From NCBI GenBank assembly GCA_031256725.1, contig JAIRQE010000006.1, positions 150,601 to 182,600 of the forward strand: a stretch of 32,000 bases of DNA, in the 5' to 3' direction. This document shows, piece after piece, positions 1 through 32,000 of this stretch (position 1 is its first letter; each line of letters begins with the position of its first letter). Both the position numbers and the translations under genes were made by a program. The notes below the pieces were generated by a model. That model had not been told where the DNA came from and did no database searches. It was given only the letters and a program-made list of their open reading frames with translations. Source of the DNA: Propionibacteriaceae bacterium. Lineage in GTDB: Bacteria; Actinomycetota; Actinomycetes; Propionibacteriales; Propionibacteriaceae.

Positions 1-2625
1 ATCACCCGCTTCGAAATGGTCACCAACGACCAACTCGCCAACGGAAAAGCCAAAGATTCCGCACGGGCTTACGCCTATGACACCTACGGTAATGAGGTGT
101 CTGGTGCTCATGTTATCGTGATCGATGTCTCTACCGATTTACTGGCCGGTTATCTGAACCCGGCTACAGCCACTGCCACTACCGGTAGTGACGGAACTGC
201 CCTCGTGGAGTGGACCTCCACCAAACAGGGGATCTTCACTGGGCAGGGTACTATCGACGGACTCTCTCCAGTGACCGGTATCCTGAACCAGATTCGGTTC
301 ATTGCTGGTAAGGCTGATCCATCTCACTCAGACCTCGTAGTGAGCCCAGCCAGTCCGATCGTCGTTGGCAACAATTACACGCTGAAGGTGACGGTACGGG
401 ACACAACCGATAATCCACTGGCTGGTGAAACGGTCAGCTTCTCAGTTGATTCGGACAATGCGATCTACTCTGAGACAACCTGCCAAACGGTCAGCGATGG
501 TACGTGCTCAGTCACCCTAACCTCGAAGCTGGTTGGAAGTTATCAGGTGTCGGCCGCTATCCCCAACAGCACTGGTGTAGCCACCAATGTTATCGGTAGC
601 CCAGCGATAGTGGAGTTCACTCACGGATCTGTTTGTGTATCCTCGCCGACGACACCGTGTGATCCGGTTGATCCCAGTCACATCACTCGAATCGAAGTAG
701 ATCCCAATGGCCAGCCAGCCGATGGTAAGGCTCAAGATGTGATCAATGTGTACGCCTATGACCGCTACGGCAATCCGGTTTTGAATGCCCAGGTTGATGC
801 AGTTGCAGCGACTGGTGTGACCTTGGCTACACCCGCCAAACCAGTGATTCAAGGTAATGGCCAGGCCATCGTGGGCTATACGTCGACGACCAAGGGCGAA
901 TACAAGGTGGATGTGACCGTTGGTGGACTAGTTCCCAATGGTTCACCTGCAACTCTGATTTTCAGGTCAGGAACCCCGGATTGGTCGAAGTCGACTCTGA
1001 TGATCACCCCAACGTTCCCACAGGTGGTCGAGTCAATTTTCACTGTTACTGCTCATGTTGTCGATACGAACATGAATCCTGTTTCGGGTGCAGTTGTTGT
1101 CTTCCCGGCGGTCACCAATCTAGCCTTCGACGCTAGCACATGTACAACGGATGACAATGGTAACTGCTCGGTGAAGGTGACCTCCATTAAGGCCAACACT
1201 TATGTGATCAGTGCAACTGGAGACGGTCAGCCACTGGCCAATACCGTCACTGCCACCTTCACCGCAGGTGAGATCTGTATTCCAGACGATGGTTGTGTGC
1301 CCGATGCTGGTGAACCCATCAGTCGGATTGAAACTGTCGTCAATGGCGTACTGCCTGATGGAATCCAGCACGATATCTTCAAAGTTTTCGCCTATGACAA
1401 GCATGGCAATCCAGTTTCTGGGGCCGACGTAGCATCGACGACTACTGACGCTCGTCTGATCACCCAGTCACCGATTGCAGCCACTGACTCAGATGGTACC
1501 TCGACGATTTGGTATGCCTCCCTCCATGGTGGAACCTATACCGCAGCAATGACAGTGGGTGGCAAGGTGCCCCAGGGTTCACCCGTTCACCCTGTGTTCG
1601 GTGGGATAGCCGATCCGGATCATTCCTTCTGGTCCGTATATCCGACAACACCACGTACTGTTGGTGTCGATCCGGATAATACTTTCACGATGACCGCGAC
1701 CCTGCGCGATGCCAATGATCTGCCCATGGTTGGCGCTGCGATGACTTTCGCTATTGATCCGGCAAGTGGCCCGACTTTCCCGAATGGTACGTCGTGTCTG
1801 TCGGACGCGGATGGAAAATGCACGGTGGATGTCTATTCCACTAAGGCTGGTACCTATTCGATCTCAGCGACCTCAGCCGGTCAACCGGTGAAGAGTCAAG
1901 CAGGACGATGGGCCGAGTCAGTAGTGTGGATCTCGGATGAGGTCTGTACTGAAGCATCAGGTTGCGTCCCGGTTGATCCCAATCTGCCGCAGAGCCTGCG
2001 TACCCGGGTGGTGGTGACTGAGGACTATATGGTAGCCGATGGTGATGCGCGTGATCTCGCGACCGTCTATGCCTTCGACAAATGGGGTAACGCTGTACCT
2101 GGTCAACTGGTGCAGTCATCCACAACCGAGAAGATGACGGTTCAAAGCGGGATAGCGGGTACAAATAGCAATGGTCAGTCGACTATTTGGTACTCCTCGA
2201 CCGTGTCAGGTGGTCATCTAGCTATGGTGAAGGTAGGGGGCAAGATCCCTGCTTCAATCAATTCAGATGGTACGTCATCTGGGGCAGGTACAATCACCCT
2301 AAACTTCATACCAGGTGCACCCGATGCAGATAAATCAGTTCTGACTGTGAGTCCTTCCATCCAAAGGGTGGGTGAGGATGTCAGTGCCACAGCTATTATC
2401 AAAGACGCCTACGGCAACCCCATATCGAATACGCGTGTGAGTTTCTCTTCGACCGGGGCATCAACACGCACAGGGGATAGTTGCATCACGGATGCAGCTG
2501 GCAGTTGCCAGATCTCGCTGACCGACAAGGTGCCGGAAACTATTCAGTTGAATGCGACAGTGGTGATCAACACAGCAGCCACCCCGATTTCTGGATCACC
2601 TGCGACCGTGACCTTTAACGATGTG
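1..2625 (+). repeat. Four tandem coding repeat units of ~212-226 aa (~640-680 bp) inside the adhesin gene
   Basis: Unit boundaries at nt 1, 682, 1318 and 1996 were read from the recurring ITRIE/ISRIE/LRTRV ... YAYD.xGN motifs. The units are divergent at nucleotide level, so these are protein-level repeats, not identical DNA copies. Confidence 0.8.
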
Positions 2626-3561
2626 ACCGCTCCGGAACCGCCAGTGATCACCTCTCCTAAGGATGGCGATCTGACCAACCACAGTTCAGTGATTGTCACA
2701 GGAACTGGTGAACCTAGTGCGGAGGTGACGGTGATAGACGAGAACGGTACCTCAGTGTGCGCCGATGTTGTCATAGTGGGCAGTGATGGTACGTGGACCT
2801 GTGAGGTACTACTGCCCGATGGTGAGCACACGTTGACAGCAACTCAGAAGGACTCGTCGGGTAATACCTCCGACCCGTCTAACTCAGTGACAATCACTGT
2901 CGACACCACACCACCCGACACACCGATTGTCGATTCATCCAATGGTTCTCAAGTGACTGGTTCCGGTGAACCGGGCAGCAAGGTGACGATCAAGGACCCA
3001 GATGGAAATGTCATCCCTGGTTGTGAAGACGTGTACGCCGATGAGGATGGTCACTTCGTCTGTATTCCGACTACAGTGATTCCTCCGGACACGGAATTGA
3101 GCGTCACGGTGACCGATGAGGCCGGAAATACCTCCGAACCAACCACCGTCGTGGTGGGTCGACTGGTTATTGAATTCGCCTATCCAACCCGGAATACTTC
3201 GCAGACCCAGATTGTCACCGGGGCCAATTTCAACCCCTATGAAAAGGTCTGTATGGAGTATTCGGGAGGTACCGAAAGGACGTGTACTACCGCCGATAAG
3301 GAAGGAAAAGTGAAATTCTCGTTTACGGTGCCTGGCAACCTCAAGGCAGGGGTGTGTGTCGTCACCTTGATTGGGGAACGCTCTGGTTCGGTAACGGGTA
3401 CCTTTTCGGTAACGAGTAGCTTCACAGGAATGAATACACCATTCGTCTCTACAGGTGGTACGGCAGTCCCGCAAGGGCTACACGTTGGCAGGTTGGTTGC
3501 TGCAGCGATGGTTGCAGCTGCAACCATGCCGCTAAGACGCAGGCGAGGCCCCCTCATGTAG
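1..3561 (+). CDS. Large cell-surface adhesin-like protein, 5'-truncated by the window edge. It has tandem bacterial Ig-like (invasin/Big_1-type) domain pairs, two further Ig-like domains and a C-terminal cell-wall-sorting-type signal.
   Basis: The frame is open from nt 1: ITRFEMVTNDQLANGKAKD... matches the start of the later internal repeats, so the listed ATG at 16 is internal. The motif I(T/S)RIE..NG..ADG.A.D...VYAYD.(Y/H)GNPV recurs at nt 1, 682, 1318 and 1996. Two VTAPEPPVITSP...DSSGNTS / TPPDTPIVDSS...DEAGNTS Ig-like modules follow. The C-terminus is FVSTGG, then the hydrophobic stretch LVAAAMVAAATMPL, then an RRRRG tail. Confidence 0.8.
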   Translation: MTRFEMVTNDQLANGKAKDSARAYAYDTYGNEVSGAHVIVIDVSTDLLAGYLNPATATATTGSDGTALVEWTSTKQGIFTGQGTIDGLSPVTGILNQIRFIAGKADPSHSDLVVSPASPIVVGNNYTLKVTVRDTTDNPLAGETVSFSVDSDNAIYSETTCQTVSDGTCSVTLTSKLVGSYQVSAAIPNSTGVATNVIGSPAIVEFTHGSVCVSSPTTPCDPVDPSHITRIEVDPNGQPADGKAQDVINVYAYDRYGNPVLNAQVDAVAATGVTLATPAKPVIQGNGQAIVGYTSTTKGEYKVDVTVGGLVPNGSPATLIFRSGTPDWSKSTLMITPTFPQVVESIFTVTAHVVDTNMNPVSGAVVVFPAVTNLAFDASTCTTDDNGNCSVKVTSIKANTYVISATGDGQPLANTVTATFTAGEICIPDDGCVPDAGEPISRIETVVNGVLPDGIQHDIFKVFAYDKHGNPVSGADVASTTTDARLITQSPIAATDSDGTSTIWYASLHGGTYTAAMTVGGKVPQGSPVHPVFGGIADPDHSFWSVYPTTPRTVGVDPDNTFTMTATLRDANDLPMVGAAMTFAIDPASGPTFPNGTSCLSDADGKCTVDVYSTKAGTYSISATSAGQPVKSQAGRWAESVVWISDEVCTEASGCVPVDPNLPQSLRTRVVVTEDYMVADGDARDLATVYAFDKWGNAVPGQLVQSSTTEKMTVQSGIAGTNSNGQSTIWYSSTVSGGHLAMVKVGGKIPASINSDGTSSGAGTITLNFIPGAPDADKSVLTVSPSIQRVGEDVSATAIIKDAYGNPISNTRVSFSSTGASTRTGDSCITDAAGSCQISLTDKVPETIQLNATVVINTAATPISGSPATVTFNDVTAPEPPVITSPKDGDLTNHSSVIVTGTGEPSAEVTVIDENGTSVCADVVIVGSDGTWTCEVLLPDGEHTLTATQKDSSGNTSDPSNSVTITVDTTPPDTPIVDSSNGSQVTGSGEPGSKVTIKDPDGNVIPGCEDVYADEDGHFVCIPTTVIPPDTELSVTVTDEAGNTSEPTTVVVGRLVIEFAYPTRNTSQTQIVTGANFNPYEKVCMEYSGGTERTCTTADKEGKVKFSFTVPGNLKAGVCVVTLIGERSGSVTGTFSVTSSFTGMNTPFVSTGGTAVPQGLHVGRLVAAAMVAAATMPLRRRRGPLM

Positions 3562-3580
3562 CTAATGGGATATCTTTTCA

Positions 3581-3624
3581 GGGTGTGGTGTCTTGCAAGA
3601 GCAATCCAGCGGGGCACCACACCC
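3581..3624 (+). terminator. Putative terminator hairpin downstream of the adhesin gene
   Basis: Perfect 10-bp inverted repeat: gggtgtggtg (3581-3590) and caccacaccc (3615-3624). The loop is 24 nt and there is no clear U-tract. Confidence 0.35.
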
Positions 3625-3680
3625 CTCATTATCTGATTAGATTCTGAGCAATTTCTTGGCGTGTAGTACCGTGCTACACT

Positions 3681-4040
3681 ATGCGTATGAGAACCTCTCC
3701 ACCTACTCGACTTCCAGCGGATGTGTACGAATCGGCTCTGGCATCTGCGGGAGTGGACTCGCGCAGTGTTCCTCAGCAGATTGCGCACTGGGCCCGGATT
3801 GGTCGGGAATTCGAAAACTCCCCGCAAGTGAATCATCGGGCCATTGCCCAAGTTCTTGCCGGGAATGGCTTCTATGATCTGTTGGGCGAGCGCGAGCAGG
3901 CAGTGGTACGAGGTGCCTGGTCGGAACGGATCGCTACCTTGCGGGAATCCTTGAACTTGGCTTCTGAGTTTATGGATGCTGGTGATTCCTATTCTGAGGC
4001 TGATGAGAATGGCACACTCATGATCCATCCAGGACAGTAA
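3681..4040 (+). CDS. ParD-like antitoxin (putative partner of the downstream zeta-like kinase)
   Basis: The 119-aa protein (LPADVYESALASAGVDSRSVPQQIAHWARIGRE...) looks to me like the ParD-like antitoxin family usually found upstream of small zeta/COG4185 P-loop proteins. Its stop TAA (4038-4040) shares one base with the next ATG (4040). Confidence 0.55.
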   Translation: MRMRTSPPTRLPADVYESALASAGVDSRSVPQQIAHWARIGREFENSPQVNHRAIAQVLAGNGFYDLLGEREQAVVRGAWSERIATLRESLNLASEFMDAGDSYSEADENGTLMIHPGQ

Positions 4041-4609
4041 TGCCTGTTCTTCATCTTCTTGCAGGGCCGAATGGCGCTGGAAAAACCACCTATGCCACCA
4101 GAGTCCTCATTCCTGCCACCAGGTTGACTTTCATTAATGCCGATGTGATTGCGGCCCAGATTTGGCCTGATCATGAGAGTGACCACGGTTATGAGGCTGC
4201 GCAGATTGCCCAAGAGCATCGTCGAGAATTCATGGAGCGAGGGGAATCCTTCATCTCAGAGACTGTCTTCTCTCACACATCGAAAGTTGATCTTCTCGCT
4301 GATGCCTCAGCCATGGGGTACCTCATCCATCTTCATGTGATTCTTGTACCACTGGAACTCACGATTCAGCGTGTTACTGAGCGCGTTCGTCGGGGCGGGC
4401 ACAGTGTACCCGAAGAGAAAATACGAGGAAGGTACGCACGGCTGTGGGATTATGTGGGCGCTGGGTTGAAGATCGCTGATGTGGGGGAAGTACTCGATAA
4501 TAGCAGTGCCCGTTATCCTTTCCGCGTGTGCGCGCGATTCTTCCATGGGTCAGTGATTGGAACCCCAACCTGGCCACAGTGGGCTCCTTCAGTACTCCTA
4601 AGGTTTTAG
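4040..4609 (+). CDS. Zeta-toxin-like P-loop kinase/ATPase (putative type II toxin)
   Basis: 189 aa with an N-terminal Walker A (LLAGPNGAGKTT) and the FISETVFSH ... RVRRGGHSVPEEKIRGRY pattern typical of short zeta-toxin/COG4185 proteins. It is translationally coupled to the upstream small gene. Confidence 0.7.
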   Translation: MPVLHLLAGPNGAGKTTYATRVLIPATRLTFINADVIAAQIWPDHESDHGYEAAQIAQEHRREFMERGESFISETVFSHTSKVDLLADASAMGYLIHLHVILVPLELTIQRVTERVRRGGHSVPEEKIRGRYARLWDYVGAGLKIADVGEVLDNSSARYPFRVCARFFHGSVIGTPTWPQWAPSVLLRF

Positions 4610-5129
4610 TCGTTCTTGCATGGTGAACGTGCAGGTAGTGTGGGGAAAATGATATGCTGAGGATATCTGCGAGAGATGCATTATGGGGCTACCAATTCGA
4701 AAGCATGACTCAACCCTGCTAAGGCTGTTCAAACTGTTTCTGTTGGAGGGGTAACCACTGATCCTGAAGCAATGGTCGAAACACGAAGTTTTCATTGGAT
4801 GAGTCAGGGCATTGGGACTCGGTACCACCAGGTTATGAAAGTTGGGAAGATCCTCAGGGAACTCAAACCAGCCAGGATGAAGTCATCTTGGATCACGGCG
4901 TCTATCAGTGGACTATAACGGACACGATCATAACTGTGGCCGGTGGTAGTGATCTAAGTGAAACGCAGATGGACCCGACCATCCCCAGGTTCTATCCGTC
5001 CAAGTCGATGAGTCTCGCCAATGTACAGTGACAGGCGATCTCAGCCTTGTGTCCAAGGCGGGAGTCACTCTCAATGGAGGTGGAACTTGCAGCTCAACCG
5101 TGACTCACCTGGCATAGACAGATGACAGT

Positions 5130-5161
5130 ACCCGCCTGAAATACGCTCAAATCAGGCGGGT
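5130..5161. terminator. Stem-loop, possible bidirectional terminator
   Basis: Perfect 10-bp inverted repeat: acccgcctga (5130-5139) and tcaggcgggt (5152-5161). The loop is 12 nt. It sits in the 740-bp intergenic region upstream of the ABC operon. Confidence 0.4.
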
Positions 5162-5353
5162 TCAGTCTGTATCTAAGATAACGGATAGGTCACAATCTGT
5201 GGGTTTGATTGCTGGCCTAGAGTGAAATCGCGTACGATTACTATGTGCCTAAGGCTGACCATTTCGGGTAAACAATCGCCCACCATTGTGATCCACAAGA
5301 TCACTGTTATGGGTCAGGGCACTTACATCCCTTCGAACAAAGGAAAATGACAC

Positions 5354-6652
5354 ATGCGTCATGGCAAGATCATCGCTGCACTTTCTGCAGCGGCACTCGC
5401 GCTGGCTGGACTAGCTGGCTGTGGTTCTGGTGAGCCCACAACTCCATCAACTGATGCTCCGGTTGATGGCCCTTCCGGCCAGTTGGAGATTTTCTCCTGG
5501 TGGACCGCTGGCTCTGAGGCTAATGGCCTCGAAGCTCTGGTTGGTGTCCTCGGCGAGAAGTACCCGAACATTGAATTCGTGAACAACGGCGCCGCTACTG
5601 GTGGCGGTTCCGGCAAGGATGTCCTTCAGACTCGTATGGCAGGCGGCCAGCCGCCGGACTCTTTCCAGGTCCACGCCGGTGCTGAGGCTCAGGATTACAT
5701 CACTGCTGGTCAGTTGCAGGACGTTTCGAACCTGTATGACGAGTTCGGCTTGAACAACGCTTTCCCACAGGATCTCGTTGACCTCCTCACCAAGGATGGC
5801 AAGATCTACACAATTCCTTCCAACGTGCACCGTTCCAATGTGATCTGGGCTGATGTGAAGGCACTTGAAAAAGCTGGCCTGAGCACAACTGATGCTTACT
5901 ACGACTCCATGGAGTCCTTCATCGCTGCTCTTGAGACCGCTAAGGCTGCTGGCTTCGAAGCTCCATTGTCCATGGGTATGACCTGGACCCAGGTTCACCT
6001 CCTTGAGACTGTTTTGATGGCTGACCTCACACCTGTGCAGTACAACGGCCTCTTTGATGGTACGACCGATTGGACTGGCGCTGAGGTAAAGAAGGCCCTT
6101 GAGGACTTCGGTAAGCTCATGAGTTACACCAACGCTGACCGCGATAGCTTGGATTGGGAAGAAGCATTGGCTATTGCTCTCGATCAGAAGGCTGTCTTCA
6201 ATGTCATGGGTGACTGGGTTCCTGGTGCACTCGATGCCCGCAACCTCGTTGACGGCACCGATTACCTGTGGGCTCCTTCCCCAGGTACCGATGGTGTCTA
6301 TGGCTTCTTGGCTGATTCCTTCGGTTTGACCACTGGTGGTCCTAACCCGGATGCTGGCAAGGCTTGGTTGGATGTCATCTCCTCTGCTGATGGCCAGACG
6401 GCCTTCAACAAGGTGAAGGGTTCGATCCCGGCTCGTACCGATATCGATCTCAGTTCCTTCTCCGACTACCAGCAATCTGCTTCGAAGTCCTTCAAGAACG
6501 ATGTGATCGTCGGTTCCATCCAGCATGGTGCAGCTGCAACCATCGCACAGGGCAACGCAGTCAACGCTGCAGTGTCCAAGTTCACAACCTCACCGATGGC
6601 CGAAGCCAATCTCGCCACATTGCAGGCGGAGCTGGCAGCAGCCTTCGCATAA
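5354..6652 (+). CDS. Sugar ABC transporter substrate-binding lipoprotein (family-1 solute-binding protein)
   Basis: 432 aa. It has a lipoprotein signal with a lipobox (LAGLAG-C-GSG), an AAGGA RBS upstream, and is followed by two MalF/MalG-type permease genes. Confidence 0.9.
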   Translation: MRHGKIIAALSAAALALAGLAGCGSGEPTTPSTDAPVDGPSGQLEIFSWWTAGSEANGLEALVGVLGEKYPNIEFVNNGAATGGGSGKDVLQTRMAGGQPPDSFQVHAGAEAQDYITAGQLQDVSNLYDEFGLNNAFPQDLVDLLTKDGKIYTIPSNVHRSNVIWADVKALEKAGLSTTDAYYDSMESFIAALETAKAAGFEAPLSMGMTWTQVHLLETVLMADLTPVQYNGLFDGTTDWTGAEVKKALEDFGKLMSYTNADRDSLDWEEALAIALDQKAVFNVMGDWVPGALDARNLVDGTDYLWAPSPGTDGVYGFLADSFGLTTGGPNPDAGKAWLDVISSADGQTAFNKVKGSIPARTDIDLSSFSDYQQSASKSFKNDVIVGSIQHGAAATIAQGNAVNAAVSKFTTSPMAEANLATLQAELAAAFA

Positions 6653-6679
6653 AAACACGATGAAGTAATTCATTGACCA

Positions 6680-6705
6680 CGGGGCGGCTATTCTTAGCCG
6701 CCCCG
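6680..6705 (+). terminator. Intra-operon hairpin (attenuator/terminator) between the binding-protein and permease genes
   Basis: cggggcggct (6680-6689), 6-nt loop, agccgccccg (6696-6705), followed by ttggttt. Confidence 0.55.
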
Positions 6706-6713
6706 TTGGTTTA

Positions 6714-7628
6714 GTGCATACTGGACACATGAAGAGCAAGCTCAAGAAATATGGTCCCCCGGTATTGCTCCTGTCACCATCATTATTCCTTGTCGGAACG
6801 TTTGTTTACTATCTGATCATTAGGTCGACACAGATGTCGATGACAGACTCACATACCTTCCCTCAATTGATGGGAGCGGTCCCCACTGAGTTCGTGGGTT
6901 TGGACAACTATTTCTCCCTTTTAAGCAACGACGACTTCCAACATGCCTTGAGAAACCTGCTTTTGTACACTGTGGTGTTCATCGCCGGAACCATGATCCT
7001 TGGGTTCTTTTGGGCCTGGCTGCTTGACCGCCGATCCAAGGCCGAGGGGATTTTCCGTTCCCTCTACCTCTTCCCGATGGCCGTTTCCTCCATTTCCGCA
7101 GGTGTTGTGTGGCGCTGGCTACTGAACGCATCCACTGGTGAGAGGGCTACTGGTCTCAACCGACTGTTTCAGAATGTGGGATTGGGGTTCCTGGAAAATG
7201 GCTGGACCACCCATGTTACCTTGGGCATAGCTTCTATTGCTTTGCCCGCAATCTGGCAGATGGCTGGCTATGTTATGGCGCTCTTCCTTGCTGGGTTTCG
7301 CGGTATCCCTGATGAAATGAGGGAGGCAGCTCGTATCGATGGTGCCTCCGAATGGAAGCTCTACCGCCATGTACTCTTCCCCCAACTCTCACCTGTAGCC
7401 CTGTCGGCGTTGATCATCCTGGGGCACATGTCACTCAAGGTCTTCGACCTGGTTGTCGCTGTGACGGGTCCACAGTTCTATCCCACATCTGTACCTGCGA
7501 TCGTGATGTACAACTTCATGGGTTCTGGCGACTATGCTAATGCATCCGCGGTCGGCATCATCCTGCTGGTCGTGATCGCCATCTTCATCATTCCTTATCT
7601 CATCCACGTAGCACGGGAGGACAAGTGA
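6714..7628 (+). CDS. Carbohydrate ABC transporter permease (MalF/CUT1-type)
   Basis: Multiple TM segments and the EAA-loop motif EAARIDGASEWKLYRHVLFPQLSP. The start is uncertain: GTG 6714 or ATG 6729 (MKSKLKK). Confidence 0.9.
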   Translation: MHTGHMKSKLKKYGPPVLLLSPSLFLVGTFVYYLIIRSTQMSMTDSHTFPQLMGAVPTEFVGLDNYFSLLSNDDFQHALRNLLLYTVVFIAGTMILGFFWAWLLDRRSKAEGIFRSLYLFPMAVSSISAGVVWRWLLNASTGERATGLNRLFQNVGLGFLENGWTTHVTLGIASIALPAIWQMAGYVMALFLAGFRGIPDEMREAARIDGASEWKLYRHVLFPQLSPVALSALIILGHMSLKVFDLVVAVTGPQFYPTSVPAIVMYNFMGSGDYANASAVGIILLVVIAIFIIPYLIHVAREDK

Positions 7629-8530
7629 GCACCGAACAACTGCTGCTAACTAAGAGCAAAGCCCCCGTACCAGGAGGATTCGATTGGGGTCGCCTTGTGC
7701 GCTACCTCGCATTATTTGCTGGCCTGATCTTCGTCTTGATCCCGGTGTATGTCCTTGTCATTACCTCCTTCAAGACTGTCGGTGATGCTGATCCTTCCCG
7801 TGCATGGGCTTTCCCTCAGGTCTGGAGTCTCAATTCCTGGAAGGCTTCATGGTTCGGAAGTACAGCACTGCCATCCGTGGGAGCTGCTCTCGGACGTACA
7901 GCAATGATGGTGATTCCAGCGTCGATCATCTCATCGATGCTCGGATCCATGAATGGCTTCGTACTATCCAAATGGCGTTTCCCTGGAGCCAACATCGTTT
8001 TCACAGTCATTCTGTTCGGGATGTTTATTCCCTACCAGGCTGTTATGGTTCCTCTCTTCCAGTTGATGTCGAGTCTGTGGCAAACCACCCCGCTGTCTCA
8101 AGGGATCTGGTCCCTGGTTCTTCTCCACGTTGTCTATGGCATTCCCATTACGACCCTGATTTTCAGGAACTACTACCAGAACGTACCCCAAGAGCTCATC
8201 GAAGCAGCCAGGGTTGATGGCGCTGGGATGCTGGGAACCTATTTCAGGGTTATCCTGCCTATCTCGATCCCAAGCTTTGTGGTTGTGTTCATCTGGCAGT
8301 TCACCTCAGCCTGGAATGACTTCCTGTTCGCGACCTTCTTCGGTGGGAATCCCACGACGATGGCTCCAGTCACAGTCACCTTGAACATGCTCGCCAAGGG
8401 GTCAATGTTGGCTGACTATGGTGCCGCTATGTCGGGCGCACTTCTCGCTTCTGTACCAACCTTGATTATCTACATCCTCTTGGGTCGATACTTCATTGGT
8501 GGTTTAATGGCGGGTTCTGTCAAGGGGTAG
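7625..8530 (+). CDS. Carbohydrate ABC transporter permease (MalG/CUT1-type)
   Basis: EAA-loop EAARVDGAGMLGTYFRVILPISIP. There is a 4-nt start/stop overlap with the upstream permease. No ATPase gene is in the operon. Confidence 0.9.
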   Translation: MSTEQLLLTKSKAPVPGGFDWGRLVRYLALFAGLIFVLIPVYVLVITSFKTVGDADPSRAWAFPQVWSLNSWKASWFGSTALPSVGAALGRTAMMVIPASIISSMLGSMNGFVLSKWRFPGANIVFTVILFGMFIPYQAVMVPLFQLMSSLWQTTPLSQGIWSLVLLHVVYGIPITTLIFRNYYQNVPQELIEAARVDGAGMLGTYFRVILPISIPSFVVVFIWQFTSAWNDFLFATFFGGNPTTMAPVTVTLNMLAKGSMLADYGAAMSGALLASVPTLIIYILLGRYFIGGLMAGSVKG

Positions 8531-8553
8531 TACCTTTTCCTCCACTGGTGGAT

Positions 8554-8571
8554 CTCCCCTGTGGAGGGGAG
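8554..8571. terminator. Short GC hairpin between the convergent permease and epimerase genes
   Basis: ctcccct (8554-8560), gtgg loop, aggggag (8565-8571). The 7-bp stem is perfect and there is no U-tract. Confidence 0.3.
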
Positions 8572-8795
8572 TATCTGGTGCGACTGGATGAAACTCTCAC
8601 TATCACATCGTCGCTCAAGGAGGCTTGGGAAGCAATGAGGCCCATAAGCTCATCTGGAGAACTACCCCAGAGACACCAATCCCTGATATGGGTCTTTGGA
8701 AACTTGCTGATGAGTTGCAAAGGCGTACAGGAAAACCGATCTTCTACATCCAGGTGGAGCACAATACAGGTGGATAGTTTGTTATGTGTTCAGGA

Positions 8796-10073
8796 TTACG
8801 ATGATCCGATCAGATTCTTGAGTCGTTGTGTACATTCGATCGCGGCTCGCACAGTGTGGTACCCACCTGTCCACTCGTTGCCCAAGCTTGAGTCTACGGG
8901 TTCCCCTGTACGAGTGGTACGAATGCACCACTCATGAAGATCGGGGTGAATCATGTGTTCCTTAACAAACCTCCAGGTTTGGGAGTACGCGCTGGCGTAC
9001 TGTGGTTTGCTGGTGAGTTCATAGGCGTGGAGGAACCCGATCAGGCCTTCGGCGTTCTGCCAGAATTCCTTGTCCTGGTCGGTCGCTGGGCCAAGTGGGG
9101 GTCCCTCTCTGTAGATTCCGCCGTACTCATGGTCGAAGCCATATCGAAGTGCGTGGTCAGCTAGTCGATCAACTACCCAGGTGTGGAGTCGGTGATCCCC
9201 ATTGAGGACTTCGTCAGCCCAACCTAGGAGCCATCCAAACTCAAGATTATGCCCATAAGAGGTGGTGATTTGTCCGGGTGGGAGTGCTTGGTCTCCGATT
9301 CTCTCCGCGATCCATGTACGCGAGATGACGATGGGTTCGAGGGGAGTCCAGGTGGCGTCGTACTGGTTCCCTCCGATGCACCATGTGGGGTCAATCATCG
9401 TTTTGAAAAGAAGTCGGCGGATTTCTGAGAGCCGACGTCGATGTGTGACGTCATCCGTGAGTTCGGCTAGGGCAGTGAAGGACTCCAGAAGATGCATGTG
9501 AATATCAAGGGACTTACGGCGACCGGAATCAGTATCCTCAGGTGCCCATGTACGGTCGATGTTCTCCCAGAATCCTCCGTAGGTTAGGTCTGCCGCCTTA
9601 TGCATTGCATCAAAGGTTTCCACAGCTAATTCCAGGGCACGCTGATCCTTGGACGCTGAGGCATAAGCACACAGTGAGTAGAGCGCGAAACTCTGGCCAT
9701 ACATCAGTTTTGCTGGGTCGTCTCGTTCATCCCCGATAACCCAGTACCACCCTTTGTACTGCTTGTCGTAAAACTTGTTCACTAGGAAATCGAACCCATG
9801 CTTGGCTAGTGGAAGAAAGGTTTTATCACTCAATGCTTGGCTGAGCGCGGAATAGGTCCACAGAATCCGAGTCTGCGCAATAAGAGTCTTTCGATTCTGA
9901 GGGATCGTGTCACCACTGGGGGAGAAGTTGGTGTGGTACCCGCCATCTGAGTCGATCCCACGCTCTCTCCAAAACTGTGAGATACCCTCAAGATTCCCCT
10001 GCATCTCAGTCAGCAGTTCTCTTGGGTTGAAGTCAGCAATCGTGGCATTGTCTAAATCTTGCATGAGTACCAT
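8796..10073 (-). CDS. AGE-family (N-acylglucosamine 2-epimerase / cellobiose-mannobiose 2-epimerase / sugar isomerase) enzyme
   Basis: 425 aa with the alpha/alpha-barrel family patterns LMYGQSFALYSL, DIHMHLLESFTAL, YGHNLEFGWLL and EFWQNAEGLIGFLHAY. Confidence 0.8.
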   Translation of the reverse strand: MVLMQDLDNATIADFNPRELLTEMQGNLEGISQFWRERGIDSDGGYHTNFSPSGDTIPQNRKTLIAQTRILWTYSALSQALSDKTFLPLAKHGFDFLVNKFYDKQYKGWYWVIGDERDDPAKLMYGQSFALYSLCAYASASKDQRALELAVETFDAMHKAADLTYGGFWENIDRTWAPEDTDSGRRKSLDIHMHLLESFTALAELTDDVTHRRRLSEIRRLLFKTMIDPTWCIGGNQYDATWTPLEPIVISRTWIAERIGDQALPPGQITTSYGHNLEFGWLLGWADEVLNGDHRLHTWVVDRLADHALRYGFDHEYGGIYREGPPLGPATDQDKEFWQNAEGLIGFLHAYELTSKPQYASAYSQTWRFVKEHMIHPDLHEWCIRTTRTGEPVDSSLGNEWTGGYHTVRAAIECTQRLKNLIGSS

Positions 10074-10197
10074 CCTATGATCAGTGGGAGAAGGCCTTGG
10101 ATTGATCGTACCTGGGGGTAGCTCGCTGTGTCATGACTTAGGACAGCACAAGGTGAACTTTGTGGATCATAAACGCCACGACCCTCTACATGGCTAG

Positions 10198-10247
10198 AAT
10201 AATTGGTAATTGACACGGAGGTAATAATTGGTAATTGACACGGAGGT
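10198..10247. repeat. Perfect 25-bp tandem duplication (aataattggtaattgacacggaggt x2)
   Basis: Read directly: copy 1 is 10198-10222 and copy 2 is 10223-10247. Each copy contains a consensus -35-like TTGACA (10210-10215 and 10235-10240). It lies in the divergent intergenic region between the epimerase and the PLD-SNF2 gene. Confidence 0.95.
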
Positions 10248-10281
10248 CTTTATGTTCCTAACCCCATACCTGAGTGTGGCT

Positions 10282-10330
<49 letters not shown>

Positions 10331-10373
10331 GCTTTCAAAACCAGAGAGTCTGCAACACTAAGGACGGTGTGGC

Positions 10374-13300
10374 ATGAGCCGCATCGTTGACAATATCTCC
10401 CTGACATTGTCGGATGTGCTCAATGGGGTTCTTCCGTATTCATCGAGGCTTGATGCCTGTGTTGGTTACTTCAATCTGAGAGGGTGGCGCTCGCTTCGAG
10501 ACAGTATTGGACAGATGCAACCAGATGGCAGCGAAGAATCTCAAGGGTCCACGGTTCGTCTCCTTGTGGGGATGGCAGTCTCCACAGATCAACTAGTGCG
10601 ACAAGATCTTGAAAAAGGCACTCAGCGGATTGATCATACCTTGGCTTTGCGTCGTGCGGATCAAGCGGTACTAGGATTCGCCAAACAACTGACATGGGGG
10701 ACGCCAACATCCTTTGATGAAGCGGGTTTACGAGTACTGCGAAAAGACCTAGAAAACGGGCTTCTGACGGTGAAGTTTGCTGCGCGAGAACCGTTGCATG
10801 CCAAGCTTTATGTTGCACGTCTTGTGGGAGGACTCAGAGCATTTCATGCTGTGGTGGGATCATCCAATTTCACGGCGGCAGGGTTAAGCAAGCAAGGAGA
10901 ACTAAGCCTTGAAGAGACCGATGCTGAATTGACTGCTCAACTCGCACAGTGGTTTCAAGATCGTTGGGATGATCAGTATTCCATGGACATCACAAAACAG
11001 TTGATTGAAGTTTTGGAAGAGTCTTGGATTCGTGAAACCCAACCCAGACCATATTTGGTCTATCTTCGACTTGCCTACGAGCTTTCCCGGGATGCTCGTG
11101 CTGGGCTTACTTTGGATATTCCCAGTGATGTTCGCAGACTACTGATGCCTCATCAAGAGAGTGCGGTCAGGGTTGCTACGAAACTTCTCCAGAGAAAAGG
11201 CATTGCAGTTATTGGTGATGTGGTTGGTTTAGGAAAAACACTCACAGGTACTGCCATCGCAGCAACAACAGGTGAATCGGTACTTGTGATTGCTCCTAAG
11301 AACCTGACTCAAACATGGCAAGAACATCTTGAGCGTTTCCATATCCCAGGAAGAGTTATCAGTTTGAGTATGGTGGCAAAGGAATTGCCAGATTTGAAGC
11401 GATTCCGACTCGTACTCATAGATGAGTCTCACAATTTGCGTAATCGACAACGGAAAGCATGGGACGCGATCCACACATATGTCGACGACAATGACTGCAA
11501 AGTGGTTCTTCTGACGGCAACAATGTTTAACGCTCGCCATGAGGATATTGGTGGTCAACTTGGGCTTAAGATTCCTCTGGATCAACCGCTTGGTGTTCGA
11601 CCTGAAAGGCATATTGCCACTGTGGGTGCGCAGGCATTGGCAGCTAGAACGAATGGACGCCTTGACACACTCGCTGCCTTTGAACAGTCAGAGTTTAATG
11701 AGGATTGGCAGAGACTTCTCAGCGAATTCCTCGTACGCCGAACCCGCAGGTTCTTGGAATCCACATACGGTGTCACAGATCCCAAAACTGGTCATACGAC
11801 ACTGAGTTTCCCTAATGGCGAAAGCTTTCGATTCCCGAAGCGTATTCCTGAGGCATTGAATTACCAAGGTGGGCCACAAGATCCGAATGACCGACTAGCA
11901 ACTGAGGAGGTGTTCGAGTCCGTCGTGGGGCTCTCCTTTGCTTGCTATCAGTTGGGAGCTTATCTGGTGGATGATGTGGTGGCATTGGACAAAGAAGAGG
12001 AGGAATTGATTAATGACCTCCGGCGTTCAGTACAGACAGCAGCTGGTTTTATTCGCACGACGGCTTTTAAACGCCTCACCTCTTCTGCCCATGCTTTTAT
12101 TTTGACGATCACAAGGATGATAGCTCGTAATGCCGTTCTGGACTATGCATTATCTCAGAGGCTCCAAGTGCCCATGGGTAGTTTTTCTTATGGTTTCTTT
12201 GATGTCAACGATGATGATGATATTGATGATTCTCAAGAAGAAGCTGTACCCACAGGAGTGAACTGGTCAACCACTCAATGGCAGGGTAACGCACAACAAG
12301 CTTATGAGGCCTTGGACGCTTCCAATCCGAAAGGACTTCGTTGGGCTCGACCCGGATTGTTCAAGTCACATGAGGTTCTATCCAAAGTACGAGCCGACTC
12401 TGAGGTGTTACAGGGACTTCTCAATAGATATGGTACGTGGCATCCCGATCAGGACACCAAACTACGTGCCTTAGCTGATTTGATTGAAGGGCTTCCCCCA
12501 GATGAGAAGGTCTTGGTATTTAGTGAGTACAAGGACACTGTCGACTACTTAGCCAAGTATCTTCCAGACTATACGGATCGTTCCTTGGCGTCAGTCAGTG
12601 GGCAATCTAGTGACCCATTACGTGTTGCTCGCCGTTTTGCCCCTCGAGCGAATGAGGATATTGGAGGTCTCCCAAGTGGGGAAACTGAAGTTGATGTACT
12701 TATCACAACAGACGTTCTTAGCGAAGGACAGAATCTTCAGGATGCGCGCATTGTTGTGAATTGGGATCTTCCCTGGACAATCATCAAGATTATCCAAAGA
12801 GCTGGTCGTGTTGATCGCATCAAGCAAAAAGCGGAAACAATCCGGGTATTGTCATTCCTTCCACAAGGAGGAGTGGAGGAACAGATCAATCTTCGTAGAC
12901 GGTTAGTCAAACGCCTCAAGAATGCTCAGCAAATCCTTGGTGGCGATGAGCGTTTCTTCGATGATGATGACTCCAGTGTAGATATTTCTGGACTCTTCGA
13001 TGGTACGGCTGATCTTGGGGAAGAAGAAGGAGAGGTCGACGCCTCATCGTTTGCTTTGGGTATATGGGAACAGGCAAGTGAAGATGATCGGCGCGAGGCC
13101 TTGGATTTACAGGAAATCGTCTATTCCACAAAAGTCATTGACGAGGGTAATCCTTACGTCCTTACATACGGAAGAACTGATGCTGGCACAGACTTGTTGG
13201 TTCGAACAACTCAGTCTGATCTTTCTTTTATCACACCAATGGAAGCACTTCAGGAGATGGTGAGTGAGGTCTTCGAAACAGCCAGTCCGACCCTAGGTGA

Positions 13301-13709
13301 CCATCTGCAACACATTGGAAGAGCAGTAGATGCGATGGGGGAGCAAGTAGCCAAGAATACGGTTCTTCTCCACACAGGTTTACGGAAACGTCTCTACGAC
13401 TTTTTAACCAAACAATCTCAACGCATAGATCTTCCCACGCCCATCAACGCTCAGATGTGTCAGGTGATTGATGCAGTGACTGCCAACCCCATTAGAGAGG
13501 ATGTCAAGTTAGAGGTGTCTGGGATCTTAAGACAAGTCAGGCACCTTGGAGATGACAGTGGATTGCATAGGTTGCTGGCCCTTCATGAAGAGCATGCATT
13601 AATTGATGTTCGCGATTACGGTGCTGATCGGGTTCAAGTCATTACAGGCATGGGTTTCAATCCGGTGGCCATCTCAAGTAGAGAAAAGAGTCCTCATTAT
13701 GACCAGTGA
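10374..13709 (+). CDS. PLD-family (HKD) nuclease domain fused to an SNF2/SF2 helicase-like ATPase
   Basis: 1111 aa with an AAGGA RBS 9 nt upstream. There is a single HKD motif (LHAKLYV...VGSSNFTAAGL, aa 141-170). SF2 motif I is GLGKT (nt 11226-11240) and motif II is DESH (nt 11421-11432). The C-terminal lobe has TDVLSEGQNLQD and QRAGRVDR. Confidence 0.9.
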   Translation: MSRIVDNISLTLSDVLNGVLPYSSRLDACVGYFNLRGWRSLRDSIGQMQPDGSEESQGSTVRLLVGMAVSTDQLVRQDLEKGTQRIDHTLALRRADQAVLGFAKQLTWGTPTSFDEAGLRVLRKDLENGLLTVKFAAREPLHAKLYVARLVGGLRAFHAVVGSSNFTAAGLSKQGELSLEETDAELTAQLAQWFQDRWDDQYSMDITKQLIEVLEESWIRETQPRPYLVYLRLAYELSRDARAGLTLDIPSDVRRLLMPHQESAVRVATKLLQRKGIAVIGDVVGLGKTLTGTAIAATTGESVLVIAPKNLTQTWQEHLERFHIPGRVISLSMVAKELPDLKRFRLVLIDESHNLRNRQRKAWDAIHTYVDDNDCKVVLLTATMFNARHEDIGGQLGLKIPLDQPLGVRPERHIATVGAQALAARTNGRLDTLAAFEQSEFNEDWQRLLSEFLVRRTRRFLESTYGVTDPKTGHTTLSFPNGESFRFPKRIPEALNYQGGPQDPNDRLATEEVFESVVGLSFACYQLGAYLVDDVVALDKEEEELINDLRRSVQTAAGFIRTTAFKRLTSSAHAFILTITRMIARNAVLDYALSQRLQVPMGSFSYGFFDVNDDDDIDDSQEEAVPTGVNWSTTQWQGNAQQAYEALDASNPKGLRWARPGLFKSHEVLSKVRADSEVLQGLLNRYGTWHPDQDTKLRALADLIEGLPPDEKVLVFSEYKDTVDYLAKYLPDYTDRSLASVSGQSSDPLRVARRFAPRANEDIGGLPSGETEVDVLITTDVLSEGQNLQDARIVVNWDLPWTIIKIIQRAGRVDRIKQKAETIRVLSFLPQGGVEEQINLRRRLVKRLKNAQQILGGDERFFDDDDSSVDISGLFDGTADLGEEEGEVDASSFALGIWEQASEDDRREALDLQEIVYSTKVIDEGNPYVLTYGRTDAGTDLLVRTTQSDLSFITPMEALQEMVSEVFETASPTLGDHLQHIGRAVDAMGEQVAKNTVLLHTGLRKRLYDFLTKQSQRIDLPTPINAQMCQVIDAVTANPIREDVKLEVSGILRQVRHLGDDSGLHRLLALHEEHALIDVRDYGADRVQVITGMGFNPVAISSREKSPHYDQ

Positions 13710-16700
13710 AACACCAATGATTCCCAACCTTCAGAACCTCTACTCATCTGGTGGCTTGAGCGACATGTTCATTGATGGACTTGGCTGGGAAGCCCCTAGT
13801 GAATCTGTGCCTCCTGTAGTGATACATGAGTCCATCTACTATCCCCAGTTAGCGTCCTGTCTTCGAGGTTTTAGGATTTACCAGGTTCCTTGCAGCGAGC
13901 GTCCCACGCGTACTCTCATGCGTGATATTGATGCTCAGCTGAGACTTTTATCACCCGAGCGGATGGCTGTATTTGAGGGGCCAAATGAATGGTTTTGGTA
14001 TTGGCCTCGACATTCAAGTTCGGGGACAACAACATACGAGTCCATAGAAACACGCCCAGCATTGTTGCCTACTTTTCTTGCCCAGCGATTGTGTGGGTTG
14101 AAATTCACAGCCAGTGATCATCGAAATGGGATTACTTTGACTGATGTCTGTAATAGAGTCCACGGACATTTTGATGCAAGTAATGTCACAGCTGCGTTCT
14201 ATAGACAGTTCCAAGTAGAACATCAGCATCTATCTGAGGTGATCTTCGGGATTCCTGAGTCCGAGAATACCGGATACGCCACAACGTTATTGAACAGGAT
14301 GATGTTTATTTACTTCCTTCAGAAAAAGGAATTTCTTAATGAGGACATGAACTATTTAGAAAACACTCTTGCCGCTGTTCAAGAGATCCGTGGGCGTGAC
14401 CACTACTACACTTTCTATAGAGATGCCTTGCTTCCATTATTCTTCAATAAACTCAATGACAGTGATGGAGTGATCAAGGATCCGGAAATCCTACGAATCT
14501 TGGGTGATGTTCCCTATGTGAACGGAGGTATCTTCGGAAGAACAGATCTTGAGGAGGAATTCGCCGAGGAACTGTCGATACCTGATGAGGCCTTTGAGCG
14601 AATCCTTAGGTTTTTTTCGCAGTTCAATTGGCATCTTGATACGCGACCTACGGGAAATGATAGAGAGATCAATCCGGAAGTCATAGGTTATATCTTTGAG
14701 CAGTACATCAACTTTGCCGCTTCTGGGCAAAGAGAGAATGGCGCTTATTACACACCACATGATGTGACGTCATACATGGTTGCGCAGACTGTGATTCCTC
14801 GAATCATGGATAACCTTAGCAACCTTGATCATGCTTTCCGCCTTCTTATCACCAATCCTGACCGATATATACAGCCCATGATGCTTCATGGGTGGAGTGA
14901 GGCTGGACAATGCTGGGAACAGGTTCCTGAAAAGCTTCAGATCGCCTGGGATGGAGATCCGCTCACGTGGGTGCTGCTTGATGATGCAGAGCCTGATCCA
15001 TTGGTGAATCTTCCTGGAGAGACGTGGGTAGAAACCTTCCATCGACGTGAACGTGTTGAAGCATTGCGGAGCCGGATGAGTTCTGGAGAGATACGAGAAG
15101 TCAACGACTTGATTACGGATAATCTCAATACGCAGTTGCTACTCACCGATTTTATTGATCTCATGGATGATCCCAGTCATCTTGCTGAGCTTTTTGACGA
15201 TCTAACTGGGTTGAGTGTCTTTGATCCGACTTGTGGTTCGGGAGCCTTCTTATTTGCTGCACTAGAGGTTTTAGAGGATGTTTATGCCCATATCATTGAT
15301 AATGCTCTGGGTAGAGGTGGGGAAGCAGTTGAGTCGCTGCTAACGCAAGTGAAGGCTCAACCGAGTTCTCGGTACTTTATTCGAAAGCATATCGCGATTC
15401 GTAATCTCTATGGTACTGACTTAATGCCAGGAGCCATAGAAACAGCCAAGTTAAGGATATTTCTTTCATTAGCCGCTTGCGTGGATACACGAGAAGAACT
15501 TCAACCGCTGCCAGATCTCGACTTCAATCTTAAAGCAGGCAACTTAGTGGTCGGATTCAAAGATGCGGAGGATGTTTATCGCGTAGGAGGAGATCTGTTT
15601 ACGTTTACTCGCCTTGATGATCTCGTTCCCCGTATTGACAAATACTCTGAGCTATATTCATCTTTCGTTGAAAGCATTGAGTTGAATGATCATTCCTCGG
15701 TTGAGATTAAAGACCAATTGCGTCGCATGGAGGCAGAATTACGAACTGAGTGCAATGGCATCTATGCTGAGATATGTGGTTTCATAGATGACGGAGACAC
15801 ATGGGTGGATCAAGCTAGGCCATTTCATTGGTTTTGTGAATTTCCGGCCATTGTGCAAAAGGGTGGTTTCGACGTAATTATCGGCAATCCGCCGTATATC
15901 CGGATGCCTAGAGGCTCAGAACTGCAAGAATTATCCATTGGGTACGAAACTAGAAACTGCCCTGATTTCTACGCTGTCTGCTATGAGCGGAGCCTATCTT
16001 TATTACATGACTTCGGTCGCCACGCTTTCGTGGTTATGTCCAACCTTGCGTTTGGTGACGACTTTCTAAGTCTACGAGCTCTCATTGCACGCAAAGGAGC
16101 GAGTGAATGGTGGAGCACTTACGGGAAAATACCGCAACCATTGTTTGATGGAGTAAAAGTAAGAAATACGATTTTAGTTCTTGGCCCTGGCTGCCCGCTC
16201 CGAATGGTCACTCGTCATCATATTCATGCTAGCATTCAGCGGCCATGGCTTTTTCCAACAATTGAGTTTGCTAGATCAGCAAGATTGGGAGATCTCTGGC
16301 CAATTCGCGGCGGTGTGGCAACATCAATACTAGAGAAAATCGCAAGTCTGCCGAATGACACTTCCCAAATGGGTAATGAATATCTTTACTTACGAAACAC
16401 GGGTGCATATTGGTTTCCAGTGTTATTAGGCCCAGCGCCTACCTTAGATATGGATTTTAATGTTATCGAGGAAGTCACCTCAGTCCTTAAGCCTTTTCGG
16501 TTGCATATTGACGAAGTAAGGCGCGATGTCGCCGCGATTCTTGGTGGGAAAATCGGTTATTTGTGGTGGACGGCTGTTGGTGATGACTTGAACTGTTGGC
16601 CAAGAGAAACCATAGTTCCTCGCGCGCTCGCGAATGTAGCGAAGATGAGCCTAGGCTGGCAAGATGCCGTTTCCAGCGTCATCAAAGCAGCAATAGAAAA

Positions 16701-16932
16701 CACAATCATTGTACAAAATGCTGGTAAGAACTACTTTAATATTCGGTGGAATAATGTTCGCGCATCGACGGACACCCTTGATAAACTTGCGTTTAATTCT
16801 GTCGGATTGAATTACTTGGACTGGCGCAGGCTTAATGTTCTTTATCGGCAAATGATGCGATCATCAGGCGATGGGCGAGGTCACTACGTCACCACTGAAG
16901 AAGCTAACAAATATCTTAACTGGGATGTGTGA
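13699..16932 (+). CDS. Large gamma-class N6-adenine DNA methyltransferase (Eco57I/TaqI-like catalytic core, PglX/DrmMI/Type IIG-like architecture) with a C-terminal specificity-type region
   Basis: SAM motif I is VFDPTCGSGAFLF (~15222-15240) and catalytic motif IV is GNPPYI (NPPY at 15886-15897). The upstream helical region has NWHLD, EVIGYIFEQ and AYYTPHDV. About 330 aa follow the catalytic core. The likely start is ATG 13699, which overlaps the helicase stop by 11 nt (alternative ATG 13717). The listed ORF start at 13603 lies inside the helicase gene. Confidence 0.85.
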   Translation: MTSETPMIPNLQNLYSSGGLSDMFIDGLGWEAPSESVPPVVIHESIYYPQLASCLRGFRIYQVPCSERPTRTLMRDIDAQLRLLSPERMAVFEGPNEWFWYWPRHSSSGTTTYESIETRPALLPTFLAQRLCGLKFTASDHRNGITLTDVCNRVHGHFDASNVTAAFYRQFQVEHQHLSEVIFGIPESENTGYATTLLNRMMFIYFLQKKEFLNEDMNYLENTLAAVQEIRGRDHYYTFYRDALLPLFFNKLNDSDGVIKDPEILRILGDVPYVNGGIFGRTDLEEEFAEELSIPDEAFERILRFFSQFNWHLDTRPTGNDREINPEVIGYIFEQYINFAASGQRENGAYYTPHDVTSYMVAQTVIPRIMDNLSNLDHAFRLLITNPDRYIQPMMLHGWSEAGQCWEQVPEKLQIAWDGDPLTWVLLDDAEPDPLVNLPGETWVETFHRRERVEALRSRMSSGEIREVNDLITDNLNTQLLLTDFIDLMDDPSHLAELFDDLTGLSVFDPTCGSGAFLFAALEVLEDVYAHIIDNALGRGGEAVESLLTQVKAQPSSRYFIRKHIAIRNLYGTDLMPGAIETAKLRIFLSLAACVDTREELQPLPDLDFNLKAGNLVVGFKDAEDVYRVGGDLFTFTRLDDLVPRIDKYSELYSSFVESIELNDHSSVEIKDQLRRMEAELRTECNGIYAEICGFIDDGDTWVDQARPFHWFCEFPAIVQKGGFDVIIGNPPYIRMPRGSELQELSIGYETRNCPDFYAVCYERSLSLLHDFGRHAFVVMSNLAFGDDFLSLRALIARKGASEWWSTYGKIPQPLFDGVKVRNTILVLGPGCPLRMVTRHHIHASIQRPWLFPTIEFARSARLGDLWPIRGGVATSILEKIASLPNDTSQMGNEYLYLRNTGAYWFPVLLGPAPTLDMDFNVIEEVTSVLKPFRLHIDEVRRDVAAILGGKIGYLWWTAVGDDLNCWPRETIVPRALANVAKMSLGWQDAVSSVIKAAIENTIIVQNAGKNYFNIRWNNVRASTDTLDKLAFNSVGLNYLDWRRLNVLYRQMMRSSGDGRGHYVTTEEANKYLNWDV

Positions 16933-16991
16933 TACTAGTAAAAGCGTGCTAGCTTAAGAATGTCGAGCTTCTGTGCAGACGTCAATGGCAA

Positions 16992-17192
16992 ATGGAGGAA
17001 GTAATGAGTGACGACCTGATGGTTTTAAATACTGAGGTGGCTCCTCGTGATCCTGATGAGTTTATGGGGTGGTATCGCGAACAGACTTCATGGACAGAGG
17101 ACCGAGATTATGACGATATCCTTGGTTGTGCTCCCAAGTTGCAGGAATGGTTCGCGGATGCCCGAACCTTGCGATGCCAGCATCGAAGCTAA
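16992..17192 (+). CDS. Small hypothetical protein, possibly the N-terminal remnant of a longer gene
   Basis: 66-aa ORF (DPDEFMGWYREQTSWTEDRDYDD...). I recognise no catalytic motif. It sits at the boundary of the AT-rich module. Confidence 0.25.
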   Translation: MEEVMSDDLMVLNTEVAPRDPDEFMGWYREQTSWTEDRDYDDILGCAPKLQEWFADARTLRCQHRS

Positions 17193-17211
17193 TGTAAAAA
17201 AGGGTTGAAAC

Positions 17212-17245
17212 CCAGTAAGTTAATACATCCAGTAAGTTAATACAT
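17212..17245. repeat. Perfect 17-bp tandem duplication (ccagtaagttaatacat x2)
   Basis: Read directly: 17212-17228 and 17229-17245. It ends 22 nt upstream of the CDF transporter start, just before the gaaggaag RBS. Confidence 0.95.
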
Positions 17246-17267
17246 TCTGACTGAAAGAAGGAAGTCG

Positions 17268-18254
17268 ATGGCTCATAGTAGTGGTACAAAAGCCGTTGTT
17301 GCGGCAATGTCAGCGAATCTCGCTATTGCAGTTATGAAGCTTGTGGCTTTTCTGCTCACACGGGCATCCTCGATGCTTGCGGAGGCGATCCACTCTTTCG
17401 CTGACTGTGCCAACCAGGTTCTTCTTCTCCTTGGTGGTCGAAGCGCACAGAAACAGGCCACACCCCTTCACCCCTTTGGTTATGGTCGTGCCCGTTATCT
17501 ATCAGCCTTCCTCGTGTCGATCATACTGTTTTCTATGGGTGGGCTCTTCGCTCTCTACGAGGCCTACCACAAGTTGGAAGAGGTACGCGCGGGGCACCCC
17601 AATGAGTTGTTGAACTCCTCATGGTGGTGGGTGCCCTTGGCTGTCCTCGGTGGAGCAATTATCGCCGAATCCTTGAGTCTTCGTACCGCTGTCATAGAAT
17701 CCCGTCCACATAAGGGCAGCACCTCATGGGCACGGTTCATCAAGAGTTCCAAGTCTCCAGAGTTGCCCGTGATCCTCCTTGAGGATATAGCTGCTTTGTT
17801 GGGTCTGGTCTTTGCACTCATTGGGGTGGGAATGACCATTATTACCAAATGGGCAGGATGGGATGTGATTGGTACAGTTGCGATCGGTATCCTGCTCATC
17901 TGTGTTGCAGTGGTCCTCGCTGCCGAAACTCGATCCCTGTTGATTGGTGAGGCTGCTTCAGATGAGGAGATCGAAAAGATCACTACTGCGATGACTGGTA
18001 CTGCTGGAATCCAGTCGATCATCCACATGAAAACCATCCACTTGGGGCCAGAAGAGGTACTCGTGGCCGCAAAGGTCGAAGTTGATGCAGATGCCACTGC
18101 CAAGGAAGTAGCGGAAATTCTCAACTCTGCCGAGGCGGCTGTACGTCAGTCAAGCGCTGTTGTTGGGCCCATGTATCTTGAGCCTGATCTGCGACGTGAC
18201 GAGGGAGACACTTCTGTTTCTGAAGAAGTATCCACCACCAGTGACGAGCATTAG
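17268..18254 (+). CDS. Cation diffusion facilitator (CDF) family divalent-metal efflux transporter
   Basis: 328 aa with a six-TM profile, a TM2 HSFAD (HxxxD) site and a C-terminal cytoplasmic domain (IHMKTIHLGPEEVLVAAKVEV). Confidence 0.85.
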   Translation: MAHSSGTKAVVAAMSANLAIAVMKLVAFLLTRASSMLAEAIHSFADCANQVLLLLGGRSAQKQATPLHPFGYGRARYLSAFLVSIILFSMGGLFALYEAYHKLEEVRAGHPNELLNSSWWWVPLAVLGGAIIAESLSLRTAVIESRPHKGSTSWARFIKSSKSPELPVILLEDIAALLGLVFALIGVGMTIITKWAGWDVIGTVAIGILLICVAVVLAAETRSLLIGEAASDEEIEKITTAMTGTAGIQSIIHMKTIHLGPEEVLVAAKVEVDADATAKEVAEILNSAEAAVRQSSAVVGPMYLEPDLRRDEGDTSVSEEVSTTSDEH

Positions 18255-18485
18255 TTGTCCTAGAAATAACTGACGTTTTTCTTGCGAAATATGCCGGATT
18301 ACTAGCCAAAACCATTGAAAATCTTTTTTTTCTCGTATGAATGTGGTGTTGCTAGATAATGGAAAATCGACGCGCTATGATGTGGCTTATGATTGTCCGT
18401 CTCACAACGATGTTGGTCGCGGCTGATCACAGAGACGCACTAGAAAGCATGGGCGACTGGAAGTCCCCAAAGGAGCGGAGTTCGT

Positions 18486-19727
18486 GTGACATATTCAATG
18501 GACGGTTGGCAAGAGCCAACTTTTGCAGAAAACCTAGAGAGGGCCGGTGTATCTCGCCGCGACTTTCTTAAGTATTGCGGTAGCATCGCTGCCGTATTTG
18601 CAGCAGGTTCTACTGTGCTGGGCTCAGCGGCCCAAGCTCATGGAGCCCCCACACCTGGCACGGTAACAGCTGAAGATGTTGCCAATGCCTTCGAATCGGT
18701 GAAAAAGCCGAACGTTGTGTGGCTTCAGTTGCAGGAATGTACAGGATGTATTGAGTCTGTACTGAGAGGTGGGGGGACAACTGTTGAGGACGTTGTATTG
18801 AACCTTCTGTCAGTCACATATAACGAATGCATCATGGCACCTTCCGGCGAGGCTGCTAACAAGGTACTTGAAGATACCATCCACGAGGGTGGTCATATCC
18901 TTATTGTAAACGGGTCAGTTTCCCGTAGTGACAACGGTGTCTACTGTGTCATTGGTGGGAAGACCTCTGAAGAGGTACTCAAGGAGTCTGCCGAGAAGGC
19001 TGCCGCAATTCTTGCTGTCGGTGCCTGTGCCGTTTATGGGGGTGTGCAGGCCTCAAAGCCGAATCCCACCGGTGCCTGTGGCGTAGACGACATCATCAAG
19101 AGCAAGGCTGTTATCAATGTAGCAGGTTGCCCACCAATCGCTGAAGTGATCCTGGCAACAGTGGCCTATTTCCTCACCCATGGTGAGGCACCAAAGACAG
19201 ACTCTCAGGGGCGTCCGCTGTTCGCCTATGATCAGCGCATCCACGACTCCTGTCACCGTCGTTCACACTTTGACGCTGGGCAGTTCGTACGTACCTTTGA
19301 TGACGAGGGTGCGCGCAACGGATGGTGCCTGTACCACGTTGGATGCAAGGGCCCGAGCACGTTCAGCCCATGCCCCATCATTCAGTGGAATATGCATACC
19401 TCCTGGCCTGTGGGCGCAGGACATCCATGCATTGGCTGTACCGAAAAGAACTTCTTCGATGTGTACACCCCCTTCTACTCCAGGCTGCCCAATGTGCCAG
19501 GCTTCCCAGTTGAGGGAACCGCAGAGAAGGTTGGTCTCGGTTTGATGGCCGCCACAGTCGCTGGTATCGGTATCCATGCTGGAGCCACCGCGATTCGTAA
19601 AGCTGCTGCCTCAAAAGAGTCCCATGAAGAACCCCTTCAAGCCTTCGGTGATGAGGTAACAGAACCTCGTCGCGCCGCTACTACCGATGCCGCAGACACG
19701 GCAACCAATGAATCCGGAAAGGAATAA
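18486..19727 (+). CDS. [NiFe] uptake hydrogenase small subunit (Tat-exported, membrane-anchored)
   Basis: GTG start with AAGGAG 10 nt upstream. It has the twin-arginine motif SRRDFLKY, FeS-cluster cysteine motifs (ECTGCIES, GACAVYGG, CPP, HDSCHRRSHF, CKGP...CP, HPCIGC) and a C-terminal TM helix. Confidence 0.95.
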   Translation: MTYSMDGWQEPTFAENLERAGVSRRDFLKYCGSIAAVFAAGSTVLGSAAQAHGAPTPGTVTAEDVANAFESVKKPNVVWLQLQECTGCIESVLRGGGTTVEDVVLNLLSVTYNECIMAPSGEAANKVLEDTIHEGGHILIVNGSVSRSDNGVYCVIGGKTSEEVLKESAEKAAAILAVGACAVYGGVQASKPNPTGACGVDDIIKSKAVINVAGCPPIAEVILATVAYFLTHGEAPKTDSQGRPLFAYDQRIHDSCHRRSHFDAGQFVRTFDDEGARNGWCLYHVGCKGPSTFSPCPIIQWNMHTSWPVGAGHPCIGCTEKNFFDVYTPFYSRLPNVPGFPVEGTAEKVGLGLMAATVAGIGIHAGATAIRKAAASKESHEEPLQAFGDEVTEPRRAATTDAADTATNESGKE

Positions 19728-19730
19728 ATC

Positions 19731-21518
19731 ATGGCAGACCGCGTCGTTATTGACCCCATCACTCGTATTGAGGGACACCTGCGCCTCGAATTGGAAACTT
19801 CTGGAGGAAAGATCACTGATGCATGGAGTCAAGCCACCCAGTTCCGTGGCTTGGAAACCATCCTTCAGGGTCGTGATCCTCGTGATGCCTGGGCTTTCAC
19901 CCAGCGTATCTGTGGAGTATGTACTGGTGTTCACGCCATCACATCGATCACCGCTGTTGAGAACGCTATTGGTTCGCAACCGCCGGAGCAGGCTCTGTTG
20001 ATCCGTGACATGATCATGGCCTCCCAGGAGATCCAGGATCACGTAATCCATTTCTATCACCTGCATGCTCTCGACTTCGTCAACGTCGCTAATGCAGCCA
20101 AGGCTGATCCTGCTGCGGCTGTTGCCTTCGCTGAAGCGATTGGATCGACATGGAGGGGTAATACCCTCACGAGAATGACTGAGGTTCGTGACACCGTTCA
20201 GGCGATCCTGGATTCCGGTCAGTTGTCCATCTTCACAGGTGGGTACTGGGGGCATCCGGATTACCGGCTCCCACCAGAAGCCGATCTGATGGCTGTTGCT
20301 CACTACTTGGATGCGCTAGAGTTCCAGCGCTCAATGATCCGTATCAATACGGTCTTTGGCGGAAAGAACCCTCACCCGCACTTCCTCGTTGGTGGCATGG
20401 CATGTTCCATTGATCAGAACAAGTCTGAAACGGTCAACCAGGTTCAGGTCTCGAATATCCAGAAGTGGGTTGCTGAGTGCCTCGAATTTGTTGAGACCTG
20501 CTATGTGCCCGATGCTTTGGCTGTTGTGGGTGTCTATAAGGATTACTTCGATATTGGTGCTTCAACCCCCAACTACCTCGCTATAGGTCTTGCGGGTGCC
20601 ACCTATGGTGGAGATCCCAATGTTGTGCCGAAGTTCCCAACCGCGAAGATGGATGTTAAGCCGGGTGTCATCTTTGATGATGACTTCTCCACGGTTCATC
20701 CTTTCGACCATACAAAGATCACTGAGTCTATTGCCTCAGCATGGTTCTCCTATGAGGGAGGGGCTACGGCTCTGACACCTGATCTCGGTGAGACGGCTCC
20801 GAAGTACACCGGCCCTCAGCCACCCTACGAAGCTCGTACCATAGCCCAAGATGATTCTGTTCTCCTGGCTAGCAGGGAAGAAGGCTGGGACGGAAAGTAC
20901 ACCTGGAGCAAGGAACCAATGTACGACGGCAAGCGCATGCAGGTTGGTCCTGTTGCTCGTGTCATCTTGGCCTATGCTCAAGGCCACGAACGTATGAAAG
21001 AGATCGTGGATGGTGCTGTTGCAACGTTGGGTATCAGCCTCAGCCAGATGAACTCAACAGCTGGTCGTGCTCTGGCTCGTGCAGCTGAGTGCTTGTTGTC
21101 AGCTGAGATTCTCGCTAATTCGACCTTCCCCAAGTTCGTGGAGAACCTCACCCAGGGTGACATCAATGTTTTCGACGCCACCAAGTGGGAGCCCTCAACC
21201 TGGGATAAGGAATGCTCTGGCTTCGGTATGGTCGAGGTTGCTCGCGGAATGCTTAGCCACTGGGTCACCATTAAGGACAAGGCTATTGATCGTTATCAGT
21301 GCGTTGTGCCATCCACATGGCTCGGTGGTGGTCGTGATGGTGAGGGCAATATGAGCCCTTACGAACATGCACTCGCTGGTGATGGGACCCACCCATTGGT
21401 TGATCCTGAGCAGCCCCTTGAGGTCTTGCGTACGATCCACTCCTTCGATCCATGCATGTCATGTGCTGTTCACGTTCTCGACGAGGATGGCAAGGTACTA
21501 CAGGTGGCACAATCATGA
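19731..21518 (+). CDS. [NiFe] hydrogenase large subunit
   Basis: 595 aa with the N-terminal ligand motif RICGVCTGVH and the C-terminal motif DPCMSCAVH. A 14-aa tail (VLDEDGKVLQVAQS) follows, as expected for endopeptidase processing. Confidence 0.95.
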   Translation: MADRVVIDPITRIEGHLRLELETSGGKITDAWSQATQFRGLETILQGRDPRDAWAFTQRICGVCTGVHAITSITAVENAIGSQPPEQALLIRDMIMASQEIQDHVIHFYHLHALDFVNVANAAKADPAAAVAFAEAIGSTWRGNTLTRMTEVRDTVQAILDSGQLSIFTGGYWGHPDYRLPPEADLMAVAHYLDALEFQRSMIRINTVFGGKNPHPHFLVGGMACSIDQNKSETVNQVQVSNIQKWVAECLEFVETCYVPDALAVVGVYKDYFDIGASTPNYLAIGLAGATYGGDPNVVPKFPTAKMDVKPGVIFDDDFSTVHPFDHTKITESIASAWFSYEGGATALTPDLGETAPKYTGPQPPYEARTIAQDDSVLLASREEGWDGKYTWSKEPMYDGKRMQVGPVARVILAYAQGHERMKEIVDGAVATLGISLSQMNSTAGRALARAAECLLSAEILANSTFPKFVENLTQGDINVFDATKWEPSTWDKECSGFGMVEVARGMLSHWVTIKDKAIDRYQCVVPSTWLGGGRDGEGNMSPYEHALAGDGTHPLVDPEQPLEVLRTIHSFDPCMSCAVHVLDEDGKVLQVAQS

Positions 21519-22741
21519 CCAAAAGTACCCCTACCGATCAGGTTGAGATACCGACCCTAGTGGTCGGAACTGCCTACAGCCTGGGAGCGGTCAGCGAGGG
21601 ACGCATCATGACAATGGCGGCGGCAAGTCCGCCGAATAGTACTGATCCTGTGGATCAGGCAGCCATTGAGGTGCTCAAGGCCAATTATGTTGGTCTGGAG
21701 GTTCCCGAAGTTGCCGCTGATGATGTTGATCCCGCGAGCCTCAAACGGCGTTACAGTTTGGCGAGGATTCGTCGCTATAACCGCCAGGATGGGCATATCG
21801 ATGATCGAGTTATCATGCGTGGAGACTTGGATGCCGTCCTTGAGAAGGTGAAGATCTCCAAAGAGCAGACCAGGCTTGTGAAAAAGAATGCCGCAGTGGT
21901 CATCCGCAATGGGTGGCGTCCACTGGCTGTTGCTCGTGCCAAGGTTGATCATAATGACATTGTTGGGGCTTTCCGCTTGGAGGGCTTCATCCCTGTGGCT
22001 CCCGAAGGACACGCTGGTGATGACATGGATGTGTCAACAGGACCAGCAGTGTGGGCACGTGTACGCGTGTGGTCAGCATCCCTGCGCTTCCAGCATTGGC
22101 TCAATGTTGCGGTTATCTTTATCCTGAGTTGTACAGGCATTTTCATCATGGATCCCTTCTTTGGTGCAACAGCATTGGGTACGGATGCCAGTGGCTACCT
22201 CATGGGTATTATCCGTTTGATCCACTTCATCGCAGCCTTCGTGTGGCTCATCATTGGTGCCGCTCGAATCTGGTCCGCTTTCATGTCCCGTGATAGGTAC
22301 CTTCGATGGCCATCCATGTGGCCGCTGAAGAGCAAAGATGATGTGAAGCACCTTGGACAGATACTCCAGCATTATGCTCTTATCAAAGAGCATGCGCCTT
22401 TGTATCTGGCTCACAATCCGTTGCAGCAGTTGGCATATACCTCTGTGTACATTGCCTGTGGTTTACAGATGCTCTCAGGGTTTGTCCTCTATGGGCTCTA
22501 TCACCCATCGAATCCTTTCTGGTCCTTGGTGTCTTTGCCGGCGGCATGGTTCGGAGTTGGAGTGGTACGTCTCTTCCACACCTTGATGATGTTTGGACTG
22601 TGGGCCTTCGTGATCATGCACATCTACCTTGTACTCAGGGCTGAGTCCCTGGAACGCCACGGTGGTCTGTCTGCCATGATCAACGGCGGCGTATGGGTGA
22701 AGCGTGGTGCTGAGCCTGTGGATGCCCCCAAGGTCGAGTGA
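21515..22741 (+). CDS. Hydrogenase b-type cytochrome subunit with a ~180-aa N-terminal extension resembling a P-type ATPase N-domain
   Basis: ATG 21515 overlaps the large-subunit stop (ATGA). The C-terminal half has LRFQHWLN, four TM helices and conserved His residues (IRLIHFIAAF, RLFHTLMMF, VIMHIYL). The N-terminal half is described in the findings. Confidence 0.8.
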   Translation: MTKSTPTDQVEIPTLVVGTAYSLGAVSEGRIMTMAAASPPNSTDPVDQAAIEVLKANYVGLEVPEVAADDVDPASLKRRYSLARIRRYNRQDGHIDDRVIMRGDLDAVLEKVKISKEQTRLVKKNAAVVIRNGWRPLAVARAKVDHNDIVGAFRLEGFIPVAPEGHAGDDMDVSTGPAVWARVRVWSASLRFQHWLNVAVIFILSCTGIFIMDPFFGATALGTDASGYLMGIIRLIHFIAAFVWLIIGAARIWSAFMSRDRYLRWPSMWPLKSKDDVKHLGQILQHYALIKEHAPLYLAHNPLQQLAYTSVYIACGLQMLSGFVLYGLYHPSNPFWSLVSLPAAWFGVGVVRLFHTLMMFGLWAFVIMHIYLVLRAESLERHGGLSAMINGGVWVKRGAEPVDAPKVE

Positions 22742-23271
22742 GACGTGTGGAGATCGAAGATATAACTTCATCATCCTGTGCTAACACTCAGGATACCGAT
22801 GGGTTTGCCGTCACCGTTTTGGGTGTCGGCAACCCCATCATGGGTGATGATGGGGTAGGCATTGAGTTACTCGCAAGGGTGCAAGATGTCTGCCCTGATC
22901 CACGCATTGAGTTCGTGGACGGCGGTACAGCTGGCTTGGAATTGCTCCATGTAGTTCAAGATTCGGAACGAATCCTCTTGCTAGATGCAATCGCTGGTGA
23001 TACTCCTGGGAAGGTAGTCGAGGTCGATGGAGACCAGATTCCTCGACTGATGGCAGCCAAACTCTCACCCCATCAAGTGGGATTAGTGGACATCTTTTCT
23101 GCTGCGCGCCTCTTGGGATATGAACCACGCGAAGTCGTCGCAGTAGGAGTTGTACCCGAATTTGTTGATACGAAGTACGGCCTGACACCTGTGGTGGAGG
23201 AAGCCCTTGATGAGGCAACCAAGCAGGCTGTGAGTATCCTTGAACGGTGGCTCGCTGAGCTACCAGAATAA
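22738..23271 (+). CDS. Hydrogenase maturation endopeptidase (HyaD/HybD family)
   Basis: Motifs VLGVGNPIMGDDGVG, DGGTAGLELL, LLLDA and LSPHQVGL. The GTG start overlaps the preceding stop (GTGA). Confidence 0.85.
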   Translation: MRRVEIEDITSSSCANTQDTDGFAVTVLGVGNPIMGDDGVGIELLARVQDVCPDPRIEFVDGGTAGLELLHVVQDSERILLLDAIAGDTPGKVVEVDGDQIPRLMAAKLSPHQVGLVDIFSAARLLGYEPREVVAVGVVPEFVDTKYGLTPVVEEALDEATKQAVSILERWLAELPE

Positions 23272-23291
23272 GCGGAGCGAAGTCTGTGACC

Positions 23292-23642
23292 CTAGTTGTC
23301 TCTCAGATCTGCGAAAGTGACCTCGAATTCCTTCCCGGAAACGAGGTTACCAGTGGGTGTAGAACACTGGGGACACACCAGTGCAAAGAACTCATCGATG
23401 TCTTGCTTGGCCTCACATTGAGGACACCATACCTGGGCTTGGATGGTTTCAATCTCAAGGATGGCCCCGTCAACGAGGGTGCCTTGGGTGGCCAAAGGCC
23501 AAGCGCCACAAAGGGCTTCCTCGTGGGTTCCACTCATGGTACCAACGCGAAGGCCCACCTTCTCAACCCCAGTGGCGCCCCTAGATTCAGCCACCTGCGT
23601 GACCGCAGTAACCACACCGGTCAGCAATCCCAGTTCATGCAT
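23292..23642 (-). CDS. hypA: Hydrogenase nickel-insertion protein HypA
   Basis: 116 aa with an MHE N-terminus and two CxxC pairs (CPQC ... CPQC). Confidence 0.9.
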   Translation of the reverse strand: MHELGLLTGVVTAVTQVAESRGATGVEKVGLRVGTMSGTHEEALCGAWPLATQGTLVDGAILEIETIQAQVWCPQCEAKQDIDEFFALVCPQCSTPTGNLVSGKEFEVTFADLRDN

Positions 23643-23668
23643 CCTGACTCCCGATTCCAGATTGGACT

Positions 23669-24925
23669 TTGGTCATGATACAACATGTTAATGTCTCTCA
23701 GATCATAGATGCCGCCCCAGCCCGCGTGGTACTCACTCGTGATGGTGAAGGTACTCTCACAGATGCTGCCTTCGACCTCTCAGGGTTGCCCAGAGTTGAT
23801 GCGATGTTGACCGGTCGACCAGTGGTCGAGGTACCTGCTCTCGTGGAAAGGCTGTGTGGGATCTGCCCCCAGGCCCATCATTTGGCAGGAACACGAGCCC
23901 TGGAGGCCCTTTCAGGTCTCACGGACCTTCCCCCAACAGCAACGGCTCTTAGACGTCTGTTGCATTATTCGAGCGTGATCGCGATTCACATTGTGGGCCT
24001 GATTGTCACCGACCAGGCTGAGGCTTTGATTCTTAGACGTTTTGCGAAGGCGGGGATGACGGCTTCAGGGTCCCCAGGGCATTTTCCGGCCACGGCTGTA
24101 CCGGGTGGGGTTCTGGCCTTAGCAGATCCAGCAAAGGTTAAGGAATGTGTGGAACTTGTACCTGAGGCTTTGAGTGCGGCACTCAGGCTTGTGGAGCGCA
24201 GTCTTGGGGTACACGCGCCTCCAGACCATTTTGATGGCGCGGATCTTGCTCTTGTTGATGATCAGGGAAACCTTGACTTGTTTGGAATGGCGTTGAGTGC
24301 GGTTTCCCCGGACGGCGGATCTGTTCTTGATCGGATGGGGCCCGAACTCTGGGATGAGATCGTGGCCGAAGCAGTGCCAGGGTCCTCAGCACCCAAGCCT
24401 TTCATCAGGGCTCTGGGAGCCTCATCGGGTGCCTATCGTGTGGGGCCTGTGGCGCAGTTGCGGGTTGCACAGTTAGCAACCCCTCAGGCGAGCGACTACA
24501 AGGACCAATGGCGTACACAGGGTCATGGGGCTGCATGTGCACGGGCGATCATCATTCTTCACTGTGTTGAGACTATTGTGGATCTCTTGGCGAACCCCGA
24601 TCTTGTCACGGGTACTCTCATCACCGAGTGGTCTGCGAATCTGTCTCAAGCGATTGGGGTTGGTTGGGTTGATGGTGCTCGCGGGCTCTTAGTACATCGG
24701 TATGAAACGACCGAGGATGCTCGTGTGAAGCAGGCCACCATTTTGACTCCTACAGCCCAAAATGAACCCTGGTTGGGTGGACTTCTTAGGCGGGCTGCTC
24801 AAGGGTCTGGAAAGTCGGTTCAGGTCAGTTTGGAGGATGCTATCCGGACGGTAGACCCGTGTTTGCCCTGTTCGTCTGCTCCTGCTGGCACAATGGATCT
24901 CGTTGTTGATACAGTTTCGACATAA
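23669..24925 (+). CDS. Short [NiFe] large-subunit paralog (HupK/HoxV-like putative maturation scaffold)
   Basis: ~416 aa. It has an N-terminal RLCGICPQAHH and a C-terminal DPCLPCSS, with no His and no cleavable tail. The listed start is TTG 23669; ATG 23675 is more likely. Confidence 0.65.
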   Translation: MVMIQHVNVSQIIDAAPARVVLTRDGEGTLTDAAFDLSGLPRVDAMLTGRPVVEVPALVERLCGICPQAHHLAGTRALEALSGLTDLPPTATALRRLLHYSSVIAIHIVGLIVTDQAEALILRRFAKAGMTASGSPGHFPATAVPGGVLALADPAKVKECVELVPEALSAALRLVERSLGVHAPPDHFDGADLALVDDQGNLDLFGMALSAVSPDGGSVLDRMGPELWDEIVAEAVPGSSAPKPFIRALGASSGAYRVGPVAQLRVAQLATPQASDYKDQWRTQGHGAACARAIIILHCVETIVDLLANPDLVTGTLITEWSANLSQAIGVGWVDGARGLLVHRYETTEDARVKQATILTPTAQNEPWLGGLLRRAAQGSGKSVQVSLEDAIRTVDPCLPCSSAPAGTMDLVVDTVST

Positions 24926-24942
24926 TCGGAAGGATACTAGTA

Positions 24943-25248
24943 ATGTGTATTGCAGCTCCTGTACTCATTCTGGATATTGGTGAAGGGCCCATGCCTATGG
25001 GGCATGTTCTTCATGCTGGTGAGACTACATCCTGTTGTTTTGCTTATGTTCCCGAGGCCAGGGTCGGAGATTTTGTCTTGGTACAAAACGGTTTTGCCAT
25101 GCAGGTACTTGATGGTGGGGCTGTGGAAGAGTCCCTGGCCGCCTTTGAAGAGTTGGCGGGTACTCTCGGCAATTTCGATGCTCCAGGATTCAGGGGTCGC
25201 TCTGAACCCATGACAAGTGATCAGGAATTGGTCGAAAGGCTGCTCTAA
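24943..25248 (+). CDS. hypC: Hydrogenase assembly chaperone HypC/HupF family
   Basis: 101 aa with an N-terminal MCIAAP (essential Cys2) and the beta-barrel pattern GDFVLVQNGFAMQVL. Confidence 0.85.
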   Translation: MCIAAPVLILDIGEGPMPMGHVLHAGETTSCCFAYVPEARVGDFVLVQNGFAMQVLDGGAVEESLAAFEELAGTLGNFDAPGFRGRSEPMTSDQELVERLL

Positions 25249-25277
25249 CTTCAAGTTATCCTTGCCCAGGCTGGGAG

Positions 25278-25916
25278 GTGAATATGACTTTGGTTGCTCC
25301 CTTGAAGGAGAATCGAACCTTGAATTGTTGGATATTGGAACAATCTGAACTTGTGGCCTGTGTGTTCATGCCCATTGAGGATTCGGGAGGAAACTATCAC
25401 AGGTGGGCTGAACTACTAGGTGAACCAATGTCATTTAAGGAAAAGGGATTATTCGATTCGCGGATACCTGAGCTCAAAGAGTCAGGGCATTTTGGATGGC
25501 CCGAAGGGTGGACCACTAGGAAAACCGCAAGTACTCTTGCTCATACGCTTGAGACGATCACTGACGAGGGAGTTCTTTTCGTGGTGGCTTTCTCGCAGAT
25601 CTATGATCGTGATCTTTCGTGTGAACCGACTCTGCCGTGGAACGAAGAGCCATCCCGGTCGTTCATTGACATTACAAGAGCTGACCTCTTCGTGTGCGAT
25701 AATCTTGATCTCGTTGCTGGGGCGAGTATCGAAGAAGATCAGTACCTTCCAGTAGGGATATGGCCTGTGGACTTCTCCTGGGCTTTGACTTCCGTACTGT
25801 ATGAGGATAAGTGGTTCTTCTCTGGATCCAGGGCGGCATATTCGGTTTTGAAAGAGGCTGGCCTCGAAGTGGCAGAGGTTCCTTATACGTGTTATGTGTG
25901 TCACGGGGACGTGTAA
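25278..25916 (+). CDS. Hypothetical protein
   Basis: 212-aa ORF with plausible coding character but no motif I recognise. Its last ~6 codons and its stop lie inside the left arm of the inverted repeat at 25896-25922. Confidence 0.45.
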   Translation: MNMTLVAPLKENRTLNCWILEQSELVACVFMPIEDSGGNYHRWAELLGEPMSFKEKGLFDSRIPELKESGHFGWPEGWTTRKTASTLAHTLETITDEGVLFVVAFSQIYDRDLSCEPTLPWNEEPSRSFIDITRADLFVCDNLDLVAGASIEEDQYLPVGIWPVDFSWALTSVLYEDKWFFSGSRAAYSVLKEAGLEVAEVPYTCYVCHGDV

Positions 25917-26021
25917 TTTGACGTATTTGGGAGGGAATTTCATGGGGATTTGAACTCTAGAGGATCGGTAAATCTTCGGGTTTCAAGTGAAAATGTCAAA
26001 TTACACGTCCCTATGACACAC
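25896..26021. repeat. 27-bp imperfect inverted repeats (25/27 match, including a perfect 17-bp core) flanking a 72-bp spacer
   Basis: The left arm is 25896-25922 (gtgtgtcacggggacgtgtaatttgac). The right arm is 25995-26021 (gtcaaattacacgtccctatgacacac). The perfect core is gggacgtgtaatttgac (25906-25922) paired with 25995-26011. Confidence 0.9.
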
Positions 26022-26151
26022 CACACCCCGAACGAAACGAACCAGTATTTAGGGGTATCTTTTTCGTTTGGTGGAGTTCCACCGTGTTTGCTGCTGGTTT
26101 TGATGTCGATATTCCACCAATCGCTTCAAGAGAGCCACGATTAGTGGTTAT

Positions 26152-26233
26152 GTGTCAGGACATAGGTGACAGCGGGGTGTCAGGACATCGGTGACACTTT
26201 GGTTGGGTTTGGTGGTGACACTTTGGGGGGGGG
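26152..26233. repeat. Direct repeats carrying GGTGACA at ~25-bp spacing, followed by a G9 homopolymer
   Basis: gtgtcaggacatAggtgaca (26152-26171) and gtgtcaggacatCggtgaca (26177-26196) form one pair. ggtgacactttgg occurs at 26190-26202 and 26214-26226. Nine consecutive G lie at 26225-26233. Confidence 0.85.
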
Positions 26234-26316
26234 TATTGATGATGGGTGAAAGAGAAAAGATTTCTGGTTGATCCTCGTGTCCGTTTGGCTATCTTGAATC
26301 CCCCTCCGGAGAGTGT

Positions 26317-27165
26317 TTAGTGTTGCATTCCAGCTTCTGCTAGAACGCTGTCATGGATAGCATGGTAGATGGTTTCTGCTTGGGTTGGTGGGATGTCTCC
26401 GCAGTATTGGTAGAGACGCTGATGGTTGAACCAGTTCACCCATTCAGCAGTAGCAAATTCGACCTCGTCCACGTTTTTCCAGGGCTTCCGGGGTTTAATG
26501 AGTTCAGTTTTATACAACCCATTCACAGTTTCGGCTAGCGCATTATCATAGGAGTCACCGACCGAGCCCACTGACGGAGTAATACCCGCCTCGGTCAACC
26601 GTTGCCCATACATTAACGACGTATATTGACGACCACGATCCGAGTGGGCCACGAGGGCTGTCAGGTCACCGTGGCCTTCATGGTCTCGAACCCAGATCGC
26701 ATGCTCACAAGCATCCAGAACCAGGTCAGTAGTCATTGTTGTACTTACCCGCCATCCCAAGATTCTCCGGGCAAACCCGTCAATCACGAATGCAACATAC
26801 ACCCATCCAGCCCACGTGGACACATACGTAATATCGGCAACCCAGAGTTGGTTCGGAGCAGTCGGGGTCAACATTCTCTCCACATGATCAACAGCGACCT
26901 CATGGGAATCATCTGGGATTGTTGTGCGATGCGGACTGCCTCGATGAATCCCGTGAATACCCATGTCAGCCATGAGTCGTTCCACAGTGCACCTCGCCAC
27001 AGGGATGCCTTCCTTATTCAGGGTTAACCAGATCTTCCTGGCTCCATACACCCGATAATTCGCATCATAAACACGACGAATATGCTCACGCAGAACCATG
27101 TCTCGCTGCTCACGAGGGGTGGGAAGCTTGTCCCGCCATTCATAATACGTGGACGGGGCAATCCG
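26317..27165 (-). pseudogene. IS3-family transposase OrfB (DDE/rve integrase core), disrupted from its N-terminal segment by an extra frameshift
   Basis: DDE region: WVADITYV, HSDRGRQYTS, NALAETVNGLYKTE. The post-slippage frame ends at a TGA (27140-27142), while the DDE frame opens only after a TAG (27166-27168). The junction reads SEHGIA|IAPSTYYEW, which is consistent with one extra base near 27163-27166. Confidence 0.7.
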
Positions 27166-27261
27166 CTATCCCATGCTCACTGAGCACTCGACAGATCGGT
27201 TCGACCCCCCACCGTAAACCATCTGAATCATGGTCACGATATTCACCAATGAAATCCACGA

Positions 27262-27585
27262 TCACAGTCCTGGCCGGTCTAACTCGGCCGCAAAAAAAGC
27301 TGATGCCGCTTTCAGGATTGCGTTCGCTCGACGCAGTTCAGCATTCTCTCTTTTCAACCGTTTCAGCTCAACTGATTCCTCACTGGTCACCCCAGGGCGT
27401 TGACCAGCATCAACCTGGGTTTGACGCACCCAACGAAGCACTGCCGCCCCAGAACCCACACCCAGCAATTCAGCAACCCTGTTCACGGTAGCGGTATCCG
27501 AAGAGTAATTATCCCTCGACTCCTGAAACATCCTCACAGCACGGGCCCTCAACTCAGGAGAATACCTATTATTCGCACTCGACAT
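27262..27585 (-). CDS. IS3-family transposase OrfA (HTH/leucine-zipper part)
   Basis: 107 aa: YSPELRARAVRM ... ELKRLKRENAELRRANAILKAASAFFAAE. This is the typical IS3 OrfA ending at the frameshift window. Confidence 0.9.
   Translation of the reverse strand: MSSANNRYSPELRARAVRMFQESRDNYSSDTATVNRVAELLGVGSGAAVLRWVRQTQVDAGQRPGVTSEESVELKRLKRENAELRRANAILKAASAFFAAELDRPGL
27292..27298 (-). other. Putative programmed -1 ribosomal frameshift site (U UUU UUU on the transposase strand)
   Basis: A7 on the + strand is T7 in the orfA frame (GCT TTT TTT GCG). The -1 frame continues as ...TVIVDFIGEYRDHDSDGLRWGVEPICRVLSEHGI, which is the typical N-terminus of IS3 OrfB. Confidence 0.6.
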
Positions 27586-27660
27586 GACTCAAACCTTCCT
27601 TCCAAATCAAACAGAGTCAAGTCTCCGGACTCGCCGGGGGGATTCATTCCGGGGGATTCA

Positions 27661-27916
27661 GCGCGCTGGGTCGTCCGTCGCGTTGACTGTAGAACAGTGG
27701 CGTGGAGTGGTTGTTGCGCTGGTCAGAGTGGAACTCGTTGAGGTAGCCACGCAGGTGGTCAACGGTTTTCCTCATGAGTGGCATGTTCCTGGTTTTCCCG
27801 CCTTTACCAGACGAGTCAAAAATGTTGCAGCAGCCATCCCAGAACATACATGCTCCGATAAGTAGTCCAGGATTTTGTCCGCACCCCCACAGGGCAACTT
27901 CAACTTGACAAAACAT
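27661..27916 (-). pseudogene. Tyrosine recombinase (phage-integrase family) internal fragment, truncated by the IS3 insertion
   Basis: ...FDSSGKGGKTRNMPLMRKTVDHLRGYLNEFH...TPLFYSQRDGRPSA matches the GKGxKxRxVPL...L..YL...PLF segment of integrase catalytic domains. The reading frame runs straight into the IS terminal repeat. The N-terminal domain and the C-terminal HxxR/Y region are absent. Confidence 0.6.
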
Positions 27917-28012
27917 AGATTGATACTAGAGTGTTAATAGTTTTAGAATTTTCGTTCAAAGGTTGAACGTATTCTGGAGACTGTATTGAAAACCCATCCG
28001 AATGGAGGAAAA

Positions 28013-28309
28013 ATGAAAAACCGTATTGTCCCCGCCATGGCTGCTGCTTTACTTGCCTTTGGTGGAATAGGGCTCGTAGCAGCTTCTGAGGCCACTGCGC
28101 CTGAGGCACAGGCGGCAACCTGTTATTACAGCAATCTCTCTACATCTAGAGTCTTAAATGTAAATTGCACAGCAGGTGGTGCCTATGGATACAAGAATTC
28201 AGCTAATGCATCCACGGGTTACCGAGTAGGAGCTTGGGTGTCACCGGGATACTATTCCTATAACCCCAACCCAGTTTGCTATGCCTACCCTACTATGGTT
28301 AAGAGATGA
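28013..28309 (+). CDS. Small secreted Tyr/Gly/Asn-rich protein with three Cys (bacteriocin-like candidate)
   Basis: ATG 28013 is preceded by GGAGGA (28004-28009); the listed TTG 27986 is less likely. It has a Sec signal peptide (MKNRIVPAMAAALLAFGGIGLVAASEATA) and a mature part of ~69 aa. Confidence 0.7.
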   Translation: MKNRIVPAMAAALLAFGGIGLVAASEATAPEAQAATCYYSNLSTSRVLNVNCTAGGAYGYKNSANASTGYRVGAWVSPGYYSYNPNPVCYAYPTMVKR

Positions 28310-28330
28310 TAGTGAGTTTATCAACCATTA

Positions 28331-29029
28331 TTGGATAATTCAGCCCAGTGTACTATGTCTAAAATTAAGAAATCTATAAATGTAGTTGGCGGGGATCCTA
28401 TCGACCTCGCTGTTAAGACTAGCTGGATTAGTGACTCTGTGGTCCACCACTTCGTTAAAAAATCCACGAGGAGAAGTTCTCGCCTGGGTCTTGTGCTGGT
28501 GGTGGGCCTCAGTGTCATGGTATTGGCAGCTTGTTCAACCATTGACAAAACTGCTACTCCACAGTTTACTGGCCCGTGGGGCGATATCTATGCTTACTAT
28601 TATGAGACATCAGAAAGTGAGTTAGGTCGAGAAATTTTGAGTGATGGAGTTATCACTGATATGGAATTTCAGGAGGCAATGCTGGAAATCGAGCAGTGCT
28701 ATCTGAATGATGGATTTAGGGTTACATATGATCCGTATGGATTCGAAACTGTTGAGAGTATTGGTGGAACGCAGGATCCACTTGAAGAGATGGGGAAATG
28801 TGCTTTTGCCGATGGTGGAGTCGTTGTTTTATACTACCAGATAGCTCGAAATCCTAACCATATGAGTGAGGAGGAACTGTTGGCTGAATGTCTCGTTCGA
28901 ATAGAAGTTGTCGAGCCAGGGTTTACCGCACAGGACTTTGAACGTGCTATGCAATCGGGAGTGATACCTTGGGATTCAACTGATCCACGTGTGACGGAGT
29001 GCTATAAAAACCCTTTGGACCTATTTTGA
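28331..29029 (+). CDS. Putative lipoprotein of unknown function
   Basis: A basic stretch (KKSTRRSSR), a hydrophobic core and a lipobox (VLAA-C-S). The start is uncertain: TTG 28331, ATG 28355 or GTG 28439. Confidence 0.6.
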   Translation: MDNSAQCTMSKIKKSINVVGGDPIDLAVKTSWISDSVVHHFVKKSTRRSSRLGLVLVVGLSVMVLAACSTIDKTATPQFTGPWGDIYAYYYETSESELGREILSDGVITDMEFQEAMLEIEQCYLNDGFRVTYDPYGFETVESIGGTQDPLEEMGKCAFADGGVVVLYYQIARNPNHMSEEELLAECLVRIEVVEPGFTAQDFERAMQSGVIPWDSTDPRVTECYKNPLDLF

Positions 29030-29044
29030 TGAGAAGATCTAGTT

Positions 29045-30106
29045 GTGAATACTGCAAAGCAGACTGATAACAGTACGCACACTAAGCGTCGATGGGTGCC
29101 ATTGTTCATAGTGGTGCTTACTGGTGTCATGGGGATGGGAGTCGCTGCTGGGTCATTGTTCTTTCCGATTTCCACGCCTGCTCCATTGGAATCCTCGGGA
29201 ATTATCGCAGAGGCCCCCGTTGACATCGGTGGGTTCTCGGATTCACGCACTATTTCGCTGCTGGTGTCTACTGTCGAAGGTGCTCACCTTAAGGTAGCAA
29301 GATCTGGATTGGTTACTGCATCTTCATGTTCTCCCGGTGTAACCATAAAATCAGGTTCTACGATGGTCAGTATAGATGGGCAACCAATTTTAGCTCTTGC
29401 CACCAGTCAGCCACTATGGAGAGAATTTCCAGTCGGTTCAACTGGCCGTGATGTGGATGTCTTGTTTTCTGCCTTGCGGGAGTTGGGTATTGAGATTAAA
29501 GGGCAGACTGTTACTAGGTCTGTGCTGCGATCATATGAAGGCCTACTGAAATCGATTGGTGTGTCAACAGCCATTACCAGTATCGAACCATCGGACTTAA
29601 TGTGGCTTCCAGCAAGTGAGGTTACTGTCTCTTCATGTGATCTCCATATTGGTGGTGAGATATCTGGACGTACCACCGTTGCCACCTTACCTCCCACAGT
29701 TTCATCGATTACACTCAAAGAAGTTCCTGGGGATCTAACTCCTGGGGACCGAATGCTCATTATTGATGGGATAGAAATTCCAACAGATGATCAAGGTAAC
29801 GTTATTGCGCCTGAGGCGCTCAATCTCATCTCCCAAACCCAATCATTCGTACGCGCAACTACTACCGAGTCAGAAGTCATCATTACTGCTTCATGGTCTC
29901 TAGTAGAACCTGTTGAGTCCTGGACGATTCCCCCAAGTGCAATTGTTGTAGGAAAAACAGGGACATGCATCGTTGTGGATGGAAAACCCACTGCTATTAC
30001 GATTGTTGGATCTCAGTTAGGACAAACATTCGTGGTGCCGCAAGACTCATCTTTGCGCCCAAACATGGTGTCCCTGTCTCCTTCTGATCTGTCTCAATGT
30101 GAGTGA
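29045..30106 (+). CDS. Membrane-anchored HlyD/MacA-like periplasmic adaptor with a peptidoglycan-binding-like insert
   Basis: N-terminal TM (WVPLFIVVLTGVMGMGVAAG). The pattern IKSGSTMVSIDGQPILAL...PLWREFPVGSTGRDVDVLFSALRELGI is that of actinobacterial adaptor proteins. The C-terminal beta-rich segment is IPPSAIVVGKTGTCIVVDGKP. Confidence 0.55.
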   Translation: MNTAKQTDNSTHTKRRWVPLFIVVLTGVMGMGVAAGSLFFPISTPAPLESSGIIAEAPVDIGGFSDSRTISLLVSTVEGAHLKVARSGLVTASSCSPGVTIKSGSTMVSIDGQPILALATSQPLWREFPVGSTGRDVDVLFSALRELGIEIKGQTVTRSVLRSYEGLLKSIGVSTAITSIEPSDLMWLPASEVTVSSCDLHIGGEISGRTTVATLPPTVSSITLKEVPGDLTPGDRMLIIDGIEIPTDDQGNVIAPEALNLISQTQSFVRATTTESEVIITASWSLVEPVESWTIPPSAIVVGKTGTCIVVDGKPTAITIVGSQLGQTFVVPQDSSLRPNMVSLSPSDLSQCE

Positions 30107-30109
30107 ATC

Positions 30110-30712
30110 ATGCATGTAAAACTGCACGGTATTGCTCACCAGTTTCCTGGCCAACACTTCCTTTTTCGTGAACTCAACACCACTTTACTCACTAATCGTG
30201 TATACGCATTAGTGGGTTCCTCAGGTTCCGGCAAGAGTACTCTATTATCGATCCTAACTGGGTGGCTTAGACCCACAGAAGGCAGTATTTCCTATGAGGG
30301 TATCGTTCGTATTGGGTGGGTATTTCAAAATCCTCATGGGGTTCCGCATCGAAGTGCGATTGATCATGTGATTGTGCCGCTGCTTGCTCGAGGGTTATAT
30401 CGTAATGATGCGAAAAAGCGAGCCGGTGAACTCCTTTCTGACTTTGATTTGGCACATATTGCAGATCGTCCATTCTGCGCCTTGTCTGGAGGGGAAGCGC
30501 AACGGCTGATGCTAGCTCGGGGTATTGCTGCTAAACCTCATTTGTTTCTTGTAGATGAACCGACGGCACAATTGGATACTCATACTGCACAAACAGTGAA
30601 CAAGACTCTGCAGTCACTTGCTCGAATGGAAACCATTGTCGTGGTTGCAACCCATGATCCTTGCACCCGAGACTCCTGTACGGACATCATTGATCTTAGT
30701 AGGTTCTCATGA
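30110..30712 (+). CDS. ABC transporter ATP-binding protein (short, MacB/FtsE-like)
   Basis: Walker A GSSGSGKST, signature LSGGEAQR, Walker B LFLVDEPTAQLD and H-loop ATHD, in only 200 aa. Confidence 0.9.
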   Translation: MHVKLHGIAHQFPGQHFLFRELNTTLLTNRVYALVGSSGSGKSTLLSILTGWLRPTEGSISYEGIVRIGWVFQNPHGVPHRSAIDHVIVPLLARGLYRNDAKKRAGELLSDFDLAHIADRPFCALSGGEAQRLMLARGIAAKPHLFLVDEPTAQLDTHTAQTVNKTLQSLARMETIVVVATHDPCTRDSCTDIIDLSRFS

Positions 30713-31776
30713 GTTGGGTTTTTGGAGAAGCCATTCGGAATCTGGTTACGGGTACAACTAAGCCCATTCGGCTGGTCTTTCTTTTTGTGCTTGCCTGCAT
30801 TATTCCCACTATGGCTGATCTTCTCACTGTACAAAGCCTCATGCAGGAAGCCCTTCGCTATCGTGACTCAGGAGCAGCCACGATTACTGTTCTAAGTCCT
30901 GGTCGAATAAAGGGAGATGTTTGTGACGATCTCTCGCAGGTTCCCTCTGTGATAGCATCTGGAGCCATACGACATGATGATAACTCCTATTCCAGTGTTG
31001 CAATGCCGAATGGGGTTATTGCATCCTATTCCATCACTGAAGGTGCCTTGTCCGTGTTCCGTGTTGACAATATGAATGAAGGTGGTGTCGCTATATCCTC
31101 GACGGTTGCCTTTACTCTTGGCATTGCACCTGGTGATTCTCTAGTTTTGACCACTGGAAGAACCACAGTTCGAGGTGTATATGACTGGCCCAATGATGGG
31201 AGAAGACCCGGATTCGATTTTGCTATGCTCATACCTGTGCCCACAAGTGAACTCTTTGATGAGTGTTGGGTCACTACCTGGCCAATGACTGAGAGTGTTC
31301 AAACACTACTGAATTTGTCTATAGATAACTCTGCCGGTGACACGAACGCGAGAACAGAATACTCGCAAGTAAATTCGGCTTTGGGCAAGGAATTCACTGG
31401 TACCGAAAGGTTCAATCACCGAATGACTCAGTTCGCTTCAGTAATAGTTTTTGGGTTGACAGGGCTCCTGAGTTTTGTCATGGTCTGGTCCCGACGACTC
31501 GAATTATCATCTGCACAACACGTAGGTGTGACATGGTGGGCCCAACTAACTCAACTATTAGTCGAACACGGAATATGTTTCCTAGTAGGGTCGGGAATAA
31601 TCCTCGGTATTAACGCAATGATTATTGCTTCCATAGTCCCTGTGGATACCGAAGGCCTGTGGAGCATCGCATGGAGAAATCTAGCTTATGCCCTATATGG
31701 GTCTCTAGCTGGGTTAGTAATGACCTCTTGCATGATTACCCCGAAAAGGCTGTTCCGATATTTCAAGGTGAGATGA
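30709..31776 (+). CDS. FtsX/MacB-type ABC permease
   Basis: The start overlaps the ATPase stop (ATGA). The topology is one N-terminal TM, a ~200-aa extracytoplasmic domain and three C-terminal TM helices. Confidence 0.7.
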   Translation: MSWVFGEAIRNLVTGTTKPIRLVFLFVLACIIPTMADLLTVQSLMQEALRYRDSGAATITVLSPGRIKGDVCDDLSQVPSVIASGAIRHDDNSYSSVAMPNGVIASYSITEGALSVFRVDNMNEGGVAISSTVAFTLGIAPGDSLVLTTGRTTVRGVYDWPNDGRRPGFDFAMLIPVPTSELFDECWVTTWPMTESVQTLLNLSIDNSAGDTNARTEYSQVNSALGKEFTGTERFNHRMTQFASVIVFGLTGLLSFVMVWSRRLELSSAQHVGVTWWAQLTQLLVEHGICFLVGSGIILGINAMIIASIVPVDTEGLWSIAWRNLAYALYGSLAGLVMTSCMITPKRLFRYFKVR

Positions 31777-32000
31777 TTTCCCGAGGCCACTTATGATGTG
31801 TCCTTGTAGGCACTAGAGTGTAGGAAACCCTGAAAGGACACCCATGGAACCAACAAGAGAAAACCGGCTCTTCACAATCTTGCCTTCGTGTCCGCGGGTA
31901 GTCGGTCGTTCGTTCGTGTATGAAAATGGGTGGTGTGGGTTTCTGGGTTGAGGCCGACTCTCTATGGTCGTTGGAGGCCGTATTCTAGCCGGGTCGGGTC

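Follow-up and report, generated by a model that had tools for sequence, protein, structure and literature searches.

The window analysed here, a 32,000-nucleotide stretch of a Propionibacteriaceae contig, contains two adjacent large genes within a region of lowered GC content (0.45-0.49 across about 9.5-17.5 kb vs 0.52-0.55 in the flanks). The neighbours directly flanking the pair are housekeeping genes: an ABC sugar transporter, a GlcNAc 2-epimerase, a cation efflux gene and a NiFe hydrogenase operon. Both the AT-richness and the housekeeping surroundings had been pointed out in a first-pass annotation, and both are borne out, the latter for the immediate flanks. The features of the locus are as follows.

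10198..10247, + strand: intergenic 25-bp perfect tandem duplication, two copies of AATAATTGGTAATTGACACGGAGGT (repeat scan)
10284..10328, + strand: (TC)22.5 dinucleotide tract, 45 nt ahead of the start codon of gene 1
10374..13709, + strand: gene 1, HKD/PLD nuclease and SNF2/RapA-like SF2 ATPase, 1111 aa (motifs, Pfam, PADLOC, PDB)
13699..16932, + strand: gene 2, Eco57I/PglX-type gamma-class N6-adenine DNA methyltransferase, 1077 aa (motifs, Pfam, PADLOC, PDB, homologues)
17004..17192, + strand: small ORF of 62 aa between gene 2 and the cation-efflux gene (ORF listing), with no match in a family search

Each copy of the 25-bp duplication contains a TTGACA hexamer, and the duplication might serve as a promoter or operator; a search of the + strand upstream of gene 1 found no full sigma-70-type promoter. 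The (TC)22.5 tract, previously described as hypermutable, is present and potentially so, but it is peculiar to this locus rather than a family trait: it was not seen upstream of gene 1 homologues in the other loci, and of the 83 loci scanned only one (L064) has an upstream repeat of any sort, a (GC)6.

Gene 1 is predicted to encode the restriction subunit. Its translation carries the LHAKLYV...GSSNFT, GLGKT, DESH and QRAGRVDR motifs from which a single HKD nuclease fused to a complete SNF2/SF2 motor had been read, and Pfam agrees, with matches to PLDc_2 (aa 70-198, E 1.4e-7), ResIII, RE_NgoFVII and Helicase_C; SNF2-rel_dom falls just short of its cut-off (23.2 vs 24.9 bits). The protein divides into five parts.

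10374..11018, + strand: aa 1-215, single-HKD PLD-type nuclease domain with H142, K144 and GSSN 162-165 (PLDc_2, RE_NgoFVII)
11088..11573, + strand: aa 239-400, SF2 RecA-like lobe 1 (motifs, Pfam, conservation, PDB profile)
11574..12443, + strand: aa 401-690, long insertion separating the RecA-like lobes (motifs, homologue alignment)
12444..12953, + strand: aa 691-860, SF2 lobe 2 (Helicase_C, E 7e-16)
12954..13706, + strand: aa 861-1111, variable C-terminal region (AlphaFold model, alignment)

H142, K144 and GSSN 162-165 are invariant among 14 homologues. Enzymes with one HKD motif per chain need a dimer to form the active site, as established for Nuc, BfiI and SauUSI, and gene 1 would likewise have to dimerise because each chain supplies only half a PLD active site. 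Lobe 1 contains Walker A GLGKT (285-289), motif Ia PKN, motif II DESH (350-353) and motif III TAT (381-383), with PDB profile matches to Rad26 and the Sso Rad54-like protein, and lobe 2 contains motif V TDVLSEGQNLQ (779-789) and motif VI QRAGRVDR (808-815), with RapA as top PDB sequence match (E 5e-12). Long inter-lobe insertions are common in SNF2-family enzymes; the one found here includes a weakly conserved acidic stretch near aa 610-630. Among homologues of 42-68% identity, H142, K144, S163-N165, G285-T289, D350-S352 and Q808-R815 are invariant or nearly so.

The C-terminal region of gene 1 is modelled (AlphaFold, pLDDT 83) as an acidic linker, a beta-meander of four strands and a bundle of helices, and its mean identity to homologues is 0.35 vs 0.63 for the motor. 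It had no match in Pfam and no significant match in a PDB fold search, and is a candidate surface for contacting the partner or DNA. The order PLD, SF2, C-terminal domain is that of SauUSI, and MtsD, the HKD-SF2 effector of MANTIS, is structurally SauUSI-like, so that gene 1 might be read as a modification-dependent, Type IV-like enzyme acting on foreign modified DNA, next to an orphan or antagonistic methylase. We consider this very unlikely: SauUSI has a modified-base reader, whereas domain and fold searches of the gene 1 C-terminus detected neither SRA nor DUF3427 nor any other such reader, and an obligate pairing with an m6A methylase would make no sense for such an enzyme, harming the cell itself if it targeted m6A and serving no purpose if it did not.

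Gene 2 is predicted to encode the modification and specificity subunit. Its longest open reading frame begins at TTG 13603, but ATG 13699 was taken as the start because homologue alignment and the public annotation (1077 aa) support it; the gene thus overlaps the end of gene 1 (stop codon 13707-13709) by 11 nt, in agreement with the translational overlap reported earlier. The earlier description as a gamma-class adenine methyltransferase of about 1080 aa also holds, with Pfam matches to Eco57I (aa 569-796, E 3e-19), MmeI_Mtase (aa 490-591) and N6_Mtase. Four regions can be distinguished.

13699..14073, + strand: aa 1-125, N-terminal alpha/beta domain, LGW...ER...WxWP (model, pLDDT 87.6)
14074..14688, + strand: aa 126-330, conserved helical region (model, alignment, domains of relatives)
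14689..16098, + strand: aa 331-800, methyltransferase core (Pfam, PDB sequence matches)
16099..16929, + strand: aa 801-1077, variable C-terminal region (identity drop, alignment ends)

The core contains motif X GAYYTP (348-353), motif I DPTCGSGAF (509-517) and motif IV NPPY (730-733), the last two (near-)invariant in homologues of 42-68% identity, and has PDB sequence matches to PglX (8C45), BrxX (9EWZ), CamA and TaqI. The helical region corresponds to the MmeI "helical spacer" of relatives. The C-terminal region, presumed to be the target-recognition domain, is less conserved than the core (identity 0.37 vs 0.55), and many tblastn alignments to relatives stop shortly past NPPY. A distant pair from Lactococcus has an inverted TaqI_C-like cassette and an invertase beside the C-terminal end of the methylase; programmed inversions have been reported in such genes (Milman 2023).

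The N-terminal domain (modelled order alpha-beta4-alpha-beta3) occupies the slot of the PD-ExK nuclease in Type IIG/IIL enzymes, which raises the question of whether gene 2 alone encodes an entire Type IIG enzyme, nuclease and methylase in a single chain, with gene 1 an unrelated neighbour, such as an independent SauUSI-like helicase-nuclease. PADLOC's REase_MTase_IIG model (PDLC03628) covers aa 21-905 (E 1.8e-135), homologues are named Type IIG in REBASE-based papers, the top PDB fold match of the domain is the MmeI-family enzyme DrdV (E 0.039, below significance), and 5 of 42 homologues retain a D/E...(D/E)xK-like pattern. Against this, the candidate catalytic positions are held by H43, C54 and R56 and are unconserved across the family (42 homologues), confirming the earlier report that the methylase N-terminus has no PD-ExK motif; Pfam and PDB sequence searches matched neither MmeI_N, HSDR_N nor other nuclease families; and the N-terminus of a distant relative was likewise found to have no similarity to endonucleases (Ouellette 2018). 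Since no D...(D/E)xK is conserved in the domain, the Type IIG label was rejected for gene 2, and cleavage must therefore come from elsewhere. The linkage described below would also be unexpected for unrelated neighbours, and a self-sufficient Type IIG enzyme is accordingly improbable; the N-terminal domain is probably a degenerate nuclease-like adaptor. One relative has this domain followed by MmeI_hel.

Relatives of gene 1 are present in at least 581 species genomes spanning over 15 phyla, and are also carried by plasmids of both bacteria and archaea. In 72 of the 75 informative loci (96%) the gene 1 relative has a methylase as its same-strand neighbour; three loci (L037, L047, L074) have a helicase and no methylase. 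In 37 of 57 helicase-first loci the two genes overlap or are separated by at most 30 nt. Plasmids from Synechocystis, Deinococcus, Thermococcus, Haloferax and Lactococcus also carry the pair. Other settings include an integrative and conjugative element (with a T4SS) carrying McrBC, a nearby Mrr, and toxin-antitoxin pairs; these are defence or mobile surroundings, which the first-pass annotation had proposed to look for. Across 80 genome, 3 metagenome and 5 plasmid loci, neither DUF1998/YprA (DrmA/DrmB), PglZ, BrxC nor DUF499/DUF3780 recurs beside the pair, and there is no recurring separate specificity gene. About a third of relatives have a third, DprA-like gene; the minimal two-gene cassette proposed earlier therefore stands as a conserved autonomous core, but not in every case as the entire system.

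These neighbourhoods bear on whether the pair could be the decayed remnant of a larger system such as class 1 DISARM, ARMADA, BREX type 3 or MANTIS, which have a helicase and PglX-like methylase module in common. Both proteins do match DrmD/DrmMI, BrxHII/PglX and Gao_RL "HKD+Snf2" models in part, the last being the best PADLOC model for gene 1, but with scores far under the family cut-offs (DrmD 103 vs 610 bits; phospholipD_antiphage 140 vs 1100; BREX PglX models at most 52 vs 400-900). Both reading frames are intact, all catalytic motifs are conserved and the partners of those systems do not recur, making decay the most improbable of the alternatives; the pair is a conserved module rather than a fragment.

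The pair did not qualify as DISARM, BREX, Type III, Type ISP, MANTIS/Gao_RL or the DrmD-DrmMI/ArmA-ArmB module, in line with the earlier view that it resembles DISARM, Type III and Type ISP systems and matches none. That comparison had omitted the closest characterised relative, MANTIS/Gao_RL (BR type 2), which together with DrmD-DrmMI/ArmA-ArmB and the Type ISP enzymes is nearest to the locus among known systems; the pair resembles a pared-down relative of MANTIS, DISARM and the Type ISP enzymes. As here, MANTIS combines an HKD-SF2 effector (MtsD) with a methylase (MtsC), which hemimethylates 6-bp asymmetric sites with orientation-dependent effect; it differs in requiring an AAA+ loader, absent from this pair, for the methylase to bind DNA. 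The architecture is not new, having been noticed in passing through the listing of a "Type II RM CDS with adjacent PLD+SNF helicase CDS" (Milman 2023), REBASE-derived Type IIG models and a REBASE-named homologue, slr6050.

We favour, at a probability of roughly 0.65, the interpretation of the locus as a horizontally acquired, self-contained, ATP-dependent two-protein defence operon of restriction-modification-like type. Gene 2 would read a short asymmetric sequence through its variable C-terminal region and methylate a single adenine on one strand, thereby marking self DNA. Gene 1, acting as a dimer, would have no sequence specificity of its own and would be recruited or licensed in trans by the methylase on an unmethylated site, possibly through the degenerate methylase N-domain and the variable helicase C-terminus. 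Its SNF2/RapA-like motor may then carry it along double-stranded DNA to cut away from the site, most likely where complexes from oppositely oriented unmodified sites meet, in the manner of Type III, Type ISP and MANTIS systems. The analogy to MANTIS may fail at recognition because this pair has no AAA+ loader. The helicase-only loci and the lack of significant matches in both fold searches (gene 1 C-terminus, gene 2 N-domain) count against this interpretation, as does a methylation-negative homologue described below, and the DprA-like gene is left unexplained by it.

In Synechocystis PCC 6803, whose pair is 33%/36% identical to this one (PLD-helicase 36% identical to gene 1), slr6050 has been named M.Ssp6803IV in REBASE, with a tentative one-strand motif assigned by elimination, GA(m6A)GGC, whose complementary strand lacks adenine. 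The deletion of slr6050 could not be segregated, as expected if the adjacent PLD-helicase, which the slr6050 paper does not mention, were an active restriction partner; this apparent essentiality could have other causes, the organism being polyploid. The distant Haloferax homologue HVO_A0079 gave no detectable methylation (Ouellette 2018), although the PLD partner in that pair has been cut short by an IS element.

Alternatively, the pair could be an epigenetic, BREX-like or housekeeping module that methylates and remodels or excludes DNA uncut, or that regulates expression as a phasevarion. SNF2/RapA-type motors frequently remodel protein-DNA complexes, the nuclease activity of MtsD has not yet been directly measured, Cj0031-type enzymes act as phasevarions and the (TC)n tract is potentially phase-variable; the gene 2 N-domain is, moreover, sometimes fused to RNA-polymerase-related modules (sigma-70 regions 2 and 4, CarD_TRCF_RID). 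Such a role appears unlikely, since the HKD residues are invariant despite wide divergence, which argues for a nuclease site in use, and the pair is patchily spread, borne on plasmids and integrative elements and adjoined by other restriction genes; the failed slr6050 segregation also fits a toxic partner. Where inserts separate the two genes they are unrelated selfish elements, namely VapC/PIN, KilA-N, DUF3800 and GIY-YIG, and selfish insertions within the operon are typical of restriction-modification loci. The window itself also has a toxin-antitoxin pair of ParD/zeta-like type, 6 kb upstream of the two genes.

ORF and motif checks bore out the sequence observation of the first-pass annotation in every particular: the two long same-strand open reading frames that it had described are present where it had placed them.

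10374-13709, forward strand: gene 1, 1111 aa, an HKD/PLD nuclease fused to a SNF2/RapA-like SF2 ATPase (PLD-helicase)
13699-16932, forward strand: gene 2, 1077 aa, an Eco57I/PglX-type N6-adenine methyltransferase

The longest ORF for gene 2 opens with a TTG codon at 13603, and its start is the ATG at 13699, backed by homologue alignment and by the 1077-aa public annotation. This ATG falls 11 nt inside gene 1, whose stop codon occupies 13707-13709.

The gene 1 product carries all the motifs previously named in it (LHAKLYV...GSSNFT, GLGKT, DESH and QRAGRVDR). Its Pfam matches are PLDc_2 (aa 70-198), ResIII and Helicase_C, the latter two above cut-off, and the SNF2-rel_dom model scores 23.2 bits against a cut-off of 24.9. 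SF2 motifs I-VI are all present and conserved and, in homologues of 42-68% identity, the HKD residues H142, K144 and S163-N165 are invariant or nearly so, as are Walker A, DES(H), motif III TAT, motif V and motif VI. Among solved sequences, RapA, Rad26 and the Sulfolobus (Sso) Rad54-like protein come closest. Single-HKD PLD enzymes such as Nuc, BfiI and SauUSI build their active site as a dimer; since gene 1 holds one HKD motif, its active site would, by analogy with these enzymes, have to come from a dimer as well. The last 250 residues are the least conserved part of the protein (identity 0.35 vs 0.63 in the motor), with an AlphaFold model (pLDDT 83.3) consisting of a beta-meander and a helical bundle. 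This C-terminus (aa 850-1111) had no family match and no significant PDB fold match with Foldseek (best GlgE, E 0.02), and the family and fold searches revealed no SauUSI-like modified-cytosine reader (DUF3427/SRA-like) within it.

The DPTCGSGAF and NPPY motifs reported for gene 2 are likewise present, and its methyltransferase motifs are invariant across homologues. Pfam matches to Eco57I, MmeI_Mtase and N6_Mtase, together with nearest solved sequences among the BREX methylases PglX and BrxX, CamA and TaqI, accompany a gamma-class motif order, with motif I before NPPY and the recognition region C-terminal. The C-terminal ~280-330 residues are variable among relatives, and tblastn alignments of gene 2 to many of them end directly after NPPY. 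This variable C-terminus behaves as expected of a target-recognition domain (TRD), which we presume it to be. On the Lactococcus cremoris plasmid pJM1F (locus L089, 1737-10230), an inverted TaqI_C-like specificity cassette and an Mpi-family invertase come after a distant PLD-helicase and methylase pair, an arrangement that suggests specificity switching through DNA inversion. Programmed inversions have been confirmed in 'Type II RM' genes with an adjacent PLD+SNF helicase gene (Milman et al., 2023), and both lines of evidence support the presumed role of the gene 2 C-terminus as TRD.

At its other end, gene 2 holds a domain (N-domain, aa 1-125) that AlphaFold models (pLDDT 87.6) as one helix followed by a four-stranded sheet, a second helix and three further strands, with a conserved helical region directly C-terminal to it. 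The N-domain had no Pfam match, its profile search against PDB sequences was empty, and Foldseek against the PDB returned nothing significant, the top match being the MmeI-family enzyme DrdV (E 0.039). In one relative, Pfam's MmeI 'helicase spacer' domain matches the region after the N-domain; combined with the DrdV match, this indicates that the layout of gene 2 parallels that of Type IIL enzymes, with the N-domain in the nuclease's place. A hidden PD-ExK nuclease was considered for the N-domain and rejected as a conserved activity: just 5 of 42 homologues form the D...(D/E)xK-like pattern, and gene 2 lacks it, its candidate positions being H43, C54 and R56. The conserved residues of the N-domain are chiefly aromatic or hydrophobic, plus E26 and E87-R88, and we conclude that it is probably a degenerate, non-catalytic nuclease-like domain. 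Gene 2 thus shares with Type IIG/IIL enzymes (Eco57I, MmeI, DrdV) a gamma-class adenine methylase and TRD in a single chain, whereas these enzymes carry a PD-(D/E)xK endonuclease in that same chain and gene 2, matching no nuclease family, appears to have none. The match of gene 2 to the PADLOC REase_MTase_IIG model (E 1.8e-135) reflects membership in a REBASE-derived cluster and is no evidence of a nuclease.

A single-sequence search of 1.84 billion representatives found the N-domain to be almost confined to methylases of ~1075 aa, with rare exceptions fused to CarD_TRCF_RID or sigma-70 regions. In one related locus (L074, 4319-5785), an N-domain without a methylase carries sigma-70 regions 2 and 4 as a fusion and lies directly 3' of a PLD-helicase. 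Elsewhere, two tandem paralogues (P0241 and P0242, L087 738-3413) combine the N-domain with CarD_TRCF_RID and adjoin a DUF3320 fragment. The L074 arrangement prompted the idea of the N-domain as a dedicated helicase adaptor, which was set aside as weakly supported, the nearest stand-alone N-domain proteins, the CarD_TRCF_RID fusions, having other surroundings that lack a PLD-helicase. Contact with the helicase would be our guess at its role.

Full-length relatives of gene 1 number in the thousands and, scanning one genome per species, occur in at least 581 species. For neighbourhood analysis, 80 loci were retained from the genome scan, covering Actinomycetota, Chloroflexota, Acidobacteriota, Bacteroidota, Verrucomicrobiota, Planctomycetota, Latescibacterota, Poribacteria, Nitrospirota, Desulfobacterota, Alphaproteobacteria and others. 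A gene 2 homologue, identified via tblastn, adjoins the helicase on the same strand in 72 loci. The methylase is missing in 11, eight of which have less than 600 nt of contig on its usual side, leaving three true exceptions of a helicase without methylase (L037, L047 and L074). The helicase precedes the methylase in most loci, the order being reversed in seven, and the two genes overlap or lie at most 30 nt apart in 37 of the 57 helicase-first loci. Pairs are also plasmid-borne, in Synechocystis (pSYSX), other cyanobacteria, Rhodococcus and Microbacterium and, at 24-28% identity, in Deinococcus, the archaea Thermococcus and Haloferax, and Lactococcus. Of three annotated metagenome or genome loci, one has the pair beside McrBC in a conjugative element, another beside an Mrr nuclease and a PIN/Phd pair, and the third among toxin-antitoxin genes.

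Where gaps separate the pair, they hold unrelated selfish genes, encoding PIN/VapC toxins, KilA-N, DUF3800, a four-helix-bundle protein or GIY-YIG, a pattern of inserts within an operon familiar from Type I R-M operons. On these grounds, the idea of a conserved third gene lying between the two was rejected, the intervening ORFs being unrelated selfish elements. Clustering of 711 neighbouring ORFs yielded no recurrent large partner, and ten large neighbours scanned against Pfam as possible hidden DUF499, YprA, DUF1998 or PglZ proteins turned out to be PhoD, histidine kinase, Lhr, FtsX and the like. The first-pass annotation had proposed that the pair would be a decayed fragment if its homologues were consistently accompanied by DrmA/DrmB, PglZ/BrxC or Res/Mod partners; the neighbourhood survey found none of these as constant company, and that reading is therefore rejected. 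The survey shows the pair to be conserved and to form an autonomous module.

In 24 of the 80 related loci (e.g. L032 16714-17349 and L077 17686-18147), the methylase has 3' of it, on the same strand, a DprA/Smf-like gene (Pfam DNA_processg_A, E 1.9e-14), which may be an optional third component. Several DprA-bearing loci also contain an MTaX1+HNH gene (e.g. L044 16915-17919); the window has neither a DprA-like nor an MTaX1-HNH gene. In the poribacterial locus L047 (10001-19332), a PLD-helicase and a DprA-like gene occur with no methylase within 10 kb, and an AlbA_2-type protein and an AAA ATPase are encoded between them. Three Latescibacterota loci (L030, L033 and L034; e.g. L034 18036-21065) encode a conserved ~1000-aa protein 3' of the methylase, with a ~210-230-aa protein before it; in L033 and L034, the ~1000-aa protein precedes the DprA-like gene.

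The pair invites comparison with several known systems. Class 1 DISARM (DrmD-DrmMI), ARMADA (ArmA-ArmB) and BREX type 3 (BrxHII-PglXI) encode, in adjacent genes homologous to the pair at superfamily level, the same combination of a RapA/BrxHII-like motor and an Eco57I/PglX-like methylase. The DISARM and ARMADA pairs, however, always act with a YprA/DUF1998 helicase, and BREX with PglZ/BrxC; their SNF2 proteins have no nuclease, whereas gene 1 brings an HKD nuclease of its own and the pair lacks a conserved third partner. Neither DrmA (YprA-type helicase) nor DrmB (DUF1998) of class 1 DISARM was found in the window ORFs or among the neighbours in related loci, and the BREX PglZ phosphatase and BrxC/PglY ATPase are absent from the window and related loci. 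By profile score, the two proteins also fall outside the DrmD and DrmMI families and the PglX models, gene 1 reaching 102.6 bits with NCBIfam DISARM_DrmD (cut-off 610), the PADLOC DrmD and DrmMI matches being partial only (E 4e-27 and E 1.5e-22, respectively), and NCBIfam PglX models scoring at most 52 bits against cut-offs of 400-900. Type III R-M systems differ from the pair in both components, combining a beta-class Mod with a Res whose PD-(D/E)xK nuclease lies C-terminal to the helicase, where the pair has a gamma-class Eco57I-type methylase and an N-terminal PLD nuclease.

A PLD nuclease acting with an SF2 ATPase is also found in SauUSI (Type IV), which has the same PLD-SF2 order, and in NgoAVII/CglI. 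Enzymes of this type dimerize via the single-HKD domain and translocate along DNA in an ATP-dependent manner before cutting. SauUSI is solitary and modification-dependent, with a C-terminal 5mC reader, and NgoAVII/CglI place PLD and helicase on separate proteins and use a C5 methylase. Unlike gene 1, none of them has a PglX-type methylase partner; a SauUSI-like Type IV enzyme has no cognate methylase, and gene 1 has an obligatory adjacent one.

In parts, the closest known system to the pair is MANTIS (also Gao_RL or 'BR type 2'), a four-protein system (MtsA-D) in which MtsD, the effector, joins an HKD nuclease to an SF2 ATPase and the methylase MtsC hemimethylates 6-bp sites, showing no DNA binding unless the DUF499 AAA+ loader MtsA and the small DUF3780-type protein MtsB are present (Shaw et al. 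preprint 10.64898/2026.09.23.753747; Rakesh & Krishnan 2026, PMC12839542). The effector of each system combines an N-terminal HKD/PLD nuclease with an SF2 (Swi2/Snf2-like) ATPase, and specificity and self-marking, supplied in MANTIS by a large N6-adenine methylase that hemimethylates short asymmetric sites, would come from such a methylase in the pair as well. Our comparison was made through PADLOC and NCBIfam models. The best PADLOC match of gene 1 is the 'HKD+Snf2' model (E 8e-32, part of the model covered), and its score with NCBIfam phospholipD_antiphage is 140 bits against a cut-off of 1100, so that gene 1 shares the architecture of the MANTIS effector yet stands outside that family. Among the top PADLOC matches of gene 2, the REBASE 'IIG' cluster, DrmMI and PglX stand closer than any methylase model of Gao_RL. 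A DUF499 AAA+ ATPase (MtsA) and a DUF3780-type small protein (MtsB) are absent from the window and ~90 related loci, and no recurrent large ATPase or small conserved gene was found across the 80 loci.

Closest in logic, and the best functional analogy, are the Type ISP enzymes LlaGI and LlaBIII, which likewise unite a nuclease, an ATP-driven dsDNA motor, a gamma-class adenine methylase and a TRD, and which act on asymmetric sites with one-strand methylation, cutting away from the site after translocation. Type ISP enzymes do so in one chain, in which the PD-(D/E)xK nuclease is of the Mrr type and the motor resembles Type I HsdR, whereas the pair consists of two polypeptides with a stop codon between them, a PLD nuclease and a SNF2/RapA-like motor. 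The PDB sequence matches of gene 1 and gene 2 include no LlaBIII or LlaGI chain. The pair qualifies as a member of none of these systems; its functional resemblance to Type ISP and MANTIS stands.

Two relatives have entered the literature through their methylases, called 'Type IIG' or orphan in the Synechocystis and Haloferax methylome papers (PMC6105098; Ouellette 2018). On plasmid pSYSX of Synechocystis PCC 6803, a PLD-helicase is followed by a VapBC-type insert and then by slr6050, in the gene order of the window; the insert, which splits the two genes, sets this locus apart from ours. The product of slr6050 shares 33% identity with gene 2 across 1022 aa (E 5e-157) and the pSYSX PLD-helicase shares 36% with gene 1 over its full length, alignments that make the M.Ssp6803IV (slr6050) locus a genuine member of this two-gene family. 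Hagemann et al. (2018) named slr6050 M.Ssp6803IV, assigned it the motif GA(m6A)GGC tentatively, by elimination, could not segregate its deletion, and handled it as an 'orphan/Eco57I-like' methylase with its helicase partner unmentioned (PMC6105098). Given that the complementary strand of GA(m6A)GGC has no adenine, methylation at this motif is necessarily one-stranded. A live restriction partner would predict just this, in our view: a methylase that cannot be deleted, next to a nuclease-helicase that is intact.

HVO_A0079 of Haloferax volcanii, a distant homologue of gene 2, is deletable, has no detectable methylation, and shows no endonuclease similarity at its N-terminus (Ouellette 2018). In its locus on pHV4 (L088, 5703-12707), HVO_A0079, which the literature describes as an inactive 'Type IIG' methylase, has an overlap with the PLD-domain gene downstream of it. 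This PLD partner is only 777 aa long, cut short, with an IS4 transposase directly after it, and the Haloferax system may have been disabled by IS4 insertion.

We read the pair as an ATP-dependent restriction-modification-like module with a probability of roughly two in three, holding the details of its mechanism with less confidence. The methylase/TRD subunit encoded by gene 2 would read an asymmetric site and methylate one strand and, at unmodified sites, would recruit or license a dimer of the PLD-SNF2 protein encoded by gene 1, which would move along double-stranded DNA with ATP and cut at a distance. Replication of one-strand marks leaves one daughter duplex unmarked per site, so that self-tolerance would almost certainly need sites of opposite orientation to communicate, as they do in Type III, Type ISP and MANTIS. 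More tentatively, at slightly less than even odds in our view, the pair would be the prototype of an unnamed and very widespread two-component ATP-dependent R-M class, in which a Type IIL-like methylase/TRD subunit, itself nuclease-dead, would recognise an asymmetric site and then act in trans to license a dimeric SNF2 motor with a split PLD active site, with no need for an AAA+ loader, YprA helicase or PglZ. If this prototype reading is true, the pair would represent a minimal functional core from or alongside which class 1 DISARM, ARMADA, BREX type 3 and MANTIS were elaborated, and many 'orphan' or 'Type IIG' methylases in REBASE (slr6050/M.Ssp6803IV, HVO_A0079 and others) would be halves of two-component systems of this class.

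The building blocks and general logic of the pair are all known already, and it is less surprising than the first-pass annotation held. The PLD+SNF-helicase/methylase architecture has been tabulated once (Milman 2023), and family members stand in REBASE under other labels. A full-text literature search, with most subscription journals outside its scope, turned up this table entry and the two methylome papers, and no paper naming, defining or testing the two-gene system. Its very wide distribution, its minimal make-up and its bearing on the licensing of methylase-directed helicase-nucleases make an experiment worthwhile. If our reading is true, the pair would be the simplest case known of an HKD-helicase nuclease directed by a PglX/Eco57I-type methylase, with two proteins as against four in MANTIS and four to six in DISARM, ARMADA and BREX, and a tractable model of how such systems pass from recognising an unmethylated, one-strand-marked site to ATP-driven restriction while avoiding autoimmunity. 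It would also account for the apparent essentiality of slr6050 and mend a systematic annotation error by which the methylase passes for 'Type IIG' in pipelines and REBASE-style models and the nuclease-helicase stays a 'helicase-related protein'. The pair would also bear on how readily the many actinobacteria, cyanobacteria and environmental phyla carrying it can be transformed.

In the window, which protein databases assign to a Propionibacteriaceae metagenome-assembled genome, the pair lies in the AT-richer region (~9.5-17.5 kb) noted earlier, with a GC content of 0.45-0.49 vs 0.52-0.55 in the flanks. The flanking genes described as housekeeping are confirmed as such: a sugar ABC transporter, a GlcNAc 2-epimerase, a cation-efflux gene and a NiFe hydrogenase operon. 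No direct or inverted repeats were found flanking the island around the pair as insertion marks. The region contains the following additional features.

10198-10247: perfect tandem duplication, 25 bp x2, with TTGACA in each copy, in the intergenic region upstream of gene 1
10284-10328: (TC)22.5 dinucleotide tract, 45 nt upstream of gene 1
17004-17192: 62-aa ORF (MSDDLMVLNTEVAPRDPDEF...) between gene 2 and the cation-efflux gene, without family match
17212-17245: perfect tandem duplication, 17 bp x2, just 5' of the cation-efflux gene

The upstream repeat that the first-pass annotation had called hypermutable is thus present as the (TC)22.5 tract, and its hypermutability is retained as a possibility only. 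A search for a promoter near the tract gave none that was convincing. The tract is possibly phase-variable, and may also be an assembly artefact; a family-wide phase-variation device was rejected after scanning 83 loci, no such repeat lying 5' of other gene 1 homologues and the sole other upstream repeat being a (GC)6 in one locus. The 25-bp and 17-bp duplications bracket the low-GC region, neither is a copy of the other, and they are not insertion-site duplications. Together with the (TC)22.5 tract, they are peculiar to the window locus among the loci compared.

Further from the pair, a very large surface protein (1181 aa) with many Big_1/invasin-type Ig-like repeats is encoded at 16-3561, from near the window edge. 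Some 6 kb upstream of the module, the genes at 3681-4609 encode a ParD-like antitoxin (119 aa) and a zeta-toxin/AAA_33-like kinase (189 aa), and are likely a toxin-antitoxin pair. Downstream, an IS3-family transposase (rve, HTH_21) on the reverse strand at 26317-27099 is followed by a second low-GC stretch (0.46-0.48) at 27500-32000, which comprises several ORFs without Pfam match and an ABC ATPase, and may be another acquired island.

Follow-up and report, generated by a model that had tools for sequence, protein, structure and literature searches.

MacAB-type pumps defend cells against toxic peptides that have been secreted, or serve as exporters of a small disulfide toxin. In E. coli, the disulfide-bonded enterotoxin STII reaches the periplasm by Sec and is exported from there by MacAB-TolC. 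In LanI/LanFEG immunity (e.g. NisI/NisFEG), the surface lipoprotein LanI binds the bacteriocin and the ABC pump LanFEG, which is of a different ABC type, clears it from the membrane, the cognate bacteriocin being a modified peptide. Lactococcin 972 (Lcn972) is a Sec-dependent, lipid II-binding bacteriocin whose adjoining ABC genes have been given a role in immunity (PMC4055356, PMC8538875), and it is released without a pump of the MacAB type (PMC4055356). The LanI/LanFEG-type immunity principle is mentioned in PMC4055356, and Lcn972-like genes have been reported for Bifidobacterium and P. acnes (PMC4289311). Propionicin T1 from Acidipropionibacterium thoenii (UniRef Q9F6C4) is an experimentally active actinobacterial bacteriocin, and the ABC gene immediately downstream of it is thought to confer immunity (PMC5756557).

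The locus analyzed here lies in a 32,000-nucleotide stretch of Propionibacteriaceae DNA (the window) and resembles each of these systems in part. With the lactococcin 972 locus of Lactococcus lactis (lcn972-orf2-orf3; PF09683, TIGR01653, TIGR03608) it shares a Sec-dependent unmodified precursor, a cationic beta-protein product (~65 aa when mature in lactococcin 972), and a structural gene placed first and followed by ABC genes, assigned to immunity in lactococcin 972 (PMC4055356, PMC8538875). In contrast, no sequence or fold similarity between the two small proteins was detected, the window protein has three Cys where Lcn972 has none, and the window locus also encodes a lipoprotein and a wall-binding adaptor. 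Propionicin T1 is alike in that its 96-aa precursor bears a Sec signal and yields a cationic, Cys-containing mature protein of 65 aa. The MacAB-type pumps (B. subtilis YknWXYZ, S. pneumoniae Spr0693-0695, E. coli MacAB-TolC) are alike in their separate ATPase and in a 4-TM permease whose extracytoplasmic domain is large, and the putative membrane-fusion-type adaptor of the window would be a further likeness. However, the window sequences are extremely divergent from them and fall under Pfam cut-offs, the module includes a dedicated Cys-rich lipoprotein, and the window-type adaptor has, in half of the members sampled, a peptidoglycan (PG)-binding domain between its lipoyl halves, a position that the MacA alpha-hairpin would occupy. 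The likeness to LanI and LanFEG is one of functional logic, as predicted for the window cassette, and homology to them is not expected.

Gene content and genomic setting

Five plus-strand ORFs, encoding a small Sec precursor, a lipoprotein, an adaptor, an ABC ATPase and a permease, were confirmed where the original prediction had placed them. The anatomy assigned to them (a Sec precursor, a lipoprotein, an adaptor that is MacA-like and has a PG-binding segment, an ABC ATPase of short length and a permease of the FtsX/MacB type) was supported, as was the claim that four tightly spaced or overlapping genes follow the small gene: the intergenic gaps are 21 nt (small gene to TTG 28331), 15 nt and 3 nt, and the ATPase and permease genes overlap by 4 nt. 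Both predicted promoters agree with the sigma-70 consensus at 10 of 12 positions, and they are called by consensus match alone. No regulator or two-component system was found within the window cassette.

As had been claimed, the cassette is AT-richer than the hydrogenase genes (GC 46-48% vs 52-56% for the hydrogenase region). It had also been said to abut an IS3/integrase scar. The IS3 element is indeed present (orfA, HTH_Tnp_1; orfB, rve), but the putative integrase scar shows its motif only and gave no Pfam match at E≤0.001. The AT-richness relative to the surroundings and the IS3 element alongside are consistent with horizontal acquisition.

Table 1 Sequence features of the cassette and its upstream flank (window coordinates).
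Feature	Position	Strand	Description
'Integrase scar'	27644-27916	-	GKGGKTRNMPL-type motif
Two overlapping sigma-70-like promoter matches	27905-27949	+	TTGACA-16-TAGAGT and TTGATA-18-TAGAAT; AT-rich spacer 5' of small gene
Shine-Dalgarno-like GGAGGA	28004-28009	+	3 nt 5' of ATG 28013; read from sequence
98-aa Sec precursor gene	28013-28309	+	ATG 28013, likely start
Sec-type signal peptide, 34 aa	28013-28114	+	MKNR, hydrophobic core, AQA cleavage motif
Mature candidate bacteriocin, 64 aa + stop codon	28115-28309	+	Cationic, Tyr-rich, 3-Cys, all-beta; founding member of unannotated family
Lipoprotein, unannotated family	28331-29029	+	Lipobox LAAC, Cys codon near 28533; candidate cognate immunity or binding protein
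Membrane-anchored MacA/HlyD-like adaptor	29045-30106	+	Split lipoyl-type domain with peptidoglycan-binding-type insert, degenerate in window copy
ABC ATPase, 200 aa	30110-30712	+	PF00005, E=8.5e-27
Permease, 355 aa, 4 TM	30709-31776	+	Putative FtsX/MacB-type (type VII ABC), highly divergent; hydropathy profile

The small secreted protein and its family

The ORF of the small gene spans positions 27986-28309 on the plus strand and encodes 107 aa when counted from its TTG. The downstream ATG is the likelier start, because a GGAGGA element precedes it and homologues start with MKNR or MKKR; with this start and the AQA cleavage motif, the predicted 98-aa precursor with a clear Sec signal is borne out. 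This A-x-A motif (residues 32-34) is invariant in the 8 closest homologues (alignment A1) and nearly invariant over all 27 (A3). The gene itself is real: homologues with 51-72% identity retain the same neighbours across differing genomic contexts.

The mature part had been put at ~69 aa, but the sequence exactly as quoted counts 64. It contains 11 Tyr, 5 Lys/Arg and zero Asp/Glu, with a pI of 9.3, and the three Cys noted previously are present. Three is an odd number of Cys, which is unusual in a secreted protein and counts against a bacteriocin. The three predicted N-x-S/T sequons (NLS, NCT and NAS) are likewise there, although family conservation is limited to N-L-S/T. Across the family, mature domains are 59-75 aa long, with a median net charge of +5 and ~15% aromatic residues; both their size and their chemistry are similar to those of known Sec-dependent bacteriocins.

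Homologues of the small protein are very rare (8 clusters in 5.8 billion), and a second search, over 1.84 billion representatives, returned 22 hits. Pfam and NCBIfam gave no match at E≤1, in agreement with the suggestion that the family is new; it is unannotated. The AlphaFold model of the mature part is all-beta, with 5-6 strands and pLDDT 96-98 (<50 in the signal peptide portion). Foldseek searches with this model gave no match in PDB or BFVD: against PDB, 0 of 153 matches reached E≤0.001 and the best had E=1. The family profile (A3) had 0 hits at E≤10 among all PDB sequences.

Each family member with enough context has the lipoprotein gene directly after the small gene and linked adaptor, ABC and permease genes, in differing genomic neighbourhoods. 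Linked context is available for the window, P0007, P0003 (whose contig stops inside the adaptor gene), P0004, P0005, P0006 and P0029. Co-occurrence with the transporter set had been named in advance as a refutation test, and the linkage was upheld for every homologue with enough context.

A faint sequence resemblance to Lcn972 had been proposed, and this did not hold up. The suggested search with PF09683 gave nothing at E≤1, and hhalign of the mature-domain profile against nine actinobacterial Lcn972-like proteins gave a probability of 4.9%; hits were likewise absent from PDB sequences and from Foldseek. The Lcn972-type beta-sandwich fold is that of PDB 2LGN. The Lcn972-family features that the small protein does have are the Sec signal and the mature size class (family range ~65-90 aa, unmodified). 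Kinship with propionicin T1 was not supported either: the hhalign alignment (probability 24%) spans no more than the signal peptide plus the first Cys loop, and the mature part reached only E about 0.2 against the family HMM (hmmsearch, two-sequence database). The sole propionicin T1 copy with context on record, a 79%-identical homologue, is preceded by genes for a kinase and a response regulator; the ABC ATPase encoded downstream of it is unrelated (28% identity), and there is neither lipoprotein nor adaptor. Thus, no homology to these characterized bacteriocins (Lcn972, propionicin T1) was detected, which counts against a bacteriocin.

The lipoprotein and pump module across Actinobacteria

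Possible starts for the lipoprotein gene are TTG 28331, ATG 28356 or a later GTG. The protein has no Pfam or PDB match, but the lipobox Cys is invariant among 16 homologues, and the family has four more invariant Cys and an NPxN motif (alignment A5). The gene is always next to the small gene, even where the pair is inverted or relocated, and the two travel as a pair in loci L010, L064 and L098. The lipoprotein sequence also varies along with the small-protein family: when loci are compared at matched permease identity, those sharing a small family have lipoproteins that are closer by 5.5 identity points (a difference reached in 0 of 2000 label permutations), with the shared ancestry of the loci only partly controlled, whereas the same comparison for adaptors gives a difference of just 0.6 points.

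The window adaptor has no significant match in a Pfam search. The adaptor family profile (A4), however, matches lipoyl domains at profile positions 61-109 and 178-222 and PG-binding domains at 117-165, and it matches MacA (4dk0) at E=0.0034; PF01471 was found in 10 of 20 family members (best E=2.9e-12). In the ATPase, all motifs are intact (Walker A GSSGSGKST, signature LSGGEAQR, Walker B LFLVDEPT, H-loop). Its best NCBIfam matches are AztA, FtsE and LolD, and every NCBIfam match is under its cut-off, including TIGR03608, the check that had been suggested (109.6 bits vs 254.85). This indicates that the transporter is not of the Firmicute Lcn972 type. Neighbours of that type, a TIGR03608 ATPase with a large 7-TM TIGR01654 permease, were rejected on that score and because the 4-TM, 355-aa window permease has no NCBIfam match.

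Hydrophobic segments of the permease lie at about residues 14-47, 241-264, 282-317 and 327-345, with an extracytoplasmic domain of ~195 aa between TM1 and TM2. In the Pfam search the window copy matched MacB_PCD (PF12704) below cut-off (E=0.003; 18.4 bits vs 27) and gave no hit to FtsX (PF02687), which is matched by 6 of 20 family members (best E=6.9e-6). In PDB, the permease profile (A6) matches only MacB-type permeases (5gko, E=0.046; 5xu1; 5lil), all weakly (E 0.046 to 3). The adaptor and permease assignments depend on weak family-level matches, with the window copies under Pfam cut-offs, and this counts against the cassette as proposed.

The permease family is present in at least 141 GTDB species genomes, in Actinomycetota only, and 80 loci were sampled for module gene order and for the content of the slot upstream. 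All four module genes are present in 76 loci, the adaptor, ABC and permease genes are colinear in 78, and the lipoprotein gene is directly 5' of the adaptor gene in 71. The window cassette likewise has all four module genes, homologous and in the same order, and our own HMMs score its module proteins at 2e-86, 6e-154 and 8e-155, the window copies having been among the model-building sequences.

In 17 of the 80 loci, our own HMM detects an Lcn972-like gene beside the lipoprotein gene; 15 of these genes lie immediately 5' of it in the same orientation and two (L020, L024) are divergent. Nine of ten such proteins checked pass the PF09683 gathering score (30-49 bits vs a cut-off of 22), which serves as a positive control for the PF09683 search with the window protein, so the transporter set is indeed found with bona fide Lcn972-family genes in other Actinobacteria. 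These loci (for example in Microbacterium, Leifsonia, Labedella and Cellulomonas) have the same four-gene module in the same order with a small Sec-signal gene directly 5', but the small protein of the window belongs to a different, unannotated family and the module proteins are just 29-38% identical to those of the window. Small Sec-signal proteins of other unannotated families fill the slot in ~27 loci, with at least six further families represented. In the remaining ~36 loci the module is present and a small secreted gene was undetected by heuristic search, suggesting that the module is able to stand alone and is not strictly dependent on the small gene. Such lone modules are compatible with orphan immunity, yet they also leave room for a more generic role. 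The original prediction had named a transporter set widespread without any small gene as evidence against itself, and these loci qualify it; the small-family homologues with context are all linked to the set.

Proposed function and competing explanations

Judged from sequence, the locus is probably a new type of self-contained production and immunity cassette, in which a Sec-dependent bacteriocin family is paired with immunity provided by a lipoprotein and an ABC pump. The precursor would be exported by the general Sec pathway and cut by signal peptidase I after AQA, releasing the cationic, Tyr-rich, all-beta 64-aa protein, in which a disulfide probably links the two invariant Cys near the N-terminus. 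Its predicted target is the envelope of competing Actinobacteria. The four downstream genes, presumably co-transcribed, would protect the producer: the surface lipoprotein may specifically bind or present the small protein, and the MacAB-like pump, with its wall-tethered adaptor, ATPase and 4-TM FtsX/MacB-type permease, would clear it off the membrane surface and drive it outward through the wall.

It is conceivable, though unlikely, that the module serves two-step secretion and not immunity. Once exported by Sec and folded, the small protein would remain at the membrane surface until the MacB-type pump expels it through the wall, with the lipoprotein as chaperone or presenter; this would not stop the small protein from being a toxin, and the module could combine secretion with immunity. 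The MacAB-like architecture, the precedent of STII export, the wall-binding domain in half of the adaptors sampled and the co-variation of the lipoprotein with the small protein all fit such a scheme. However, the many module loci lacking a small gene are more easily seen as orphan immunity than as an exporter without cargo, and Lcn972 is released without a pump of this kind, its ABC genes being assigned to immunity (PMC4055356).

We also consider improbable a general-purpose pump for envelope stress or for resistance to antimicrobial peptides, like YknWXYZ or Spr0693-0695, in which case the small protein would be an accessory without toxicity (for example a ligand for wall binding, signalling or regulation). 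The module is found widely, in many loci without the small gene, MacB-type proteins are the only (and weak) PDB matches of the permease profile, and toxin homology was not found for the small protein. This explanation is harder to reconcile with the bona fide Lcn972-family bacteriocins that fill the upstream slot in many loci, the hypervariability of that slot, which is typical for toxins, the lack of a regulator or two-component system in the window cassette, and a strongly cationic mature protein with zero acidic residues.

We regard it as highly doubtful that the small protein belongs to the Lcn972 superfamily as a far-diverged member sharing its beta-sandwich fold and its lipid II target: slot and accessory module are as for actinobacterial Lcn972 genes, size, charge, aromatic content and the all-beta prediction are comparable, and the best local hhalign alignment places the family's G-x-W-V-x-x-G-x-x-S hairpin on the W-containing hairpin of Lcn972-like proteins, but the profile, PDB-sequence and hhalign searches described above found no relationship and no Lcn972 structure is among the best 50 of the 153 Foldseek matches.

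The idea of a cassette producing a bacteriocin with its own immunity is supported indirectly by the genomic pattern. A variable slot beside a conserved module is the pattern expected for diversifying toxin and immunity loci, and the small protein occupies the slot where many other Actinobacteria carry a lactococcin-972-type antibacterial protein; it is thus probably a new bacteriocin with self-protection.

Organization of the five-gene cassette and its surroundings

All five predicted open reading frames were found on the + strand of the window. The reading frame of the small gene extends from a TTG codon (27986–28309), and its likely start is the ATG at 28013, because it follows a GGAGGA sequence and homologues open with MKNR or MKKR; this gives a precursor of 98 aa. 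The Sec signal is typical, as had been claimed, and ends in AQA; the A-x-A motif never varies in the eight closest homologues and hardly varies among all 27 family members. A lipobox-like AAGC in two members (P0003 and P0008) was rejected as a lipoprotein signal, since most members have Thr at -1 and A-x-A is conserved. By count, the mature part is 64 aa long rather than the ~69 aa proposed, with three Cys, 11 Tyr, five Lys/Arg, no acidic residues and a pI of 9.3. Its three N-x-S/T sequons are present, but only N-L-S/T is conserved in the family, and N-glycosylation was therefore given no weight.

Features of the window
Feature	Position	Strand	Remarks
PLD-nuclease and SNF2/DEAD-helicase fusion (1111 aa), then overlapping Eco57I/MmeI-type N6-adenine methylase (1109 aa)	10374–16932		GC 45–49%
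418-aa ORF	23669–24925		after hydrogenase genes
212-aa ORF	25278–25916		between hyp-like gene and IS3 element; no Pfam match
IS3-family element	26317–27916 (with adjacent 90-aa ORF)	-	
IS3 orfB	26317–27099	-	
IS3 orfA	27262–27585	-	
Two promoter-like matches	27905–27949		consensus match, 10/12 positions each
GGAGGA	28004–28009	+	ahead of ATG 28013
Lipoprotein	28331–29029	+	LAAC lipobox; start codon uncertain
Membrane-anchored adaptor, 353 aa	29045–30106	+	ORF
ABC ATPase, 200 aa	30110–30712	+	PF00005, E=8.5e-27
Permease, 355 aa	30709–31776	+	four hydrophobic segments

Between the cassette genes lie 21, 15 and 3 nt, and the last two genes overlap by 4 nt. Across the lipoprotein family (alignment A5), the lipobox Cys is invariant, as are four further Cys, and an NPxN motif is present; no Pfam or PDB match was found. 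The adaptor had been described as HlyD-like with a segment resembling a peptidoglycan-binding domain. The window copy searched alone gave no match, but a 20-member profile contains lipoyl/biotinyl domains (profile positions 61–109 and 178–222) and peptidoglycan-binding domains (117–165) and matches MacA (4dk0, E=0.0034), and PF01471 is found in 10 of the 20 members (best E=2.9e-12). These profiles suggest an adaptor of the membrane-fusion type, with a wall-binding domain between the lipoyl halves, a place that the MacA alpha-hairpin would presumably occupy. The comparisons also favour the FtsX-type assignment of the permease: together with its hydrophobic segments, there is a ~195-residue loop between TM1 and TM2, 6 of 20 family members match PF02687 (FtsX), and the only PDB entries that the family profile matches, all weakly, belong to MacB-type permeases (5gko, E=0.046; 5xu1; 5lil). 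No NCBIfam match was found for the window permease, which appears from these comparisons to be a type VII (MacB/FtsX) permease of highly divergent sequence. Among named relatives of the four-gene module (lipoprotein, adaptor, ATPase and permease), the closest is from a Propionibacteriaceae MAG (52% identity).

As noted, the cassette is AT-richer than the [NiFe] hydrogenase genes (GC 46–48% vs 52–56%) and adjoins an IS3 element (HTH_Tnp_1, rve). The proposed integrase scar is a 90-aa minus-strand ORF beside this element; it carries a suggestive tyrosine-recombinase-like motif (GKGGKTRNMPL) but has no Pfam match. Taken together, the IS3 element, the recombinase-like ORF and the drop in GC suggest an acquired island with the cassette at its edge. 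Searches of viral contigs and of plasmids returned no relative of either the small protein or the permease, and gave no indication that phages or plasmids carry the cassette. Elsewhere in the window, the low-GC nuclease/helicase and methylase stretch resembles a restriction or defence island, and the 418-aa ORF matches a NiFeSe hydrogenase large-subunit model over the first ~66 aligned residues only.

A rare small-protein family and its comparison with known bacteriocins

No Pfam or NCBIfam family matches the small protein at E<=1, and neither it nor its family profile has a PDB sequence match. The family is very rare: 8 clusters were found among 5.8 billion, and 1.84 billion representatives searched with a profile gave 22 matches (19 of them small proteins). 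A JGI metagenome scan yielded two loci only. One layout is common to all 27 aligned members. The signal peptide with its A-x-A end is followed by an invariant Cys a few residues past the cleavage site, a second invariant Cys 12–19 residues later (14 in most members), the motifs GAY[GA]Y and G-x-W-V-x-x-G-x-x-S-x-N, and a ~90% conserved third Cys at the C-terminus, in C-[YWF]-x-x-P-x-M-V. Mature domains span 59–75 aa, with a median net charge of +5 and ~15% aromatic residues. The two invariant Cys are probably paired. An odd number of Cys is kept across the family (window 28115–28306; alignment A3, the 27 members), and the third could be a free thiol, join two molecules as a disulfide-linked dimer, or bond to the Cys-rich lipoprotein.

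With the eight closest homologues, AlphaFold gave a pLDDT of 45; after 19 more distant homologues were added (27 sequences), the mature domain was predicted at pLDDT 96–98 as all-beta, with 5–6 strands. For this model, Foldseek found nothing significant in the PDB (best E=1) or in BFVD.

The original prediction noted a faint resemblance to lactococcin 972 (Lcn972), which the comparisons did not bear out. The small protein does not match PF09683, its mature-domain profile reaches an hhalign probability of 4.9% against nine actinobacterial Lcn972-like proteins, and the ATPase scores 110 bits with TIGR03608, for which the cut-off is 255. Direct homology to Lcn972 is thus not supported at the sequence level. 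That the small protein is an Lcn972 relative diverged beyond detection is an unlikely alternative: in the best local hhalign alignments that are not significant, its G-x-W-V-x-x-G hairpin aligns to a W-containing hairpin of Lcn972-like proteins and of three other families from the same gene position. For Lcn972 itself, the neighbouring ABC genes have been assigned to immunity (PMC4055356) and lipid II is the binding target (PMC8538875); Bifidobacterium and P. acnes are reported to carry Lcn972-like genes (PMC4289311). Our literature search found no paper combining Lcn972 with FtsX-type transporters.

Propionicin T1 is the closest characterised actinobacterial analogue when size, charge, dependence on Sec and an adjacent ABC gene are considered (PMC5756557). 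Membership of the same family was rejected: the sequence compared (P0042, UniRef Q9F6C4) has an hhalign probability of 24%, covering the signal peptide and first Cys loop only, and an E of about 0.2 against the family HMM. Its context, viewed in a 79%-identical homologue, is also unlike the window cassette: a kinase and a response regulator precede it and an unrelated ABC ATPase follows.

The module and its hypervariable upstream slot

The predicted co-occurrence was observed in every small-family member with usable context. Full cassettes accompany P0004 (56% identity to the window; L097) and P0006 (51%; L100); P0007 (55%; L001–L003) lies in a cassette of 102+216+336+200+354 aa adjoining sugar-metabolism genes, and P0003 (58%; L005) is followed by the lipoprotein and a cut-off adaptor, adjoining qcr/sodA. 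For P0029 (40%; L010), an inverted small gene and lipoprotein pair adjoins adaptor-ABC-permease, and for P0005 (55%; L098) the pair follows the permease. Therefore, the small and lipoprotein genes move as a unit.

GTDB species genomes were scanned with the permease alignment, giving 141 relatives, of which 80 loci (28–38% identity) were kept; the module occurs in at least 141 species genomes. All 80 loci are from Actinomycetota, including Bifidobacterium, Leifsonia, Microbacterium, Agromyces, Nocardiopsis, Schaalia, Cellulomonas and Actinoplanes, as well as Propionibacteriaceae. Using purpose-built HMMs on six-frame ORFs, all four module genes were called in 76 of the 80; adaptor-ABC-permease is colinear in 78, and the lipoprotein lies directly upstream of the adaptor in 71. 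Lipoprotein paralogues (two or more) occur in some loci, mainly Bifidobacterium, with at least three each in L054 and L086, and in Schaalia and a single metagenomic locus the lipoproteins come after the permease (paralogue or displacement loci: L016, L033, L038, L054, L056, L074, L077, L086, L089; L013, L060, L061). Response regulators of the LuxR type turn up repeatedly near four Bifidobacterium loci.

The ORF just upstream of the lipoprotein (the slot) often encodes a small Sec-signal protein, whose family differs between loci. By heuristic counts, 17 of the 80 slots are Lcn972-like (of 10 proteins checked, 9 score above the PF09683 gathering threshold), so the module is the regular partner of actinobacterial Lcn972-family genes. 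Other unannotated families, without Pfam match, fill ~27 slots: one of Nocardiopsis, Actinoplanes and Frankia (10–11 loci), one of Bifidobacterium (4; L072, L087, L091, L023), three two-member families (6; L034, L036; L048, L068; L078, L092), weak relatives of the window's family (2; L035 and L077, with L036 counted under the two-member families) and singletons (4). The window protein occupies this hypervariable slot. The Nocardiopsis/Actinoplanes/Frankia family (L047, L051, L055, L057, L070, L071, L082, L085, L090, L044), relatives included, lies at about 5000–5600 in most of its loci, has the motifs YSYAEAHTE, SYAQHG, SGWY and ADAG, and is mostly net acidic, unlike the window's family. The singletons are at 5547–5720 in L029 (predicted mature part only ~25 aa), 5483–5821 in L064 (minus strand), 5228–5536 in L065 and 5232–5612 in L093. 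An N-terminal Cys-x(12–20)-Cys loop is common to several other slot proteins. Despite this recurring loop and the G-x-W hairpin, a superfamily is not claimed, as hhalign probabilities between the window's family and six other slot families are <=12%.

A module without any small secreted gene, which would point to generic efflux, was found in part: the heuristic detected none in ~36 of the 80 loci. That the module is a generic stress pump, with the small proteins as non-toxic ligands, is a less likely rival explanation.

Co-variation was assessed over 42 labelled loci. At matched permease identity (30–45%), lipoproteins are 34–36% identical within a slot family vs 28.5–29% between families, whereas adaptor identity barely differs. 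After regression on permease identity, the lipoprotein excess is 5.5 points (reached by 0 of 2000 label permutations) and the adaptor excess 0.6 points (67 of 2000), a statistic in which shared ancestry of loci is only partly controlled. This pattern is consistent with a lipoprotein that interacts specifically with the small protein.

A candidate bacteriocin and immunity system

The most economical reading is a bacteriocin with a lipoprotein and a pump. A Sec-secreted, disulfide-stabilised, cationic beta-protein would attack the envelope of competitors; its cognate surface lipoprotein would bind it, and the MacAB-like pump would remove it from the membrane and wall of the producer. The small protein needs no dedicated exporter, since it has its own Sec signal. 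Where the small gene is absent, the module would be an orphan immunity system. Less probably, the pump would instead complete export of the small protein through the wall, as MacAB-TolC does for enterotoxin STII. On the basis of strong contextual evidence, we consider it reasonably probable that the window locus encodes a Sec-dependent bacteriocin with ABC and lipoprotein immunity. More tentatively, and at somewhat less than even likelihood, the module may be a general actinobacterial platform that marks a hypervariable toxin slot, filled by Lcn972-family proteins and at least seven other families of small Sec proteins that are unannotated and mutually unrelated; the window protein would found one of these, with a fold unmatched in the PDB and the co-evolving lipoprotein as its specific immunity factor.

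Knowledge of unmodified, Sec-dependent bacteriocins is thin outside lactic acid bacteria, and to our knowledge genome-mining tools detect them solely via Lcn972 homology. In these Actinomycetota, conservation is higher for the accessory genes than for the candidate toxin. If the broader reading is true, the module would guide genome mining to several new classes of bacteriocin. Should the small protein not be antibacterial, the module's role would need rethinking, also beside Lcn972 genes. If it is antibacterial, the bacteriocins would gain a new protein family and perhaps a new fold, and the locus would offer a testable immunity model of lipoprotein plus pump and a context-based route to further families.
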